Assembly (NCBI GenBank): GCA_036521155.1
Contig: DATDIH010000057.1
Coordinates: 1-58,996, forward strand
Direction of reading: 5' to 3'
Length of the DNA stretch: 58,996 nt
DNA from: Streptosporangiaceae bacterium
GTDB taxonomy: Bacteria > Actinomycetota > Actinomycetes > Streptosporangiales > Streptosporangiaceae
In this document: piece by piece, positions 1-58,996 of the stretch
Position numbering within the stretch: the first letter of the stretch is position 1
How the letters are laid out: each line of letters starts with the position of its first letter
Program-made: the position numbers and the translations under genes
The notes under the pieces: model-generated
The model's database searches: none
The model's input: the letters and a program-made list of their open reading frames with translations, nothing else
Told to the model about the DNA's origin: nothing

Positions 1-85
1 GCTAGTTCTTCCACGACCCCGAGCGTAGGGGAGAGGACCGACAGTATGGCCGATTTCGTGGCGGTGGCGGCCAGATCCGGGGCCC

Positions 86-2280
<2,195 letters not shown>

Positions 2281-2456
2281 CACTAACGAAATGTGTCTAA
2301 ACCGTAACGATAAGCCGCCGCGGCTGCTTCAGCCGGCGCGACGCGGGCATTAATCCAGTGGCAAATGTGCTTGGCCTAACGTGAGCCAGCAGGTTACGAA
2401 TGGCTTGTCGGTAGGTAGGGTCTTACTAGTTCAGCCAGCGGAAGGAGGTGAGGGCC

Positions 2457-4235
2457 GTGAGTAACAGGGATGAGAGCTCACGTGCCTCACGGCACGACGA
2501 TGAGGTCAAGGGCCTTACCGCGCAGATCTCCTTCCTCGACGAGGAGATCGCCGCATTGCGCCGCAGGCTCGCGGATTCGCCCCGCCAGGCGCGGCTTCTC
2601 GAGGAGAGGCTGCGCGAGACCGAGGCCAGCCTGGCCGCCGTGACCGCGCAGAACGAGCGGCTCACCGGCACGCTTCGCGAGGCCCGGGACCAGATCGTCG
2701 CGCTCAAGGAAGAAGTTGACCGGCTGGCCCAGCCGCCATCCGGGTTCGGCATCTTCCTGAGCGCCACCAGCGACAGCACCGCCGACGTGTTCACCGGCGG
2801 CCGCAAGATGAGAGTGCACGTCAGCCCGGCGGTCGAGCTCGACAAGCTCCGGCCCGGCCAGGAGGTCGTGCTCAACGAGGCGCTCAACGTCGTGGTCGCC
2901 GAGGGCTACGAGTCCGCCGGCGAGATCGTGATGCTCAAGGAGCTGCTCGAGGACGGCGAGCGGGCCCTGGTCATCTCCCACTCCGACGAGGAGCGCGTGG
3001 TCCGGCTGGCCGACCCGCTGCGCGACTCCGTGCTGCGCAGCGGCGACTCGCTGCTGCTCGAGCCCCGCTCCGGCTACGTGTTCGAGCGGATCCCCAAGGC
3101 TGAGGTCGAGGAGCTCATCCTCGAAGAGGTCCCGGACATCGTCTACTCCGACATCGGTGGCCTGACCGGTCAGATCGAGCAGATCCGGGACGCCATCGAG
3201 CTGCCGTACCTGCACGCGGACCTGTTCCGTGAGCACCAGCTCCGGCCGCCCAAGGGCGTGCTGCTCTACGGTCCGCCTGGCTGCGGTAAGACGCTCATCG
3301 CCAAGGCCGTGGCCAACTCGCTGGCCAAGCAGGTCGCGCAGAAGACCGCGGCCGACGGCGGCAAGGAGTCGGCCGGGCGCAGCTTCTTCCTCAACATCAA
3401 GGGCCCGGAGCTGCTGAACAAGTACGTCGGTGAGACCGAGCGGCACATCCGGCTCGTGTTCCAGCGGGCCCGGGAGAAGGCCAGCGAGGGCATGCCGGTG
3501 ATCGTGTTCTTCGACGAGATGGACTCCATCTTCCGCACCCGCGGGTCCGGTGTGTCCAGCGACGTGGAGAACACCATCGTCCCGCAGCTGCTGTCGGAGA
3601 TCGACGGTGTTGAGGGCCTGGAGAACGTGATCGTGATCGGCGCGTCCAACCGCGAGGACATGATCGACCCGGCGATCCTGCGGCCCGGGCGGCTGGACGT
3701 CAAGATCAAGATCGAGCGCCCGGACGCCGAGGCGGCCAAGGACATCTTCTCCAAGTACATCCTGTCCGGTCTGCCGCTGCACGCCGACGACCTGGCCGAG
3801 CACGGCGGCTCGCCCGAGGCCACGGTGGACGCGATGATCCAGCGGACCGTCGAGCGCATGTACACCGAGTCCGAGGAGAACCGGTTCCTCGAGGTCACCT
3901 ACGCCAACGGTGACAAGGAGGTCCTGTACTTCAAGGACTTCAACTCCGGCGCCATGATCCAGAACATCGTGGACCGGGCCAAGAAGATGGCCATCAAGCA
4001 GTACCTCGACACCAACCAGAAGGGCCTGCGGGTGGCGCACCTGCTGTCGGCCTGCGTGGACGAGTTCAGCGAGAACGAGGACCTGCCCAACACCACCAAC
4101 CCGGACGACTGGGCCCGCATCTCCGGTAAGAAGGGCGAGCGCATCGTCTACATCCGGACGCTGGTCTCTGGCAAGCAGGGTTCCGAGGCTGGCCGGTCGA
4201 TCGACACCGTGGCCAACACGGGCCAGTACCTGTGA
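2457..4235 (+). CDS. arc: Proteasome-associated AAA ATPase ARC/Mpa
   Basis: It has an N-terminal coiled coil, Walker A GPPGCGKT, Walker [10 protein letters not shown] and the C-terminal tail TGQYL (proteasome-docking motif). The GTG at 2457 lies 9 nt after GGAAGGAGG. The track start at 2448 abuts that SD and is in the same frame. Confidence 0.95.
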
Positions 4236-4291
4236 TCTGCCGTTGAGTATCCGGGGCATAGCTGCGGCCCGGCGGGCATAGGCTGACGAAT

Positions 4292-5836
4292 ATGAGCGTG
4301 CTGCGGGTGATGGGCACCGAGACCGAGTACGGGATCTCGGTGCCCGGCCAGCCAGGGGCCAACGCGATGGTGACTTCGTCCCAGATCGTCAACGCCTACC
4401 AGGCGGCCACGGCGGCCCGGGCGCGCCGGGCCCGGTGGGACTTCGAGGAGGAGAATCCTCTCCGCGACGCACGCGGGTTCGACCTGGCCCGGGAGAACGC
4501 CGACTCGACCCAGCTCACCGACGAAGACCTGGGGCTGGCCAACGTCATCTTGACCAACGGGGCGCGGCTGTACGTCGACCACGCCCACCCGGAGTACTCC
4601 ACCCCGGAGTGCACCAACCCGCTGTCCGCGGTGATCTGGGACAAGGCGGGGGAGCGGATCATGGCCGAGGCGGCCGAGCGGGCCGCCACCATCCCCGGGG
4701 CCGCGCCGATCCAGCTCTACAAGAACAACACCGACAACAAGGGCGCCTCCTACGGCACCCACGAGAACTACCTGATGCGGCGGGCCACCCCGTTCGCCGA
4801 CATTGTCCGGCACCTGACCCCGTTCTTCGTGACCCGGCAGGTCATGTGCGGGGCCGGGCGGGTCGGCATCGGCGCCGATGGCCGTGGCACCGGGTTCCAG
4901 CTCAGCCAGCGGGCCGACTTCTTCGAGGTCGAGGTCGGCCTGGAGACCACGCTCAAGCGGCCGATCATCAACACCCGCGACGAGCCGCACGCCGACCCGG
5001 AGAAGTACCGGCGGCTGCACGTCATCATCGGCGACGCCAACATGGCCGAGGTCGCCACCTACCTCAAGCTCGGCACCACCGCGCTGGTGCTGGCCATGAT
5101 CGAGGACAAGTTCCTCTCCACCGCCGTGGACGGGGACCTGTCGCTGGAGTCGTCCGTGGCTGACCTGCGGGCCATCTCGCACGACCCGTCGCTCAAGCGC
5201 CAGGTCACGCTGCGGGACGGCCGCAAGATGACCGCCGTCCAGCTGCAGATGGAGTACCTGGAGCTGGCCCGCAAGTACACCGAGGACAAGTTCGGCTCCG
5301 ACGTCGACCCCATGACCGCCGACGTACTGGACCGCTGGGAGTCGGTGCTGAACCGGCTGGCCGAGGACCCCATGCAGCTCTCCCGGGAGCTGGACTGGGT
5401 GGCCAAGCTGGAGCTGCTGGAGGGCTTCCGGACCCGCGACGGGCTGGCCTGGGACGCGCCCCGGCTCCAGCTCATCGACCTGCAGTACTCCGATGTGCGG
5501 CAGTCTCGCGGCCTGTACAACCGGCTGGCGGCCAAGGACCGGATGGTCAAGCTGGCCACCGAGAACCAGATCCGCCGGGCCATCGAGGAGCCGCCCGAGG
5601 ACACCCGGGCCTACTTCCGTGGCCGCTGCCTGCGCCAGTACGCCGATTCGGTGGCCGCCGCGTCCTGGGACTCGGTCATCTTCGACATCCCGGGCCGGGA
5701 GTCGCTGCAGCGGGTGCCGACCCTGGAGCCGTTGCGTGGCACCAAGAAGCACGTGGGCGGCCTGCTCGAGCGGGCCCGGACCGCCGCCGATCTGGTGACC
5801 GCCCTCACCGGCGACCAGTCCGGGCCGCAGGAGTAG
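4292..5836 (+). CDS. dop: Pup deamidase/depupylase Dop
   Basis: 514 aa with the N-terminus [10 protein letters not shown] typical of the Dop/PafA carboxylate-amine ligase fold. Its position between arc and pup identifies it as Dop rather than PafA. Confidence 0.9.
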
Positions 5837-5919
5837 GGCGAGGCACGGTTGAACACAGCGTTCGCGGGCGAAGATAGCTTTGGGGAAGGGAACACCCCCG
5901 ATCGACGGAGGTAACCAGG

Positions 5920-6129
5920 ATGGCAACGAAGGACACGGGCGGCCAGCGCCAGACCAGCCGCCGGACCGAAGAAGCCGAGGACACCGAGGCTCAGTCGACC
6001 CAAGAGGTCAACGAGCGTCACGAGAAGCTCACCGATGACGTTGATGCGATCCTGGACGAGATCGACGAGGTGCTCGAGGAGAACGCCGAGGAATTCGTAC
6101 GCTCGTACGTCCAGAAGGGCGGCCAGTAA
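5920..6129 (+). CDS. pup: Prokaryotic ubiquitin-like protein Pup (GGQ C-terminus)
   Basis: 69-aa acidic, low-complexity ORF ending YVQKGGQ. GGAGG lies 8 nt upstream of the ATG, and the gene sits between dop and prcB. Confidence 0.95.
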   Translation: MATKDTGGQRQTSRRTEEAEDTEAQSTQEVNERHEKLTDDVDAILDEIDEVLEENAEEFVRSYVQKGGQ

Positions 6130-6150
6130 CCGGGCCCGCTTCGAATTCGC

Positions 6151-6183
6151 CGAAGGCTGACGCGTCCAGCGCGTCAGCCTTCG
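6151..6183 (+). terminator. 14-bp perfect stem-loop between pup and prcB (attenuator or partial terminator)
   Basis: CGAAGGCTGACGCG (6151-6164), 5-nt loop, CGCGTCAGCCTTCG (6170-6183), then TATTTGG. It begins 22 nt after the pup stop codon. Confidence 0.55.
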
Positions 6184-6261
6184 TATTTGGTGGCCGCTGG
6201 CCAGTAGGGTCGGCACAGTAGGGTCTTGTTCAGGGTTTCGTTCACATACGGAAGGATCCGC

Positions 6262-7149
6262 GTGGGCTCCGACTTCGAAGGGTTCAGGCGTCCGGGGGCG
6301 TTCATGGCTCCCAGGATCTCGTCGTTCGCCGACTTCCTGGCCGGCTACGCCCCGGATCTGCTGCCGGGCGCGGCCGCGCACCGGTCCCCGGCCACCGGGG
6401 CCGAGGGCGCGCCGTGGGCTCCGGCCGGCGGGGGTGGCGCGCTGACCGACCTGCCGCACGCGACCACGATCGTCGCGGCGACCTTCGACGGCGGTGTGGT
6501 CATGGCGGGCGACCGCCGGGCCACCGCGGGCAACATGATCTCCAAGCGGGACGTGGAGAAGGTCTTCCGCAGCGACGAGTTCTCGGCCATCGCCATCGCC
6601 GGCACGGCCAGCGTGGGCCTGGAGTTCGTCCGCCTGTTCCAGGTGGAGCTGGAGCACTACGAGAAGATGGAAGGCCGGGCCCTGTCCCTGGAGGGCAAGG
6701 CCAACCGGCTGGCCACCATGATCCGGGGCAACATCGCCGCCGCCATGCAGGGCCTGATCGCGGTGCCGCTGTTCGCCGGGTACGACGAAGACACCGGCCA
6801 GGGCCGCATCTACAGCTACGACGTGGCGGGCGGCCCCTACGAGGAGTTCCGGTTCCACTCCATCGGCTCCGGGTCGATCTTCGCCCGCGGCTCGATGAAG
6901 AAGCTGTACCGCGACGGCCAGTCCGCTCAGGACGTCGTCCGGGCCTGTGTCCAGGCGCTGTACGACGCGGCCGACGACGACTCGGCCACCGGCGGCCCGG
7001 ACCTGACCCGGCAGATCTTCCCGATGGTGGCGGTGGTCAACGGCGACGGCTACAACCGGCTGTCCGACGCCGAGGCCGCCGAGGTCGCCCGGTCCGTGGT
7101 CGACGAGCGGATGCAGTCGCCCGACGGTCCCAAGGCCCCGCTCGAATAA
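6262..7149 (+). CDS. prcB: Proteasome beta subunit PrcB (with propeptide)
   Basis: The propeptide contains SSFADFL. The predicted mature N-terminus is [21 protein letters not shown] (catalytic Thr). The GTG at 6262 lies 5 nt after GGAAGGA. The track start (6226) and the ATG at 6304 are in-frame alternatives. Confidence 0.93.
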
Positions 7150-7206
7150 CCAGCGTCCCTCCCGCCAACGTCCCAGCCCAACTCGCCAGTAAAGGAAGCG
7201 CCCGCG

Positions 7207-8043
7207 GTGTCCATGCCGTTCTATGTGTCGCCTGAACAGGTGATGAAAGACAAGGCCGACTACGCGCGCAAGGGAATCGCGCGCGGCCGCAGCGGGGTGG
7301 TCATCCAGTACGGGGGCGGCATCCTGTTCGTGGCCCCGAACCCGTCCCGCGCGCTGCACAAGATCAGCGAGATCTACGACCGGATCGCGTTCGCCGCGGT
7401 GGGCCGCTACAACGAGTACGAGAACCTCCGTAAGGCCGGCGTCACCTACGCCGACGTGACCGGCTACCAGTTCGACCGGCGCGACGTGACCGCCCGCGGC
7501 ATCGCCAACTGGTACGCCCAGCAGCTGGGCACGATCTTCACCGAGAGCACCAAGCCGTTCGAGGTCGAGATCATCGTGGCCGAGGTGGGCGAGAACGTGG
7601 ACGCCGACCAGATCTACCGCATCACCTTCGACGGCTCCGTGGCCGACGAGCACGGTTTCGCGGCCATCGGCGGTCAGGCCGATCAGGTGGCCACCGCGCT
7701 CAAGGAGCGCTACTCGGCCGACATGTCCCTGACCGAGGCGCTGGCGGCCGCCTTGGCCGCGCTGGCCGCCCCGGGTAACGGGGAGGACATGGCCGTCGGC
7801 CAGCTGGAGGTGGCGGTGCTGGACCGCACCCGTACCCACCGGACCTTCCGCCGGTTGCAGGGCGCCCGGCTGGAGGAGCTGCTCCGCGAAATTCGTCCCG
7901 CCAGCAGTGGCAGTGGCAGCCCGGCCGGAGCGGGCGCCAGCGGCGGCGCCCTGGCCGCGGCTGACGACGACGATGCCGCGATCGGCCCATCGGCGCCGGA
8001 CGACGGCAACCCCACCCCGGGTACCTCGACCGACCCGGGCTGA
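7207..8043 (+). CDS. prcA: Proteasome alpha subunit PrcA
   Basis: The N-terminus (V)[28 protein letters not shown] is canonical for actinobacterial PrcA. AAAGGAAG lies upstream, and the C-terminal tail is low-complexity. Confidence 0.95.
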
Positions 8044-8066
8044 TCGCCCGGTCCGGTCCGGTCCGC

Positions 8067-8717
8067 TCAGCTGGCCCGGCGCGGCGCCGTCAGCACCGAC
8101 GCCGTCCAGCTGACCGCGGCTAGCACCACCGCGACCACCAGCGGCACCACCGGCAGGTGAACGCCGCCGCTGGGCCCGGCCGACGTGGCCCGGATGGCCG
8201 CGTTGGCGGGCGACCCGGACGCCGCGATCGCCGCGATGGCCACGGCTGCCGTCGACATCATCGCGTAGCCCCGGTGCCGGATCAGCGGGGGATTGCACAG
8301 CGCCCCGATCGCCGACCCAATCAGCAAACAGGTCACCCCCGCCACGACGCCTTCCACCGCCAGTGTCCCCAGCCCATGCCGGGGCCGCGCCGTGGTCGCC
8401 AGCTCGAACGCTGCCCCCAGCACCGCCAGCACCACCCCGCCCGCCAGCGCCACCACCAGCGTGGCCAGCTGCGCCCGCCGCGCCCCACCCGCCGTACTCG
8501 CGCACGCCCGGGCCGCCCCCGGCTCCATGGTCAGCGCGACCCGGGTCAGCCACCCCACCGCCGGCACCAGCATCGCGCTACTCCAGCCCAGCCCATCCGC
8601 CAGCGGCATCCCCCCGAACGACCCCGCCACCACCGTCCCCGCGAACAGCAACACCGGCGGCAACCACCGCGCCGACCGCCCCAGCAACGCCCCCTGATAC
8701 CGCACCATCGCGATCAT
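8067..8717 (-). CDS. ABC-2-type transporter permease (hydrophobic membrane protein)
   Basis: 216 aa with about 6 predicted TM segments. Its start overlaps the stop of the upstream ATPase gene by 4 nt. Confidence 0.6.
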   Translation of the reverse strand: MIAMVRYQGALLGRSARWLPPVLLFAGTVVAGSFGGMPLADGLGWSSAMLVPAVGWLTRVALTMEPGAARACASTAGGARRAQLATLVVALAGGVVLAVLGAAFELATTARPRHGLGTLAVEGVVAGVTCLLIGSAIGALCNPPLIRHRGYAMMSTAAVAIAAIAASGSPANAAIRATSAGPSGGVHLPVVPLVVAVVLAAVSWTASVLTAPRRAS

Positions 8718-9607
8718 TCAGCCGCCACCCGCTCGACGTGCACATCCCCCTCCGCCGCCAGCAGCCATCGCAACAAGTTGTCCGACTCACCGGCCCGAAC
8801 CCGCACCCACCCGGGCCCCGCCGCCACCACCCCGCCCACCGCCCGCAGCCCCGCCAGCCCACCCCGATACCCAGCGAACTCAATAACAACCGTTTGCACC
8901 CCGGCCGGCACTCCAACAAATTCAGAATCCCCGTCAACCTCATAAGCCCCACCAGCCCTGGCGAGCCCCACAACCTCGCCAGCCACGGAACTCTCGTGGA
9001 GACACCCGTCGACCAGGGCCCACTGCACGCTCACCCGATCGGCCAGCCGGGCCGGGTCGTGGTCGACGAAGATCACGGCGGCCCCCTCGGCCACCCGCTC
9101 CGCCACCACGGTGTCGAGGGTGGCCCGCGCCCCGGCGTCCAGCCCGGTCCAGGCCTCATCCATGACCAGCAGCCCGGGCCGACCGAGCAACGCCTGAGCT
9201 ACCGCTACCTTCTGGCTGGTGCCCTTGGACAGCTCGCGCATGGGCAGGCTCGCGTACGGACCCAGCCCGAGCCGGTCAATCGACCCGCGGACCGCGGCGT
9301 CCAGCGGACCGCCGCGCAGCCCATGCAGCCGCCCGAGGTGGGTCAGGTACGCATGGGCCGTGAACGGGAGGGCGGGCGGGAACCGCTCCGGCACGTAGCC
9401 CGCCCGGGGCCGGCCGGCTATCCGCCCCCGGCTCGGTACCGAGGCTCCGCTCACCAGCCGCAGCAGCGTCGACTTGCCGCAGCCATTGGGCCCGGTGACC
9501 CGGATCAGCTGACCGGGGACGAGGTCCGCGTCGATGTCCCGCAGCACCCACGGACCCCGAACCCGGTAACGCTTGCTGACGCCCTGCAGCTCCACGCGAC
9601 CAGCCAC
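8714..9607 (-). CDS. ABC transporter ATP-binding protein
   Basis: Walker A GPNGCGKSTLL, signature LSKGTSQKV, Walker B LLVMDEAWTGLD, plus a ~90-aa C-terminal extension. Confidence 0.85.
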   Translation of the reverse strand: MAGRVELQGVSKRYRVRGPWVLRDIDADLVPGQLIRVTGPNGCGKSTLLRLVSGASVPSRGRIAGRPRAGYVPERFPPALPFTAHAYLTHLGRLHGLRGGPLDAAVRGSIDRLGLGPYASLPMRELSKGTSQKVAVAQALLGRPGLLVMDEAWTGLDAGARATLDTVVAERVAEGAAVIFVDHDPARLADRVSVQWALVDGCLHESSVAGEVVGLARAGGAYEVDGDSEFVGVPAGVQTVVIEFAGYRGGLAGLRAVGGVVAAGPGWVRVRAGESDNLLRWLLAAEGDVHVERVAAE

Positions 9608-9638
9608 TCCGTCCTACTAGCCCCGCGGATAACCCTCG

Positions 9639-11075
9639 CTAGAGCGGGATGTTGCGGTGCCCGCCGCGGGCCTGAGGCGCCTCGGCGATGGCCTGGGCGA
9701 TCATCTGCCGGGTGTGGTTGGGGTCGATGACCTCGTCCACCACGCCGATGTCCACCGCCCGCTGCAGGCCGCCCACGGTCCGCTCGTGCTCGGCGGCCAG
9801 TTCGGCCTCGGTCTCGGACAGTTTCTCCGGCTCGGTCGCGGCCAGCTGGCGCCGCTTCAGGATCCGGATCGCGGCCACCGAGCCCATCACCGCCACCTGC
9901 GCGTCCGGCCAGGCGTAGACCTTGGTGGCGCCCAGCGAGCGGGAGTTCATGGCGATGTAGGCCCCGCCGTAGGACTTGCGGATGACCACGGTGACCCGGG
10001 GCACCACGCACTCGGCGAAGGCGTGCAGCAGCTTGGCGCCGCGGCGGACCACGCCGTCCCATTCCTGGCCGACGCCGGGCAGGTACCCGGGCGTGTCAAC
10101 CAGCACCACCAGCGGGATCCCGAACGCGTCGCACATCCGCACGAACCGCGCCGCCTTCTCAGCCGAGACCGAGTCCAGGCAGCCGCCCAGGCGCAGCGGG
10201 TTGTTGGCGACCACGCCCACCGTGCCGCCACCCAGCCGTCCCAGCGTGGTCACCAGGTTCGGCGCCCACTTCGGGAACAGCTCGACCCCGGGCTCGTCCA
10301 GCAGCTGGTCGATGATCGGGTGCATGTCGTAGGCGCGGCGCGCCGATTCCGGCATCAGCCCGGCGAAGTCCGCGTCCGGCACCTCAGCGGAGACCTTGCC
10401 GTGGTCGGTGAGCAGCGCAGCCAGCTTCCGGGCCTGCCCGATGGCCTCGGCGTCGGTCTCGGTCACGATCGCGGTCACGCCGGACCGCCGCGAGTGCGGC
10501 TCGGGACCGCCGAGGCGGGCCATGTCCACGTCCTCGCCGGTCACGCTGCGCACCACGTCGGGGCCGGTCACGAAGATCCGGCCGTGCCCGGACAGGATGG
10601 TGATGTCGGTCAGGGCCGGCCCGTAGGCGGCACCGCCCGCGGCCGGGCCGAGCACCACCGAGATCTGCGGGACGGCGCCGGACGCCCGGGTCATGGCCGC
10701 GAACACCGCGCCGACCGCGTGCAGGCTGGCCACGCCTTCGGCCAGCCGGGCACCGCCCGAGGCCCACAGGCCGATGACCGGAACTCCGCGGGTGACCGCC
10801 TCGTCGTAGGCGGCCACGATCGCGGCGCAGCCCGCCTCGCCCATGGCACCGCCCTGGGTGCGCGGATCCGAGGCGAACGCCACTGCGCCGGTCCCGTGGA
10901 TCAGGCCGGTGCCGGCGATCGCGCCACTGCCGTCATCTTCAGTGATCAGGTCGAGTGAGCCCGGGTCGAACAGCGCTTCCAGCCGGACGACCGGGTCGCG
11001 GGGCAGGGTGACGCCCTCGTCTCCGGCCGGGGTCGGCGGGGGCACGGCCGGGCGTGAGTTATCCAGAACGGTCAC
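9639..11075 (-). CDS. accD6: Acyl-CoA carboxylase carboxyltransferase beta subunit (AccD6-like)
   Basis: 478-aa two-lobed carboxyltransferase (SGGARLAEGV ..., KSYGGAYIAM). It is the last gene of the fab block, 20 nt after fabF with AAGGAGAA upstream. This matches fabD-acpM-kasA-kasB-accD6 in M. tuberculosis. Confidence 0.8.
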   Translation of the reverse strand: MTVLDNSRPAVPPPTPAGDEGVTLPRDPVVRLEALFDPGSLDLITEDDGSGAIAGTGLIHGTGAVAFASDPRTQGGAMGEAGCAAIVAAYDEAVTRGVPVIGLWASGGARLAEGVASLHAVGAVFAAMTRASGAVPQISVVLGPAAGGAAYGPALTDITILSGHGRIFVTGPDVVRSVTGEDVDMARLGGPEPHSRRSGVTAIVTETDAEAIGQARKLAALLTDHGKVSAEVPDADFAGLMPESARRAYDMHPIIDQLLDEPGVELFPKWAPNLVTTLGRLGGGTVGVVANNPLRLGGCLDSVSAEKAARFVRMCDAFGIPLVVLVDTPGYLPGVGQEWDGVVRRGAKLLHAFAECVVPRVTVVIRKSYGGAYIAMNSRSLGATKVYAWPDAQVAVMGSVAAIRILKRRQLAATEPEKLSETEAELAAEHERTVGGLQRAVDIGVVDEVIDPNHTRQMIAQAIAEAPQARGGHRNIPL

Positions 11076-11095
11076 TGAGTTCTCCTTGCCGGCGG

Positions 11096-12343
11096 CTAGG
11101 CCGCGGTGAAGACGAGCGAGACATTGTGACCGCCGAATCCGAAGGCGTTGTTCAGCACCGCCATCGGCTCCTGGCCGGCCGGGGACAGCGGCCGCGGCTC
11201 CGGAGCCACCGTCACTTCGACACCATCGTCCGGAACCTCGAGGTTGATCGTGGGCGGGGCGACCCGGTCCTTCAGGGCCATGATGGCCGCCACCGATTCG
11301 ATCGCGCCCGCGCCGCCCAGCAGGTGGCCGGTCATGGACTTGGTCGACGAGACCACTACCCGGTCTGCCGCGGACCCGAGCGCGGCCTTGATTGCCTGGG
11401 CCTCGACCACGTCACCTTCGGGGGTGGAGGTGGCGTGCGCGTTCACGTGCGTGATCTGCTCCGGGTCGACCCCGGCGTTGGCCAGCGCGCGCCCCATGGC
11501 CAGCCGTATCCCCCTGCCCTCCGGGTGCGGGTGGGCGATGTGGTGGCCGTCCGAGGAGTACCCGGCCCCGGCTGCGATCGCGTAGACGTTGGCTCCCCGG
11601 GCCGCCGCGTGCTCGGCCGACTCCAGCACCACCATGCCGGCGCCCTCGCCGAGCACGAACCCGTCCCGGCCCTTGTCGAACGGCCGGGACGCCCGCTCCG
11701 GCTCGTCGTTGCGCAGCGACAGCGCTCGCATCACCGCGAACGCACCCATGTTCAGGGCCATGATGGCCGCCTCGGTGCCGCCTGCGACCACCACGTCGGC
11801 CCGGCCGGCCCGGATCATGTCAATGCCGTAACCGATCGCTTCGGCCCCGGACGCGCAGGCACTGACCGTCGCGTGCGCCCCCGCCTGAGCTCCCAGCTCG
11901 ATGCTGATCAGGCCGGCTGAGCCGTTCGGCATGAGCATGGGCACGGTGAACGGAACGATCCGCTGCCAGCCCTTCTCCTTGAGCACGTCGTATGCGGCCA
12001 GGGTGGAACCGATACCGCCGATCCCGCTGGTCACTGAGACACCGAGGCGCTCCGGGTCGACCTCCGGTGAGCCCGCGTCGGCCCACGCTTCCCGAGCGGC
12101 GACTACTGCGAACTGCTCACAGCGGTCCATCCGGCGCGCCTGGACCCGGCCCACGATCTGCGCCGGGTCCACCGCCGCAACTCCGGCGATCCGCGCGGGC
12201 AGGTCCTTGACCCAATCGTCGGTCAGCGCCCTGACTCCGCTGTTCCCGGCCAGCATTCCTGACCAGGTTGATGCGACGTCGCCGCCGAGCGGTGTGGTTG
12301 CGCCCAGTCCCGTGACGACGACGGTCTTGTCGTCTGTGCCCAC
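11096..12343 (-). CDS. fabF: Beta-ketoacyl-ACP synthase II (FabF/KasA-like)
   Basis: Active-site Cys in VSACASG; His motifs NAHATSTPEGD and GHLLGGAG. The GTG at 12343 lies 9 nt after GAGGAG. The track ORF extends to 12403 through a GC hairpin. Confidence 0.9.
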   Translation of the reverse strand: MGTDDKTVVVTGLGATTPLGGDVASTWSGMLAGNSGVRALTDDWVKDLPARIAGVAAVDPAQIVGRVQARRMDRCEQFAVVAAREAWADAGSPEVDPERLGVSVTSGIGGIGSTLAAYDVLKEKGWQRIVPFTVPMLMPNGSAGLISIELGAQAGAHATVSACASGAEAIGYGIDMIRAGRADVVVAGGTEAAIMALNMGAFAVMRALSLRNDEPERASRPFDKGRDGFVLGEGAGMVVLESAEHAAARGANVYAIAAGAGYSSDGHHIAHPHPEGRGIRLAMGRALANAGVDPEQITHVNAHATSTPEGDVVEAQAIKAALGSAADRVVVSSTKSMTGHLLGGAGAIESVAAIMALKDRVAPPTINLEVPDDGVEVTVAPEPRPLSPAGQEPMAVLNNAFGFGGHNVSLVFTAA

Positions 12344-12425
12344 TGTGATCGGCTCCTCAGTTCTCGTCCCGCCGGGCCCGATGATCCGGCCCCGGCGGGT
12401 CATCCCGCTTCGCTGACCCGGGCGG

Positions 12426-12674
12426 TCAGCTGGCGTTCTTGTGCACGTAGTTGACGACGTCCTGAACCGTCTTCAGGTCCTTGAGCTGGTCGTCCGGAAT
12501 CTCCACGCCGAATTTGTCCTGCGCGGCAACGGCGATCTCGACCATGGACAGCGAGTCGATGTCGAGGTCGTCCACGAAGCTCTTCTCGGGGGTCACTTCG
12601 TCGGCGGGCACGCCCGCGATCTCGTCGACGATCTCCCCGAGACCCTGCAGGATTTCCTGGTCGCTTAGTGCCAT
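12426..12674 (-). CDS. acpP: Acyl carrier protein
   Basis: 82 aa from the ATG at 12674, with the phosphopantetheine site DLDIDSLSMVEI. The track ORF (to 12779) is an upstream extension. Confidence 0.9.
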   Translation of the reverse strand: MALSDQEILQGLGEIVDEIAGVPADEVTPEKSFVDDLDIDSLSMVEIAVAAQDKFGVEIPDDQLKDLKTVQDVVNYVHKNAS

Positions 12675-12745
12675 GTGCCTGCTATCTCCCATCGATGTGG
12701 TTGGTTCTGCGGCCGCGGGTTCGTACCCGCTGGGCCGAAGTTCGG

Positions 12746-13717
12746 TCAGGGTACCGTGATCACTTGCGCGGCGTAGCACATGCCCGCGCCGAAGCCCAGC
12801 AGCAGCACCGGACCGCCGGAGGTCAGCTCACCGCGTTCGGCCATCCGGGCCAGAGCCAGCGGGATAGACGCCGAAGACGTGTTGCCGGCGTACTTGATGT
12901 CGTCCGCGACCCGGTCCCGCGGCACTCCGATCTTGCGGGCCAGCGCCTCGACGATGCGCAGGTTGGCCTGGTGCGGTACGAACGCCTGCAGCTCACCGGG
13001 CTCGACCCCGGCCCGCTCGCACGCGGCCAGCGCGGTCGGGTACAGGGCAGTGGTCGCCCAGCGGAACACCGCCTGGCCCTCCTGGAACAGGAACGACGTG
13101 CGGTCCTTGATCACGATGCGGTCGGCGATGTCACCGGCGCTGCCCCAGACCACCGGCCCGACCACGCCCGGCGCGTCCTCCGGATCGGTCAGCGGCCCGA
13201 CCACAGCCGCACCGGCGCCGTCGGCGAAGATGATCCCCGTCGACCGGTCCAGCGGGTCCACCCAGGCCGACATCTTCTCCGACCCGATGACCAGGACATG
13301 GCGGGCGCTCCCGCTGCGGATCGCATCGCTGGCGTTGGCCAGCCCGTAGCAGAAGCCCGCGCAGGCCGCGTTGACGTCGTAGGCGCCGGGCGCGTTGATG
13401 CCGAGCCGGCTGGCCACCCCCGCCGACACGTTCGGGATCGGGGCCTCGGCGCTGCAGGTGGCCACGATGACCAGGTCGATCTCGGACGGGCTGACCCCGC
13501 TGTTGGCGATGGCCTTGCCCGCAGCGGCCACGGCCATGTCGGCCACGGTCTCCTCGGGTCCGGCGATCCGGCGGCTGATGATGCCGACGCGGCTGCGGAT
13601 CCACTCATCGTTGGTGTCCATCACGGCCGCGAGGTCGTCGTTGGTCACCACGTTGTCCGGCTGGTAGCCGCCGAAGGCCAGAATCCTGGCTCCTGCGACC
13701 GGTTCGGGGAGTCGCAT
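12746..13717 (-). CDS. fabH: Beta-ketoacyl-ACP synthase III FabH
   Basis: Catalytic triad contexts are AACAGFCYGL (Cys), VPHQAN (His) and GNTSSASIP (Asn). The ATG at 13717 gives MRLPEPVAGARILAFGGY. The 405-aa track ORF has an Arg/Gly/Pro-rich non-coding-looking extension. Confidence 0.9.
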   Translation of the reverse strand: MRLPEPVAGARILAFGGYQPDNVVTNDDLAAVMDTNDEWIRSRVGIISRRIAGPEETVADMAVAAAGKAIANSGVSPSEIDLVIVATCSAEAPIPNVSAGVASRLGINAPGAYDVNAACAGFCYGLANASDAIRSGSARHVLVIGSEKMSAWVDPLDRSTGIIFADGAGAAVVGPLTDPEDAPGVVGPVVWGSAGDIADRIVIKDRTSFLFQEGQAVFRWATTALYPTALAACERAGVEPGELQAFVPHQANLRIVEALARKIGVPRDRVADDIKYAGNTSSASIPLALARMAERGELTSGGPVLLLGFGAGMCYAAQVITVP

Positions 13718-13731
13718 GTGCTTGACCAGGA

Positions 13732-14064
13732 CTATTCGGTGCCGTCGGACGGGGCGTCGGGCAGCAGGCGCGCCACCGGCTGGCCCAGGGTCACCGGGTC
13801 GCCGTCCTGCACCAGCCATTCGATGATCGCGCCGCGCCACGGCGCCACGATGGCCTGCCGGTCCCGGCGGGCCTCGATGTACCCGACCACGGTGCCACTC
13901 TGGTTGTCCTCGGCCGCGGCGGCGTGGAAGATACCCCGCTGCGGGGCCACCACCAGCCGCCACTCGAGCAGGTCGCCCGCGAGAACGGCGCCGAGCTTGG
14001 CGTCCCAGTCGTATTCCTCGGAAACGTGGCCGGGAACAGCCCCGGTAGGCAGCGAGATGGTCAT
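13732..14064 (-). CDS. Biotinyl/lipoyl-domain-like small protein lacking the modifiable lysine
   Basis: 110 aa with high GC3. Its ATG overlaps the fabD stop (ATGA), and its stop lies 14 nt before the fabH ATG. VVAPQRGIF...GTVVGYIEARRDRQAIVAPWRGAIIEWLVQDGDPVTLGQPVARL aligns by eye to the BCCP biotinyl domain, with EAMKM replaced by EARRD. Confidence 0.6.
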   Translation of the reverse strand: MTISLPTGAVPGHVSEEYDWDAKLGAVLAGDLLEWRLVVAPQRGIFHAAAAEDNQSGTVVGYIEARRDRQAIVAPWRGAIIEWLVQDGDPVTLGQPVARLLPDAPSDGTE

Positions 14065-15059
14065 GATCCCTCCATGGGGTCAGCAGGTGCGGAACCGGCG
14101 TCGCTGCCGTATTCGGCGATCAGCTTGCGGGCGGCGTCCAGGTCGTCGGGGCTCTTCACGGCCTGCAGGGTCACTCCCGGCAGGGCCCGGCGGGCAATAC
14201 CGGTCAGCGTCCCGGCGGGCGGCAGCTCGATCAGCGCCTGCACGCCACGCTCGGCCAGGGTGTGCTGGCATTCGTCCCAGCGAACTGGGCGGGCCACCTG
14301 GCCGACGATGCGGTCCAGCCAGTCGGTGCCCGAGGTAACCACGGCGCCGTCCTTGTTGGACAGCAGCACTATCTGCGGGTCGCTGACCGTGACCGTCCCG
14401 GCCGCGGTGCGCAGCGCGTCCACCGCGGGCGCCATGTGCTCGGTGTGGAACGCGCCCGCCACTGACAGCGGCCGCAGCCGCGCCTTGGGTGGCGGGTCGG
14501 CCGCGAACGCGGCCAGCTGCTCGAGCGTGCCCGCCGCCACGACCTGCCCGGCCGTGTTGATGTTGGCCGGGGTCAGCCCGTGGGCCTCGACCGAGGCCAG
14601 CACTTCCTTCTCGTTCCCGCCCAGCACGGCGGTCATCCCGGTCGGCGTGACGGCTGAGGCTGCGGCCATGGCCCGGCCGCGCACCGCGACCAGGCGCAGG
14701 GCGTCCGCCGGGCTCAGCACGCCCGCGATCGCGCCCGCGGCCAGCTCACCGACACTGTGCCCGGCCGTGGCCAGGCCCAGCCCGGACGCCGGCAGCCCGT
14801 CCAGCAGGGCGGTCGTGGCCGCCAGGGCCGCCGCGACCAGCAGCGGCTGGGCCACCGCGGTGTCCTTGATCTCTTCCTCGGTGCCGGTCGTGCCATACCG
14901 GACCAGATCGACCCCGGCCAGCTCGGACCACCCGGCGAGCCGTTCGGCCACACCGGGGACGTCGAGCCAGGGCGAGAGGAAGCCGGGGGTCTGGGCCCCC
15001 TGGCCAGGAGCAGTAATGACCAGCACCGTCCTAGCCTGCACTGTAGAAGTTCGCCACAC
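14061..15059 (-). CDS. fabD: Malonyl-CoA:ACP transacylase FabD
   Basis: APGQGAQ N-terminal motif and active-site GHSVGE. The true start is probably the in-frame GTG at 15026 (VLVITAPGQGAQ); 15059 is the outermost start. Confidence 0.9.
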   Translation of the reverse strand: MWRTSTVQARTVLVITAPGQGAQTPGFLSPWLDVPGVAERLAGWSELAGVDLVRYGTTGTEEEIKDTAVAQPLLVAAALAATTALLDGLPASGLGLATAGHSVGELAAGAIAGVLSPADALRLVAVRGRAMAAASAVTPTGMTAVLGGNEKEVLASVEAHGLTPANINTAGQVVAAGTLEQLAAFAADPPPKARLRPLSVAGAFHTEHMAPAVDALRTAAGTVTVSDPQIVLLSNKDGAVVTSGTDWLDRIVGQVARPVRWDECQHTLAERGVQALIELPPAGTLTGIARRALPGVTLQAVKSPDDLDAARKLIAEYGSDAGSAPADPMEGS

Positions 15060-15237
15060 CCATCACGGACACGACGAAATTTCCGGGTGTGCCTTTGTAC
15101 CGTTCCGACAAATAGCGTTCACCTGGGGGTCACCAAGCTGTTGCACGGCGCTGTGAGCATGCCCGTGGCTGGCGTTGGTATAGCGTCAACTGGGCAGCAA
15201 CACGTCAATACGTCCCGATGAGGAACGGTGATCGGCG

Positions 15238-15711
15238 ATGACTGACTCCCTCAGCGACAGTTCCGTCGGCGGGGCGCCTGCTCCTTCACCGCTGAAACCA
15301 CTCGGCGAAGCGGAATGCTGGGACCTGCTCCGCGGGACCGGCATCGGCCGGGTGAGCTACTCGGGCCGGTTCGGGCCCATGATCCTTCCGATCAACTTCC
15401 AGGTCCGGGACGAGGCGATCTACTTCCGGGTCGCCGAGCACGGCCCGACCGGCGAGGACCTGCGCACCGGCATCGCGCACGCCGACTATCGCGTGGCTTT
15501 CCAGGCCGACCAGTTCGACTCGCGGACACGCAGCGGCTGGAGCGTGCTCGTGCAGGGTGACGTGCACCCCATGGAAACCGACGAAGAGCGTGCGACCGTG
15601 GCCCGGATCTGCGTCGAGTCCTGGGTCTCTGGCCCGCGTGAGCTGTTCATGCGCATCACTCCCGTTCACCTGTCCGGGCACCGCATCGGCCACGGGCCGG
15701 ACGCGGGATGA
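15238..15711 (+). CDS. Pyridoxamine 5'-phosphate oxidase-family (FMN/F420-binding split-barrel) protein
   Basis: 157 aa. The pattern CWDLLRGTGIGRVSY...ILPINFQV...IYFRV is typical of the PPOX-like family. Confidence 0.65.
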   Translation: MTDSLSDSSVGGAPAPSPLKPLGEAECWDLLRGTGIGRVSYSGRFGPMILPINFQVRDEAIYFRVAEHGPTGEDLRTGIAHADYRVAFQADQFDSRTRSGWSVLVQGDVHPMETDEERATVARICVESWVSGPRELFMRITPVHLSGHRIGHGPDAG

Positions 15712-16490
15712 CCGACCGCGACTTCCCGCAGACGGCGGTGGAGGTCAACCACGTCGAGCCCGCCCCTCGCCGGGTCCGCGGCTTCCTCGGCCAGGAGCTG
15801 ATCTTCGACACCGCCGCCGCCCGCTACGTGTGGGAGATTCCGTACTACCCGCAGTACTACATCCCGGTCACCGACGTTGATAAGCGCTTCCTGACCGACG
15901 AAGGCGTCCGCCAGAGCACTCGCCGCGGCCCGGCCCACCGCCATGGCCTGCACGCGGGCGGCCAGGACCGCCCCGGCGCCGTCCGAATCTACGGCGACGA
16001 CGCCATCCCCGGCGTGGCCGGCACCGCCCGCTTCGAATGGGCTGCGCTCGACGCCTGGTACGAAGAAGACGAGCAGATCTTCGTCCACCCCCGCAACCCG
16101 TACGCTCGGGTCGACGCGCTCCGCTCCCACCGCCGCGTCCGGGTCTCTCTGGACGGCGTCACCCTGGCCGAGACCGATACTCCGGTCCTGGTCTTCGAGA
16201 CCGGCCTGCCCACCCGCTACTACATCGACCGCACGGACGTGTCGTTCGCGCACCTGGTCCCCAGCGATACTCAGACCGCCTGCCCCTACAAGGGCGTCAC
16301 CAGCCAGTACTGGTCGGTGCAACTCGACTCGGGCCCCATCCGTCCCGAGCACCAGGATCTGGCCTGGGCCTACGATTTCCCCACCCGCCAGTTGCTCCCC
16401 GTGGCTGGCCTGGTCGCCTTCTACAACGAGAAGCTGGACATCGAAATCGACGGCCACCCGCTGCCGCGCCCGCACACCCACTTCTCCTGA
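15708..16490 (+). CDS. DUF427 domain protein (two DUF427 repeats)
   Basis: 260 aa, ATGA-coupled to the preceding ORF. The second repeat carries the hallmark CPYKGVTSQYWSV. Confidence 0.7.
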   Translation: MTDRDFPQTAVEVNHVEPAPRRVRGFLGQELIFDTAAARYVWEIPYYPQYYIPVTDVDKRFLTDEGVRQSTRRGPAHRHGLHAGGQDRPGAVRIYGDDAIPGVAGTARFEWAALDAWYEEDEQIFVHPRNPYARVDALRSHRRVRVSLDGVTLAETDTPVLVFETGLPTRYYIDRTDVSFAHLVPSDTQTACPYKGVTSQYWSVQLDSGPIRPEHQDLAWAYDFPTRQLLPVAGLVAFYNEKLDIEIDGHPLPRPHTHFS

Positions 16491-16765
16491 CCCGCGGCTC
16501 CGCCGCTCTCCAAACCCAGGTGGCCACCCGCCCCGCGACGCGCCTAACTTCGCGCAGGCCCGCACCAGGCATCCAAGATCAGTATTGGCTGCAGCCGCCA
16601 AAACCAGCACTGGCCGCACCCCGCCTCGTGAACAGCCACACGTAGTCCGTGCCCCGAGTCTCGGGGAGATTGCTTGTTCGTGGGTGTTGACGCTGCTTTC
16701 TGTCGGGTTTACGGTACCCGAGGAAAACCTATTCCCGCTGTGGGTTGATCCCCTGGGAGGCCACC

Positions 16766-19700
16766 GTGAAGCGAATCGCGTCCGTCCTGACCGTGCTCGC
16801 GCTGGCTCTCCTGGCCCTGGCCCAGGCCGCGCAGGCCTCACCCGCCCAGAGCCGCACCGCCACCCGGACCGTCGCGAAGAGTGGAGCAGGCGCCGTCACC
16901 CGATCCGGGGCGGTCACGCCGGCGACCGACCTTCCATCTGATTCAAATACCTCAGCGACCTCGGACGAGAACCTTTCCGTCGACCTTGGCGCCACCCAGG
17001 GATCATTCGGGCACGGCGCGGACGGCAGCCTCTACGGGCTGTATGACCAGGGCGTGCCGTCGGACAACCTGATCCAGGGTATGGGCCTGCAAACCACCGA
17101 CACCAAGGCGCAGGACGGCCAGCAGCACCCGGGCTCGGACGCGCTGGAGATCGCCCAGCCGTTCGCCAGCAGCGGCGGCAGCGACATCTATATCTACATG
17201 ACTGACGTGTACCGCAACTTCCCCTACGAACGCACGAGCTACGCCCAGTACCAGGGCTACCTGCGTACGGAGGTCAAGCAGGATCTCACGTCGCCCTACC
17301 GGAACCGCATCGTGCTCGTGCCCTACAACGAGCCGGACGGCAACTGGTTCGCCGGGCTGCAGAACAACGCGGCCACGCTGGCCGCGTTCGAATCCGAATG
17401 GCAGCAGACCTACCAGCTGATCAAGGGCCTGTGGCCGGCCGCCCGGATCGCCGGGCCGAACTTTTTCCAGTACCAGGGTCAGGCCCTGACCGCATTCCTG
17501 GCTTATTGCCAGCAGAACCATTGCCTGCCCAACATCATCGCCTGGCACGAGCTGAACAACCCGTCCACCATCGCGCCCGACGTGGCCGCGTTCCGCGCCG
17601 CCGAGGCCCCGCTCGGGCTGAACCTGCCGGTCAGCCTGGACGAGTACGCCGCCCGTTACCAGCTCACCAGCCCCGGCCGGATGGTCCAGTGGCTGTCCGC
17701 GATCAACGGCGCCAAGGTCAGCGGTGACCTGCCCTACTGGAACGAAAACGGCACCCTGAGCGACTCGACCTCACAGCAGAACATCCCGAACGCCCAATGG
17801 TGGCTCTACAACTGGTACTCGTCGCTGAACGGCCAGTCCGTCCAGGTCACGCCGCCGCAGGCCAACACCGACAACACCCTGCAGGCGGTGGCCGCGCTGA
17901 ACACCGCCCAACGCCAGGCCCGGATCATCCTCGGCGGCGGGCCGCCCGGGCAGGCCGACGTGACGGTCAAGCACGTCAACCCGGCGGTGTTCGGCCATAC
18001 GGTGCACGCCACCGTGTTGCAGGACGGATGGAGCGGTATGACCGGGGCAGCGGCCGCGCCGACCCGGATCGCCGACAGCGACGTGCCGGTGTCAGCCAAC
18101 GGGTCGGTGAACCTGCCGGTGGACATCACCGGGCCGCCCGGCGGCAGCGGCTGCAACGCCACCGGCGCCCGGGTGCCGGGGAAGATCGGCAACGCGGTCG
18201 CGCTGTGCGGCAACGACGAATACGTGTCGCTGCCGTCCGGAATCGTCAGCGGCCTGCACGACTTCACGGTCTCGGCCTGGGTGAACCCGTCCGTGGACAC
18301 CGCTTGGCAGCGGATCTTCGACTTCGGCACCGGCACCAACGACTACATGTTCCTGACCCTCAACAACGGCAGCGGCCAGCTCCGGTTCGCCATCACCGAC
18401 AGCGGCGCGGGCGGCGAGCAGCAGATCAACGGTACGGGCACGCTGCCGCTCAACACCTGGTCCCAGGTCACCGTCACGATGTCCGGGAGCACCGGCACGC
18501 TGTACGTGGATGGCAAGGCCGTCGGCACCAACACCGCCATGACCCTGGACCCGGCCGACCTCGGCGTCACGAACCAGAACTGGCTGGGCCGGTCCGAGTA
18601 CCCTGCCGATCCGTACTTCAGCGGCGACCTGGACGACGTCGGCATCTACTCCACCGCGCTGTCGGCCAGCCAGGTTGCGGCGCTGGCCGGCGGGCAGGCC
18701 GCCGCCGGAGACGTCGCCGACTACAGCTTCGACGAGACCAGTGGGGCCACCGCCCTCGACTCGTCCGGCAACGGCCGCAACGCCACCATCATCTCCGACC
18801 CGCAGGTGCCCACCTCGATGGATGCCTACGAAATTATCCTCAGCCCTGGCGGTACCGGTTCGGGCACCCCGGCCGACGGCACCAGCCCGCTCAGCTACGC
18901 CGCCGCGGACGCCACCATGACCGGCGCCGGCTGGAACATCAACACCGAGGGCACCCCATCCAACCTGGGCGGCTTCGCGACTTACGCCGACCAGGACGTC
19001 GGTGGTCTTCGGACCGGGTCGTCCACGGTCATCACGTTCAACGTCAACGTCCCGCAGACCGGTGACTACCTGATGCGGGTGTTCGACGGTAGTGATGCCC
19101 AGGCCTCCGACGTGTCCGGCCCGACCAACATCTTCGCCCGGGTCGACGGCGGACCGCCGGCCGAGATCTGGCTGCCGGATGCCTACAACTGGGTGATCTG
19201 GAATTACGGCACGGCTCAGCTGCATCTGACCGCAGGCGCCCATACGATCAGCCTGTCCACGGCCGGCGCAAACGGGGCAGTGACCACGGGCGACGCCATC
19301 ATCGACAAGATCGATCTCACGCCGCAGTCCGCGTCCGGTGCGGTGATCTACGAGGCCGAGCAGGCCCAGCTGGCTAACGGCGCCCGCGCCGACTATGCCC
19401 GCCAGGGCCAGTCCGGAGCGGGTGCGGCCGACATCGCCCGCGGTCAGGACGTTACGTTCTGGGTGTATTCGGCCTCCGACGGCTACTCCGACCTGGCCTT
19501 CCGCTCCCGTGGCCGGGGCGCGGCCGGGGTGAGCGTCAACGGGCTGCCGCTGTCCGGGGACCTGCCCACGGGTGACGGCCGTTCATGGTCGACGCAGACC
19601 GACCGGGTCTACCTCAGCGCGGGTGTCAACAAGGTCGTGGTGACCGGGCGCGGGGGAGCGGTCACCCTGGACAAGCTCACGGTCACCTCAGTTACTGGTG

Positions 19701-20233
19701 GGTCCTCCGGTGCTACCGGAGCGCGCACCTACCAGGCCGAGGACGGCGCCCTGGCCGGCACGGCCAAGGTCGCCACCGGCTACAGCCAGGCCAACGGCAG
19801 CGTGGTGACCGGGGTTGGCGGCGGCGCCGCGAACTCGCTCACGTTCTCCGTTCAGGCCCCGGCGGCCGGCACCTACGGCATGACCGTCCGCTACGCCAAC
19901 AACCAGGGCATCATTGCCAACCACTACAACCCAGACCTGATGACCGCCCCCGCCGACATCAGCGTCAACGGCGGCTCCACCTTCCACGTCAACTTCGCCA
20001 ACACCTTTGACTGGAACCAGTTCTGGAACCTCACGGTCCCGGTCCGCCTGCACGCGGGCGCCAACACGATCAAATTCATCGCCAACCCCCAGTACAACTG
20101 GGACAGCACCACGATCGGCTACATCTACTCCGGCAGCGACGTCGGCGACCCCCTCCGCTCCCAGACCGCTCCCAACATCGACCAGATCACCCTGGCCCCC
20201 TTCCAGGCGAAGGCCGCGGGCGCCATGCCGTGA
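16766..20233 (+). CDS. Secreted multidomain glycosidase-like protein with a LamG domain and three CBM6/35-like modules
   Basis: The GTG at 16766 lies 5 nt after GGGAGG. The signal peptide is KRIASVLTVLALALLALAQAAQA. The N-terminal ~430 aa look like a glycosyl-hydrolase-like barrel. The LamG_3 block is DFTVSAWVNP...IFDFGTG...GTLYVDGK...GDLDDVGIY. Three repeats begin Y(A/E/Q)AE(D/Q)A... . Confidence 0.75.
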   Translation: MKRIASVLTVLALALLALAQAAQASPAQSRTATRTVAKSGAGAVTRSGAVTPATDLPSDSNTSATSDENLSVDLGATQGSFGHGADGSLYGLYDQGVPSDNLIQGMGLQTTDTKAQDGQQHPGSDALEIAQPFASSGGSDIYIYMTDVYRNFPYERTSYAQYQGYLRTEVKQDLTSPYRNRIVLVPYNEPDGNWFAGLQNNAATLAAFESEWQQTYQLIKGLWPAARIAGPNFFQYQGQALTAFLAYCQQNHCLPNIIAWHELNNPSTIAPDVAAFRAAEAPLGLNLPVSLDEYAARYQLTSPGRMVQWLSAINGAKVSGDLPYWNENGTLSDSTSQQNIPNAQWWLYNWYSSLNGQSVQVTPPQANTDNTLQAVAALNTAQRQARIILGGGPPGQADVTVKHVNPAVFGHTVHATVLQDGWSGMTGAAAAPTRIADSDVPVSANGSVNLPVDITGPPGGSGCNATGARVPGKIGNAVALCGNDEYVSLPSGIVSGLHDFTVSAWVNPSVDTAWQRIFDFGTGTNDYMFLTLNNGSGQLRFAITDSGAGGEQQINGTGTLPLNTWSQVTVTMSGSTGTLYVDGKAVGTNTAMTLDPADLGVTNQNWLGRSEYPADPYFSGDLDDVGIYSTALSASQVAALAGGQAAAGDVADYSFDETSGATALDSSGNGRNATIISDPQVPTSMDAYEIILSPGGTGSGTPADGTSPLSYAAADATMTGAGWNINTEGTPSNLGGFATYADQDVGGLRTGSSTVITFNVNVPQTGDYLMRVFDGSDAQASDVSGPTNIFARVDGGPPAEIWLPDAYNWVIWNYGTAQLHLTAGAHTISLSTAGANGAVTTGDAIIDKIDLTPQSASGAVIYEAEQAQLANGARADYARQGQSGAGAADIARGQDVTFWVYSASDGYSDLAFRSRGRGAAGVSVNGLPLSGDLPTGDGRSWSTQTDRVYLSAGVNKVVVTGRGGAVTLDKLTVTSVTGGSSGATGARTYQAEDGALAGTAKVATGYSQANGSVVTGVGGGAANSLTFSVQAPAAGTYGMTVRYANNQGIIANHYNPDLMTAPADISVNGGSTFHVNFANTFDWNQFWNLTVPVRLHAGANTIKFIANPQYNWDSTTIGYIYSGSDVGDPLRSQTAPNIDQITLAPFQAKAAGAMP

Positions 20234-20335
20234 GGTGAGGCGGCCTCGCGGGTGCCCGGTGCCCGGCGGGCCATGTAGGTGTGGTCGATGCCTTCGCCTT
20301 AACGGGCGGTCGGATCGGTGTTGGGCCTGGACGTT

Positions 20336-21937
20336 TTAGTGCTCGGCGACCAGGCGGCCCAAGGTGATCGCGATCCACAGGGCGAAGCCGTCGCGGCCGT
20401 CCGTCGGCGCATACCCCGTCAACTCGGTGACGCGGCGGAGGCGGTAGCGGACCGTGTTCGGGTGGACGAACAGCATGCGGGCCGTGGCTTCCAGCGACGA
20501 GCCCTGTTCCAGGTAGGTGGTGAGCGTGTCGACCAAGGCCGGACCCCCGGCCAGGAGCGGCTCGTACACGTCGGTCACCAGCAGGGAGCGGGCGTCGACG
20601 TCGCCGTTCATGGCTCGTTCCGGTAGCAGTTCGTTGGCGCTGACCGGGCGGGGGGCGTCTGGCCAGGCGACTGCGGCGCGGAGGCCGGCCAGGGCGGCGC
20701 GGGCGGACGCGGTGGCCGAACGCAGGTCAGGGACGACCGGCCCCACGACCAGGGGACCGGCCCCGAAGCGGCCCGCGAAGCGTTCGGCGGCGGCGACCGG
20801 ATCGTCGGTGCCGCCGAGCACCATCACCAGCCGGCTGCCCTGGACGCCGGCCAGCACGTCGAGCCGGGCCCGTTTGGCGTCGGTGCGCAGGTCGTCGATG
20901 AGGCCGGCCGCCTCCTCACCGTCGATCTGGCCCGCGATCACCGCCACCGGGGAGGACGTCCAGTTCAGGGCGGACGCCCATGAGTTCAGCGACTCCTCGG
21001 TCTCGCCACGGGCCAGCGAGCCCACGACCAGGGCTTCGAGGCGGGCGTCCCAGGCGCCGCGGGCCTCGGCGGTGCGGGCGTAGACCTGGGCCGCGCCGAA
21101 CGCGACCTCGCGGGTGTAGCGGAGCACGGCCTCGCGCAACTCGGCCTCGCCGCCCGGGGCGGCGAGCTCGTCGACCTGGGATTCGACCACATCGATGATG
21201 ACCCGCACCATCTCCACGGCCTGCTGCAGGCTGACCGCGCGGGCCAGCTCGCGGGGGGCCGTGCCGAACACCTCGCCCGCCACGGCCGGACGGCTTCGCT
21301 CCGGGTGCCGCACCCAGTCCACGAACGCGGCGATCCCGGCCTGGGCGACCAGACCCAGCCAGGACCGATTCTCGGCGGACATGGCCCGGAACCACGGCAG
21401 TCGCTTGTCCATCGACGCGATGGCCGCGGTACCCAGGCGGCCGGTGGACTGCTCGATGCGGGCCACGGTTTCCTCGGCCACCCGGCTGGTCCCAGGTGTC
21501 CCGGAAGTCCCCCCAGCCCCGGATGACCCTCCCCGACGGCGAGTCCCGGGAAGCCGATGAGTCCGCCCTTTCCCGCGAGTCTCACCAGCCCCGGAATTAC
21601 TGGGAGCCTCAGCAATCGCGGAAGGCTCAGCGATCTCAGAGGCCGGGGCCGGGGCCGGGGCCCGGGTCGGGGCTGCTGGGGCTGCAGCGGTCTGAGAGTC
21701 TTCTGGGTTCGGTGATGCTTCTGGGCTGACCCCAGTAGCCCCGTTGCGCCCAGTGGTCTCAGCGGTGCCAGCGGTCCCAGCGGCACCGTCAGTATCGTCA
21801 GCCCCGTCAGGCCCAGCAGTCTCGCCCATCTCGGCCGTCTCAATCGGCGTCTCGGACGTCGCCTTTTCCGGGTCGGACGGGCGCTTGCTGCCCTTACGCA
21901 GCCGCCGCGGGGAGCCGGTCTGCTCGCTGGTGGCCAT
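20336..21937 (-). CDS. PucR-type transcriptional regulator (MabR/FasR-like) with a long low-complexity N-terminus
   Basis: The C-terminal PucR HTH is LFVHPNTVRYRLRRVTELTG. It has the same strand and relative order to fabD as Rv2242 (MabR) and SCO2386 (FasR). The first ~165 aa are Ala/Pro/Gly/Thr/Glu-rich, so the true start is uncertain. Confidence 0.75.
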   Translation of the reverse strand: MATSEQTGSPRRLRKGSKRPSDPEKATSETPIETAEMGETAGPDGADDTDGAAGTAGTAETTGRNGATGVSPEASPNPEDSQTAAAPAAPTRAPAPAPASEIAEPSAIAEAPSNSGAGETRGKGRTHRLPGTRRRGGSSGAGGTSGTPGTSRVAEETVARIEQSTGRLGTAAIASMDKRLPWFRAMSAENRSWLGLVAQAGIAAFVDWVRHPERSRPAVAGEVFGTAPRELARAVSLQQAVEMVRVIIDVVESQVDELAAPGGEAELREAVLRYTREVAFGAAQVYARTAEARGAWDARLEALVVGSLARGETEESLNSWASALNWTSSPVAVIAGQIDGEEAAGLIDDLRTDAKRARLDVLAGVQGSRLVMVLGGTDDPVAAAERFAGRFGAGPLVVGPVVPDLRSATASARAALAGLRAAVAWPDAPRPVSANELLPERAMNGDVDARSLLVTDVYEPLLAGGPALVDTLTTYLEQGSSLEATARMLFVHPNTVRYRLRRVTELTGYAPTDGRDGFALWIAITLGRLVAEH

Positions 21938-21957
21938 GCGCCTAGAGTGTCACGTCT

Positions 21958-22395
21958 ATGGAAACTGAGATCATCGAGGTCCGCACCGGTAGCCGCGAGG
22001 GCGTGTTCGACATCACCGGCGAGTGCGAGCGCTTCGTGGCTGGTGTTGCTGGTGCGGCAGGTGCGGCTGGTTCGAACGGTAGCGGCGACGGGCTGCTGAA
22101 CGTGTTCGTGCCGCACGCGACGGCCGGACTCGCGATCATGGAACTCGGCTCCGGCAGTGATCCCGACCTGCTCGCGGTGCTGGCCGAAGTCCTGCCCGCC
22201 GACGACCGCTGGCAGCACGCGCACGGGTCGCGCGGCCACGGCCGGTCGCACGTGATGCCGGCTTTCCTTCCGCCCTACGCCACGATTCCGGTGGTGGGCG
22301 GCCGGCTGGCCCTGGGCACCTGGCAGTCGGTGGCCCTGGTCGACCTGAACGTGGATAACCATGTCCGCCAGGTTCGGCTCTCTTTTTTGGTCTAA
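21958..22395 (+). CDS. YjbQ/UPF0047 family (secondary thiamine-phosphate synthase-like) protein
   Basis: 145 aa. The motifs HATAGLAIME...D and SHVMPAFLPPYATIPVVGGRLALGTWQSVALVDLN are typical of YjbQ. Confidence 0.75.
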   Translation: METEIIEVRTGSREGVFDITGECERFVAGVAGAAGAAGSNGSGDGLLNVFVPHATAGLAIMELGSGSDPDLLAVLAEVLPADDRWQHAHGSRGHGRSHVMPAFLPPYATIPVVGGRLALGTWQSVALVDLNVDNHVRQVRLSFLV

Positions 22396-22494
22396 GGCTG
22401 TGGCGATGACTTCCGGTCCGATTCGGCGTCCCCACTAAAGGACCCTGACGACCAGGCCGGAAGGCCGGAAGGCCGAGAGGCCGGGAGGAGCAGC

Positions 22495-23694
22495 ATGAGC
22501 GCCAAGCTGACCGAAAAAGGCAAACAGCGGCTGCACGAAATCGCCGGGCAGTATGTCGGTGACGGGCGCGACCCGGCCCGCTATCAGGTCCCCGGCCTGG
22601 TCGCCCTGACCGCCTGCGGCGACGACGTGCACGTGGAAGCCCAGGGCAGCATGGCCGTCGGCGGGGCTCCGGTAGCCCGCGACAGCATCTTCCGCATCTC
22701 CTCCGACACCAAGCCGATCACCGCCGCCGCGGTGCTGGCCCTGGTCGCGGAGGGCCGGCTGGACCTGGACGAGCCGGTCGACCGCCTGCTCCCGGAACTG
22801 GCCGACCGCCAGGTGCTGCGGCGGGTGGACGGGCCGCTGGACGACACCGTGCCCGCGGACCGGGCCATCACCCCGCGCGACCTGCTCACGTTCACGTTCG
22901 GGCTGGGCATGATGTTCGAGATGTTCGCCGCGGGCGAGCCGTGGCCGGTGGTGGCCGCGGCCGACGAGTTGCACCTGGCCACGTTCGGGCCGCCCGACCG
23001 CGGCATTCAGCCGGACCCGGACACCTGGATGGCCGGTCTGGGCTCGCTGCCGCTGCTGGCTCAGCCGGGTGAGCGCTGGCTCTACAACACCAGCGCCTCA
23101 GTGCTCGGCGTGCTGGCCGCCCGGGCGGCGGGACAGCCGTTCGGCGACGTGCTGCGGACCCGGGTGTTCGAGCCGCTGGCCATGACCAGCACTGGCCTGT
23201 GGACGGAGCAGACTGGGCGGCTGGTGACGGCGTACCGGCCAGGTGAGAACGGGCTGGTGGCCTGGGACGAGCCGGACGGCCGCTGGAGCCGGCCGCCGGT
23301 GTTCGGGGACGGCGCCGCCGACCTGGTGTCGACCGCTGATGACCTGCTGGCCTTTTCCCGGATGCTGCTGCGCGGCGGCGGCACTGACCGCGGCGACACC
23401 GTGCTGCCGGCCGCACTGGCCCGGGAGATGACCACCGGCCAGCTCACCGCGGGGCAGAAGGCCGCGGGTGGTTTCGGCCCGGACTTCTTCGCCGACAAAT
23501 CCTGGGGCTTCGGCCTGGCCGTGCAGGACGACGGCTCCTACGGCTGGGCCGGCGGGTTCGGCTCGACCTGGCTGATCGACCCGAACCACGACCTGACCGT
23601 CATCGTGCTGACCCAGCGCAGGTTCGCCGGGCCCGCCCCGGAGCCGTTGCACACCGACTACCAGGCCGCCGCCTACCAGGCGCTGGCCGAGTAA
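22495..23694 (+). CDS. Serine hydrolase (beta-lactamase/transpeptidase-like)
   Basis: 399 aa with the SxxK motif in RISSDTKPITAAAV and class-C-like length and organisation. Confidence 0.8.
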   Translation: MSAKLTEKGKQRLHEIAGQYVGDGRDPARYQVPGLVALTACGDDVHVEAQGSMAVGGAPVARDSIFRISSDTKPITAAAVLALVAEGRLDLDEPVDRLLPELADRQVLRRVDGPLDDTVPADRAITPRDLLTFTFGLGMMFEMFAAGEPWPVVAAADELHLATFGPPDRGIQPDPDTWMAGLGSLPLLAQPGERWLYNTSASVLGVLAARAAGQPFGDVLRTRVFEPLAMTSTGLWTEQTGRLVTAYRPGENGLVAWDEPDGRWSRPPVFGDGAADLVSTADDLLAFSRMLLRGGGTDRGDTVLPAALAREMTTGQLTAGQKAAGGFGPDFFADKSWGFGLAVQDDGSYGWAGGFGSTWLIDPNHDLTVIVLTQRRFAGPAPEPLHTDYQAAAYQALAE

Positions 23695-23700
23695 GCGGAC

Positions 23701-25242
23701 TCAGCGGATCCCATCCCAGGCGGCCCGCTCGTGGCCGGCCGGGTCGTCGGCCGCGGTGACCACGTCGGTGAGCAGGCCGGTGGTCCGGGTCTCCGGGTCG
23801 TACGGGGCCCAGCCGGGGGCGCCGCGGGTAATGAAGTCCACCCAGACCTGGTGGACCCGGTTGGCCGTGGCCTGGCTGGGCTGGGATCCGAGCCGCGGCT
23901 CGAGGTCGGCGCCGCCGGCGGTGTCGAACACGAACGGGATCTCCACGCCGTGGCAGGCGCCCAGGTCGTGGTTGCTGGCCGGTTCCGGGTGGTCGAACCG
24001 GTACATCCAGGTCCGCCCGCTGGCCGGGCCGGCTCCGGCGGCACGGGCCTCGGCCACCCGGATGGCGGGCACCCGGAAGAACCAGTCGCTGATCACGGCG
24101 GCCATCAGGTCACCCGGGCGGGCGCCCGGCAGGGCGTCCCGGTAGACGCCGAGACCGTCGCCGGCCAGCCCGTACCCGGCCGCGACCGCCTCCAGCATGC
24201 TGTCGTCGATGACCCCGATGGTCTGCGCGGCGACCAGGAACAGCCGGGCCTCCTCCCGGTTCGAGCCGATCAGCAGCGGCACATCCCGGCCCTGGCCGGC
24301 CACGATCGAGGTCAGCGGGGCGGCCGGCAGCACGGTGCCGTCCACGGTCGGCGCGAACGGCAGCAAGCTCAGGGTCAGCTGCCCCCAGCGGGCCGGGTCG
24401 GGGGTCGTCTGCACCTCGACCACCAGGTCTGAGGCGGCCCGCACCAGCTTGTCCAGCGGCACGGCCTTGATCGCTTCCCGCTCGGCCGGTACCCCGAGCG
24501 CGGCGGCCAGGTAGCCGGCCACCATCGCACCCTCGTCCGGAGTGAGCGTGTGCGCGCCCGCGCCGCTCTCGGCGATGGCCTGCGCGAACAGGCCCTCAGA
24601 CCGCGGCATCGACAGCAGCGTGGTCACGCTCATGGCCCCGGCCGACTCGCCGGCCACCGTGACCCGGGCCGGGTCACCGCCGAACGCCGCGATGTTGTCC
24701 TGCACCCAGCGGAACGCGGCCAGCTGGTCCTGCAGCCCCAGGTTGGCGTCGGTGTCACCCGCCGGACCGGACTCGCCGGTGAACAGGAAGCCCTCGGCGG
24801 CCAGGCGATAGTTGATGGTCACGCACACGACGCCGTCGCGGGCGAACGCGCCGCCGTCGTACTCGAGGACCGACCCGGAGCCGTTCATGAACGACCCGCC
24901 GTGGATCCACACCAGCACCGGCAGTCCGGACACCTGGCCGGTAATCGCCGCTTCCGGCGTCCACACGTTCAGGTTCAGGCAGTCCTCGCCCGCGATCACC
25001 ACCTCGGGAAACAGCGGCTGGTACTGCGGCGGGTAGTCGCCCTTGGGCACCGTCGGCCCGTACGCGGTGGCGTCCCGCTCGCCGCTCCAGGAGGTCACCG
25101 GCTGCGGCGGACGCATCCGGTTGGGCCCGAACGGCGGCGCCGCATACGGCACCCCCAGGAACGCGGCCACGCCGTTCCCGGCCGTGCCGCGGACGGCGCC
25201 GTCACCGAGCTGGACCACGGGATGCCTCGTCGCATCGTTCAT
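23701..25242 (-). CDS. Type-B carboxylesterase/lipase
   Basis: 513 aa with the oxyanion region VWIHGGSF and the nucleophile elbow GESAGA. Confidence 0.85.
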   Translation of the reverse strand: MNDATRHPVVQLGDGAVRGTAGNGVAAFLGVPYAAPPFGPNRMRPPQPVTSWSGERDATAYGPTVPKGDYPPQYQPLFPEVVIAGEDCLNLNVWTPEAAITGQVSGLPVLVWIHGGSFMNGSGSVLEYDGGAFARDGVVCVTINYRLAAEGFLFTGESGPAGDTDANLGLQDQLAAFRWVQDNIAAFGGDPARVTVAGESAGAMSVTTLLSMPRSEGLFAQAIAESGAGAHTLTPDEGAMVAGYLAAALGVPAEREAIKAVPLDKLVRAASDLVVEVQTTPDPARWGQLTLSLLPFAPTVDGTVLPAAPLTSIVAGQGRDVPLLIGSNREEARLFLVAAQTIGVIDDSMLEAVAAGYGLAGDGLGVYRDALPGARPGDLMAAVISDWFFRVPAIRVAEARAAGAGPASGRTWMYRFDHPEPASNHDLGACHGVEIPFVFDTAGGADLEPRLGSQPSQATANRVHQVWVDFITRGAPGWAPYDPETRTTGLLTDVVTAADDPAGHERAAWDGIR

Positions 25243-25311
25243 AGCCTCATGATGCCCAAAGGGCCGGGTTTCGCCTAGTCGGCGAAGCCCGGCCCCAAGG
25301 GGTTGAAACTG

Positions 25312-28152
25312 CTAGCCGCGCACCTCGGGCTGGTTCTCCGTCTCCGGGCGGCCCGGGACGTTGGCCTGGACCGTGGCCTGCGGGTCCTGCAGGGCCTCGC
25401 TGACCGGCCGGTCCAGCCGGTACTTCTCGATGGCCTGGCCCAGCACGTCCGGCTTGACCTCGCCGCTCTTGGCCAGCTGGCTGAGCACAGCCACCGTGAC
25501 CGACTCCGCGTCCACGTGGAAGAAGCGGCGGGCCGCGGCCCGGGTGTCGGAGAAGCCGAAGCCGTCGGTGCCGAGCGAGGTGTACGAAGCCGGCACCCAG
25601 CGGGCGATCTGGTCCGGGACGGCCCGGATCCAGTCGCTCACCGCGACGACCGGCCCCGGCCGTCCGTCCAGCGCCTGGGTCACGTACGGGACCCGGTGGT
25701 CGGCGTCGGGGTGCAGCAGGTTCCACTCCTCGGCCGCCATCGCGTCCCGCCGCAGCTCGGTCCACGAGGTCGCCGACCACACCGATGCGGACACGCCCCA
25801 GTCGTCGGCCAGCAGCTGCTGAGCCTGGAGCGCGGCCCGTACGGCCACCCCAGAGGCCAGGATCTGAGCCTGCGGATGGTCGCCGTTGCCGTCGGGCTGA
25901 GCAGCGGGCGCGGGCGCGTACTCGTACAGCCCGCGCAGGATGCCCCGCTCCAGCGCGGCCTGGCCGCCCGGGTAGTTGACCGGCTCGGCAGGCTGCGGGT
26001 ACGGCTCGTTGTAAATGGTCAGGTAGTAGAAGATGTTCTCGCCCTCGGGGTGATCCGGGGTCGAGGTGTACATCCGCCGCAGCGCGTCCTTGACCACGTA
26101 GGCGATCTCGAACGCCCAGGCCGGGTCGTACGACAAGCAGGCCTCGCTGACCGAGGCCAGCAGGACGGAGTGGCCGTCGTTGTGCTGCAGGCCCTCACCG
26201 GTCAGCGTGGTCCGCCCGGCGGTGGCGCCGAGCAGGAACCCGCGGCCAAGCTGGTCGCCGAGCGCCCACATCTGGTCGCCGGTCCGCTGCCAGCCGAACA
26301 TCGAATAGAAGATGTAGATCGGGATCATGTGCGTGCTGTGCGTGGCGTAGGAGGTGCCGGCCGCGATCATCGAGCCCATCGCGCCGTCCTCGTTGATCCC
26401 CTCGTGCAGGATCTGGCCCTTCTCGGACTCCTTGTACGACAGCAGCAGGTTGCGGTCCACGGCCTCGTAGGTCTGCCCGTGCGGCGAGTAGATCTTGGCC
26501 GACGGGAACAGCGAGTCCATGCCGAACGTGCGCGCCTCGTCCGGGATGATCGGCACGAACCGGGCGCCGATCTCCTTGTCCTTCATCAGCTCCTTGAGGA
26601 GCCGGACAAAGGCCATGGTGGTGGCGATCGGCTGCTTGCCGGAGCCCTTCTTGAGCTCGTCGTAGGTCTTGTCCGGTACCGGCGGCAGTGGCTTGGCCCG
26701 TACGACACGCTTGGGCAGTTCGCCGCCCAGGGCGGCCCGCCGCTCCTTCATGTACTGGATCTCGTCGGAGTCCTCGCCCGGGTGGTAGTAGGGCGGCAGG
26801 TCCGCTTCCAGCGCCTTGTCCGAGATCGGCAGGTACAGCCGGTCGCGGAACTCCTTCAGCTCGGCGTGGGTGAGCTTCTTCATCTGGTGGGTGGCGTTGC
26901 GGGCCTCGAAGTCCGGCCCCAGCGTCCAGCCCTTGATGGTGTGGGTGAGGATCACCGTCGGCTGGCCGACGTGCTCACGGGCCGACTTGAAGGCCGCGTA
27001 GACCTTGCGGTAGTCGTGCCCGCCGCGGGACAGGTTGCGCAGGTCGTCGTCGGACAGGTGCTCAACCATCTTGCGCAGCCGCGGGTCACCGCCGAAGAAG
27101 TTGTCCCGGATGTACCCGCCGCTCTCCACCGAGTAGGTCTGGAATTGCCCGTCCGGCGTGCTGTTCATCTTGTTGACCAGCACACCGTCGGTGTCCTGGG
27201 CCAGCAGCGGGTCCCAGTCGCGACCCCAGATGACCTTGATCACGTTCCAGCCTGCGCCGCGGAAGTACGCTTCCAGCTCCTGGATGATCTTGCCATTGCC
27301 GCGAACGGGTCCGTCCAGCCGCTGCAGGTTGCAATTGATAACGAAGGTCAGGTTGTCGAGTTCCTCGCGAGCCGCGAGCCCGATCGCACCGAGTGCCTCG
27401 GGCTCGTCCATCTCGCCGTCGCCGAGGAACGCCCAGACGTGCGAGCGGCTGGTGTCGTGCAGCTCTCGCGCCAGCAGGTACCGGTTGAACCGGGCCTGGT
27501 AGATGGCGTTGAGCGGGCCGAGGCCCATGGAGACGGTGGGGAACTCCCAGAAGTCCGGCATCAGCCGCGGGTGCGGGTACGACGGCAGGCCGCCGCCCGG
27601 GTGGGACAGTTCCTGGCGGAACCCGTCCAGGCGCTGCTCGCTCAGCCGGCCCTCGAGGAACGCACGGGCGTAGATACCGGGGGCCGCGTGCCCCTGGAAG
27701 AAGACCTGGTCGCCGGATTCGCCATGGTCCTTGCCGTGGAAGAAGTGGTTGAAGCCCACCTCGTACAGGCTGGCCGCGGACGCGTAGGTGGCGATGTGGC
27801 CGCCCACGCCCAGGCCCGGCCGGTTCGCGCGGGAGACCATGACCGCCGCGTTCCACCGGATGTAGGCCCGGATCCGGCGTTCGACGTACTCGTCGCCCGG
27901 GAACCATGGCTCGCGCTCCGGCGGGATGGTGTTGATGAAATCGGTGCTGCGCAGTCCCGGCACGCCGACCTGCTGCTCACGCGCCCGCTCCAGCAGCCGG
28001 AGCATCACGTACCGGGCGCGCCCGCGGCCGCGGGTCTGCACGACCGTGTCGAATGAATCGACCCATTCCTTGGTCTCGTCTGGATCGATGTCAGGCAGCT
28101 GGGTCGGAAGCCCGTCATTGATGATCGAGAAGCGCTGGCGTCCGGAAGCCAC
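25312..28152 (-). CDS. aceE: Pyruvate dehydrogenase E1 component, homodimeric type (AceE)
   Basis: 946 aa. N-terminus [18 protein letters not shown], ThDP motif [14 protein letters not shown] start with GGAAGGCGAGG upstream. Confidence 0.95.
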
Positions 28153-28529
28153 GGGGTAGCCTCGCCTTCCGCTAGTTCAGGGCGGCTGTCCGCCGCATGT
28201 TTTTCGATGATGTCCAGACCAATCGTCCTGCGTTTGGCCGGGAAATGCATCTCTACTACACGGTAACCGCGCGCGTGTGCGGGTGGTCCCGGGGCAGGTG
28301 CGGACAGGCCGGATGGAGCCGGACGGATGGGACAGCGGGCCAAAATCAGCCAGGAGTTTTACCGGGTAGCGGCGATTGGCACTTGCGCACAAGGGCTTGG
28401 GCGTGTGAACTGTCCCAACAAGTAGTGCTGACGCGGTCATCGCCCCGGCACGGAACCACGGTAAGGGGCCGGGGTTCACGGGCCGGACAACAGGGCGCGG
28501 TGACGCGGGGAGGGTGCAGGAGGACGTCA

Positions 28530-28958
28530 GTGAGCGCGACCGCGGGCCAGGCCCAGGACCAACGCGGGCAGGCCGAACGGCTCGGTATCAAGCCGGGCCA
28601 GGTGGTGCAGGAGATCGGCTATGACGACGATTGCGACGAGGATTTGCGCGACGCGATCGGCGACGTGGACGGCATAGAGCTGGTCGGCGAGGACTACGAC
28701 GACGTGGTCGACGTGGTCATGCTGTGGTGGCGGGATGAGGACGGAGACCTCGTGGACGCCTTGGTCGACGCTCTGACGCCGCTCACCGACGGGGGGTACA
28801 TCTGGCTGCTCACGCCGAAGGCGGGCCGGGACGGGCATGTCGAGCCGAGTGACATCGGCGAGGCTGCGCCCACCGCGGGTCTGTCCCAGACGTCGAGCAT
28901 CAGCGCCGCCCGTGACTGGTCCGGATCGCGACTGGTGGCTCCGCGCGCCCGCCGCTGA
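28530..28958 (+). CDS. DUF3052 family protein (Rv2239c-like)
   Basis: The GTG at 28530 follows GGAGGAC. The acidic 142-aa product contains LGIKPGQVVQEIGYDDDCDEDL. It sits between aceE and ahpE, as in mycobacteria. The track ORF start (28197) is an upstream extension. Confidence 0.7.
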   Translation: MSATAGQAQDQRGQAERLGIKPGQVVQEIGYDDDCDEDLRDAIGDVDGIELVGEDYDDVVDVVMLWWRDEDGDLVDALVDALTPLTDGGYIWLLTPKAGRDGHVEPSDIGEAAPTAGLSQTSSISAARDWSGSRLVAPRARR

Positions 28959-29053
28959 GGAGTTCATGGTCTCCCGGTAGTGGCAGACTTGGCCGCGTAC
29001 GCAGTTTTGGCTGCGGCGCGGTTAAGTAACCCACTAGGGAGAGGACCTCAGGC

Positions 29054-29515
29054 ATGGCGGTGGAGATCGGCGAGCAGGCCCCCGACTTCGAGCTGACCGA
29101 CCAGCATGGCACGCCGGTCAAGCTGTCGGATTTCCGCGGCTCGAAGAATGTCGTCGTGGTCTTCTACCCGCTGGCGTTCAGCGGTGTGTGCAGCGGTGAG
29201 CTGTGCGCGATCCGCGATGAGTTCCCGGAGATCACCCGGGATGACGTGGAGATGCTGACCGTGTCGGTGGACTCGATGTTCACCCACCGGGCCTGGGCCG
29301 ACGCCGAAGGTTTCAATTTCGAATTGCTGTCGGATTTCTGGCCGCACGGCGATGTGGCCCGGTCCTATGGTGTCTTCGACGATGACCGGGGCCTGGCCAT
29401 TCGGGGCACCTTCATCATCGACAAGGCCGGCGTCGTGCGGTGGAAGGTCGTGAACCCGATCCCGCAGGCGCGCGACATCAGCGAGTACCAGAAGGCGCTC
29501 GCGGCGCTGGATTGA
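29054..29515 (+). CDS. ahpE: AhpE-like 1-Cys peroxiredoxin
   Basis: 153 aa with the peroxidatic Cys in VVFYPLAFSGVCSGE and a thioredoxin fold. Confidence 0.85.
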   Translation: MAVEIGEQAPDFELTDQHGTPVKLSDFRGSKNVVVVFYPLAFSGVCSGELCAIRDEFPEITRDDVEMLTVSVDSMFTHRAWADAEGFNFELLSDFWPHGDVARSYGVFDDDRGLAIRGTFIIDKAGVVRWKVVNPIPQARDISEYQKALAALD

Positions 29516-29559
29516 CCTGGCTGCCCCTGGCGGGCAGGTGCACGGCACGATTGGAGTAG

Positions 29560-29934
29560 ATGGCGGGGATGCCCTGCTACCACTGCGGTACGCGGCAGGT
29601 CGACCCGGACCAGGGGCCCAGCCCCTGGGGGCGGGGCCTGCTCGACGACCATCAGATCCTGATCTGCCCCGCCTGCCAGGGGCAGCGCGACTGGACGGCC
29701 GACCTGGACCGATGCGGCCGATGCGGCAGCGCCCACCTGGTCCGCCGCCTCGATGAGGTCGAATGCCGGGACTGCGGGCTCATCCGCCTGACCGGCACCG
29801 TCCCGCTCGCCCGCGCCTCCAGTGACCTGGACGGGGCCGCGTCCCCGCCGCCCGACCCCGAACTGGCCGCCGAGGTCGAACGCGCCCTGGCCAAGGTCCT
29901 GGGCAAGACCGCCAAGGTCATCGCCGCCCCCTGA
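29560..29934 (+). CDS. Small zinc-ribbon protein (four CxxC pairs)
   Basis: 124 aa with CYHC...CPAC...CGRC...CRDC. The function is not recognisable. An ATG at 29569 is an alternative start. Confidence 0.5.
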   Translation: MAGMPCYHCGTRQVDPDQGPSPWGRGLLDDHQILICPACQGQRDWTADLDRCGRCGSAHLVRRLDEVECRDCGLIRLTGTVPLARASSDLDGAASPPPDPELAAEVERALAKVLGKTAKVIAAP

Positions 29935-29962
29935 GGTCAGGGTCCTGTCGCGGTCGTCAGCT

Positions 29963-31936
29963 TCAGGCGTGACTCTCCTGGTAGAGACGCTGCGCCATGG
30001 CCTGATGGTGTCGTGAAAGCCCCGGATCCACGGCTTCCACCGCCTGCCGCGCGAGGTCGGCCACGGCGGCACGGTCGGTCCGCTCCGCGACTCGGGCCGC
30101 GTACAGCAGGACGAAGCCGTTCTGGCGGGCCGCGTTGATGGCCGCGTCGATGTCCTTCCGAGCCGCGTCCCAATCATCCAGCTGGGCGTGGGCCAGCCCC
30201 CGGGCAGCTTGGGCCGAAGGCGGTACGGGGCTCTGCAGCCGCTCGAGGTCGCGGAGCGCGGGCCGGGCATCGCCCAGATCGGCGAGGATCTCGCCCCGGG
30301 CCGCGATCGCTTCGCGGTTCCCGCCGTTGGTGCTCAGGGCCCCGTCGAGAATTGCGACGGCGGCGCGTCCTTCGCCCAGCCACCACAGCGCGCGAGCCAG
30401 TCCCGCCTGCAGGATGGGATCGTCCGGCCCACGGTCCGAGGCCTTGAGCAACTGGTCCCGGGCGTCGCCCAGCTGTCCTTGGTCGATCAGGGTCTGTCCC
30501 ACGGCAGCAAGCTGATAGGCCACGGCGTTGGTGTCGTTTACCGCCGCGAATGCCTCGGCCGCCTGGCGGTACCAGGGCGCCGCGTCGCGCGGTTTCTCCC
30601 GCTCGTAAGCGATGTTGCCCAGCAATGAGCTGGCTTCGGCGCGAAGCCGGAGGTCCACTTCGCCGGCGGCGCGGAGGGTCAGCCGGGCGTAGTGCTCCGC
30701 CGAATCCAGCTCGGACAGGCTCAGCATCCGTTCGGCGGCTCGCAGGTGGCTCTCAGGCGGCGAGGAGGCGGCGGGCCCGACGGCGGCATCGCCCAGCGGT
30801 TCGATCAGCCGGTCGCTGAGAAGCTCATACCAGCGTGAGCCGGGTCGCTGACTGGCCCGCAGCAGATGCTGGTCCTCGAGGGCCCTGACGACCGCATTCG
30901 GCATGCCTGCGGTGACCGTAGCCCCCTCGTACGTGCCGGTGCGCCGGCCGTGCTCGGTGACGAAGGTCTTGATCAGCCAGCGCCGCAGGCGAGAGGCGGT
31001 CACCTCGTGCTCCTCGGCGACCGTGGCCACGGCGTCACCGCAGTATTCGGAGAGCGCCGCGGTCACGTCCCCGTAGCGGCGTACGTCGCGAGTGGCGATG
31101 ACCTTGAGGTCTGCGGGCAGGGTTCGCCACAAGCGAGAGCAGGACACCTGCAGCAGCACCGGCTCGACCGACTCGCTGAAGCTGACCTGCTCGGTGCCGT
31201 CGTCACTGATCAGATTGCTCGTCTGGAGGTCGGTGACCAGGGCGGCGGCGGCGCCACGTTCGAAGGCCCGGCCGGTGCGCTCCAGCGGTCTTTTCACCGC
31301 GTCCAGCGCGCCGCCCGGGCTGAGCGGCCGGACGTCGTAGCGTGCAGCCTGGCGGAAAGCCTTACCCAGCGATGCGCTTGCCTCAGCCCGGACCATCAGC
31401 AGCAAATGCAGCCGGCTGTGCTGTTCCAGTGCGGCCTGGAGCCCCTGGATGAACCTGCGCCGGTGGCTCCACCGGGGCCCGGAGTCGGTGAGCAGTTCTT
31501 CCGCCTGATCGATGACGGCCAGGATCGGTGCGTCGTGCCGTTCGGCCCGCCGCGCAATGAAGTCGGCGATGCTGACCCCGGCCAGGCGCGTTGGTGGTGT
31601 GCCCGGTGACCAGGAACTGAGCAGAGCAATCGAGTACGGGTTCTGCGACGGTAGTGCCGCCCACGGGAATGCGGCGCCGTGCGAGATCCGTCCCGGGGGC
31701 AGCACGTCGGCCTTCCCGGCCTCGACTAATGGCAGCACGCCCGCCTGGAGCAGCGAAGTCTTACCGATCCCCGCGGGCCCGGCAGCGATGCTCAGCCGGC
31801 ATTTCTGCCACAATTTGGCCAGCGCATGCGATTCTTCGTCGCGCCCGAAAAAGCGATCGCGATCACCGTCTTCGAAAGGATGGTCACCGGGGTAAGGCGC
31901 ATCCTTAGTCCGGGGCTTCGCGCCGGTCATCGTCAC
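29963..31936 (-). CDS. nSTAND1-type P-loop NTPase fused to C-terminal TPR repeats
   Basis: 657 aa with a GTG start. The N-terminus is YPGDHPFEDGDRDRFFGRDEE, followed by Walker A AGPAGIGKTSLLQAG and Walker B ILAVIDQAEELL. The C-terminal ~250 aa are TPR-like. It lies 108 nt downstream of the fxsA-like ORF on the same strand. Confidence 0.8.
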   Translation of the reverse strand: MTMTGAKPRTKDAPYPGDHPFEDGDRDRFFGRDEESHALAKLWQKCRLSIAAGPAGIGKTSLLQAGVLPLVEAGKADVLPPGRISHGAAFPWAALPSQNPYSIALLSSWSPGTPPTRLAGVSIADFIARRAERHDAPILAVIDQAEELLTDSGPRWSHRRRFIQGLQAALEQHSRLHLLLMVRAEASASLGKAFRQAARYDVRPLSPGGALDAVKRPLERTGRAFERGAAAALVTDLQTSNLISDDGTEQVSFSESVEPVLLQVSCSRLWRTLPADLKVIATRDVRRYGDVTAALSEYCGDAVATVAEEHEVTASRLRRWLIKTFVTEHGRRTGTYEGATVTAGMPNAVVRALEDQHLLRASQRPGSRWYELLSDRLIEPLGDAAVGPAASSPPESHLRAAERMLSLSELDSAEHYARLTLRAAGEVDLRLRAEASSLLGNIAYEREKPRDAAPWYRQAAEAFAAVNDTNAVAYQLAAVGQTLIDQGQLGDARDQLLKASDRGPDDPILQAGLARALWWLGEGRAAVAILDGALSTNGGNREAIAARGEILADLGDARPALRDLERLQSPVPPSAQAARGLAHAQLDDWDAARKDIDAAINAARQNGFVLLYAARVAERTDRAAVADLARQAVEAVDPGLSRHHQAMAQRLYQESHA

Positions 31937-32044
31937 AACAGCCCATCCACTGCCACTTGTCTTGCCAGGCCAGATTCAAGGGCTCGCCGGATTCGCCGGT
32001 GATAGGGCCGGCGTTGCGGAACCGGTGAAGCGATTGCCCTCTGC

Positions 32045-32185
32045 TCAGATACTAGACTGAAATCCCTTGACTTCACGACGCTTGGTGAACGTCAGTATCT
32101 CGTCCAGCGCAGTCGGGCCAGCCGGAGCCTTCTGGTCTGTCTCCGCCGAAACGCCGTCACCTGCGGATTTGATGCTGTAGTCCAT
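32045..32185 (-). CDS. fxsA: FxSxx-COOH (FxsA-like) RiPP precursor peptide, 46 aa; not in the supplied ORF track
   Basis: My hand translation of the minus strand gives MDYSIKSAGDGVSAETDQKAPAGPTALDEILTFTKRREVKGFQSSI*. AGGAG lies 6 nt upstream of the ATG. The C-terminus F-Q-S-S-I-COOH fits the FxSxx-COOH motif. An FxsB-type rSAM and an FxsT-type TPR protein are within 3 kb. Confidence 0.7.
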   Translation of the reverse strand: MDYSIKSAGDGVSAETDQKAPAGPTALDEILTFTKRREVKGFQSSI

Positions 32186-32419
32186 GCTGCGCTCCTAACG
32201 TGGTCGGCGTCCAGTGGCGCGGTCCACGTGATGCCACCCGACAAGCGTCAATTGAGAAATACGTGAGTCTCAGTGGTTTGTCGAGTGGTAAATTCCAGAA
32301 ATTTTTGGCCATATATTAACGTGTGGCTCAGGAGTAACTTCATTCTCAGGTGCAACATGATCGGAGCCAATTTAACTTGCGTCATTTGACGCTATCGCCG
32401 AAACAATAGCGAGCTTAAA

Positions 32420-35035
32420 ATGGCTTGTATGACAGTGCAGGATTTCGGGCAGGGCCGCAGCCGTGAACCTGTGATCTGGGGTAATGTCCCTCAGCGCAAT
32501 AAGAACTTCACAGGCCGCGGAGAGATCCTCGAGTTGCTCAGGCAGCAGGCATCGGCTCGGGTCGCGGTCGTTTCGCCGGAGAAGCCGCCCGAGCCGGGTG
32601 GGAATGGCCAGCCGGGTCAGCATCGGGACGTCACCGATGAGCTGCTGCCAAGAGCTCTGCACGGCCTGGGTGGAGTAGGCAAGACCACGCTCGCGGTGGA
32701 GTACGCCCACCGCTACCGCGGAGACTACGATCTCGTGTGGTGGATCGCGGCCGACGAAATCGCATTAGTACGTGCATCGCTGGCCGCCCTGGCCGACCGG
32801 CTCGGTCTGCGGTCGACCTCGGTCACCGGAATCGAGGGCGCTGCCACCGCCGTCATGGACGCCCTGCGCCGCGGCGAGCCCTACCGCCGGTGGTTGCTGG
32901 TTTATGACAACGCGGACCAGCCCGAAGAGATCGGCGAGCTCATCCCCGGCGGTCCCGGCGACGTCATCATCACGTCCCGGAACAACCGCTGGGCGGCCAA
33001 GGTCGAAACCGTCGAGGTCGACGTGTTCTCCCGGACGGAGAGCACCGAATTCCTGTCCCGCCGCGTCAGCACGGCCATCACCGAGTCCGACGCGGGACGG
33101 CTGGCCCAGGAACTGGGCGACCTGCCGCTGGCCCTGGAACAGGCGGGAGCCCTGCAGGCCGAGACCGGAATGTCGGCCGATGAGTACCTGCGGTTGCTGA
33201 GCGAACAGCCCACCCAGATCATGGCCGAGGGCAAATCGGCCGACTACCCGCGCTCGATGACGGCGGCCTGGATGCTGTCCGTCTCCCAGCTCAAGCAGCA
33301 GCTGCCACAGGCCCTGGACCTGCTGCGCTGTTGCGCATTTTTCGGCCCCGACCCGATCCCGCGGGACGTCTTCCGCCGGGGCAACCAGCCCAAGAAGACC
33401 CGGATGAGCGAGCTCATCGCTGACCCGATCCTGCTGTCCCGGGCCATCCGGGAACTGGGGCGATTCGCGCTGGTGAAGATCGACGCCGGCCGGTCCATCG
33501 CGGTGCACCGGCTCGTGCAGACGTTGCTGCGCGATGAGCTGTCTCCCGAAGACCAGGCCGAGTTCCGCCACGAAGTGCACCTGATCCTGGCCGCTGCGGC
33601 CCCGGAGAACCCGGACGACGAAAAGCTGTGGCCGAGGTTCAACGAGCTCGTCGCCCACGTGGCCGGCGAGGCGACGGACCTGGCCGGTTGCCGCGATCCT
33701 GAGGTACGGGCGTTCGCGCTGAAGATGGTCCGGTATTTCTACCGGTCCGGCGACCACGCCTCGTCGCGTGCTTTTGCCGAACGGTTCGTCTCACGCTGGA
33801 TAGCAGAGTCCGGTCCCGACGATGAGAACGTGCTCGACGGCCAGCGCCACCTTGGCAACGCTCTGCGGGAACTGGGGCAGTACGCCCGGGCCTATGAGGT
33901 CATCAACGAGACCTTCGGACGGGCTCGCCTGGTGCTGGGTGAGCAGAACCCGCTCACGCTGGCGCTCCGCAACTCGCTCGGTGCGGACTTGCGGGCCCGC
34001 GGCGAGTTCGCGGCCGCGCGGGAACTGGACGAGGAGACGCTCGCCCTGCACCGGGAGTTCTACGGCGATGACGACCCGCACACGTTCCGGGCCATGAACA
34101 ACCTGGCGCTGGACCTGGGCCTGAACAGCGAGAACGATAAGGCCCGGGAACTGCACCGGCAGACGTTCCTGCTGCAGAGCGACGACACCACCGGCCGAGT
34201 TTCGTCCTCGGAGGTCGTGGACTCGTGGAACGGCCTGGCTCGGGCCGTCCGGCTCTGTGGCGACTTCCGCGACGCGCGCGACCTGGGTGAAGAGGCGCTG
34301 GACTACGGCCGGGCCAACCTGGGCGACGACCATATTCTCACCCTCCGGACCGCCATCGACCTGTCCATCGCGCTGCGCCGCATGGGGACAGCGGGGGACG
34401 ACGCCCGGACCCTGGCCCAGGAGACCTACGAGACCTGCCGCAGGCGGCTGGGGCTGCGCCAGCCGGATACCATGGCCGCGGCCATCAGCCTGGTCAACAC
34501 TCAGCGGCAGCTGGGCACGCTGGACCCGGCGACGATCGAATTGGCCGAGACCACGGTGCAGCGGTACACCACCGTCTTCAGCCCGCTGCATCCGTATTAC
34601 TTCGGCTGCCTGGGCAACCTCGCGCTGCTGCGCCGGGCCAGCGGCGACGCGGCCGCGGCGCGCGAAATCGATGAGAAGGCGCTCAGTGGCCTGGACGAGA
34701 CCCTGACGCGTGATCACCTGTACTCGCTGTCGATAGCGATCCATCTGGCCAGTGATCTGGCCGCTCTGATGGACCCGGAGGGCGCCCGCGCGCTGGACGA
34801 GGACACCTGGAGGCGTGCCCAGGCGCTGCTCGGCGAGAACGATCCGCTGACCCTGGCCTGCGCCGCCAACCTGTCCCTGGACCTGCGGGCCATGGGCGAC
34901 ACCGCCACCGCCGACGATCTGCTGAAGGATGCGCTGGCTCGCTACCGGGAGACGGGCCACCACGAGTATCAGGAAGCCAGGGCAGCCGCGGCCGGCGAGC
35001 GCGTGGACTTCGAGTTCGATCCGCCTGGCGTCTGA
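32420..35035 (+). CDS. fxsT: FxSxx-COOH-system NB-ARC/TPR protein (FxsT-like STAND NTPase)
   Basis: 871 aa. The NB-ARC motifs are GLGGVGKTTLA (P-loop), LLVYDNAD (Walker B), IITSRN and GDLPLALEQAG (GLPL). The C-terminal ~450 aa are TPR_10/12-like repeats. It is divergent from the fxsA-like ORF. Confidence 0.85.
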   Translation: MACMTVQDFGQGRSREPVIWGNVPQRNKNFTGRGEILELLRQQASARVAVVSPEKPPEPGGNGQPGQHRDVTDELLPRALHGLGGVGKTTLAVEYAHRYRGDYDLVWWIAADEIALVRASLAALADRLGLRSTSVTGIEGAATAVMDALRRGEPYRRWLLVYDNADQPEEIGELIPGGPGDVIITSRNNRWAAKVETVEVDVFSRTESTEFLSRRVSTAITESDAGRLAQELGDLPLALEQAGALQAETGMSADEYLRLLSEQPTQIMAEGKSADYPRSMTAAWMLSVSQLKQQLPQALDLLRCCAFFGPDPIPRDVFRRGNQPKKTRMSELIADPILLSRAIRELGRFALVKIDAGRSIAVHRLVQTLLRDELSPEDQAEFRHEVHLILAAAAPENPDDEKLWPRFNELVAHVAGEATDLAGCRDPEVRAFALKMVRYFYRSGDHASSRAFAERFVSRWIAESGPDDENVLDGQRHLGNALRELGQYARAYEVINETFGRARLVLGEQNPLTLALRNSLGADLRARGEFAAARELDEETLALHREFYGDDDPHTFRAMNNLALDLGLNSENDKARELHRQTFLLQSDDTTGRVSSSEVVDSWNGLARAVRLCGDFRDARDLGEEALDYGRANLGDDHILTLRTAIDLSIALRRMGTAGDDARTLAQETYETCRRRLGLRQPDTMAAAISLVNTQRQLGTLDPATIELAETTVQRYTTVFSPLHPYYFGCLGNLALLRRASGDAAAAREIDEKALSGLDETLTRDHLYSLSIAIHLASDLAALMDPEGARALDEDTWRRAQALLGENDPLTLACAANLSLDLRAMGDTATADDLLKDALARYRETGHHEYQEARAAAAGERVDFEFDPPGV

Positions 35036-35045
35036 TCACGGTCGG

Positions 35046-36242
35046 TCAGCGTCGGCTCAGGTCGTCGTCGACCACCAGCTTGATGTGATCGATCAGGGCC
35101 ATGAGGTCCGGGCAGTACACCGACGGATTGGCGAAGCCACTGCCGGGGCGGTACCGGTGCGCATACAAGCCGCCACCGCACTCGTGCAGAACGTGGCATT
35201 GACGGCACTTCGGAGCCAGCGCTTGTTCTCCCAGCTGGCGAGCGACCATGCCGGGCAGGTAGAGCGCCTGATCGAACGGGTGGTGGCCAACGTGCAGGCC
35301 GGTCGCGGGTGCTCCCTCGTAGGCCGCTTTCAGCAGGTCGGACTGCTCGATGGACCCGTCCGTCTCGATGACCAGGGTTCTGGACGGGCCGAGGCCCACC
35401 ATTTCCGCCTCGACATCGTGGCCCATGGCCAGGCGCATGATCGTGTCGAACAGCCGGATGCGGGTCTTGAACTCGTGGTACCAGTGGTCGAAGACGGTAA
35501 TCAGCCAGCCGGCGTACGGAGTGTCGGGGAGATCAGGTATGCGCCCAGGCGGCGGATCGGCCCATGTTCCGTGCGGCATCAGAAAGTCGATCTGCGGCGG
35601 GTCGAAAGAGGCCAGGGCCTGGTAGGTCGCGAGTGGGTCGTTCCGCAGGTCGATCGTGCAGAGCAGCCCGCTGAACAGGTGCCGGTAACGGTCACCGGTC
35701 AGGCGCTCAAGGCCGGTTGCCACGGCCCTGTGGCTGCCGCGCCCGCTGGCGAACCGGCGGTGCCGATCGTGCGCCTCGGGTGCGCCGTCCAGGCTCACGC
35801 CCACCTGCACGCCGAGATCATCGAAGAGATCCAGGAAGGGTTCGCTCAGGCCCACCCCGTTCGTTTGCACCCAAACGCTGACGTTGACCTTTGCGTCAAC
35901 CGCCTCGCGGGTCGCGCCCACAAGCTGAGCGATAAGGTCCCGCCCGGCCAGTAAGGGCTCGCCGCCATGGAGGATCAGCGAAATGTCTGGCACGTTGTGC
36001 GCACGGACATGCTCGCCAATACGAAATGCTGTTGCCGCCGCCGTCTCACCCGACATGCGCATTGGCTGATCTCGCCACGATTGATCAGCCATCTCGTACA
36101 TGTAGCAGTAGTCACAAGCAAGATCACATCGGCTGTGGACCTTCACCACGAACTCATGAAAAGGTTCTGGCCGCCACCCGCCCAACAGGAGTGCGTCAAC
36201 ATCGAGCGTCGACGGCCACTCGGGTCGTTCGGCAGGACCCAC
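35046..36242 (-). CDS. fxsB: FxsB-family radical SAM/SPASM peptide maturase
   Basis: 398 aa with a GTG start. The radical SAM cluster is VKVHSRCDLACDYCY (CxxxCxxC). The C-terminal SPASM motif is CRQCHVLHECGGG...YCPD. It is convergent with fxsT, with a 10-nt gap. Confidence 0.88.
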   Translation of the reverse strand: MGPAERPEWPSTLDVDALLLGGWRPEPFHEFVVKVHSRCDLACDYCYMYEMADQSWRDQPMRMSGETAAATAFRIGEHVRAHNVPDISLILHGGEPLLAGRDLIAQLVGATREAVDAKVNVSVWVQTNGVGLSEPFLDLFDDLGVQVGVSLDGAPEAHDRHRRFASGRGSHRAVATGLERLTGDRYRHLFSGLLCTIDLRNDPLATYQALASFDPPQIDFLMPHGTWADPPPGRIPDLPDTPYAGWLITVFDHWYHEFKTRIRLFDTIMRLAMGHDVEAEMVGLGPSRTLVIETDGSIEQSDLLKAAYEGAPATGLHVGHHPFDQALYLPGMVARQLGEQALAPKCRQCHVLHECGGGLYAHRYRPGSGFANPSVYCPDLMALIDHIKLVVDDDLSRR

Positions 36243-36760
36243 GTCTCAATTGAATCACACAATTTGCCAAAAATTGAGCCTGCAGTTTGCCCCGACGAAA
36301 TAAATTACCGTGAGTATTGATAGCCCATCGCCGCGGGGGCGGCTCAGACTGAATGACCAGCCGGAAACACCTTGTGATCGTTGGCCGATCGCGAAATCGG
36401 CTCACTACGCCCAGATGCCCCGCGTGTCATTCTCGGTATAACTGCCATCTCACGTCACACGCGTATCTGACGTTACATCATTGTTTAATTTTCCGGCGGG
36501 GCCGAGAAATCTTCGGTTATCTGAAAATTACGATTGAATGTTAACGCGGGTATTAGAGAAACCTTCTTCTGCAACTCGCATTTGCAATATGCATCTTTGC
36601 AAAGAAATCGCCCTGAGCTGGGCATTGCGCCGCTACCATACGGACACCCGGTCTCAATTCACCCATCGGGTCCGCCCGGCGCGGCGCCAGTGGTAGGTTG
36701 CCAGGGTGCGCCGTCCGTTGCTGAACAGCTGTATGCGGTCAGTAAGCCGGTGAGTGCCAC

Positions 36761-38359
36761 ATGACCGTGACGGCACCCGGCGCGCGAACAGCCAGCGCAG
36801 CTACTGTTAAAGAGACGGTCAGCGAAGCGCCGGTGGGCGTGGCGGTGGATGCCGGAGTAGCGTACGGCGCGGAACCGATAGACCTGGGAACGCCCAGCAG
36901 GGAAACGCCCGAAAATATCGAAGCCAGCGAGCAAATTGGCTTCGCCGTTGCAACTCACGCGACAAAACGAAGCCATTCGGCCGGCTCCGAGCTAAATGCT
37001 GCTATAGCCATCGGAGAGATGGCACCACCCACCGGGAATGCGCCGTCTCGCCGCGAGATTTGGAAATACCTTCCCAGCGGAGCGAATGGCAGCTATCTGC
37101 GGCTAGTGGGCGGCTCATCGCTGTCTATGCTGGGTACGCGCATGAGCAGCATTGCCTATCCGATGTTGGTGCTGCTGCTCACGAAATCTCCGATTATGGC
37201 CGGCTGGGCCGCCTTCGCGGCCACGGCGCCCAGCATTCTGGCCTATATCCCGGCTGGCGCCCTGGTCGACCGCTGGAATGCGCGCATTGCCATGCTGGTG
37301 AGTGAGATCGGGCGCGGCTGCGCGATATTGACGGTCGTTCTCGCCTTCTGGCTCGGCCATTCTGCCGGGTGGGTAGTAAGCGTACTGATCGCGATGGCCG
37401 TGCTGGAAGAGACGCTCGAAGTCTTTTCGGGGCTGAGTGAGCGCCGGCTGATCACCGGACTGCTGGGGCGGGCTGACGCGTCGTCGTCCTCCGGCGGCAA
37501 CGAGGCTCGTACCCACGTGGTGGTGATGGTGGGACGGCCAGCGGGAGGGTTGCTCTTCGGCCTCGCGCCCGTTCTGCCGTTCGTGGCCGATGCGTTCTCG
37601 TTCCTGTTCTCGATCGGGTCGCTGGTCACCGTCAAATACCGGAAAAGCTCGGACGCGGTCCAGAGAAGCCCGCGGGACCCCGAATATTCGGCCAAGAAAA
37701 TCCTGGAAGGTCTGCGGTGGGTGTGGCATGACAGATTCGCCCGCGCCGCGTGCTTGCTGAACGCGGGCGGAACGCTGGTCGTGCAAGCGCTCATATTGAT
37801 CTTTTTGTTTGAAGCTGACCGGGTGAAATTTACCTATGAAACCGTCGGAATTGTGCTGGCCTCGACCGGGGCTGGCGGGGTGCTCGGGTCGCTGGTCGCA
37901 AAGCGACTGATGCGGTGGTTCAGCGAAAAGCCACTGCTGCGCTGGTTCAGCGGGCGATGGTTCAGATTTCAGATGTGCCTGTGGCTGATAGTGTTCATCG
38001 GAATTTCCGTGACCATCAACACGCATCATCTGCTGCGGTTTCTTGTCGTGGAAATGTTCGTGATCGGCCTCACCGGAGCCATTGGCAACGTGGAGATCGA
38101 CCGGTATCTGATCGAACGCAGCCCGGATGAGATGCTCGGCCGGGTGGCCAGCGTCAGCAGCCTGATGGATTTCTTCGCCTTCGCCGTCGGGCCGGTGCTC
38201 GGCGGGTGGCTCGTGCAGATAGCCAAGCCAGACCTCGCCATCCTGGTTCTGGCGATGGTGGTCCTCGCGCTCGCGGTGTGGTCGGTGTGGATGCCCTCGG
38301 CGCAACCGGACAACAGCAGCGGGCAGATCGAGCGCACAGCCGAGTGGGCCGAAGCCTGA
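36761..38359 (+). CDS. MFS transporter (EntS/MFS_3-like secretion-effector family)
   Basis: About 12 TM segments, with RMSSIAYPMLVLLLT...PAGALVDRWN typical of MFS_3. The first ~85 aa are non-membrane and may be an over-extension (alternative ATG at 37019). Confidence 0.75.
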   Translation: MTVTAPGARTASAATVKETVSEAPVGVAVDAGVAYGAEPIDLGTPSRETPENIEASEQIGFAVATHATKRSHSAGSELNAAIAIGEMAPPTGNAPSRREIWKYLPSGANGSYLRLVGGSSLSMLGTRMSSIAYPMLVLLLTKSPIMAGWAAFAATAPSILAYIPAGALVDRWNARIAMLVSEIGRGCAILTVVLAFWLGHSAGWVVSVLIAMAVLEETLEVFSGLSERRLITGLLGRADASSSSGGNEARTHVVVMVGRPAGGLLFGLAPVLPFVADAFSFLFSIGSLVTVKYRKSSDAVQRSPRDPEYSAKKILEGLRWVWHDRFARAACLLNAGGTLVVQALILIFLFEADRVKFTYETVGIVLASTGAGGVLGSLVAKRLMRWFSEKPLLRWFSGRWFRFQMCLWLIVFIGISVTINTHHLLRFLVVEMFVIGLTGAIGNVEIDRYLIERSPDEMLGRVASVSSLMDFFAFAVGPVLGGWLVQIAKPDLAILVLAMVVLALAVWSVWMPSAQPDNSSGQIERTAEWAEA

Positions 38360-38374
38360 GGCTAGGCTGAGCCT

Positions 38375-38884
38375 GTGGAAGTCGACATCATCGTCGAGGT
38401 CCCGCAGGGATCCCGGAACAAGTATGAGTACGACCCGGCTATTGACGCGATCCGGCTGGACCGGATGCTGTTCACCTCGACCCGGTACCCGCATGATTAT
38501 GGCTTCATCCCCGGCACGCTGGCCGAGGACAGTGACCCGCTCGACGCCATGGTCATCCTGGACGAGCCCACGTTTCCCGGCTGCCTGATCTCGGTCCGGC
38601 CCATCGGGGTGTTCTGGATGACCGATGAAAAGGGGCCGGACGCCAAGATCCTCACCGTGCCTGCGAGTGATCCGCGCTATGCGGGCTTCCAGGACCTCAA
38701 CGACGTGCCCGAGCACGTGACCGCGGAGATCGGGCACTTCTTCGACGTCTACAAGGAGCTCGAGCGGGACAAGGGCACGGACGTGCGTGGCTGGCAGGAC
38801 CGCGCGGCGGCCGAGAAGATCATCGAGGAGTCGTTCGCCCGGTTCGCCGCTGAGGGCGCTGCGGCTGGGGGCGCTACTGCCTGA
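38375..38884 (+). CDS. ppa: Inorganic pyrophosphatase
   Basis: 169 aa with a GTG start. IVEVPQGSRNKYEYD and DGDPLDA-like (DSDPLDAMV) motifs are present. Confidence 0.95.
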   Translation: MEVDIIVEVPQGSRNKYEYDPAIDAIRLDRMLFTSTRYPHDYGFIPGTLAEDSDPLDAMVILDEPTFPGCLISVRPIGVFWMTDEKGPDAKILTVPASDPRYAGFQDLNDVPEHVTAEIGHFFDVYKELERDKGTDVRGWQDRAAAEKIIEESFARFAAEGAAAGGATA

Positions 38885-39290
38885 ATTGGGCCCGGCGGAA
38901 CTGCTCGATCAGGCCGGTGGCCAGGCCGATCAGGTGCGACGGCGTGATCGGCTTGGTGACGTAGCCGTCGGCCGCGGTCAGTTGCTCGGCGGTAGGACCG
39001 GTGACCGGGTACGCGCTCATCATGGCCACCGGCAGCCCCGGTTCGACCTCACGGATGGCCTCCAGCAGGCCCATCGCGTCCATCACCCCGGTGGCGGGCA
39101 ACTCGAAGTCCACCAGCACCAGGTCCCACCGCTCGTTCCCGAGCAGGGCCAGGGCCACGGCCGGATCGGTGACCGAGGCGACCTCGAACGATTCCCAGTT
39201 GCCCAGGACGAACTCCACGAAGCGCGAAACCGCGAGGTCACGCTCGACAACGAGGATCCTGCCGGGGCCGAAGCTGCGCATGTTGTCCAT
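38874..39290 (-). CDS. Single-domain response-regulator receiver protein (orphan)
   Basis: 138 aa. It has the phospho-acceptor context DLVLVDFELP, a conserved S (MMSAY) and K (YVTKPI). There is no output domain and no kinase nearby. Its 3' end overlaps ppa by 11 nt in convergent orientation. Confidence 0.7.
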   Translation of the reverse strand: MDNMRSFGPGRILVVERDLAVSRFVEFVLGNWESFEVASVTDPAVALALLGNERWDLVLVDFELPATGVMDAMGLLEAIREVEPGLPVAMMSAYPVTGPTAEQLTAADGYVTKPITPSHLIGLATGLIEQFRRAQFRQ

Positions 39291-39376
39291 GTGCCGAGCT
39301 TCGAGTCCGTCCGTAGCAGGCCAGGGTGCCGCGCGGTTGCGGCCGGGTAGCAGCCCGGACCGCCCGTTATCAGCGG

Positions 39377-40255
39377 CTACGACGAGCTGACCAGCGGCTG
39401 GGTGACCGGGATGGGCGCGGACGTCTGGGCATCGACCAGCACCCGGTTACCGAGCGGCGCGGACAGCGTCACCGGCAGCGTGACCGGGACCGCGGCTGAG
39501 GAGCAGTTCTGGCCGTGGAAGTGCACGGTGCTGGCGACATCGATCGCCACCGCCTGGGCCGAGCCGCGCTGCCGGAGCGAGTAGCTGGCGTGACAAGCCC
39601 CGGTGCCGGCCGGTGCGCCCCACACGGTCAGCGTCAGCGCCCGCCCCGACCGCCCGGCCTGGGCCGCGGTGGTATGGGTGGCGTCACGCACGAACTTGGG
39701 CCAGAACCGCTGGGCGGTGGCCACGGCCAGCACGTCGGCCGGGCTGGTGACCCCCTGCAGGGTGAACTGCCAGGCGGGCAGGGCCTGCCGCCCGCGGTCG
39801 GTGGCGAAGATCCCGGTGGCCAGCTTCACCCGCGTGACCGTCACCGTGGTGGACGACGCCGGGCTGGATGCGCCGCTGGTGAGCACCTGGGCCGCCCGGT
39901 TCGCGCTGATCAGCGAGTAACCGCTCAGCCGGCCGGGGCTGGCGGGCAGCGACCGCGGCAGCGTAATCGCCCCTGAGTTGAAGGCCTCCTGGACCGCGTC
40001 GCTGGGGAACTTGGACGGCCCGGTGACCTGCCCGCCGGGGTCGATCACCACCGGCCGCACCTGGGCCCCCACCGGGAACGAAGCCCAGTGCGCCAGCGCC
40101 GCCGCCAGCCGCGTCCCCGGCGACGGTGAGCTGGCCGGCGTCCCGGACGACGTGCAGCCGGCCAGCAGGATCAGCGTGGCCAGCACCGTGGCGGCGGCCA
40201 GCCGGGCGGCACCGGGCCGGCGGCGGATCGAGCGAGGTCCCGGCATACCGGCCAT
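39377..40255 (-). CDS. Predicted lipoprotein of unknown function
   Basis: 292 aa with a signal peptide and the lipobox LILLAGC. Confidence 0.55.
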   Translation of the reverse strand: MAGMPGPRSIRRRPGAARLAAATVLATLILLAGCTSSGTPASSPSPGTRLAAALAHWASFPVGAQVRPVVIDPGGQVTGPSKFPSDAVQEAFNSGAITLPRSLPASPGRLSGYSLISANRAAQVLTSGASSPASSTTVTVTRVKLATGIFATDRGRQALPAWQFTLQGVTSPADVLAVATAQRFWPKFVRDATHTTAAQAGRSGRALTLTVWGAPAGTGACHASYSLRQRGSAQAVAIDVASTVHFHGQNCSSAAVPVTLPVTLSAPLGNRVLVDAQTSAPIPVTQPLVSSS

Positions 40256-40266
40256 TGTGGCGCAGA

Positions 40267-41466
40267 TCAGGATTCGCTGGCGGGGGAGCGGCCACTGCGC
40301 GCGTGCTCGTGATGGCCGCCGTGGTCATGCTCGGCGTCGGCCGGGCCGTTCATCATCCGCAGCATGGGCATCCCGCCGGTACGCGCGAAACGGACCAGCA
40401 GCGCCACCGCCAGCAGCCCGAATGCGATGTTCAGCCAGGTGGTGTAGTTCCACGACACGCCCTCGTCGGGGATGGTGGCGCTGGCCCGGCTGGGGATCAG
40501 GCCCAGACCGCCGAACAGCAGCTCGACCACGTACCCGGCGATGACCATGGTGACGTAGAAGCAGCCGACCAGGAAGGCGGCCATCTTGAGCCCGTAGTAC
40601 TTCCGGTAGATGTTCAGGATCGGCAGGATGAGCAGGTCGGCGAAGATGAACGCCACCACGCCGCCGAAGCTGATCCCGCCCTTCCACAGCACCACGGCCA
40701 GCGGCACGTTGCCGATCGAGCACACGAACGACACGACGGCCACCACCGGGCCGATGAGCGGGCCCCAGATCTTCGCGGCCAGCGGGTCTCCGGCGATGAA
40801 GAACGCCCGCCAGAAGCTGTCCGGGACCCAGGCCGCGATCGCGCCCGCGGCCAGCAGGCCGATGACCAGGTCGCGCAGGATCGCGGCCCACTCCATGACG
40901 AACACGTGGGACACCGCCGTGTACCCGTCGCGGGACAGCAGCCGCCGCCAGAACGAGCCGCCGCCGTGAACCGACATGTCCATGGCCGCGTGGCCCTCCA
41001 TCGACCCGGCCACCGCGCGGTCGGCCTGCTCGCGGGCGTCCCGCAGCAGCTTCTCCCGCAGGAACAGCCGGAACGCCACGGCCAGCACCACGATCATGAT
41101 CGGCCCGCCGATGAACTCGGCCAGCGTGAACTGCCAGCCCATCAGCAGGGCCAGGATCACCCCCAGCTCGATGACCAGGTTGGTCGAGGCGATCTCGAAG
41201 GCCATGGCCGCGGTGAAACTGGCCCCCTTGCGGAACAGTGACCGGGCCAGCGCGACCGCCGCGTACGAGCAGGACGACGAGGCCGCGCCCAGCCCGGTGG
41301 CGATGGCCAGCGTCCGCGGCCGGTCGTCACCCAGCAGCCGGACGATCGTGGAACGCCGCACCACGGCCTGGATGACGGCCGACAGGGCGAACCCGAGGAT
41401 CAGCGCCCAGGCGATCTCCCACGTCATCGAGCCCGCGATCGACAGGGCGTGGATGATCGCGTGCAT
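40267..41466 (-). CDS. Permease (UPF0718/ArsP_1-like) with a His-rich C-terminal tail
   Basis: The ATG at 41466 gives MHAIIHALSIAGSMTWEIAW. The protein is polytopic, and the C-terminus is AEHDHGGHHEHARSG. The track ORF (to 41592) is an extension into the LysR gene. Confidence 0.75.
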   Translation of the reverse strand: MHAIIHALSIAGSMTWEIAWALILGFALSAVIQAVVRRSTIVRLLGDDRPRTLAIATGLGAASSSCSYAAVALARSLFRKGASFTAAMAFEIASTNLVIELGVILALLMGWQFTLAEFIGGPIMIVVLAVAFRLFLREKLLRDAREQADRAVAGSMEGHAAMDMSVHGGGSFWRRLLSRDGYTAVSHVFVMEWAAILRDLVIGLLAAGAIAAWVPDSFWRAFFIAGDPLAAKIWGPLIGPVVAVVSFVCSIGNVPLAVVLWKGGISFGGVVAFIFADLLILPILNIYRKYYGLKMAAFLVGCFYVTMVIAGYVVELLFGGLGLIPSRASATIPDEGVSWNYTTWLNIAFGLLAVALLVRFARTGGMPMLRMMNGPADAEHDHGGHHEHARSGRSPASES

Positions 41467-41512
41467 GCTGTCCGCCTTCCCCGCTGGGCCAGGTTCAAAT
41501 ACCCCTACCGGT

Positions 41513-42442
41513 TCAAATACCCCTAGGGGGTATCGTACCGGCGGCGTCAAGCAAGGCGTCGAGCACCACCCGGACCGCGGGCTGACGGTCACCGCCGCGG
41601 CGGCTGACGGTGAAGATCTGCCGGGTGACCGGCTCGGCCAGCGGCAGCAGCCGGACTCCCGGGGGCAGTGAGCGGGCGGCCAGCCCCGGCACCAGAGTCA
41701 CCCCGGCTCCGGCCGCCACCAGGCTGAGCAGGACCCCGAAGTCGCTGGCCCGGGCCACCACCCGGGGCGCGAACCCGGCCCGGGCGCAAGCGCGCTGGAT
41801 CATCTCGGCGCAGGCCGTGCCGGTGCGCGGGGCCAGGAACGGCTGGCGGCCAAGGTCGGTGAGCCGGGCCGGCCCGTCGTGGCCGACGGCCGGGCCGTCG
41901 AAGCTGAAGTCGTCGCGGACGGCCAGCCGGACCGGATCGGCCAGCAGGTCCCGGCGTTCGAACAGCACGTCCATCGGCCGGGGGAAGATGTCGTACTCGT
42001 GCACCACGGCGATGTCGACCTCGCCGCGCAGCACCGCGGGCAGCGATTCCTCGGGCTCCATCACCTCCAGGTCGAGCTGAATGTGTGGCGCCGCCGGGCT
42101 GAGGGCCGTCCAGGCCGGAGCGACCACGGCCGTGGCCGCCGACGGGAACGCGGCCAGCGCCACCCGCCCGGCCACCTGATCCCGCAGCTCGGCCAGGTCG
42201 GCCTCGGCCGAGTTCAGCTGGGCCAGCAGGGCGTCGGTGTGCGCGACCAGGACCGTGGCCGCCGGGGTCAGCGCGATGCCGCGCCCGGCCCGCTCGGTGA
42301 GTGGCAGGCCGACTTCCCGCTCCAGCGCGGCCAGCTGCTGCGACACCGCGGGCGCCGAGTATCCGAGGGCCGACGCGGCCGCGGTCACCGAGCCGTAGGC
42401 GCTCACCGCGTGCAGGACCCGGAGCCGTCGCATATCCAGCAT
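41513..42442 (-). CDS. LysR-family transcriptional regulator
   Basis: The ATG at 42442 gives MLDMRRLRVLHAVSAYGSVTAAASALGYSAPAVSQQLAALE (wHTH), followed by a LysR substrate-binding domain. It is divergent from the DMT transporter. Confidence 0.85.
   Translation of the reverse strand: MLDMRRLRVLHAVSAYGSVTAAASALGYSAPAVSQQLAALEREVGLPLTERAGRGIALTPAATVLVAHTDALLAQLNSAEADLAELRDQVAGRVALAAFPSAATAVVAPAWTALSPAAPHIQLDLEVMEPEESLPAVLRGEVDIAVVHEYDIFPRPMDVLFERRDLLADPVRLAVRDDFSFDGPAVGHDGPARLTDLGRQPFLAPRTGTACAEMIQRACARAGFAPRVVARASDFGVLLSLVAAGAGVTLVPGLAARSLPPGVRLLPLAEPVTRQIFTVSRRGGDRQPAVRVVLDALLDAAGTIPPRGI
41517..41533. promoter_or_regulatory. CsoR/RcnR-type operator-like palindrome upstream of the permease
   Basis: ATACCCCTAGGGGGTAT: an AT-flanked G/C-tract inverted repeat, ~50 nt upstream of the permease ATG. 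It is part of a 16-nt direct repeat GGTTCAAATACCCCTA (41492-41507 and 41510-25). Confidence 0.4.
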
Positions 42443-42483
42443 GAAGCAAAACTTATCATTCGATCCAAGATTTTTAACTGGAC

Positions 42484-43443
42484 GTGACGAGTGATGCTGG
42501 GCAGCCTGGAGGCATGGACACCACTGATTTGATCGAAGGTAGGTGTGTGCCTGTCCCGCGCAGACGCGGGACACGTCCGGTCAGCCCGGTTCCGGCCGAT
42601 TCACGGTCAGCGGTCCTGGCCGCAGCGGGCACGGTGGTGCTCTGGGCCAGCGCGTTTCCGGCTATCGCGGTGGCGGTGCCGCAGCTGGGGCCGGTGGGGC
42701 TGTCGGTGGCCCGGCTGGGGGTCGCCTCGGTGGCGCTGGCGCTGGCCGCGCCGTTCCTGCGGGTGCGGCGGCCCCGGGTCCGGGATCTGCCGCTGATCGC
42801 GCTGTGCGGGCTGGCCGGGATGACCGGCTACCAGCTGCTGCTCAACCAGGGGGAGCGGGTCGTGCCCGCGGGCACCGCCAGCCTGCTGGTGGCCACGGCC
42901 CCGGTCTACGCCAGCCTGCTCGCCACCTGGTTCCTGGGCGAGCGGGCGACCCGGCGCCGGTGGGCGGGCAGCGCGGTCGCATTCGCCGGCTCGGCGCTGA
43001 TCGCGGCCTCGCACGGTCTGGGCTTCGGCGCGGCCGCGCTGGTGGTGCTGGCCGCGGCCGTGCTGCAGGCCGTCTTCCACACCGCCAGCAAGCCGCTGCT
43101 GGCCCGCTATACCGGGTTCGAAGTCACCGTGTACGCCATGTGGGCCGGCACCGTGTTCATCCTGCCCTGGACCGGAAGCCTGGTGCACGCGCTGCCGCAC
43201 GCTGGAGCGGGGGCGATCGGCGCGGCGGTGTTCCTGGGGGTCGCTCCGTCCGCGGTGGGCTTCGCGCTCTGGGCTTACGCCCTGAGCCGGATGGGCGTGG
43301 GCCGGGCCACCACCGCGCTGTACCTGGTGCCCGCGGCCGCCATCGTCATCGCCCTGGTCTGGCTGGGCCAGGTGCCGGGCCCCCTGGAACTTGCGGGCGG
43401 TGCCATCGCGCTGGCCGGCGTGCTGCTCGCGAACCGGGAGTGA
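42484..43443 (+). CDS. DMT-superfamily (EamA-like) transporter
   Basis: About 10 TM segments in two EamA-like halves. The start is uncertain (GTG 42484 or ATG 42514). Confidence 0.8.
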   Translation: MTSDAGQPGGMDTTDLIEGRCVPVPRRRGTRPVSPVPADSRSAVLAAAGTVVLWASAFPAIAVAVPQLGPVGLSVARLGVASVALALAAPFLRVRRPRVRDLPLIALCGLAGMTGYQLLLNQGERVVPAGTASLLVATAPVYASLLATWFLGERATRRRWAGSAVAFAGSALIAASHGLGFGAAALVVLAAAVLQAVFHTASKPLLARYTGFEVTVYAMWAGTVFILPWTGSLVHALPHAGAGAIGAAVFLGVAPSAVGFALWAYALSRMGVGRATTALYLVPAAAIVIALVWLGQVPGPLELAGGAIALAGVLLANRE

Positions 43444-43558
43444 ACCTGAGCTGCGGTTATCTGGCCCGTCACGGTCCCTGGCCGCGCCAACCTTGATCAC
43501 TGTCCGGTCGGCACTCTAACGTGTGACTCTGATCACTACTCCAGCACGGGAGAGAGCA

Positions 43559-43987
43559 ATGTCCGGAATCGTCGTGGGCATCGATGCGTCGACCCACTCC
43601 ATGGCCGCCCTTAACTGGGCTATGCGGGAGGCGGCCGTGAAGAATGTGCCGCTGACCGTCATCACCGTCGAGATCGTGGCCGCCAGCGGATGGGGCGGCA
43701 GCCAGGTGTACGGCGCCGACTTTGAGCTGCGGGACAAGGCCCAGAAAGCTGCGGAAGAGGCCGTGGCCGCGACCGCGAAGTCGCTGGGCGACGCGGCCCC
43801 GGCGTCGGTGACCGTGCGGGCCCTGCTCGGCCAGCCCGCCGAGCAGCTGCTCGAGGCGGCCAAGGGCGCCGACCAGCTGGTCCTGGCCCGTCGCGGCACC
43901 GGCGGCTTCAACCGGCTGATGCTGGGCTCGGTCACCAGCCAGGTCGTGCACCACGCCGACTGCCCGGTGACGATCGTCCCGGACTGA
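43559..43987 (+). CDS. Universal stress protein
   Basis: The ATG at 43559 follows GGGAGAGAG. MSGIVVGIDASTHSMAALNWA and the C-terminal G-x2-G-x9-GSV motif (RRGTGGFNRLMLGSVTSQV) are present. Confidence 0.85.
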   Translation: MSGIVVGIDASTHSMAALNWAMREAAVKNVPLTVITVEIVAASGWGGSQVYGADFELRDKAQKAAEEAVAATAKSLGDAAPASVTVRALLGQPAEQLLEAAKGADQLVLARRGTGGFNRLMLGSVTSQVVHHADCPVTIVPD

Positions 43988-44167
43988 GCTAGGCCTGAAC
44001 GCCGCCCGCCAGGCCACCGCGGCTTGGCGGGCGGCGAAAAGTTCTACACGGACATTGACAGCTCCCAGGCGTCAGTAGACACTCAACTCGTCCGCCCGCG
44101 TGTGATCCTGTTCGAATGTGATCATGCTCGGAGGGTCCAGCTGTGTCTGCCCAGCCAAGGAGCCCTG

Positions 44168-45823
44168 GTGAAGCATCTCCTGTCCGCCGCGCGCCCCCGC
44201 CACGCGATCCTGCTGGTCATCGCCTTCCTGTTCGCGGCCGGGGTCCCGGCGGTTCCCGCCCTGGCCCAGGCCGCTACCTCCACGGCCCCGACGGCCGCCT
44301 CAGCCCCGGCGGGCACTTCCGCCTCAGCCAAGCTCGCCTGCAACGTGGCCGCCGTCCAGTCCGCTCTCCACGTCCCGGACGTCACCGTGGTCACGGTCAG
44401 CCCGCAGACCAGCGGCAGCTACCCGGTGCCCGGCACCAGCACAACGCTGACCGGCCTGCCGGCCTTCTGCGAGGTCGCGCTGGCCCAGGCCGACGGGCAC
44501 GGCAACACCATCAACATCACGGTCTGGTTGCCCAGCGACTGGAACGGGCGGTTCGAAGGCGTCGGCGGCGGCGGGTACAGCTGCGGCGTCAGCTACCCGG
44601 CGCTGGGCACCGCCATCCAGGCCGGCTACGCCAGTGCTTCCACCGACTGCGGCAACCACCAGGCCGACGGCAGCTTCGCCCTGACCAGCTCGGGCCAGCT
44701 GAACTGGCCGCTGATCACCGACTTCGCCTCGGTCGGCATCCACGACATGTCGGTCACCGGCAAGGCCGTGACCGCCGCCTACTACGCCAGCCAGCCGCGC
44801 TACTCCTACTTCAACGGCTGCTCGACCGGCGGCCGCGAGGGGCTGATGGAGGCCCAGCGCTACCCGGCCGACTACAACGGCATCGTGTCCGGGGCGCCGG
44901 CCATCAACTGGACCCGGTTCATCCCGGCCGAGATCTGGCCCGAGCTGGTCATGAAGGAGAGCAGCGACTACCTGCCCACCTGCAAGGAAGACGCGTTCAC
45001 GGCGGCCGTGGTCAAGGCCTGCGACCCCCGCGACGGAGTGACCGACGGCATCATCAGCGACCCGGCCGACTGCCACTGGAACCCGGCCACCCTGGTTGGC
45101 ACCGTGACCCCCTGCGGCACGATCACCGCCACCGACGCCGCCGTGGTGGCCAAGATCTGGCAGGGTCCGGTCAGCACCCGCGGGACCAAGCTCTGGTACG
45201 GGCTGGAACCGGGGGCCAGTTTCGACGGCCTCGCCGCCACCACCACGGTCAACGGGGTCACCGGCCCAGCACCGTTCTCGATCTCGGCCACCTGGCTCGG
45301 CACCTGGCTCCAGCAGAACCCGTCCTGGAACTGGCAGACGCTGACCTACGCCCAGTTCGACCGGCTGTTCCAGCAGTCGGTGCGGGAATTCTCCGGCGTC
45401 ATCGCTACCGACAACCCCAACCTGTCCCAGTTCAAGCGGGCCGGCGGCAAGATCCTCATCTGGCACGGCCTGGCCGATCAGCTGATCTTCCCCCAGGGCA
45501 CGATCAACTACTACCAGCGCGTCCAGCAGGCCATGGGCGGCCCGCAGCGCACAGACTCGTTCGCGCGCCTCTTCCTGGCTCCCGGCGCCCAGCACTGCGC
45601 CAGCGCCGCCGGCCCGGCCCCAGCCAACCCCCTGGCCGCCGTGGCCAGCTGGGTCGAGCACGGCCAGGCCCCGACCTCCATCCTGGCCACCGTCACCGAC
45701 CCCGCCACCGGCGCCGTCACCCTGTCCCGCCCCCTGTGCGCCTACCCCCTGACCGCCCACTACACCGGCCACGGCAGCCCCTCGGTCGCCAGCAACTTCT
45801 ACTGCGCCCCCGGGAAGCCCTAA
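44168..45823 (+). CDS. Tannase/feruloyl-esterase-family secreted alpha/beta hydrolase
   Basis: The GTG at 44168 follows AAGGAG. A signal peptide ends ALAQA, and the family motif FNGCSTGGREG is present. The track start (44024) is an extension. Confidence 0.85.
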   Translation: MKHLLSAARPRHAILLVIAFLFAAGVPAVPALAQAATSTAPTAASAPAGTSASAKLACNVAAVQSALHVPDVTVVTVSPQTSGSYPVPGTSTTLTGLPAFCEVALAQADGHGNTINITVWLPSDWNGRFEGVGGGGYSCGVSYPALGTAIQAGYASASTDCGNHQADGSFALTSSGQLNWPLITDFASVGIHDMSVTGKAVTAAYYASQPRYSYFNGCSTGGREGLMEAQRYPADYNGIVSGAPAINWTRFIPAEIWPELVMKESSDYLPTCKEDAFTAAVVKACDPRDGVTDGIISDPADCHWNPATLVGTVTPCGTITATDAAVVAKIWQGPVSTRGTKLWYGLEPGASFDGLAATTTVNGVTGPAPFSISATWLGTWLQQNPSWNWQTLTYAQFDRLFQQSVREFSGVIATDNPNLSQFKRAGGKILIWHGLADQLIFPQGTINYYQRVQQAMGGPQRTDSFARLFLAPGAQHCASAAGPAPANPLAAVASWVEHGQAPTSILATVTDPATGAVTLSRPLCAYPLTAHYTGHGSPSVASNFYCAPGKP

Positions 45824-45924
45824 CCACCCTGCTTTCAGCAGATTTATTTACCGTGACCGGCCAGCACCGGCCGTACTCCGGTTGCCCGCTCCGGTACCGG
45901 TCCCGCTGACACCACCCCCGTCCT

Positions 45925-45954
45925 GCCCCCGGCGCCAACGAAGCCGCCGGGGGC
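45925..45954. terminator. Bidirectional GC stem-loop between convergent genes
   Basis: GCCCCCGGCG (45925-34), 10-nt loop, CGCCGGGGGC (45945-54). It lies between the esterase stop and the stop of the membrane-protein gene. Confidence 0.5.
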
Positions 45955-45957
45955 GGG

Positions 45958-47085
45958 TCAGTGCAGCGGCTTGGCGCGGTTGATCAAATCGGTGTTGGGC
46001 AAGTTTGGATCGAAAGGCGGCCCGCACCGGCCACCCGCCCCGGTCGTCGTCTTTCCGGTGCTGACCGGCGGCAGCACAGGGCCAGCGGGCCATTGTGGTG
46101 CCGCTCCTGGCTGTTCCAGCCAGCCGATGACGCCCGTCGGTCCTTGCACCGTTTGCTCATCGCACTGGTCTGTGATCCGCCAGCAGCTCTCTACGTTTCC
46201 CTGAAAATCACGCGACCGTTTGAAGGCTGGATTGCTGCCCATAAAATTTGAATTCAGATTGCATAGCTGTTCCGATCTAACGTCTTTGTCGGGCACGTAG
46301 ACGATGGTCCGGCTGTCGTCGATCAGCAGCTGCATCGTTCCGTTGTCGTCGGCCAGCACGAAGGCCACCGGCTTCTGCGACCGTGATGCGATTGGCCTGG
46401 TCAAGTTCGTGCTGATCGGATGCTTGAGGGTTACCACCACGGAGGGTGCCCAGGGCTGGTCGAGGGTGAGCAGCAGGAACAGCGCGAAGATGATGGCTGA
46501 GCTGATCAAGCTTGCCCTGGGCAGCGGAAAACCCTTCCTAAGTTCTACCCCAGGCCGTGGTACCCCGATCCTCGGAAAGAAGCGGGTGCCTCTGCGGAAG
46601 CCGAAAGCGATGAGCCTCAGGAGACTCGCGACCTGATCCCTTGTGAGGTTGTATGCGATCAGTTCAAACAGCACGAGGGCGATCGACAGAACCGCAGCCT
46701 CGAAGAAGTAACGCAATGGCGAAAGCAGGAAGAGGAAGATGGCTACGCCCGCGAACAGGGTGCGGTAGGGCTTGAGGCTCCATGCTTTGAAGAAGCTGGC
46801 GAAGAGCAGCCAGGCCGCCTCGACACTGATCATGGCCAGGAAGAAGTAGCTGTAGATCGAGATCGTCCCCAGCAGCACGGAGGCTGGTGCTGTCGAGGCC
46901 AGCGTCGCCACTACGTTGACGTTGTAATGGGCCGCGCCATACACCTTTATCAGCAGAACGCTGAACAGCAGGAGTGAGGACAGCACGGACACGCTGAGCA
47001 GGTCACGGGCGAGGGCATGCTCATCTGGTGCTGGATTCCCCCCGCTGGTGAAAGCGGCTTTCCCGCGTTTGCTGGCCGGTGTCAT
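45958..47085 (-). CDS. Membrane protein of unknown function (lower-GC gene)
   Basis: 375 aa with ~6 TM segments in the N-terminal 230 aa, then a Cys-containing extracytoplasmic domain. Its codon composition is visibly less GC-rich than its neighbours. I do not recognise the family. Confidence 0.5.
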   Translation of the reverse strand: MTPASKRGKAAFTSGGNPAPDEHALARDLLSVSVLSSLLLFSVLLIKVYGAAHYNVNVVATLASTAPASVLLGTISIYSYFFLAMISVEAAWLLFASFFKAWSLKPYRTLFAGVAIFLFLLSPLRYFFEAAVLSIALVLFELIAYNLTRDQVASLLRLIAFGFRRGTRFFPRIGVPRPGVELRKGFPLPRASLISSAIIFALFLLLTLDQPWAPSVVVTLKHPISTNLTRPIASRSQKPVAFVLADDNGTMQLLIDDSRTIVYVPDKDVRSEQLCNLNSNFMGSNPAFKRSRDFQGNVESCWRITDQCDEQTVQGPTGVIGWLEQPGAAPQWPAGPVLPPVSTGKTTTGAGGRCGPPFDPNLPNTDLINRAKPLH

Positions 47086-47256
47086 GCGCAGAGGGTACAG
47101 CCGGTAAACACTCCGGAGAAAAGCCTCAGATACCCTTCTGGCTGGAAAAAGACATTCGTTATGTCATGAATAATCAATTGCCGGAAACGGACATGGTTCA
47201 TGAGGGTCGAGAGCGTTATAAAGCGAACATAGCTGCAGGTCGGGTGGGATTGATGG

Positions 47257-48264
47257 TCAGGGAGTGCCGGACGGTGGTTCGGGGCCGAAACCGAACAAGC
47301 CCACCAGGGCCGGGTCGGCCACGGCCAGGATGCCGGCGATGCCAGTCGGAGTGACCGTCAGGACGGCGACGCCGTACGGGTGGTGGCGGCCGTCGGGACC
47401 GCGCAGCCATACGGCCGCGGCCGGCTGGCCGTTGGCCGAGGTGGGGGCCATGCGCCAGTCGCCGGGGGAGAGGAGGCCGGCCACGGCGCCCGCCTTGGCC
47501 GCGTCGCCCGCGAACCAGATGGCCGACGGGGGTAGCTCCAGGGTGGCGTCCTGGCGGAGCAGCTCAGCCAGGGCGGCGGCGTCCGAGGTCTCGAACGCCT
47601 TCATATAACCCTCCAGCAGCCGCCGGGCCTGGGCCGCGGTGGGCTCAACGACCTGGTCGGCGGCCGGGCTGACCTGCTGGAGCCGGGTCCGGGCCCGCTG
47701 CAGCAGGCTCTTGACCGCGGGCACGCTGAGCTCCAGCATGGCCGCCACCTCGGCGGCGGGGAAGGCCAGCACGTCGCGCAGCAGCAGCACAGCCCGCTGC
47801 CGGGGTGGCAGGTACTGGAAGCTGGCCACCAGGGCCAGCCGCAGGCTCTCCCGGGTCACGGCCGCCGCGGCCGGGTCCGCCGCCGGGTCCTCGGGCCCCG
47901 CAATGACCAGCGCGTCCGGGATCGGCTGCAGCCAGAAGGCCGGGCCCTGGCCGTCGGCGGCTCCATGGGTGGAGGCGGATGCGTCGGTGGCTGGGGCGCC
48001 CAGGCCGGACGGCAGCGGCCGCCGGGACCGGGTTTCCAGCGCGGTCAGGCAGGCGTTGCTGGCGATGGTGTACAGCCAGGTCCGCAGGGAGGACCGGCCT
48101 TCGAACGCGGCGTAGCCGCGCCAGGCCCGCAGGTAGGTCTCCTGCACCAGGTCTTCCGCCTCGTCGGCCGAGCCGAGCAGCCGGTAGCAGTGGGCCAGCA
48201 GTTCGCGGCGGAACGGCTCGGTGTTCCGGGTGAAATCCGTATCGTCGGCCGCGGTGCGGGTCAT
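47257..48264 (-). CDS. ECF sigma factor with a C-terminal SnoaL/NTF2-like extension (SigJ/ECF41-like)
   Basis: Region 2 is DLVQETYLRAW. Region 4 is LPPRQRAVLLLRDVLAFPAAEVAAMLELSVPAVKSLLQRAR. A ~110-aa C-terminal extension follows. CGGAGGA lies upstream of the ATG. Confidence 0.85.
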   Translation of the reverse strand: MTRTAADDTDFTRNTEPFRRELLAHCYRLLGSADEAEDLVQETYLRAWRGYAAFEGRSSLRTWLYTIASNACLTALETRSRRPLPSGLGAPATDASASTHGAADGQGPAFWLQPIPDALVIAGPEDPAADPAAAAVTRESLRLALVASFQYLPPRQRAVLLLRDVLAFPAAEVAAMLELSVPAVKSLLQRARTRLQQVSPAADQVVEPTAAQARRLLEGYMKAFETSDAAALAELLRQDATLELPPSAIWFAGDAAKAGAVAGLLSPGDWRMAPTSANGQPAAAVWLRGPDGRHHPYGVAVLTVTPTGIAGILAVADPALVGLFGFGPEPPSGTP

Positions 48265-49894
48265 CGAGGGTCCTCCGGGTGGTGTCTACGCGATCCGGGC
48301 CGGCCAGCCAGGCCCAGACCTTCGGTAGATATAAAGACCCGGAAATGACCGCGGAGGAATCGGTTCCGGCGTACTGAGCCCGTAGCTTGCCTTTTTGCAG
48401 CTTGCCGGTGGCGGTGCGGGGGAGCGCGGTGACGAAGTCCATCGACCGGGGCACCTTGTAGTGCGCGATGCGGTCGCCCAGGAAGGCCAGCAGTTCGGCC
48501 TCCAGGTCCGGGCCGGGCGCCGCGCCAGGAGCGGGCTGGACGACGGCCTTGACCGATTCGCCCATCTCGGGGTCGGGGACACCGATGACCGCGATGTCGA
48601 GCACCTTGGGGTGCAGGGCCAGCACGTTCTCGATCTCCTGCGGGTAGATGTTGACCCCGCCGGAGATGATCGTGAACGCCCGCCGGTCGGTCAGGAACAG
48701 ATAGCCGTCCTCGTCGAGGTAGCCGATGTCCCCGGTCGTGGTCCAGGCCGGGTGCTGCGGGTGCTGGGCCTCCCGGGTCTTGGCCGGGTCGTTGTGATAG
48801 GTGAACGGCACCTTGTCGCGCTCGAAGTAGACCAGGCCGATCTGGCCGGCCGGCTGCTCGGTGCCGTCCTCGGTGCAGACGCGCAGGGTGCCCAGGCCGC
48901 CCTGGCCGACCGAGCCCGGCTTCTTGAGCCACTGCTCGGAGTCGATGAAGGTGACGCCGTTGCCCTCGGTGGCCGCGTAGTACTCGCGCAGGATCGGGCC
49001 CCACCAGTCGATCATGGCCCGTTTGACGTCGACCGGGCACGGGGCGGCCGCGTGGATGGCCACCCGGTGACTGGACAGGTCGTGGCCCAGGCGCTGCTCG
49101 TCGGGCAGCTTGAGCATGCGGATGAACATCGTCGGCACCCACTGGCTGTGGGTGATCCGGAACTCCTCGACGGCCTGCAGCGCCCGCACCGGGTCGAACG
49201 ACGGCAGCACCACCACGGTCCCGCCCAGGGCCTGGACGAACGCACCGAACCGCAGCGGAGCCGCGTGATAGAGCGGAGCCGGGGTGAGGTACACCGTGTC
49301 CCGGTCGAAGCCGTACATGGCGCCGAACACGCTGACCAGCGGATCGCCTGGCTCATCCACCCGGCGATCCTGCAGCGGCAGCTTAATGGCCTTGGGCAGG
49401 CCGGTGGTGCCCGAGGAGTACAGCATGTCGGCGCCGACCCGGGAATCGGCCAGCGGCTCGGGCGAGCTGGCGGCCAGCGCCGCCTCGTAGTCCTCGTGCC
49501 CCGGTACCGGGCCGCCGAACGCGAGCCGGCTTTCGATGCCCGGGGTCTCGCCCGCCACGGCCAGGGCCTGCTCGGCCTTGGCCGCCGACACGACCAGCGC
49601 TCTGGCCCCGCAGTCGTTGAGGATGTAGCTGATCTCGGCCTGCTGGAGGTGGTGGTTGACCGCGGTCAGGTACAGGCCGCTGCGCAGCGCGGCCCAGTAC
49701 ACGTCGTAGTAGCGGGCGCTGTTCTCCGACAGCAGGGCCACGTTGTCGCCGCGGCGTAGCCCGCGCTCGTACAGCAGGCGGGCCAGCCGGGCTGACCGGT
49801 CTTCCAGCTGCGCATAGGTCAGGGTGTCGCTGCCGTCGGCCATGATCACGGCGGGCTGCTCCGGCGACGTCGCCGCGTAGGTCCCGGGGTACAT
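47645..49894 (-). CDS. Acyl-CoA synthetase (AMP-binding); the enzyme part ends near 48371, but the first in-frame stop is at 47645
   Basis: AMP-binding motif YSSGTTGLPKA and C-terminal motif TATGKLQKGKLRAQY (Y codon at 48371-73). After this the frame runs without a stop across the spacer and ~620 nt of the sigma-factor gene, giving Arg/Pro/Gly-rich sequence. The probable start is the ATG at 49894 (MYPGTYA). Confidence 0.6.
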   Translation of the reverse strand: MYPGTYAATSPEQPAVIMADGSDTLTYAQLEDRSARLARLLYERGLRRGDNVALLSENSARYYDVYWAALRSGLYLTAVNHHLQQAEISYILNDCGARALVVSAAKAEQALAVAGETPGIESRLAFGGPVPGHEDYEAALAASSPEPLADSRVGADMLYSSGTTGLPKAIKLPLQDRRVDEPGDPLVSVFGAMYGFDRDTVYLTPAPLYHAAPLRFGAFVQALGGTVVVLPSFDPVRALQAVEEFRITHSQWVPTMFIRMLKLPDEQRLGHDLSSHRVAIHAAAPCPVDVKRAMIDWWGPILREYYAATEGNGVTFIDSEQWLKKPGSVGQGGLGTLRVCTEDGTEQPAGQIGLVYFERDKVPFTYHNDPAKTREAQHPQHPAWTTTGDIGYLDEDGYLFLTDRRAFTIISGGVNIYPQEIENVLALHPKVLDIAVIGVPDPEMGESVKAVVQPAPGAAPGPDLEAELLAFLGDRIAHYKVPRSMDFVTALPRTATGKLQKGKLRAQYAGTDSSAVISGSLYLPKVWAWLAGPDRVDTTRRTLDDPHRGRRYGFHPEHRAVPPRTAGPLLPAARLGRRGGRPGAGDLPAGLARLRRVRRPVLPADLAVHHRQQRLPDRAGNPVPAAAAVRPGRPSHRRIRLHPWSRRRPGPGLLAAADPGRAGHCGARGPGGGPGRGGRDPGEPAAGPGGQLPVPATPAAGCAAAARRAGLPRRRGGGHAGAQRARGQEPAAAGPDPAPAGQPGRRPGR

Positions 49895-49930
49895 GCCAGC
49901 CAGCGTTACGGACCGGTGCCCTGGCGTCAA

Positions 49931-50653
49931 TCAGTCGCTCACAGCGGCGACCTGCTCGGCCGTGGTCTCCTGCTCAACCGGGGTCCGCAGGGCGCGGAAG
50001 ACCGTGGTCTGCCGCAGCTCGAAACCCATCGCCTCGTACAGCCGGATCGCGCTCGTGTTGGTCGCCACCGCGTGCAGGAACGGGGTGTCCCCGCGGGCCC
50101 GGATGCTGGCCACCAGCACCCGGACCAGCCGGGAGGCGAACCCGTGCCCGCGCCAGGCGTCGTCGGTGCAGACCGCGCTGATCTCGGTCCAGCCGGGTGG
50201 CTTGAACCGTTCCCCGGCCATCGCGACCAGCGCCCCGTCGCGCCGGATGCCGACGTAGCGGCCGAGCTCGACGGTGCGGGGGAGGAACGGGCCGGGTTTG
50301 GTGCGTTCGGTGAGGTCCAGCATCTCCGGCACGTCGGCGGCCCCGAGCTCGATCACCTCGGCGCCGGGCTCGGTGCCCGCCACTCCGGCACCGACCAGCT
50401 GAACCCCCTGGCCGGCCCAGAGCGGCTGCCAGCCGCCCGGCGGGGTGGCCCGCTCCCCGGCCAGCGCCAGCCTGCCGCCGGGTCCGGCCAGCGCGGCCAG
50501 GTCGGCCCAGTCGGCCGGCTCCGGACCCGCGGGCAGGGCGGCGAACGGCACCACGTCGGGTGGGTAGCGCAGGGCCCGGCCGTGGCCTTCGGCGAAGCTC
50601 GCGTGCCCGCCGAGCAGGGACGACCGGACCGGGTTGTCGAGCGGGTGCGTCAC
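49931..50653 (-). CDS. GNAT-family N-acetyltransferase
   Basis: 240 aa. The C-terminal acetyl-CoA site is WRGHGFASRLV...AIRLYEAMGF. It is 4-nt-coupled to the upstream oxidoreductase and abuts the synthetase ORF. Confidence 0.75.
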   Translation of the reverse strand: MTHPLDNPVRSSLLGGHASFAEGHGRALRYPPDVVPFAALPAGPEPADWADLAALAGPGGRLALAGERATPPGGWQPLWAGQGVQLVGAGVAGTEPGAEVIELGAADVPEMLDLTERTKPGPFLPRTVELGRYVGIRRDGALVAMAGERFKPPGWTEISAVCTDDAWRGHGFASRLVRVLVASIRARGDTPFLHAVATNTSAIRLYEAMGFELRQTTVFRALRTPVEQETTAEQVAAVSD

Positions 50654-51570
50654 CGGCTGACCTCGATGACGACCTTGCCCTGGGCGTGCCCGTCTTCGAC
50701 CAGGCGCAGCGCCTGCGCGGCCTGGCCGAGCGGGAACGTGCTGGTCACGAACGGGTCCAGCGCCCCGCTGACCACCAGCTGGGCCACCGCGTCGAGGACC
50801 TCCTGGTTACGGGCCCGGGCCACGAACGTGCCGCCCAGCCGGGCCGTGGTGGCCCGGTCACCCGCGCTGACCAGCTTCGACCGGTCGGTGAGCAGGGGGG
50901 CCACCTCTTCCAGGGCCGGGCCGCCGGCCTGGTCGTAGATGCCGTCGATGCCCTGCGGGGCCGCGGCGCGGATCCGGTCGGCTACTCCCGGCCCGTACTC
51001 GACGTGGGTCACGCCCAGCGACTCGACGAAGGCCTTCTTGCCCGCGCTGGCGGTGCCGATCACGGTCAGCCCGTCGTGCCGCGCGATCTGGGCGGCGGCC
51101 ACCCCGACCCCGCCGCCGACCCCGGTGATCAGGAGGGTGGCGCCGGCGGGCAGGGCCAGCTGCCGGACGCCGTCGTAGGCGGTGGCGGCGGCGACCGGGA
51201 GGGTGGCGGCGTCGGTGAACGACAGCGCCCCCGGCTTGTGTGCGGTCACGCTCACCGGGAGCAGGGCGTACTCCGAGAACCCTCCGGCGTCGGTATTGCC
51301 GAACACCGCGTCACCCGGCACGAAGCCGGTCACGCCGTCCCCGAGGGCTTCGGCCACGCCGGACGCCTCGCGGCCGAACAGCACCGGAAAATGCTCGGGC
51401 GGGCTGTCCGGCGTGCGCATGGCCCCGGTCCGGCGTTTCCAGTCGGCCGGGTTGACCCCGGCTGCGTGCACCGCGATCAGCAGCTGGCCCGGCCCCGGTT
51501 CCGGCCGCGGCACGTCCGCGAACGACTCGACCTCCGGGCCGCCGTGACCGTTGTACACGTACGCCTTCAC
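50650..51570 (-). CDS. NADPH:quinone oxidoreductase (MDR/zeta-crystallin-like)
   Basis: 306 aa with a GroES-like N-terminus and the Rossmann motif LITGVGGGVG. GTG start with GGGAGG upstream. Confidence 0.85.
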   Translation of the reverse strand: MKAYVYNGHGGPEVESFADVPRPEPGPGQLLIAVHAAGVNPADWKRRTGAMRTPDSPPEHFPVLFGREASGVAEALGDGVTGFVPGDAVFGNTDAGGFSEYALLPVSVTAHKPGALSFTDAATLPVAAATAYDGVRQLALPAGATLLITGVGGGVGVAAAQIARHDGLTVIGTASAGKKAFVESLGVTHVEYGPGVADRIRAAAPQGIDGIYDQAGGPALEEVAPLLTDRSKLVSAGDRATTARLGGTFVARARNQEVLDAVAQLVVSGALDPFVTSTFPLGQAAQALRLVEDGHAQGKVVIEVSR

Positions 51571-51573
51571 AGT

Positions 51574-51607
51574 GCCTCCCTCATTGGGCCTCCCTCATTG
51601 GGCCTCC
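51574..51607. repeat. 14-bp tandem duplication (2.4 copies) covering the SD of the oxidoreductase gene
   Basis: GCCTCCCTCATTGG at 51574-87 and 51588-601, then GCCTCC. On the minus strand each unit reads CCAATGAGGGAGGC. Confidence 0.8.
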
Positions 51608-51722
51608 GTAGCAGGTAATCCCTACCGGAATAACGTGGTTTGGGTTTTAGTCTTAGTTATAGCTGGACTTCGAGGGACGGGAGCACGCCCTGAGCACCAC
51701 CGCACCGACCCAGAACCTCATC

Positions 51723-52931
51723 GTGTCCGTGGCCCTCGACGGCGCAGGCTGGCACCCCGCCGCCTGGCGCGAGCCCCGGGCCCGCCCGGCCGAGCTGCTG
51801 ACCGGCCGCTACTGGGCTGACCTGGCCGCCGAAGCCGAACGCGGGCTGCTGGACTTCCTCACCATCGAGGACGCGCTGAGCCTGCAGTCCAGCCGGTTCC
51901 GGTCCCCGGACGACCGGACCGATCAGGTGCGCGGGCGGCTGGACTCGGTGCTGATCGCGGCCCGGGTCGCGCCGCTGACCCGCCACGTGGGGCTGATCCC
52001 GACCGTGATCGTCACCCACACCGAGCCGTTCCACGCCTCCAAGGCCATCGCCACCCTGGACTACGTGAGCAGCGGGCGGGCCGGGGTCCGGGTCCGGGTC
52101 TCGGCCGCGCCGCACGAGGCCGCACACTTCGGCCGCCGCAGCTTCCCCCAGCTAAGCCTGCGCGACTACGACAACCCGGCCGTGCAGGAGCTGATCGGCG
52201 GCCTGTTCGACGAGGCCGCCGACTACGTCGAGGTGATGCGCCGGCTGTGGGACAGCTGGGAGGACGACGCCGAGATCCGCGACGTGGCCACCGGCCGGTT
52301 CGTCGACCGGGGCAAGCTGCACTACATCGACTTTGAGGGCGAGTACTTCAGCGTCAAGGGCCCATCGATCACACCCCGGCCGCCACAGGGCCAGCCGGTG
52401 GTCAGCGCGCTGGGCCACCGCACCGTGCCCTACGGCCTGATCGGCCGGTCGGCCGATGTCGGCTACGTGACCCCGCATGACCGTGACCAGGCAGCCACGA
52501 TCCTGGCCGAGATCCGGGCCGCGCAGGCCGCGGCCGGGCGCGCCGGCGAGACGGTGCCGGTGCTGGCCGACCTGGTCGTGTTCCTCGGCCCGGACGCGGC
52601 CGCGGCCCAGGGCCGCCGGGACCGGCTGGACGAGGTGGCCGGCCGGGAGTACACCAGCGACGCCCAGATCTTCGCGGGCACGGCCAGCCAGCTGGCCGAC
52701 CTGATGCTGGACTGGCGGACCGGCGGGCTGGCCGGGTTCCGGCTGCGCCCGGCGGTCATCCCCGACGACCTTGAGGCCGTCACCCGGGACCTGGTGCCCG
52801 AACTGCAGCGGCGCGGGGTGTTCCGTACTGGCTACGAGGCCAGCACGCTGCGCGGCCTGCTCGGTTTCGACCGCCCCGCCAACCGCTACGCCGCCGGGCC
52901 CGCCGGCCGGGCCGCCGCCGGGAGGAACTGA
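51723..52931 (+). CDS. LLM-class flavin-dependent oxidoreductase
   Basis: 402 aa with the N-terminus VALDGAGWHPAAWR typical of luciferase-like monooxygenases. Its stop overlaps the next ATG (TGATG). Confidence 0.8.
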   Translation: MSVALDGAGWHPAAWREPRARPAELLTGRYWADLAAEAERGLLDFLTIEDALSLQSSRFRSPDDRTDQVRGRLDSVLIAARVAPLTRHVGLIPTVIVTHTEPFHASKAIATLDYVSSGRAGVRVRVSAAPHEAAHFGRRSFPQLSLRDYDNPAVQELIGGLFDEAADYVEVMRRLWDSWEDDAEIRDVATGRFVDRGKLHYIDFEGEYFSVKGPSITPRPPQGQPVVSALGHRTVPYGLIGRSADVGYVTPHDRDQAATILAEIRAAQAAAGRAGETVPVLADLVVFLGPDAAAAQGRRDRLDEVAGREYTSDAQIFAGTASQLADLMLDWRTGGLAGFRLRPAVIPDDLEAVTRDLVPELQRRGVFRTGYEASTLRGLLGFDRPANRYAAGPAGRAAAGRN

Positions 52932-54319
52932 TGCCCAAACAGATCCACCTCGCCGCCCACTTCCCGGGCGTGAACAACACCACGGTGTGGAGCGACCCGC
53001 GGTCCGGCAGCCACATCGAGTTCAGCTCGTTCGCCCATCTGGCCCAGACCGCCGAGCGGGCCAAGTTCGACTTCCTGTTCCTGGCCGAGGGGCTGCGCCT
53101 GCGCGAGCAGGGCGGCCAGATCTACGACCTGGACGTGGTGGGCCGGCCGGACACGTTCACCGTGCTGGCCGCGCTGGCCGCGGTCACCGATCGGCTGGGC
53201 CTGGCCGGCACGATCAACTCCACCTTCAACGAGCCGTACGAGGTGGCCCGGCAGTTCGCCAGCCTGGACCATCTGTCCGGCGGCCGGGCCGCCTGGAACG
53301 TGGTCACCTCGTGGGACGCGTTCACCGGCGAGAACTTCCGCCGCGGCGGCTTCCTGCCGCAGGAGGACCGGTACGAGCGGGCCAAGACCTTCATGGGCAC
53401 GACCTGGGAGCTGTTCGACTCCTGGCGTGGCGACGAGATCGTGGCCGACCAGGAGTCCGGGGTGTTCCTGACCGACCCGGACCCGGGCCGGTTCGGGCAT
53501 CACGACCGGCATTTCGACATCGAAGGCCAGTTCAATGTGCCCCGCAGCCCGCAGGGGCGGCCGGTCATCTTCCAGGCCGGGGACTCCGAGGAGGGCCGCG
53601 AGTTCGCCGCCTCCAGTGCCGACGCGATCTTCAGCCGCCACGGCACCCTGGAGGACGGGCAGAAGTTCTACGCCGACGTCAAGGGCCGCCTGGCCAGGTA
53701 CGGGCGGACCCCGGACCAGCTGAAGATCCTGCCCGCGGCCACGTTCGTGCTCGGCGGCACCGACAAAGAGGCGGCCGAGATCGCCCGCGAGGTCCGCTAC
53801 CAGCAGGTCAGCGGGCAGACCGCGATCATGTTCGCCGAACAGCTGTGGAACCGCGACCTGTCCGGCTACGACCCGGACGGCCCGCTCCCGGACGTGGACC
53901 CGCTGCCGGGGGAGAACACCGTCGCCCGCGGCCGGGCCAGCGTGCGGATGCACCGCGACCCGCTGGCCGTCGCGGCCCAGTGGCGGGCCGTGGCCGCCGA
54001 GAAGAACCTGTCCCTGCGCGAGGTGGTCATTGAGGTCACCGGCCGGCAGACGTTCGTCGGCTCGGCGGCCACCGTCGCCGACGAGATCAACCACCTGGTC
54101 CAGGCCGACGCCAGCGACGGGTTCATCCTCGTCCCGCACATCACGCCGGGCGGGCTGGACGAGTTCGCCGACTCGGTGGTCCCGCTGCTGCAGGAGCGCG
54201 GGGTGTTCCGCACTGAGTACGAGGGCAGCACGCTGCGGTCACACCTGGGCCTGGATCCGCTACCCACCCCGGCCGCATCCCCGCCGGCCGCGTCCGCGAC
54301 GGCCGAGGCCCGCTCATGA
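52931..54319 (+). CDS. NtaA/SnaA/DszA-family FMN-dependent monooxygenase
   Basis: 462 aa. MPKQIHLAAHFPGVNNTTVWSDP and the length and organisation match the family. Confidence 0.85.
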   Translation: MPKQIHLAAHFPGVNNTTVWSDPRSGSHIEFSSFAHLAQTAERAKFDFLFLAEGLRLREQGGQIYDLDVVGRPDTFTVLAALAAVTDRLGLAGTINSTFNEPYEVARQFASLDHLSGGRAAWNVVTSWDAFTGENFRRGGFLPQEDRYERAKTFMGTTWELFDSWRGDEIVADQESGVFLTDPDPGRFGHHDRHFDIEGQFNVPRSPQGRPVIFQAGDSEEGREFAASSADAIFSRHGTLEDGQKFYADVKGRLARYGRTPDQLKILPAATFVLGGTDKEAAEIAREVRYQQVSGQTAIMFAEQLWNRDLSGYDPDGPLPDVDPLPGENTVARGRASVRMHRDPLAVAAQWRAVAAEKNLSLREVVIEVTGRQTFVGSAATVADEINHLVQADASDGFILVPHITPGGLDEFADSVVPLLQERGVFRTEYEGSTLRSHLGLDPLPTPAASPPAASATAEARS

Positions 54320-55434
54320 GCCCGGCCCCGCTCGCGGTCTTGGACCTGGTCCCGATCAGCACCGGGTCCTCGGCTCCCGAAGCCCTGCGCAACAGCATCG
54401 ATCTGGCCCGGCAGGCCGAACAGCTCGGCTACACCCGGTACTGGTTCGCCGAGCATCACCTCAACCCGGGGGTGGCCGGCACCTCGCCCGCCGTGGTGCT
54501 GGCCCTGACCGCCGGGGCCACCTCCACCATCCGGATCGGCTCGGGCGCCGTGCAGATGGGGCACCGGACCGCGCTGTCCACGGTGGAGGAGTTCGGCCTC
54601 ATCGACGCCCTGTATCCGGGCCGGCTCGACCTCGGCCTGGGCCGATCCGGCGGCCGGCCCCCCGGTGGTGCCGGGAGCAAGGCGGCGCCCAGTGAGGCCT
54701 ACCGCACGGAGAACGGGCTGCTGATCCCCAAGCGGGTGTCCCTGGCTCACCTGTTCAAATCGCCGCGCTTCGCCATGCAGAAGAAGCTGCTCCAGCTGCC
54801 CGAGGCCAAGTCGCAGGACTACACCGAGCAGGTGGGTGACGTGCTGGCCCTGCTAGGCGGCACCTACCGCACCGAAGACGGCGTCGAGGCGCACATCGTA
54901 CCCGGCGAAGGCGCCGACCTTCAGGTGTGGATCCTGGGCAGCAGCGGCGGCGAGAGCGCCCAGGTGGCCGGGGCCAACGGGCTCCGGTTCGCGGCCAACT
55001 ACCACGTCAGCCCGGCCACCGTGCTGGAGGCGGCCGACGGCTACCGGGCCGCGTTCGTGCCCAACGACGACCTGGCCCAGCCCTACGTGAGCGTGTCCGC
55101 CGACGTGGTGGTGGCCGACACCGAGGCCGCCGCCCGCGAGCTGGCGGCCGGCTACGGCGCCTGGGTCCGCAGCATCCGCACCGGCGCGGGCGCGATCCAG
55201 TTCCCGACCCCGGCCGAGGCCCGCGACATCCCGTGGACCGACGAGGACCGGGACCTGGTCACCGACCGGGTCGACACTCAGTTCACCGGCACCGCCAAGC
55301 AGGTCGCCGACCAGCTCGAGCAACTCCAGGAAGCCGCCGGCGCCGACGAGCTGATCATCACCACCATCACCCACGACCACGCCGACCGGGTCCGCTCCTA
55401 CCGCCTGCTGGCCGAGGAGTGGTCCCGCCGCTGA
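54316..55434 (+). CDS. LLM-class oxidoreductase (luciferase family group 1-like)
   Basis: 372 aa. The LAVLDLVPIS...ARQAEQLGYTRYWFAEHH motif is present. It is ATGA-coupled to the preceding gene. Confidence 0.8.
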   Translation: MSPAPLAVLDLVPISTGSSAPEALRNSIDLARQAEQLGYTRYWFAEHHLNPGVAGTSPAVVLALTAGATSTIRIGSGAVQMGHRTALSTVEEFGLIDALYPGRLDLGLGRSGGRPPGGAGSKAAPSEAYRTENGLLIPKRVSLAHLFKSPRFAMQKKLLQLPEAKSQDYTEQVGDVLALLGGTYRTEDGVEAHIVPGEGADLQVWILGSSGGESAQVAGANGLRFAANYHVSPATVLEAADGYRAAFVPNDDLAQPYVSVSADVVVADTEAAARELAAGYGAWVRSIRTGAGAIQFPTPAEARDIPWTDEDRDLVTDRVDTQFTGTAKQVADQLEQLQEAAGADELIITTITHDHADRVRSYRLLAEEWSRR

Positions 55435-55536
55435 CCCACATCCGGGCCGCGAGCCAGCGGGGCGCCCGCGCCCCGTGTGGCCACTGTGACCCGTGAGCAT
55501 CAGCCCGCCGCGCCGTCCCGGTCCCGTCGCCGTTGC

Positions 55537-55598
55537 AATGTACGCAATGGTCCCTCTGCGTACATAAGAGTGTCGGCAAAGGGACCATTGCGTACATT
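55537..55598. repeat. 19-bp perfect inverted repeat with a 24-nt spacer between convergent genes
   Basis: AATGTACGCAATGGTCCCT (55537-55) and AGGGACCATTGCGTACATT (55580-98). The loop contains a third TGCGTACAT copy. Confidence 0.8.
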
Positions 55599-55655
55599 CG
55601 GGTCGCGGAGCGGGCCACCATTGCCGATCAGCGCGGCGTTTTGGGGCCAGCGGGA

Positions 55656-56543
55656 TCAGGCGCCGCGGGACTCGGCCACGCGGCGCATCCAGTAGCGGAA
55701 CCAGTCGGCGCCGAACGGCACGTACACGCGTACTGGCACGCCTCGGCTCACCAGGTCGGCGAGCACGTCGGGCCGGACACCGAGCAGGTGCTCGATCGGA
55801 CGCGGGCCCAGGGCCAGCAGGAGCGCCTCGCGGAGCACGCCGTCGTGGGTGGCCAGCGCGAACGGTACGTCGTGCTCGGCCAGCCAGTGCGCGTAGCGCA
55901 GGAACGCCAGGTCGGTGGGTTCCCCGTAAGGCAGGGCCACCTCGGCCGGCTCGACGTAGGCGCCCTTTACCAGCCGGACGTGCACCCCCGCCGCGGCCAG
56001 TCGTTCCAGGTCGGACGGGGTGCGGTGGTAGTTCGCCTGCGCCGTGGCCCCCAACCGCCCGGCCAGCCCGCGCCCGGCCACCGTCTCGACGCAGCCGAGG
56101 ATGGCCTCGGCGCGGCCGTAATCCTCGGCTCCGACCTGCAGGCGGCGGCCGACCGGCAGTGCGCCCGCGATGGCGGCCAGCCGGTCGGCGCACCCGCCCG
56201 GGTCGGTGTCCAGGGCCAGGTGGCTCAGGTCCACCGCCAGCCAGGTGCCCGGCGGCAGGCTGCCCAGCTGGTCAGCCAGGGCCAGGTAACCGGCGGTGAC
56301 GCGGTCGGCCTCGGCCGGGTCCCGGACCAGCTCGCCGAACAGGTCCAGGCTGGCCGCGACGCCGTCCGCGGCCAGGTCCCGGGCCCGCTGGACCGCGGCC
56401 GCCGCGTCGGAGCCGGCCACGTACCGGGACGCTGCCCGCCAGGCCAGCCGCTCCCCGCGGGGGGCGCGGCGCACGGCCCGCTCCAGCCGTTCGCTGCTGG
56501 CCAGCCGGAACAAGATCGCGCGATCCACGGACATGATCGCCAT
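55656..56543 (-). CDS. Proline dehydrogenase (monofunctional PutA-like)
   Basis: LVKGAYVEP...VRVYVPFGADWFRYWMRRVAE is a typical C-terminus. The start is uncertain (ATG 56543 or 56534; the outermost is 56594). Confidence 0.8.
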   Translation of the reverse strand: MAIMSVDRAILFRLASSERLERAVRRAPRGERLAWRAASRYVAGSDAAAAVQRARDLAADGVAASLDLFGELVRDPAEADRVTAGYLALADQLGSLPPGTWLAVDLSHLALDTDPGGCADRLAAIAGALPVGRRLQVGAEDYGRAEAILGCVETVAGRGLAGRLGATAQANYHRTPSDLERLAAAGVHVRLVKGAYVEPAEVALPYGEPTDLAFLRYAHWLAEHDVPFALATHDGVLREALLLALGPRPIEHLLGVRPDVLADLVSRGVPVRVYVPFGADWFRYWMRRVAESRGA

Positions 56544-56603
56544 CCTGGCCGGCTGAGGTCCCGCGCGTAAGGCCGGGCACACGGCCGGGCGCACGGGCTC
56601 CCA

Positions 56604-57017
56604 CTAGGCGGCGGCCGGCTCGCTGGGAGCCAGCAGGGGCGAGGAGACCATGAAGTCAGCGCTGGCCCGGTTGCAGGCCACCGGGACATTCCACACCACG
56701 GCCACCCGCAGCAGGGCCTTGACGTCGGGGTCGTGCGGGTGGGGCGCGAGCGGATCCCACAGGAAGACCATCAGGTCGACCAGGCCCTCGGCGATACGGG
56801 CGCCGATCTGCTGGTCGCCGCCCAGCGGGCCGCTGAGCAGGCAGGTCACGGACAGGCCGAGCTCGTCGGCCAGCAGCCGGCCGGTGGTGGCGGTGGCGAC
56901 CAGTTCGTGCCGGGCCAGCGTGGCCCGGTTGTAGGCCGCCCATTCGAGCATGTCCTGTTTGCGGTTGTCGTGGGCGACCAGGGCAATGCGCCGGACGCCA
57001 GGCGATGAAGCCGTCAC
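56604..57017 (-). CDS. mgsA: Methylglyoxal synthase
   Basis: [18 protein letters not shown] and PHDPDV motifs are present. The GTG at 57017 lies 4 nt after AAGGGAG. The track ORF extends to 57074. Confidence 0.85.
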
Positions 57018-57138
57018 GGGACTCCCTTCGGTCCGTCGGCAACGTGACGCTCCCCGGGCAGGGAGCACCAGCACCCAGGCTGCCCGGTAAGAACCGATGC
57101 GTCCAATGAGATTTTCCGACGTTATCGATGACGGACAA

Positions 57139-58173
57139 TCATGAGTCGTCGCCCGGGCGGAAGCGGGCGGGTACGTTCTCGCTGGTCACGAGGCCCGTCT
57201 CCGCCGTCAGCTCGTCGATCACGCCGAACGCGGTGGCGATGCGTTCCGGCCGGTCGATGACGCTCGTCACCGCGGGCACGTGCCGGGCCAGCTGGAGCAG
57301 CCGGTCACCGTGCGGAGCATGGTCGCCGTGGAACCCCCAGATACCCAGCTGCGTGGTCGCCCCGGACAGCCCGGCCGAGCGCAGCCGCCGGACGATGGCC
57401 CGGTGGATGGGCTGGCCGTCGGCCCGGGCCGCCTCCGACGTGTACACCATCAGCTTCTGCCACCGCGGCTCGCGGTCGCCCGCCGCGGCCCGGTCCGGTG
57501 GCGGGCACAGCAACTGGCCGTCGCGCTTGCAGACGACCACCTTCTCCACCGTGACCAGCGGCCGGGCCAGCAGCCCGCCCAGTTCCGGCAGGACCCGGGT
57601 GATCCGGCTCTCGGCCCCGACCGCGATGACCATCATCGGCACCTCGGCGTTGCGGCTGAAGAACAGCGCCCGCTCCCGGCGGCCGTGCGCGGTCCCGTCC
57701 ACCCCGAGCAGGGCGGTGGCCCCGTCGACGCCACGCCGGTGCAGCAGGTCGCACACGGCCACGAAGGCCGGCACCCGGTACACCCGTTCCTGCCGGCCCA
57801 GGTAGATGGTGACCTTGGCCGCCCCGCCGTTGCCCTCGGCCGCGTGGCCGTCCAGGTCGCCGGTCAGCAGCCGGGCCCGTTCCAGCGTGACCAGCCCGGA
57901 TCCGGTCAGCCGGATCGCTTCGGGAGCCAGCGCCTCGATCCGCGCCCGCCCGTCCACCGCGATCGCGGTCAGCGGCAGGTCCTCGGACAGGCTCAGCGAC
58001 AGGTCGGTACGCAGCCGGTGCTTGAGGCCGAACCCCTCGGCCCCGCGCAGCAGGATGCTCGCGGCCACCTCCTGCCGCCCGTACAGCCCGGCCAGCGCGT
58101 CGGCCACGAACTGGCCGCCGGACCGCTGCCGCTCACCGAAATAGCTGGTCAGCTTCAGCCCGTCGGTGATCAC
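57139..58173 (-). CDS. Triple-repeat DUF190 (UPF0166, PII-like) fusion protein
   Basis: 344 aa with three ~100-aa repeats. Each begins K(L/V)(T/M)xY and contains a G(A/V)xG(F/T/x)(G/H) segment. These are LKLTSYFGE...[18 protein letters not shown]...[11 protein letters not shown] and QKLMVYTSE...[10 protein letters not shown]. It is 4-nt-coupled to crcB. Confidence 0.75.
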
Positions 58174-58535
58174 AGCCGCCCTCCGATCCAGTTGCCGAGC
58201 GCGGCCGCGGCCACCCCGAGGACCAGGCTGACCACGACGTTGGCGCTGGCCCGGCCCAGTTCGCGGTCTTCGGCGAGGCGTTCGGTCTCGAACATCCAGG
58301 TCGAGAACGTGGTGTAGGAGCCGACCGCGGCCGTGCCCGCCAGCAGGGCCTGATCCTTACCCAGGGCCAGTCCGGTCAGGAAACCCAGGATCACCGCCCC
58401 GGACAGGTTGATGACCAGCGTGCCGAACGGGAAGTTCCACCCGGACCGGGACGCCACCCACCGGTCGACTCCGAAGCGCAGCACCGACCCGGCCCCGCCG
58501 ATGACCACCACCGCGGCCCACACCCAGACGCTCAT
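58170..58535 (-). CDS. crcB: Fluoride channel subunit CrcB/FluC (second of pair)
   Basis: 121 aa from the ATG at 58535, with 4 TM segments. GGAGSVLRF and [12 protein letters not shown] motifs are present. It is ATGA-coupled to the upstream crcB. Confidence 0.85.
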
Positions 58536-58942
58536 GCGCGCACCCGGACCCGGCGGACGATGGCGGTGGCCAGGTAGATGGCGGCATACCCGGCGACGAT
58601 GCTGGCCGCGGCGTAGGCCACGGCCAGGCCCCAGGCGCGGGCCTCGATCATCTTCAGGATCTCCACCTGCATGGTGGAAAACGTCGACAGGCCGCCGCAC
58701 AGCCCGGTCCCCAGCAGCGGGCGCCGGTAGCTGGACAGCGGCAGCCGCTCCTGCAGCCGGGTCACGAAGTACCCGAGCAGGAACGCGGCCACGATGTTGA
58801 CGGCGAACGTTGGCCAGGGCCAGGCCGTGGCCGGATGCGGGAAGGCCTCGGCCAGCCCGGCCCGCGCCAGCGTCCCGAGCGCCCCGCCCGCGAAGATCGC
58901 GCCGATCTCGCGCGCGTCAGACAATGCGCACGCTCCCTCCAC
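58532..58942 (-). CDS. crcB: Fluoride channel subunit CrcB/FluC (first of pair)
   Basis: [18 protein letters not shown] and GGLSTFSTM motifs are present. The start is either GTG 58942 or, more likely, TTG 58924 following GGAGGGAG. Confidence 0.85.
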
Positions 58943-58996
58943 CTTTCGCTCGCGGAAGAAGCCATCAGCCGCGTGGACGGCGGTTCGGGAGCCAAT
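58943..58996 (-). ncRNA. Probable fluoride (crcB-motif) riboswitch, 3' part only (truncated by the window edge)
   Basis: The minus strand reads GGCUCCCGAACCGCCGUCCACGCGGCUGAUGGCUUCUUCCG. This resembles the conserved ...CC-AAAC-stem-loop-GGCUGAUGGCCUCUAC half of known fluoride riboswitches. It sits directly 5' of crcB. Confidence 0.45.

Follow-up and report, generated by a model that had tools for sequence, protein, structure and literature searches.

What does a peptide-modifying radical SAM enzyme do in the company of two NLR-like STAND NTPases? The question is raised by an ~8.4-kb cassette in a 58,996-nucleotide stretch of a Streptosporangiaceae bacterium (GenBank contig DATDIH010000057.1, positions 1 to 58,996), which is referred to below, at its full length, as the window. 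We tentatively favor the view that this block represents a reduced version of the FxSxx-COOH (‘Fxs’, triceptide) cassette, gained by horizontal transfer, which would mediate peptide-gated STAND signaling.

A cassette inserted between housekeeping genes

ORF and profile analysis places five intact genes within positions 29935-38374 of the window, confirming the gene content and positions given in the initial annotation, as well as the location of the block between the genes for AhpC/TSA and a 4xCxxC (Zn-ribbon) protein on the left and that for pyrophosphatase on the right (Table 1). The block is a true insert, as had been proposed: four metagenome contigs of close relatives (L093, L095, L097 and L105; AceE 88-99% identical) carry the empty site, aceE-DUF3052-ahpE-orf124-ppa, without the cassette. 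The 7-nt repeat CCTGAGG occurs at both junctions, spanning the TGA stop codons of orf124 on the left and of the MFS gene on the right. The divergent spacers are indeed AT-rich (48.7% G+C between fxsA and fxsT and 53.1% between fxsB and the MFS gene vs the window average of 69.7%), and GC3 is lower in the cassette genes (0.75-0.86) than in most flanking genes (0.86-0.94). Also in agreement with the initial annotation, which had reported neither integrase nor tRNA, the window contains no tRNA or Rfam matches, and the block leaves no space that could accommodate an integrase gene. The same cassette is found between unrelated flanks in L001, L003 and L172-L174, twice adjoining integrase or transposase genes.

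Such mobility is one of the points in favor of an Avs/NLR-type anti-phage or abortive-infection system, in which the TPR arms would sense a phage protein, with the Fxs peptide acting as a cofactor, regulator or toxic output. However, the neighbors of the window's cassette are housekeeping genes rather than a defense island, and we consider such a role unlikely.

Table 1. Features of the Fxs cassette and its flanks in the window
Feature	Position	Strand	Basis or details
AhpC/TSA (ahpE), left flank	29054-29515		
4xCxxC protein (orf124), left flank	29560-29934		
Left junction, 28 nt	29935-29962		orf124 stop to nSTAND1 stop
nSTAND1+TPR NTPase	29963-31936	-	Pfam PF20703, TPR families
fxsA-nSTAND1 spacer, 108 nt	31937-32044	-	No terminator-like site
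fxsA-like ORF, 46 aa, ends GFQSSI-stop	32045-32185	-	Sequence and RBS
Divergent fxsA/fxsT promoter region, 234 bp	32186-32419		
Promoter-like block 5' of fxsA	32256-32284	-	TCGACA (32284-32279), 17 nt, TATTTC (32261-32256)
FxsT, NB-ARC+TPR, 871 aa	32420-35035	+	NF040586, Pfam
FxsB radical SAM/SPASM, 398 aa	35046-36242	-	TIGR04269
Divergent fxsB/MFS spacer, 518 bp	36243-36760		
MFS_3/MFS_1 pump	36761-38359	+	Pfam, NCBIfam
Right junction	38360-38374		MFS stop to ppa start
Inorganic pyrophosphatase (ppa), right flank	38375-38884		

Maturase, putative exporter and an atypical precursor

The radical SAM protein belongs to the FxsB family, as surmised initially, scoring 470.4 bits against TIGR04269 (cut-off, 370), with the motif C39-x3-C43-x2-C46 and conserved SPASM cysteines, the cysteines being invariant. 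Phe-C4 to Ser-Cβ chemistry has been demonstrated for a member of this family, MscB (IPR026335), by co-expressing the enzyme and its predicted precursor in E. coli and showing the cross-link by NMR (PMC11002830). By analogy, FxsB would join the Phe ring to the β-carbon of the residue two positions on, converting FQS into a three-residue cyclophane near the C-terminus of the peptide. The MFS_3/MFS_1 transporter, a putative exporter, would probably release the product. The first ~86 codons of its gene are unconserved, even in comparison with the related locus L005, which makes M87 at 37019 the probable start; tblastn matches from relatives begin at residues 88-115. The fxsB/MFS spacer, 65% identical to that of L005 and gap-rich, contains no conserved ORF or Rfam match.

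The precursor, MDYSIKSAGDGVSAETDQKAPAGPTALDEILTFTKRREVKGFQSSI, has GGAG 8 nt 5' of its ATG; its C-terminal core, F-Q-S-S-I-COOH, is retained, as is one leader box, ‘ALDEIL’. Missing is the ‘GLIDVsGLSL’ box, which is what the FxSxx-COOH family models mainly score, and no match to TIGR04268 or to Pfam emerged, even with the threshold relaxed to E=10; PF27839 (FxSxx-COOH) is assigned to the homologous peptide of a relative in precomputed annotations. Thus, the original identification of this ORF as an FxSxx-COOH precursor is upheld by its tail, ribosome-binding site and synteny, but not by the family models. No signal peptide was found in the precursor (maximum hydropathy, -0.21). A home-made HMM recovered fxsA homologs, by position and sequence, in 64 of the 69 nSTAND1-bearing survey loci, and 4 more were recognized by eye; wherever found, the gene lies between fxsT and (sir2-)nSTAND1. 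Residues past the FxSxx core are present in about 16 of the 68 peptides from relatives, so that the spacing of five residues from Phe to the carboxylate does not hold throughout, and a fixed free carboxylate cannot be the universal determinant, unless the following residues are trimmed. This weakens the initial proposal that the free C-terminus of the peptide would be the ligand of the TPR arms.

The spacer between fxsA and nSTAND1, 81.5% identical to its L005 counterpart, contains neither a terminator nor a stable hairpin (folding z-score, +1.48), so that co-transcription of the two genes is likely, in keeping with the initial grouping of the precursor with the STAND gene rather than the maturase. 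The fxsA/fxsT spacer (76% identical to L005) harbors the inverted repeat CGCTAT-N10-ATAGCG adjoining the fxsT start. The promoter-like block is the candidate fxsA promoter; among 18 cassettes from the clade to which that of the window belongs, most could be aligned here, and the block was not called by a simple sigma-70 scan.

These genes could also make up an ordinary RiPP cluster, a possible though rather doubtful alternative under which an exported triceptide serves as an antibiotic, metallophore or extracellular signal, whereas the STAND-TPR proteins are leader chaperones, scaffolds or expression regulators acting via protein partners. The co-occurrence of FxsB, the precursor and the MFS_3 exporter fits this explanation, but the MFS gene was detected in only 47 of the 80 survey loci, and, whereas in the haa and YxD clusters the precursor lies directly 5' of the maturase, in the window it is coupled to the STAND gene, which we count in favor of signaling over biosynthesis. 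The E. coli co-expression of MscB with its precursor was counted in the same direction.

Two STAND NTPases without effector domains

FxsT deserves its name, matching NF040586 with 946.6 bits (cut-off, 300) over residues 23-870; it consists of an NB-ARC domain with the P-loop GLGGVGKTT, a DUF7779 winged helix and a long TPR_12/TPR_10 arm. The second STAND protein, to which FxsT has no detectable similarity, comprises 657 aa from GTG or 655 aa from the ATG at 31930 and matches PF20703 (E 1e-33) and TPR families, with the P-loop GPAGIGKTS and the Walker B motif VIDQAEE. Its AF2 model (pLDDT 90, pTM 0.86) consists solely of the NTPase, a winged helix and 7 TPRs, and the closest full-length PDB match, 6mfv, is a STAND-TPR protein; there are >600 full-length homologs.

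No effector or DNA-binding domain was detected in either STAND protein by Pfam search, in the nSTAND1 model or in FxsT as covered by its family model; the lack of DNA-binding domains is at odds with the RiPP cluster explanation. The earlier description of both proteins as effector-less thus holds for the window copy but not for those relatives in which a SIR2 or membrane-protein gene accompanies the nSTAND1 gene. The definition of nSTAND1 in counter-invader systems (PMC8195603) is compatible with anti-phage function. Against the latter, the PADLOC defense models gave no significant match to either STAND protein, the window copy has no effector, and the TPR arm of the nSTAND1 protein shows no greater variability than its NTPase domain (pairwise identity 0.60 vs 0.58). 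A TPR arm as conserved as the NTPase fits a constant ligand.

A conserved core with variable partners

Although initially perceived as unusual, the wiring of this locus is the norm for the family: the order fxsB, fxsT, fxsA-nSTAND1 was found in 69 of the 74 FxsB loci that could be evaluated in other actinomycetes. Look-ups centered on nSTAND1 homologs led to the same cassette in all 6 cases. Thus, the cassette is a widespread system across the FxsT-containing clade, and FxsT and the nSTAND1 protein are its obligatory, co-inherited parts. Mirror-tree analysis shows that distances among the cassette proteins co-vary (r 0.75-0.83), with FxsA tracking FxsB best, as a biosynthetic cluster would have it, and with no excess of TPR over NTPase domains; partial correlations are lower for the TPR domains, and the idea of a peptide ligand for the TPRs gains no specific support from this analysis. 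All cassette genes compared with L005 evolve under purifying selection (dN/dS: fxsT 0.12, fxsB 0.15, nSTAND1 0.19, fxsA 0.27). The association of a peptide cassette with two traveling NLR-like ATPase switches suggests that a self-made peptide controls immune-type receptors.

Around this core, the partner genes vary. A tailoring aKG-HExxH enzyme is encoded in 68 of 76 relatives, again as expected of a RiPP cluster, and is missing from 8 survey loci and, as reported initially, from the window. A ThsA-like SIR2 gene, with its stop overlapping the nSTAND1 start, is present in 15 loci, and a gene for an ~160-aa single-TM protein, convergent to nSTAND1, in 26, the two being mutually exclusive (0 overlap). 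The SIR2_2 domain (E 2e-29) resembles the SIR2 domains of ThsA and LmuA. This likeness to the Thoeris and Lamassu effectors, and the alternation of the two partners in the manner of swappable effectors, favor anti-phage defense, and as conflict-type outputs the two partners also fit the signaling scenario; both are left unexplained if the cassette is biosynthetic. At the sensitivity used, neither gene was found in ~40 of the 80 survey loci or in the window, so that effector output is not general.

In the window, the membrane-protein gene was lost by deletion: an ~510-bp segment that carries it in L005 is missing at the left junction. With the HExxH enzyme gone as well, no effector is encoded in cis, yet the peptide, maturase, pump and both sensors have been kept. 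This deletion, the absent hydroxylase, and the FxsA leader devoid of the conserved LIDV box and failing the family HMMs could indicate a functionless, decaying remnant. We find this improbable, given that all five ORFs are intact with catalytic motifs, that dN/dS is low throughout (0.12-0.27), that three independent samples share the identical reduced arrangement with a gap-free left junction, and that the other hydroxylase-free loci, and the half of the loci without SIR2 and TM genes, show such absences elsewhere.

A proposed self-peptide-gated switch

Under the signaling scenario that we favor, fxsA and nSTAND1 would form a single transcription unit driven by the conserved fxsA promoter, with fxsA yielding the 46-aa precursor. 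The TPR arms would bind an FxsA-derived peptide, either the precursor or the cyclophane product, and thereby control the ADP/ATP state of the NTPases and their oligomerization, by way of activation or inhibition, producing an NLR-like switch gated by a self-peptide. In sister cassettes, the output could plausibly be the ThsA-like SIR2 NADase or the small membrane protein encoded beside nSTAND1. If this is correct, a cassette-encoded peptide gates immune-type STAND receptors.

Several observations weigh against such a switch: the tracking of FxsB by FxsA, the low TPR partial correlations and the extended peptides; the lack of PADLOC matches, the housekeeping neighbors and the many loci without SIR2 or TM genes; and the name given by NCBI curators to the analogous HaaT, ‘RiPP biosynthesis TPR protein’. 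The last of these, a distantly related NB-ARC+TPR protein in a cyclophane cluster, also supports the RiPP alternative.

Relationships to known systems

The closest known system is FxSxx-COOH/Msc (TIGR04268, TIGR04269, NF040586; MscA/MscB of Micromonospora), which shares with the window the maturase and FxsT families, both above cut-off, the F-x-S core near the C-terminus and the MFS partner; the window copy differs in lacking the aKG-HExxH enzyme and the N-terminal leader box of the precursor, which fails the FxsA HMM. The matched curated family set lacks models for the nSTAND1 protein and for the SIR2 and TM partners; in NCBIfam, the nSTAND1 protein matched generic TPR families only and the SIR2 proteins none, and the TM protein was compared with Pfam and PADLOC only. 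The Haa cluster (haaT-haaA-haaB-haaN, Streptomyces sp. NBC_00080) likewise combines an FxsB-family maturase with an NB-ARC+TPR protein, the NTPase domains of HaaT and FxsT sharing 23% identity (E 3e-6). By contrast, its genes are co-directional, the precursor is immediately 5' of the maturase, and a single STAND protein is accompanied by an acetyltransferase, with no nSTAND1, SIR2 or TM partner.

The SIR2-STAND defense proteins (Avs5) and Thoeris ThsA resemble the cassette in that a STAND NTPase carries a sensor arm at its C-terminus, and in the ThsA-like SIR2_2 protein of the sister cassettes; however, the latter is separate and unfused, SIR2 is absent from the window, and the Fxs cassette encodes its own modified peptide and has no PADLOC membership. 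With RRNPP systems (Rap/NprR/PlcR/PrgX with Phr/PapR-type peptides), the window shares TPR receptors beside a small gene, conserved C-terminal residues and a nearby exporter, but its receptors are STAND NTPases without HTH or phosphatase output, and its peptide, from an actinomycete host, has no signal sequence and would be modified by a radical SAM enzyme. Finally, MalT-type STAND proteins have the NTPase, arm and TPR-like sensor in common with those of the window, and here, too, a small ligand would switch oligomerization; MalT, however, combines DNA-binding output with a sugar ligand, whereas the window proteins have no output domain and their proposed ligand is the cassette's own peptide.

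Identity and insertion of the cassette

The five genes named in the initial annotation are all present, intact and in their proposed places between orf124 and the pyrophosphatase gene ppa (Table). Both the radical SAM/SPASM maturase FxsB and the NB-ARC/TPR protein FxsT score above the curated cut-offs of their families, and FxsB has the invariant cysteines of the CxxxCxxC motif (C39/C43/C46) and the SPASM domain (C346/C349/C355 and C377). In the transporter ORF, the first ~86 codons are unconserved even in comparison with the closest relative, the contig L005, so that translation probably starts at M87 (37019) and the annotated start lies too far upstream; the G+C content of this segment is also lower. 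The two divergent spacers, previously noticed as AT-rich, contain 48.7% and 53.1% G+C against 69.7% for the window, and GC3 ranges over 0.75-0.86 in the cassette genes compared to 0.86-0.94 in most neighbours. A riboswitch or small ORF in these spacers was considered and rejected, the 518-bp spacer being poorly conserved (65%) and devoid of Rfam matches. Indeed, tRNA and Rfam scans of the entire window returned no match, in agreement with the earlier statement that no tRNA accompanies the insert.

A metagenome scan using the adjacent pyrophosphatase identified four contigs from close relatives that lack the cassette, namely, L093, L095 and L097, with AceE 96-99% identical to that of the window, and L105, with 88%. 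In all four, the gene order is aceE-DUF3052-ahpE-orf124-ppa-(orf292)-ArsP-LysR, and only ~40-120 bp separate orf124 from ppa. In L005, the cassette occupies exactly the same site as in the window and its proteins are 65-84% identical to those of the window, whereas homologous cassettes of five other contigs (L001, L003, L172, L173, L174) have quite different flanks, two of them adjoining integrase or transposase genes. The empty sites and the unrelated flanks bear out the proposal of an accessory insert, and we consider the gene identities and the insertion, taken jointly, to be highly probable. A 7-nt direct repeat, CCTGAGG, covers the stop codons at both borders, possibly as microhomology from the integration event; the borders contain no inverted or long direct repeats besides it, and the final codons of the transporter gene align with the ancestral spacer between orf124 and ppa, as found at the empty sites.

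Past the cassette, within 1-2 kb, L172 carries a phage-integrase fragment and L174 three transposase genes (rve, ISL3, IS4), which fits the location of cassettes in variable regions. The product of orf124, a zinc-ribbon-like protein of 124 aa with four CxxC pairs and no Pfam family, is encoded beside ahpE in every close relative, whether or not the cassette is present, and its stop codon is the insertion point.

Table. Features of the window and of related loci
Feature	Locus	Position	Strand	Remarks
nSTAND1-clade STAND NTPase, then TPR repeats	window	29963-31936	-	PF20703, E 1e-33
fxsA-like ORF, 46 aa	window	32045-32185	-	ends GFQSSI-stop; GGAG 8 nt 5' of ATG
FxsT	window	32420-35035	+	NF040586 ('FxSxx-COOH system tetratricopeptide repeat protein'), 946.6 bits, cut-off 300, full length; NB-ARC, DUF7779, TPR_12
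FxsB	window	35046-36242	-	TIGR04269, 470.4 bits, cut-off 370
MFS_3/MFS_1 transporter	window	36761-38359	+	36761-37018 unconserved
CCTGAGG border repeat	window	29929-29935, 38353-38359
Promoter-like block	window	32284-32256
Inverted repeat	window	32390-32413	-	CGCTAT-N10-ATAGCG
orf124	window	29560-29934	+
Laminin_G_3/CBM35 protein, 1162 aa	window	16745-20233	+
PucR-type regulator	window	20336-21937	-
Tannase/feruloyl esterase	window	44024-45823	+
Membrane-protein gene	L001	12118-12606	-
Membrane-protein gene	L003	11970-12452	-
Membrane-protein gene	L005	11904-12464	-
Membrane-protein gene	L173	10958-11440	-
Membrane-protein gene	L174	11017-11505	-
Membrane-protein gene	L028	11880-12407	-
SIR2_2 gene	L046	15595-16476	+
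SIR2_2 gene	L054	7388-8299	+
SIR2_2 gene	L031, L033, L034, L037-L039, L047, L053, L056, L057, L071, L074, L077, L090
Tandem fxsA genes	L025	15012-16675
Interrupted fxsA	L011	~15300-15500
Phage-integrase fragment	L172	12972-13595
Transposase genes	L174	11787-15999

A recurrent architecture

The neighbourhood survey suggested with the initial annotation was run by scanning an FxsB alignment against one genome per GTDB species and using the best 80 of ~580 FxsB matches, which come from Streptosporangiales and, in some cases, Pseudonocardiales and share 58-69% identity with FxsB of the window. Mapping with tblastn revealed one recurrent layout: fxsB, usually with a gene for an aKG-HExxH enzyme (68 of 76 evaluable loci), is convergent with fxsT, which in turn diverges from fxsA; next to fxsA, in the same orientation, comes nSTAND1. 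The latter gene is present in 69 of 74 evaluable loci, so that the coupling of a precursor to a STAND NTPase, first taken to be unusual, is the norm of the family; transporter genes were found in 47 of the 80 loci and SIR2 genes in 15. Conversely, when nSTAND1 homologues (more than 600 full-length) served as the starting point, six of six look-ups led to the same cassette. Among the 69 loci with nSTAND1, a home-made FxsA HMM detected a precursor gene between fxsT and nSTAND1 in 64, and 4 more were recognised by eye. Given that in the haa and YxD-tail clusters of the FxsB family the precursor directly precedes the maturase, the fxsA-STAND coupling is specific to, and conserved in, the Fxs system. 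Homologues of FxsB at or below 51% identity in annotated plasmid records, from Nocardia, Streptomyces, a Streptomycetaceae strain and Embleya, have neither FxsT nor nSTAND1; they belong to other subtypes (haa, YxD-tail and others) and were set aside as informants on the Fxs system.

Several loci depart from this layout. In L047, L071 and L074 (Planomonospora / Planobispora), two complete cassettes stand back to back as mirror images, their fxsB genes diverging from a spacer of ~240-730 bp and each cassette having its own FxsA variant, SIR2 and nSTAND1. For three of the five loci without nSTAND1 (L049, L058, L059), the ORFs 3' of fxsT yielded no FxsC-like or other system protein in NCBIfam. In L028, the gene for a membrane protein that adjoins nSTAND1 in other relatives lies ~500 bp from fxsT with no nSTAND1 in between, which looks like a fxsA-nSTAND1 deletion that left the partner gene behind.

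The precursor peptide and its control region

The search against Fxs family HMMs, likewise proposed earlier, recovered FxsB and FxsT but not the precursor: the window peptide matched neither TIGR04268 / PF27839 nor any other Pfam model, even at E=10. These FxsA models weight mainly a leader box that the window peptide lacks; through this box, the L003 peptide reaches 24.4 bits, under the 28-bit cut-off. In typical FxsA peptides of relatives, the leader contains two boxes, 'GLIDVsGLSLxxL' and 'ALxRiL', and is joined by a short linker to a core, a small residue followed by F-x-[S/N/A]-x-[I/L/V]-COOH; the window and L005 peptides possess the second box (ALDEIL) and the core only. In ~16 of 68 relatives, the peptide runs 1 to ~25 residues past the core. 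The window peptide contains the aromatic-X-X triceptide motif F42-Q43-S44, for which a cross-link by the maturase (-2 Da) is predicted; an FxsB-family enzyme, MscB, co-expressed in E. coli with its predicted precursor, forms a link from Phe-C4 to Ser-Cbeta in the FxS motif (PMC11002830).

An alignment of 18 cassettes shows, in most of them, a conserved promoter-like block, TCGACA-17 nt-TAnnnn, ~100 nt 5' of fxsA. Within the fxsA-nSTAND1 spacer, a terminator/promoter scan detected no terminator, and RNA folding no significant structure. Immediately 5' of the fxsT start lies an inverted repeat, kept in L005, that could be an operator. Among the relatives, L025 carries three tandem fxsA genes after fxsT, with near-identical leaders and the tails FNSSI, YSSSI and FGSSI, and downstream only a weak nSTAND1 fragment before the contig ends. 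In L011, the leader and core of fxsA fall in different reading frames, owing either to a frameshift in a pseudogene or to a misassembly; fxsT and the HExxH gene of this locus likewise look broken into fragments.

Components absent from the window

As the initial annotation held, the window encodes no HExxH hydroxylase: tblastn found no homologue of the aKG-HExxH enzyme (in L001 a TIGR04267 match, E 2e-49), and only 10 nt separate fxsB from fxsT. The Fxs system probably also includes a TIR-like component, FxsC; no match to it was obtained among the proteins scanned against NCBIfam.

Two alternative partners of nSTAND1 occur in relatives. The first is a SIR2_2 protein of ~293 aa (Pfam E 2e-29), encoded in 15 loci between fxsA and nSTAND1, with a stop codon that overlaps the nSTAND1 start by 4 nt; the PADLOC models that it resembles are ThsA (Thoeris) and LmuA. 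The second is a membrane protein of ~160 aa that has charged helices and, at its N-terminus, a single membrane helix (hydropathy 1.8-2.0), encoded immediately 3' of nSTAND1 in convergent orientation. It matched no Pfam family and had no meaningful match in PADLOC, the two databases checked; according to an HMM, 26 of the 80 survey loci encode it, most of them from the window's own clade and none together with SIR2. Its gene is missing throughout the window, where, compared to L005, ~510 bp are lacking between the nSTAND1 stop and orf124. Because the same junction recurs in three independent samples, it is not an assembly artefact, and given the missing parts, the window cassette is a reduced derivative. 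Thus, the description of its STAND proteins as effector-less holds for the window copy, in which no fused or adjacent nuclease, SIR2, TIR, protease or TM effector was found, but partly reflects secondary loss. That this copy is merely a decaying remnant, as the losses might suggest, is very unlikely; all 4 cassette genes tested against L005 are under purifying selection (dN/dS 0.12-0.27, dS ~0.85).

The STAND proteins

The confident AlphaFold2 model of nSTAND1 (pLDDT 90, pTM 0.86) is made up entirely of the NTPase, a winged helix and seven TPRs. The protein has the P-loop GPAGIGKTS and the Walker B motif VIDQAEE; its best full-length PDB match is 6mfv, a STAND-TPR protein, and its TPR arm is similar to TPR superhelices of the OGT-like and consensus types. 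FxsT, with the P-loop GLGGVGKTT, LLVYDNAD and TPR_12, shows no detectable relationship to nSTAND1. The TPR arm of nSTAND1 is about as conserved as its NTPase domain (mean pairwise identity 0.60 vs 0.58). In a mirror-tree analysis (partial Mantel, 52 cassettes), no specific co-variation of FxsA with the TPR arms was detected, the best correlate of FxsA being FxsB. No system-specific NCBIfam model was matched by any of the nSTAND1 or SIR2 proteins scanned.

Discussion

The FxsA, FxsB and FxsT families are already curated and the maturase chemistry is published; the window locus is a reduced version of a known, functionally unexplained system. More interesting than the window locus itself is the family-level wiring: across dozens of actinomycete genera, the gene for the precursor is firmly tied to those for two NLR-like NTPases, the second of which alternates between a Thoeris-like NADase and a membrane protein as partner, and the whole unit moves as a cassette. 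From this wiring, a concrete, testable hypothesis can be drawn in place of a vague 'orphan RiPP cluster', namely, that STAND receptors of bacteria have a ribosomal peptide as their ligand.

We tentatively favour a peptide-gated switch, in which the two STAND-TPR proteins would not be biosynthetic but would act as receptors for a peptide derived from FxsA, and the output of full cassettes would be SIR2 or the membrane protein. Several features argue for receptors: the parts are obligatorily inherited together, the precursor is coupled to nSTAND1 in an operon, the STAND proteins lack any DNA-binding or enzymatic domain, and the conflict-type partner genes alternate. Conversely, the mirror-tree without a TPR-specific signal, the varying length of the peptide tails, the absence of a recognisable effector from about half of the cassettes, the position of the STAND proteins outside known defence families and the housekeeping genomic context argue against them. 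A conventional RiPP cluster in which the STAND-TPR proteins are helpers is a somewhat less likely alternative. FxsT is a distant relative of HaaT, a TPR protein encoded in the haa cyclophane cluster, and the SIR2 partner may have a biosynthetic role, given that a different triceptide is reportedly ADP-ribosylated by an ART enzyme (PMC12912966). In the open literature searched, we found no paper tying STAND, SIR2 or small membrane proteins to Fxs systems.

A bolder version of the receptor hypothesis, which we regard as unlikely, is that Fxs cassettes constitute an NLR-like system of bacteria with their own radical-SAM-modified peptide as the ligand; the RiPP would then not be a secreted natural product but would serve inside the cell, as a guard signal or second messenger. 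Steady FxsA synthesis and cyclophane capping would report translation, SAM and Fe-S status to the two STAND receptors, which a shift in FxsA level or modification would flip; in full-length cassettes, this would release the SIR2 NADase or the membrane effector. If peptide sensing is real, it would join RiPP biosynthesis with prokaryotic NLR-type immunity or cell death, and provide a function for the effector-less STAND-TPR proteins, a widespread family. As a naturally minimal system, with the peptide, its maturase, the pump and the two putative sensors, the window copy would suit binding studies.

The proposed switch differs from RRNPP quorum sensing, where the TPR receptor has an HTH or phosphatase output and the pro-peptide is exported via Sec, whereas the STAND proteins of the window have no output domain and its FxsA no hydrophobic segment. 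With Avs-type STAND/NLR defence, the window proteins share a P-loop and Walker B NTPase and a C-terminal repeat sensor, and nSTAND1 is described in the open literature searched solely as a counter-invader STAND clade (PMC8195603). A phage-sensing defence system is nonetheless improbable: in Avs-type systems the effector is fused or adjacent, whereas the window cassette has none, and it has neither a match to known defence models nor a defence-island context. In PADLOC, neither STAND protein obtained a meaningful match, the only one being a 15.7-bit P-loop match. The neighbours are aceE, ahpE, ppa and ArsP, and no defence genes were found among the large window ORFs scanned, the context being metabolic and housekeeping. 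The wider window also encodes a large Laminin_G_3/CBM35 protein, a PucR-type regulator and a tannase/feruloyl esterase.

Follow-up and report, generated by a model that had tools for sequence, protein, structure and literature searches.

An open reading frame of 46 codons on the minus strand at 32045..32185 is probably a translated gene for an FxsA-type precursor peptide of a triceptide-class RiPP. It lies in a stretch of 58,996 nucleotides from a member of the Streptosporangiaceae, referred to here as the window. As such, the peptide is a divergent and previously unannotated member of an already known RiPP precursor family rather than a new kind of system. The sequence-only reading had proposed the ORF as the putative substrate of the FxsA type, and this proposal is now supported by synteny with related clusters, by a clade profile that matches the C-terminal 22 residues, and by purifying selection in comparison with a sister peptide. 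The call thus completes an fxs (triceptide) cluster whose substrate gene escapes both the size cut-off and the curated HMM, although no new class of biology follows from it.

The minus strand of 32045..32185 reads ATG GAC TAC AGC ... GGA TTT CAG TCT AGT ATC TGA, and the product is MDYSIKSAGDGVSAETDQKAPAGPTALDEILTFTKRREVKGFQSSI, followed directly by the stop. The ORF is exactly as originally described in position, length and GFQSSI end, and the Shine-Dalgarno-like AGGAG claimed ahead of it can be read directly from the sequence at 32192..32196 (minus strand), 6 nt (cgcagc) 5' of the ATG. This ATG is the sole possible start, since an in-frame TAG lies three codons upstream and other in-frame ATG, GTG or TTG codons are absent; a canonical leader was sought in the other frames 5' of the ATG, and none was found. 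The GC content by codon position (0.55/0.49/0.64) follows a coding pattern, weaker than that of the neighbouring genes, whose GC3 values are 0.78-0.93 compared to 0.64 in the peptide ORF. The C-terminus, G-F-Q-S-S-I-stop, has the F-x-S-x-x-COOH end of the FxsA family, and the core of the peptide is inferred to be F42-Q-S-S-I46. Scans of the peptide against NCBIfam and Pfam gave zero matches.

The ORF is clustered with genes for FxsB (TIGR04269) and FxsT (NF040586), the partners which define the FxsA family. The fxsB gene (35046..36242, minus strand) lies 2.86 kb from the peptide ORF on the same strand and codes for a radical SAM/SPASM maturase of the cyclophane-forming kind, which presumably modifies the peptide. 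Its earlier assignment as FxsB holds firmly: the product reaches 470 bits against TIGR04269 (cut-off 370) over profile positions 1-362 of 363, and residues 31-388 match the rSAM domain of ChlB (PDB 9gm3) with E = 2.6e-77. The translation carries the CxxxCxxC motif (CDLACDYC) and also matches the YhhB model with 344 bits, under the cut-off of 445 for that model. InterPro entry IPR026335 is the FxsB family. Both marks of a triceptide system are thereby present, namely an aromatic-X-X motif in the precursor (F42-Q-S44) and a homologue of the 3-CyFE radical SAM/SPASM enzymes, FxsB.

On the opposite strand, fxsT (32420..35035, plus) codes for the NB-ARC/TPR STAND protein of the FxSxx-COOH system (NF040586, 947 bits), with the Pfam domains NB-ARC, DUF7779, TPR_12 and TPR_10. 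It is divergent from the peptide gene, 234 bp away, and convergent with fxsB, their stop codons being 10 bp apart. Directly 3' of the peptide gene is an nSTAND1/NACHT-TPR gene (29963..31936, minus; Pfam nSTAND1, 1.1e-33), whose orthologues, at 29-55% identity, occupy the same position in most of 80 related loci. This ORF is listed from a GTG at 31936, with an ATG two codons downstream (31930) as an alternative start; comparison with the sister contig L130, described below, suggests that the ATG is the real one. An MFS transporter gene (36761..38359, plus; Pfam MFS_1 and MFS_3) is divergent from fxsB and codes for a candidate exporter. In the nearest loci (L001-L021) a homologue is likewise divergent from fxsB at this position; loci of the Actinomadura type have it 3' of the nSTAND gene. 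When FxsB, FxsT and the nSTAND protein were scanned with PADLOC, they were assigned to no defence system.

Two AT-rich spacers separate the divergent gene pairs. The spacer between fxsT and the peptide gene (32186..32419) has 48-49% GC in its composition profile, compared to 70% in the window, and is presumed to be a bidirectional promoter region; this role we only infer, since a scan of the spacer for the sigma-70 consensus found no site. The second spacer (36243-36760), of 518 bp and 46-55% GC in the 70% GC window, separates fxsB from the MFS gene and is presumably a regulatory region as well; it contains no repeats and no Rfam match. This is also the canonical position of fxsA, directly 5' of fxsB, and inspection of 36243..36760 gave no FxsA-like ORF.

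The position of the peptide gene is shared widely among related clusters. A set of 80 genome loci with FxsB homologues was collected, nearly all from Streptosporangiales and the best of them 69% identical, and most of these hold a common gene order: the divergent MFS gene, fxsB, an optional hydroxylase gene, fxsT on the opposite strand, a small peptide gene and the nSTAND/TPR gene. The order is partly matched by 39 shorter metagenome loci recruited with the FxsT N-terminus, all of which show the divergent pair of fxsT and peptide gene; the same metagenome scan gave nothing above 66% identity except a partial match of 49 residues at 80% (L128). Altogether, more than 100 related loci carry an FxsA-type peptide gene in the slot of the window ORF, divergent from fxsT and just 5' of the nSTAND/TPR gene, and the slot is likewise filled in the genome loci, the metagenome loci and the sister contig. 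The peptides encoded in this slot are obvious FxsA members, such as ...GLMDVRGLNLDELFDAGGESGLQMSLERILADNPDQSADFQSSI (L009) and ...ALRRLLSEEDTGPVAGFTSSI (L022). The slot itself thus speaks for the identity of the window ORF, as related clusters hold FxsA-type genes at the same position.

The surveyed loci also exhibit considerable variety in the number and form of their precursors. Two clusters (L017, 14865-16675; L092, 432-2242) each contain three tandem precursor genes with doubled C-terminal motifs (NFNSFNSSI, NFNSFGSSI and NFNTYSSSI), which suggests that two adjacent or overlapping cyclophanes may be formed. In Planobispora longispora (L033), two full fxs clusters stand back to back in inverted orientation (800-9270 and 10001-18590), each with its own peptide, ending in ...AGFSSAL and ...AGFSSSF. 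The near-invariant Phe is replaced by Trp in the syntenic peptides of L115-L119 (WNEGI or WNQCP) and of L078 (WNNGF). In L005 (15165-15509), a nanopore-derived MAG, the leader box of the FxsA gene and its ...SNSFSASI part are read in two different frames; this split gene is a sequencing error or a pseudogene.

The bare C-terminal pattern is less distinctive than its position. A six-frame scan of the 59-kb window (69.7% GC) found four ORFs of 20 aa or more with an FxSxx-stop end, and from these four occurrences the chance that the pattern lands in the 483-bp spacer is roughly 0.03. The case for the peptide consequently rests on synteny, profile similarity and the sister comparison and not on the motif alone. 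The three other ORFs (15031..15111, minus; 26495..26665, plus; 36143..36262, minus) are all inside or overlap longer ORFs, score nothing against the FxsA profile and have no counterpart across the 80 related loci. Hence the statement that the 46-aa ORF is the only such peptide fails for the pattern as such and stands for a peptide with profile score or counterpart. One of the three, at 36143..36262 (minus), is a 39-aa ORF with a TTG start and the end LFMSSW-stop, out of frame with the 5' end of fxsB that it overlaps; it was rejected as a chance occurrence, having no Shine-Dalgarno sequence, no profile score and no counterpart in the 80 relatives.

The check proposed along with the ORF, a comparison of the peptide to the curated FxSxx-COOH model TIGR04268, came out negative: no match is found at E <= 1 (the cut-off of the model is 28 bits). 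This model is, however, insensitive in the syntenic relatives, of which it matches 26 of 45 at E <= 1 and misses 19. Only about 5 of these 45 reach an E-value equivalent to the cut-off level, and even the clear relative of L009 obtains 16 bits, under the 28-bit cut-off. The silence of TIGR04268 is therefore weak evidence against membership, and the model under-calls precursors in clusters of the Streptosporangiales type. A word-indexed protein search, first with the single peptide as query and next with a profile of two sequences, retrieved only the peptide itself and its sister, P0006.

A profile of the clade itself is more informative. It was built from 71 non-identical syntenic peptides, with the window peptide left out, and the peptide ORF is its single top match among 1318 six-frame fragments of the window, with about 12.3 bits and E = 0.008. 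Of 5000 shuffled versions of the peptide, none equals this score; the best reaches 7.7. The alignment is weak, at 12 bits, and comprises residues 25-46 only (22 residues): TALDEIL, eight residues and GFQSSI, which align to the family consensus rALrriL......GFnSsI. By this clade HMM of 71 peptides, the ORF product thus shows homology in the part of the leader next to the core, AL-x-R-I/L-L followed after 8-10 residues by G-F. The near-invariant feature of the family is a Phe five residues from the end, while position 3 of the motif may be S, N, A, D or Q and some tails are extended.

The N-terminal half behaves differently. The leader box of the family, G-L-I-D-V-S-x-L-S-L-x-x-L (the N-box), which most relatives have, is not detected in the peptide, which obtains no score against an HMM of the box, and the first 27 residues give a score of 30 against the leaders of the relatives, not significantly above the shuffle mean of 28.6. 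In a MAFFT alignment, the peptide is colinear with its relatives from the D of the LID box, yet the box positions are degenerate and the N-terminus is ~10-15 residues shorter.

The notion that an intergenic reading frame ends in FxSxx merely by accident draws on the four pattern matches in the window and on the lack of a match to TIGR04268. It is extremely improbable in light of a slot that is syntenic with those of more than 100 family members, a clade-profile match that is significant against shuffles, and the comparison with the sister peptide, in which the Shine-Dalgarno sequence and the ATG are conserved, the differences are enriched at third codon positions and dN/dS is about 0.19.

This sister peptide, P0006 (MTLGAK-MDKSIESSNDSAPAGDAPANGASVDTDRKAPLRSTALDEILTSGRRPEIKGFQFSI), is the one sister that phmmer recovered when run exhaustively against 1.84 billion representatives. 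Three further matches of this search (P0004, P0005 and P0007) are long repetitive proteins with 5-15 matched stretches each, and were rejected as low-complexity or repeat matches. P0006 is located on contig L130 in the same slot, where its FxsT and nSTAND neighbours are 93% and 86% identical, respectively, to those of the window, and the peptide itself is 63% identical. The ungapped last 31 codons differ 5, 7 and 13 times at codon positions 1, 2 and 3, and the dN/dS of about 0.19 (Nei-Gojobori) may be compared to 0.17 for the nSTAND gene and 0.06 for the FxsT fragment. Across the eight codons of TALDEILT there are 2 synonymous changes and zero replacements, such that the leader segment T25-A-L-D-E-I-L-T32 is fully conserved. 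The two peptides have in common a Shine-Dalgarno sequence and an MDxSIxS start, L130 having AGGGG before its MDKSI start. These values point to purifying selection on the peptide, and, as one pairwise comparison of 46 codons, they are supportive but not conclusive.

The identical 46-aa peptide occurs on at least 20 metagenome contigs. Ten of these were compared at the DNA level and are uninformative regarding selection, because their DNA is >99% identical. Two population variants, A14V and A14V + G23D, are both in frame.

The sister also qualifies two details of the sequence-only reading. The exact F-x-S-x-x-stop spacing is indeed seen in the window peptide (F42-Q-S-S-I46-COOH) but is no fixed rule, as P0006 has Phe in place of Ser44 and ends in FQFSI, and the family as a whole accepts several residues at this position. 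A second aromatic site had been proposed at F33-T-K, before basic residues; F33-T-K-R-R is present as claimed, yet F33 is Ser in the sister, where R36 is kept, and is variable in the family, which argues against a conserved site. In L130 (289-491), P0006 has an insertion of 10 residues in the leader, and its stop lies 13 nt from the nSTAND ATG, compared to about 102-108 nt in the window. The later nSTAND start called in L130 is probably wrong, since the frame is open from 491.

The short distance to the nSTAND/TPR gene, on the same strand (102-108 nt in the window, 13 nt in the sister contig), would also suit a regulatory upstream ORF, whose leader peptide controls this gene and is no RiPP precursor. 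Such a role is very unlikely. Nothing resembling a terminator or attenuator lies between the peptide gene and the nSTAND gene, where the fold has a z-score of +1.1 and a search for terminator sites found none; the consensus scans for promoters and terminators, the RNA fold of this spacer and the Rfam and repeat searches all gave nothing. Moreover, the conserved part of the peptide is its C-terminal Phe motif, common to a family that is partnered by a known peptide cyclase, and some relatives (L017, L092) have three tandem copies, which are typical of RiPP precursors.

In gene order, the window departs from most of its relatives in one respect, the lack of a hydroxylase gene. In the majority of these clusters (e.g., L001, L002 and L009), an aKG-HExxH peptide beta-hydroxylase (TIGR04267) is encoded between fxsB and fxsT. 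In the window the interval between these genes (35036-35045) has no room for it, and a tblastn search of the whole window detects no copy. Of 77 informative loci, 26 lack the hydroxylase. An unsupported NJ tree of FxsB distributes them over four or more lineages, and the window FxsB forms its own deep branch in this tree. The N-box follows a similar distribution: in the peptide slot of L001-L080 (about 14000-15800 in locus coordinates), it reaches 8 bits or more at 37 of the 48 loci with a hydroxylase versus 2 of the 26 without one, with a naive Fisher p = 5e-9 that ignores kinship, in a comparison biased by an N-box profile seeded from hydroxylase-positive loci. Since the box is weak or absent in 24 of the 26 hydroxylase-less loci, it is not a universal component of the precursors.

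These losses could also mark a true FxsA homologue which is no longer a competent substrate of FxsB, i.e., a decaying or repurposed copy that has lost its recognition box along with the hydroxylase. The absence of the N-box, an N-terminal half without significant similarity to the leaders of relatives, the absence of the hydroxylase gene from the whole window, the low GC3 of the ORF and a divergence much faster than that of its neighbours (63% identity to the sister versus 86-93%) are all consistent with this account, which nevertheless appears unlikely. FxsB, FxsT, the nSTAND protein and the MFS transporter are all full length, the dN/dS of the peptide (about 0.19) is close to that of the nSTAND gene (0.17), and the core and the TALDEILT segment are conserved. 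RiPP leaders, in addition, normally evolve fast. Many hydroxylase-less clusters in other genera also have peptides without the N-box, and because this layout recurs, it is read as a functional arrangement and not as decay.

Among the hydroxylase-less clusters are those of the Actinomadura type. In L038, L054, L064, L070, L074 and L077 (about 14020-14270), the peptides have a G-F-D-N-K/R core with a C-terminal extension, and in two of them the tail is Cys-rich (FDNKCAHICDQECDH...). These peptides are not of the FxSxx-COOH form, and they escaped the first profile.

The distribution over the loci suggests a hypothesis of divided labor within the leader, whereby the N-box may serve the hydroxylase and the AL-x-x-I-L segment may serve FxsB. 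The FxsA leader would then be modular, with AL-x-x-I-L for recognition by FxsB and LIDVSxLSLxxL for docking of the hydroxylase, and the window precursor would be a "minimal" form that shed the box after the hydroxylase was lost; this model is offered tentatively, as a possibility with perhaps more against it than for it. More speculatively, the TPR domains of FxsT and of the nSTAND protein, two STAND NTPases that are always linked, could bind the matured C-terminal cyclophane peptide as a ligand. If so, fxs clusters would be modules for peptide signalling or sensing, and not antibiotic clusters.

With the ORF taken as an FxsA-type precursor gene, a course of maturation can be proposed. The peptide gene would be transcribed from the AT-rich spacer that it shares with fxsT, probably together with the nSTAND/TPR gene. 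FxsB would recognise the TALDEILT segment, whose end is ten residues ahead of Phe42, and its 5'-deoxyadenosyl radical would take the beta-hydrogen from Ser44. A bond between the C-beta of Ser44 and the Phe42 ring would then close a three-residue cyclophane spanning F42-Q43-S44, as reported for MscB. This enzyme (IPR026335) joins C4 of Phe to the C-beta of a Ser two residues on (PMC11002830), and Phe motifs give rise to paracyclophanes (PMC11499958). The Phe42-Ser44 cross-link is thus the one expected by analogy to the chemistry of MscB (PMC11002830); it is not guaranteed, because P0006 has a Phe at the presumed acceptor position (FQFSI). No beta-hydroxylation of the cyclophane product would be expected, since the aKG-HExxH hydroxylase is absent. 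A protease would cut off the leader, and the product would be exported by the conserved MFS transporter. Should this scheme hold, the 46-aa peptide and FxsB would form a short and naturally hydroxylase-free pair, a convenient minimal system for studying leader requirements and the tolerance of position 3 (Ser, Phe or Asn).

Among known systems, the closest are the FxSxx-COOH peptides themselves (FxsA, TIGR04268), whose characterised representative is MscA/MscB from Micromonospora (Nguyen et al. 2020, as cited in PMC11002830). The window peptide resembles them in being small, in its F-x-S-x-x-COOH end and in the conserved AL-x-x-I/L-L segment 8-10 residues ahead of the Phe. It shares with the FxsA/FxsB/FxsT system a cluster that includes a TIGR04269 radical SAM/SPASM enzyme and an NF040586 TPR protein, and with the FxsA of Streptosporangiales clusters the same gene slot. 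It differs in having no TIGR04268 score, no LIDVSxLSLxxL box and an N-terminus about 10-15 residues shorter, while its cluster lacks the aKG-HExxH hydroxylase and its FxsB stands on its own deep branch (unsupported NJ).

In the ChlA/ChlB system (PDB 9gm3/9gmc), the rSAM domain of ChlB is a close homologue of the window FxsB, and the expected class of chemistry, a three-residue cyclophane, is the same. ChlB, however, has a fused aKG-HExxH hydroxylase domain and forms several cyclophanes on Tyr-containing motifs, whereas the window has no hydroxylase of any kind and a single conserved aromatic motif. The other triceptide systems, XyeA/XncB, GrrA/OscB, YhhA/YhhB, HaaB and MicA/MicB, likewise combine an aromatic-X-X motif with a cross-linking SPASM radical SAM enzyme. 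Yet they belong to other precursor families with other accessory genes, their motif is often repeated or internal instead of C-terminal, and none has the STAND/TPR gene pair.

The hydroxylase-less fxs clusters of Actinomadura and its relatives (L038, L054, L064, L070 and others) offer a parallel in layout, having the same gene order and peptides which mostly lack the N-box. Their core, however, is G-F-D-N-K/R and is usually extended at the C-terminus, while the F-Q-S-S-I of the window peptide stands at the very end. No other hydroxylase-less locus of the sample has an F-x-S-x-x-COOH end.
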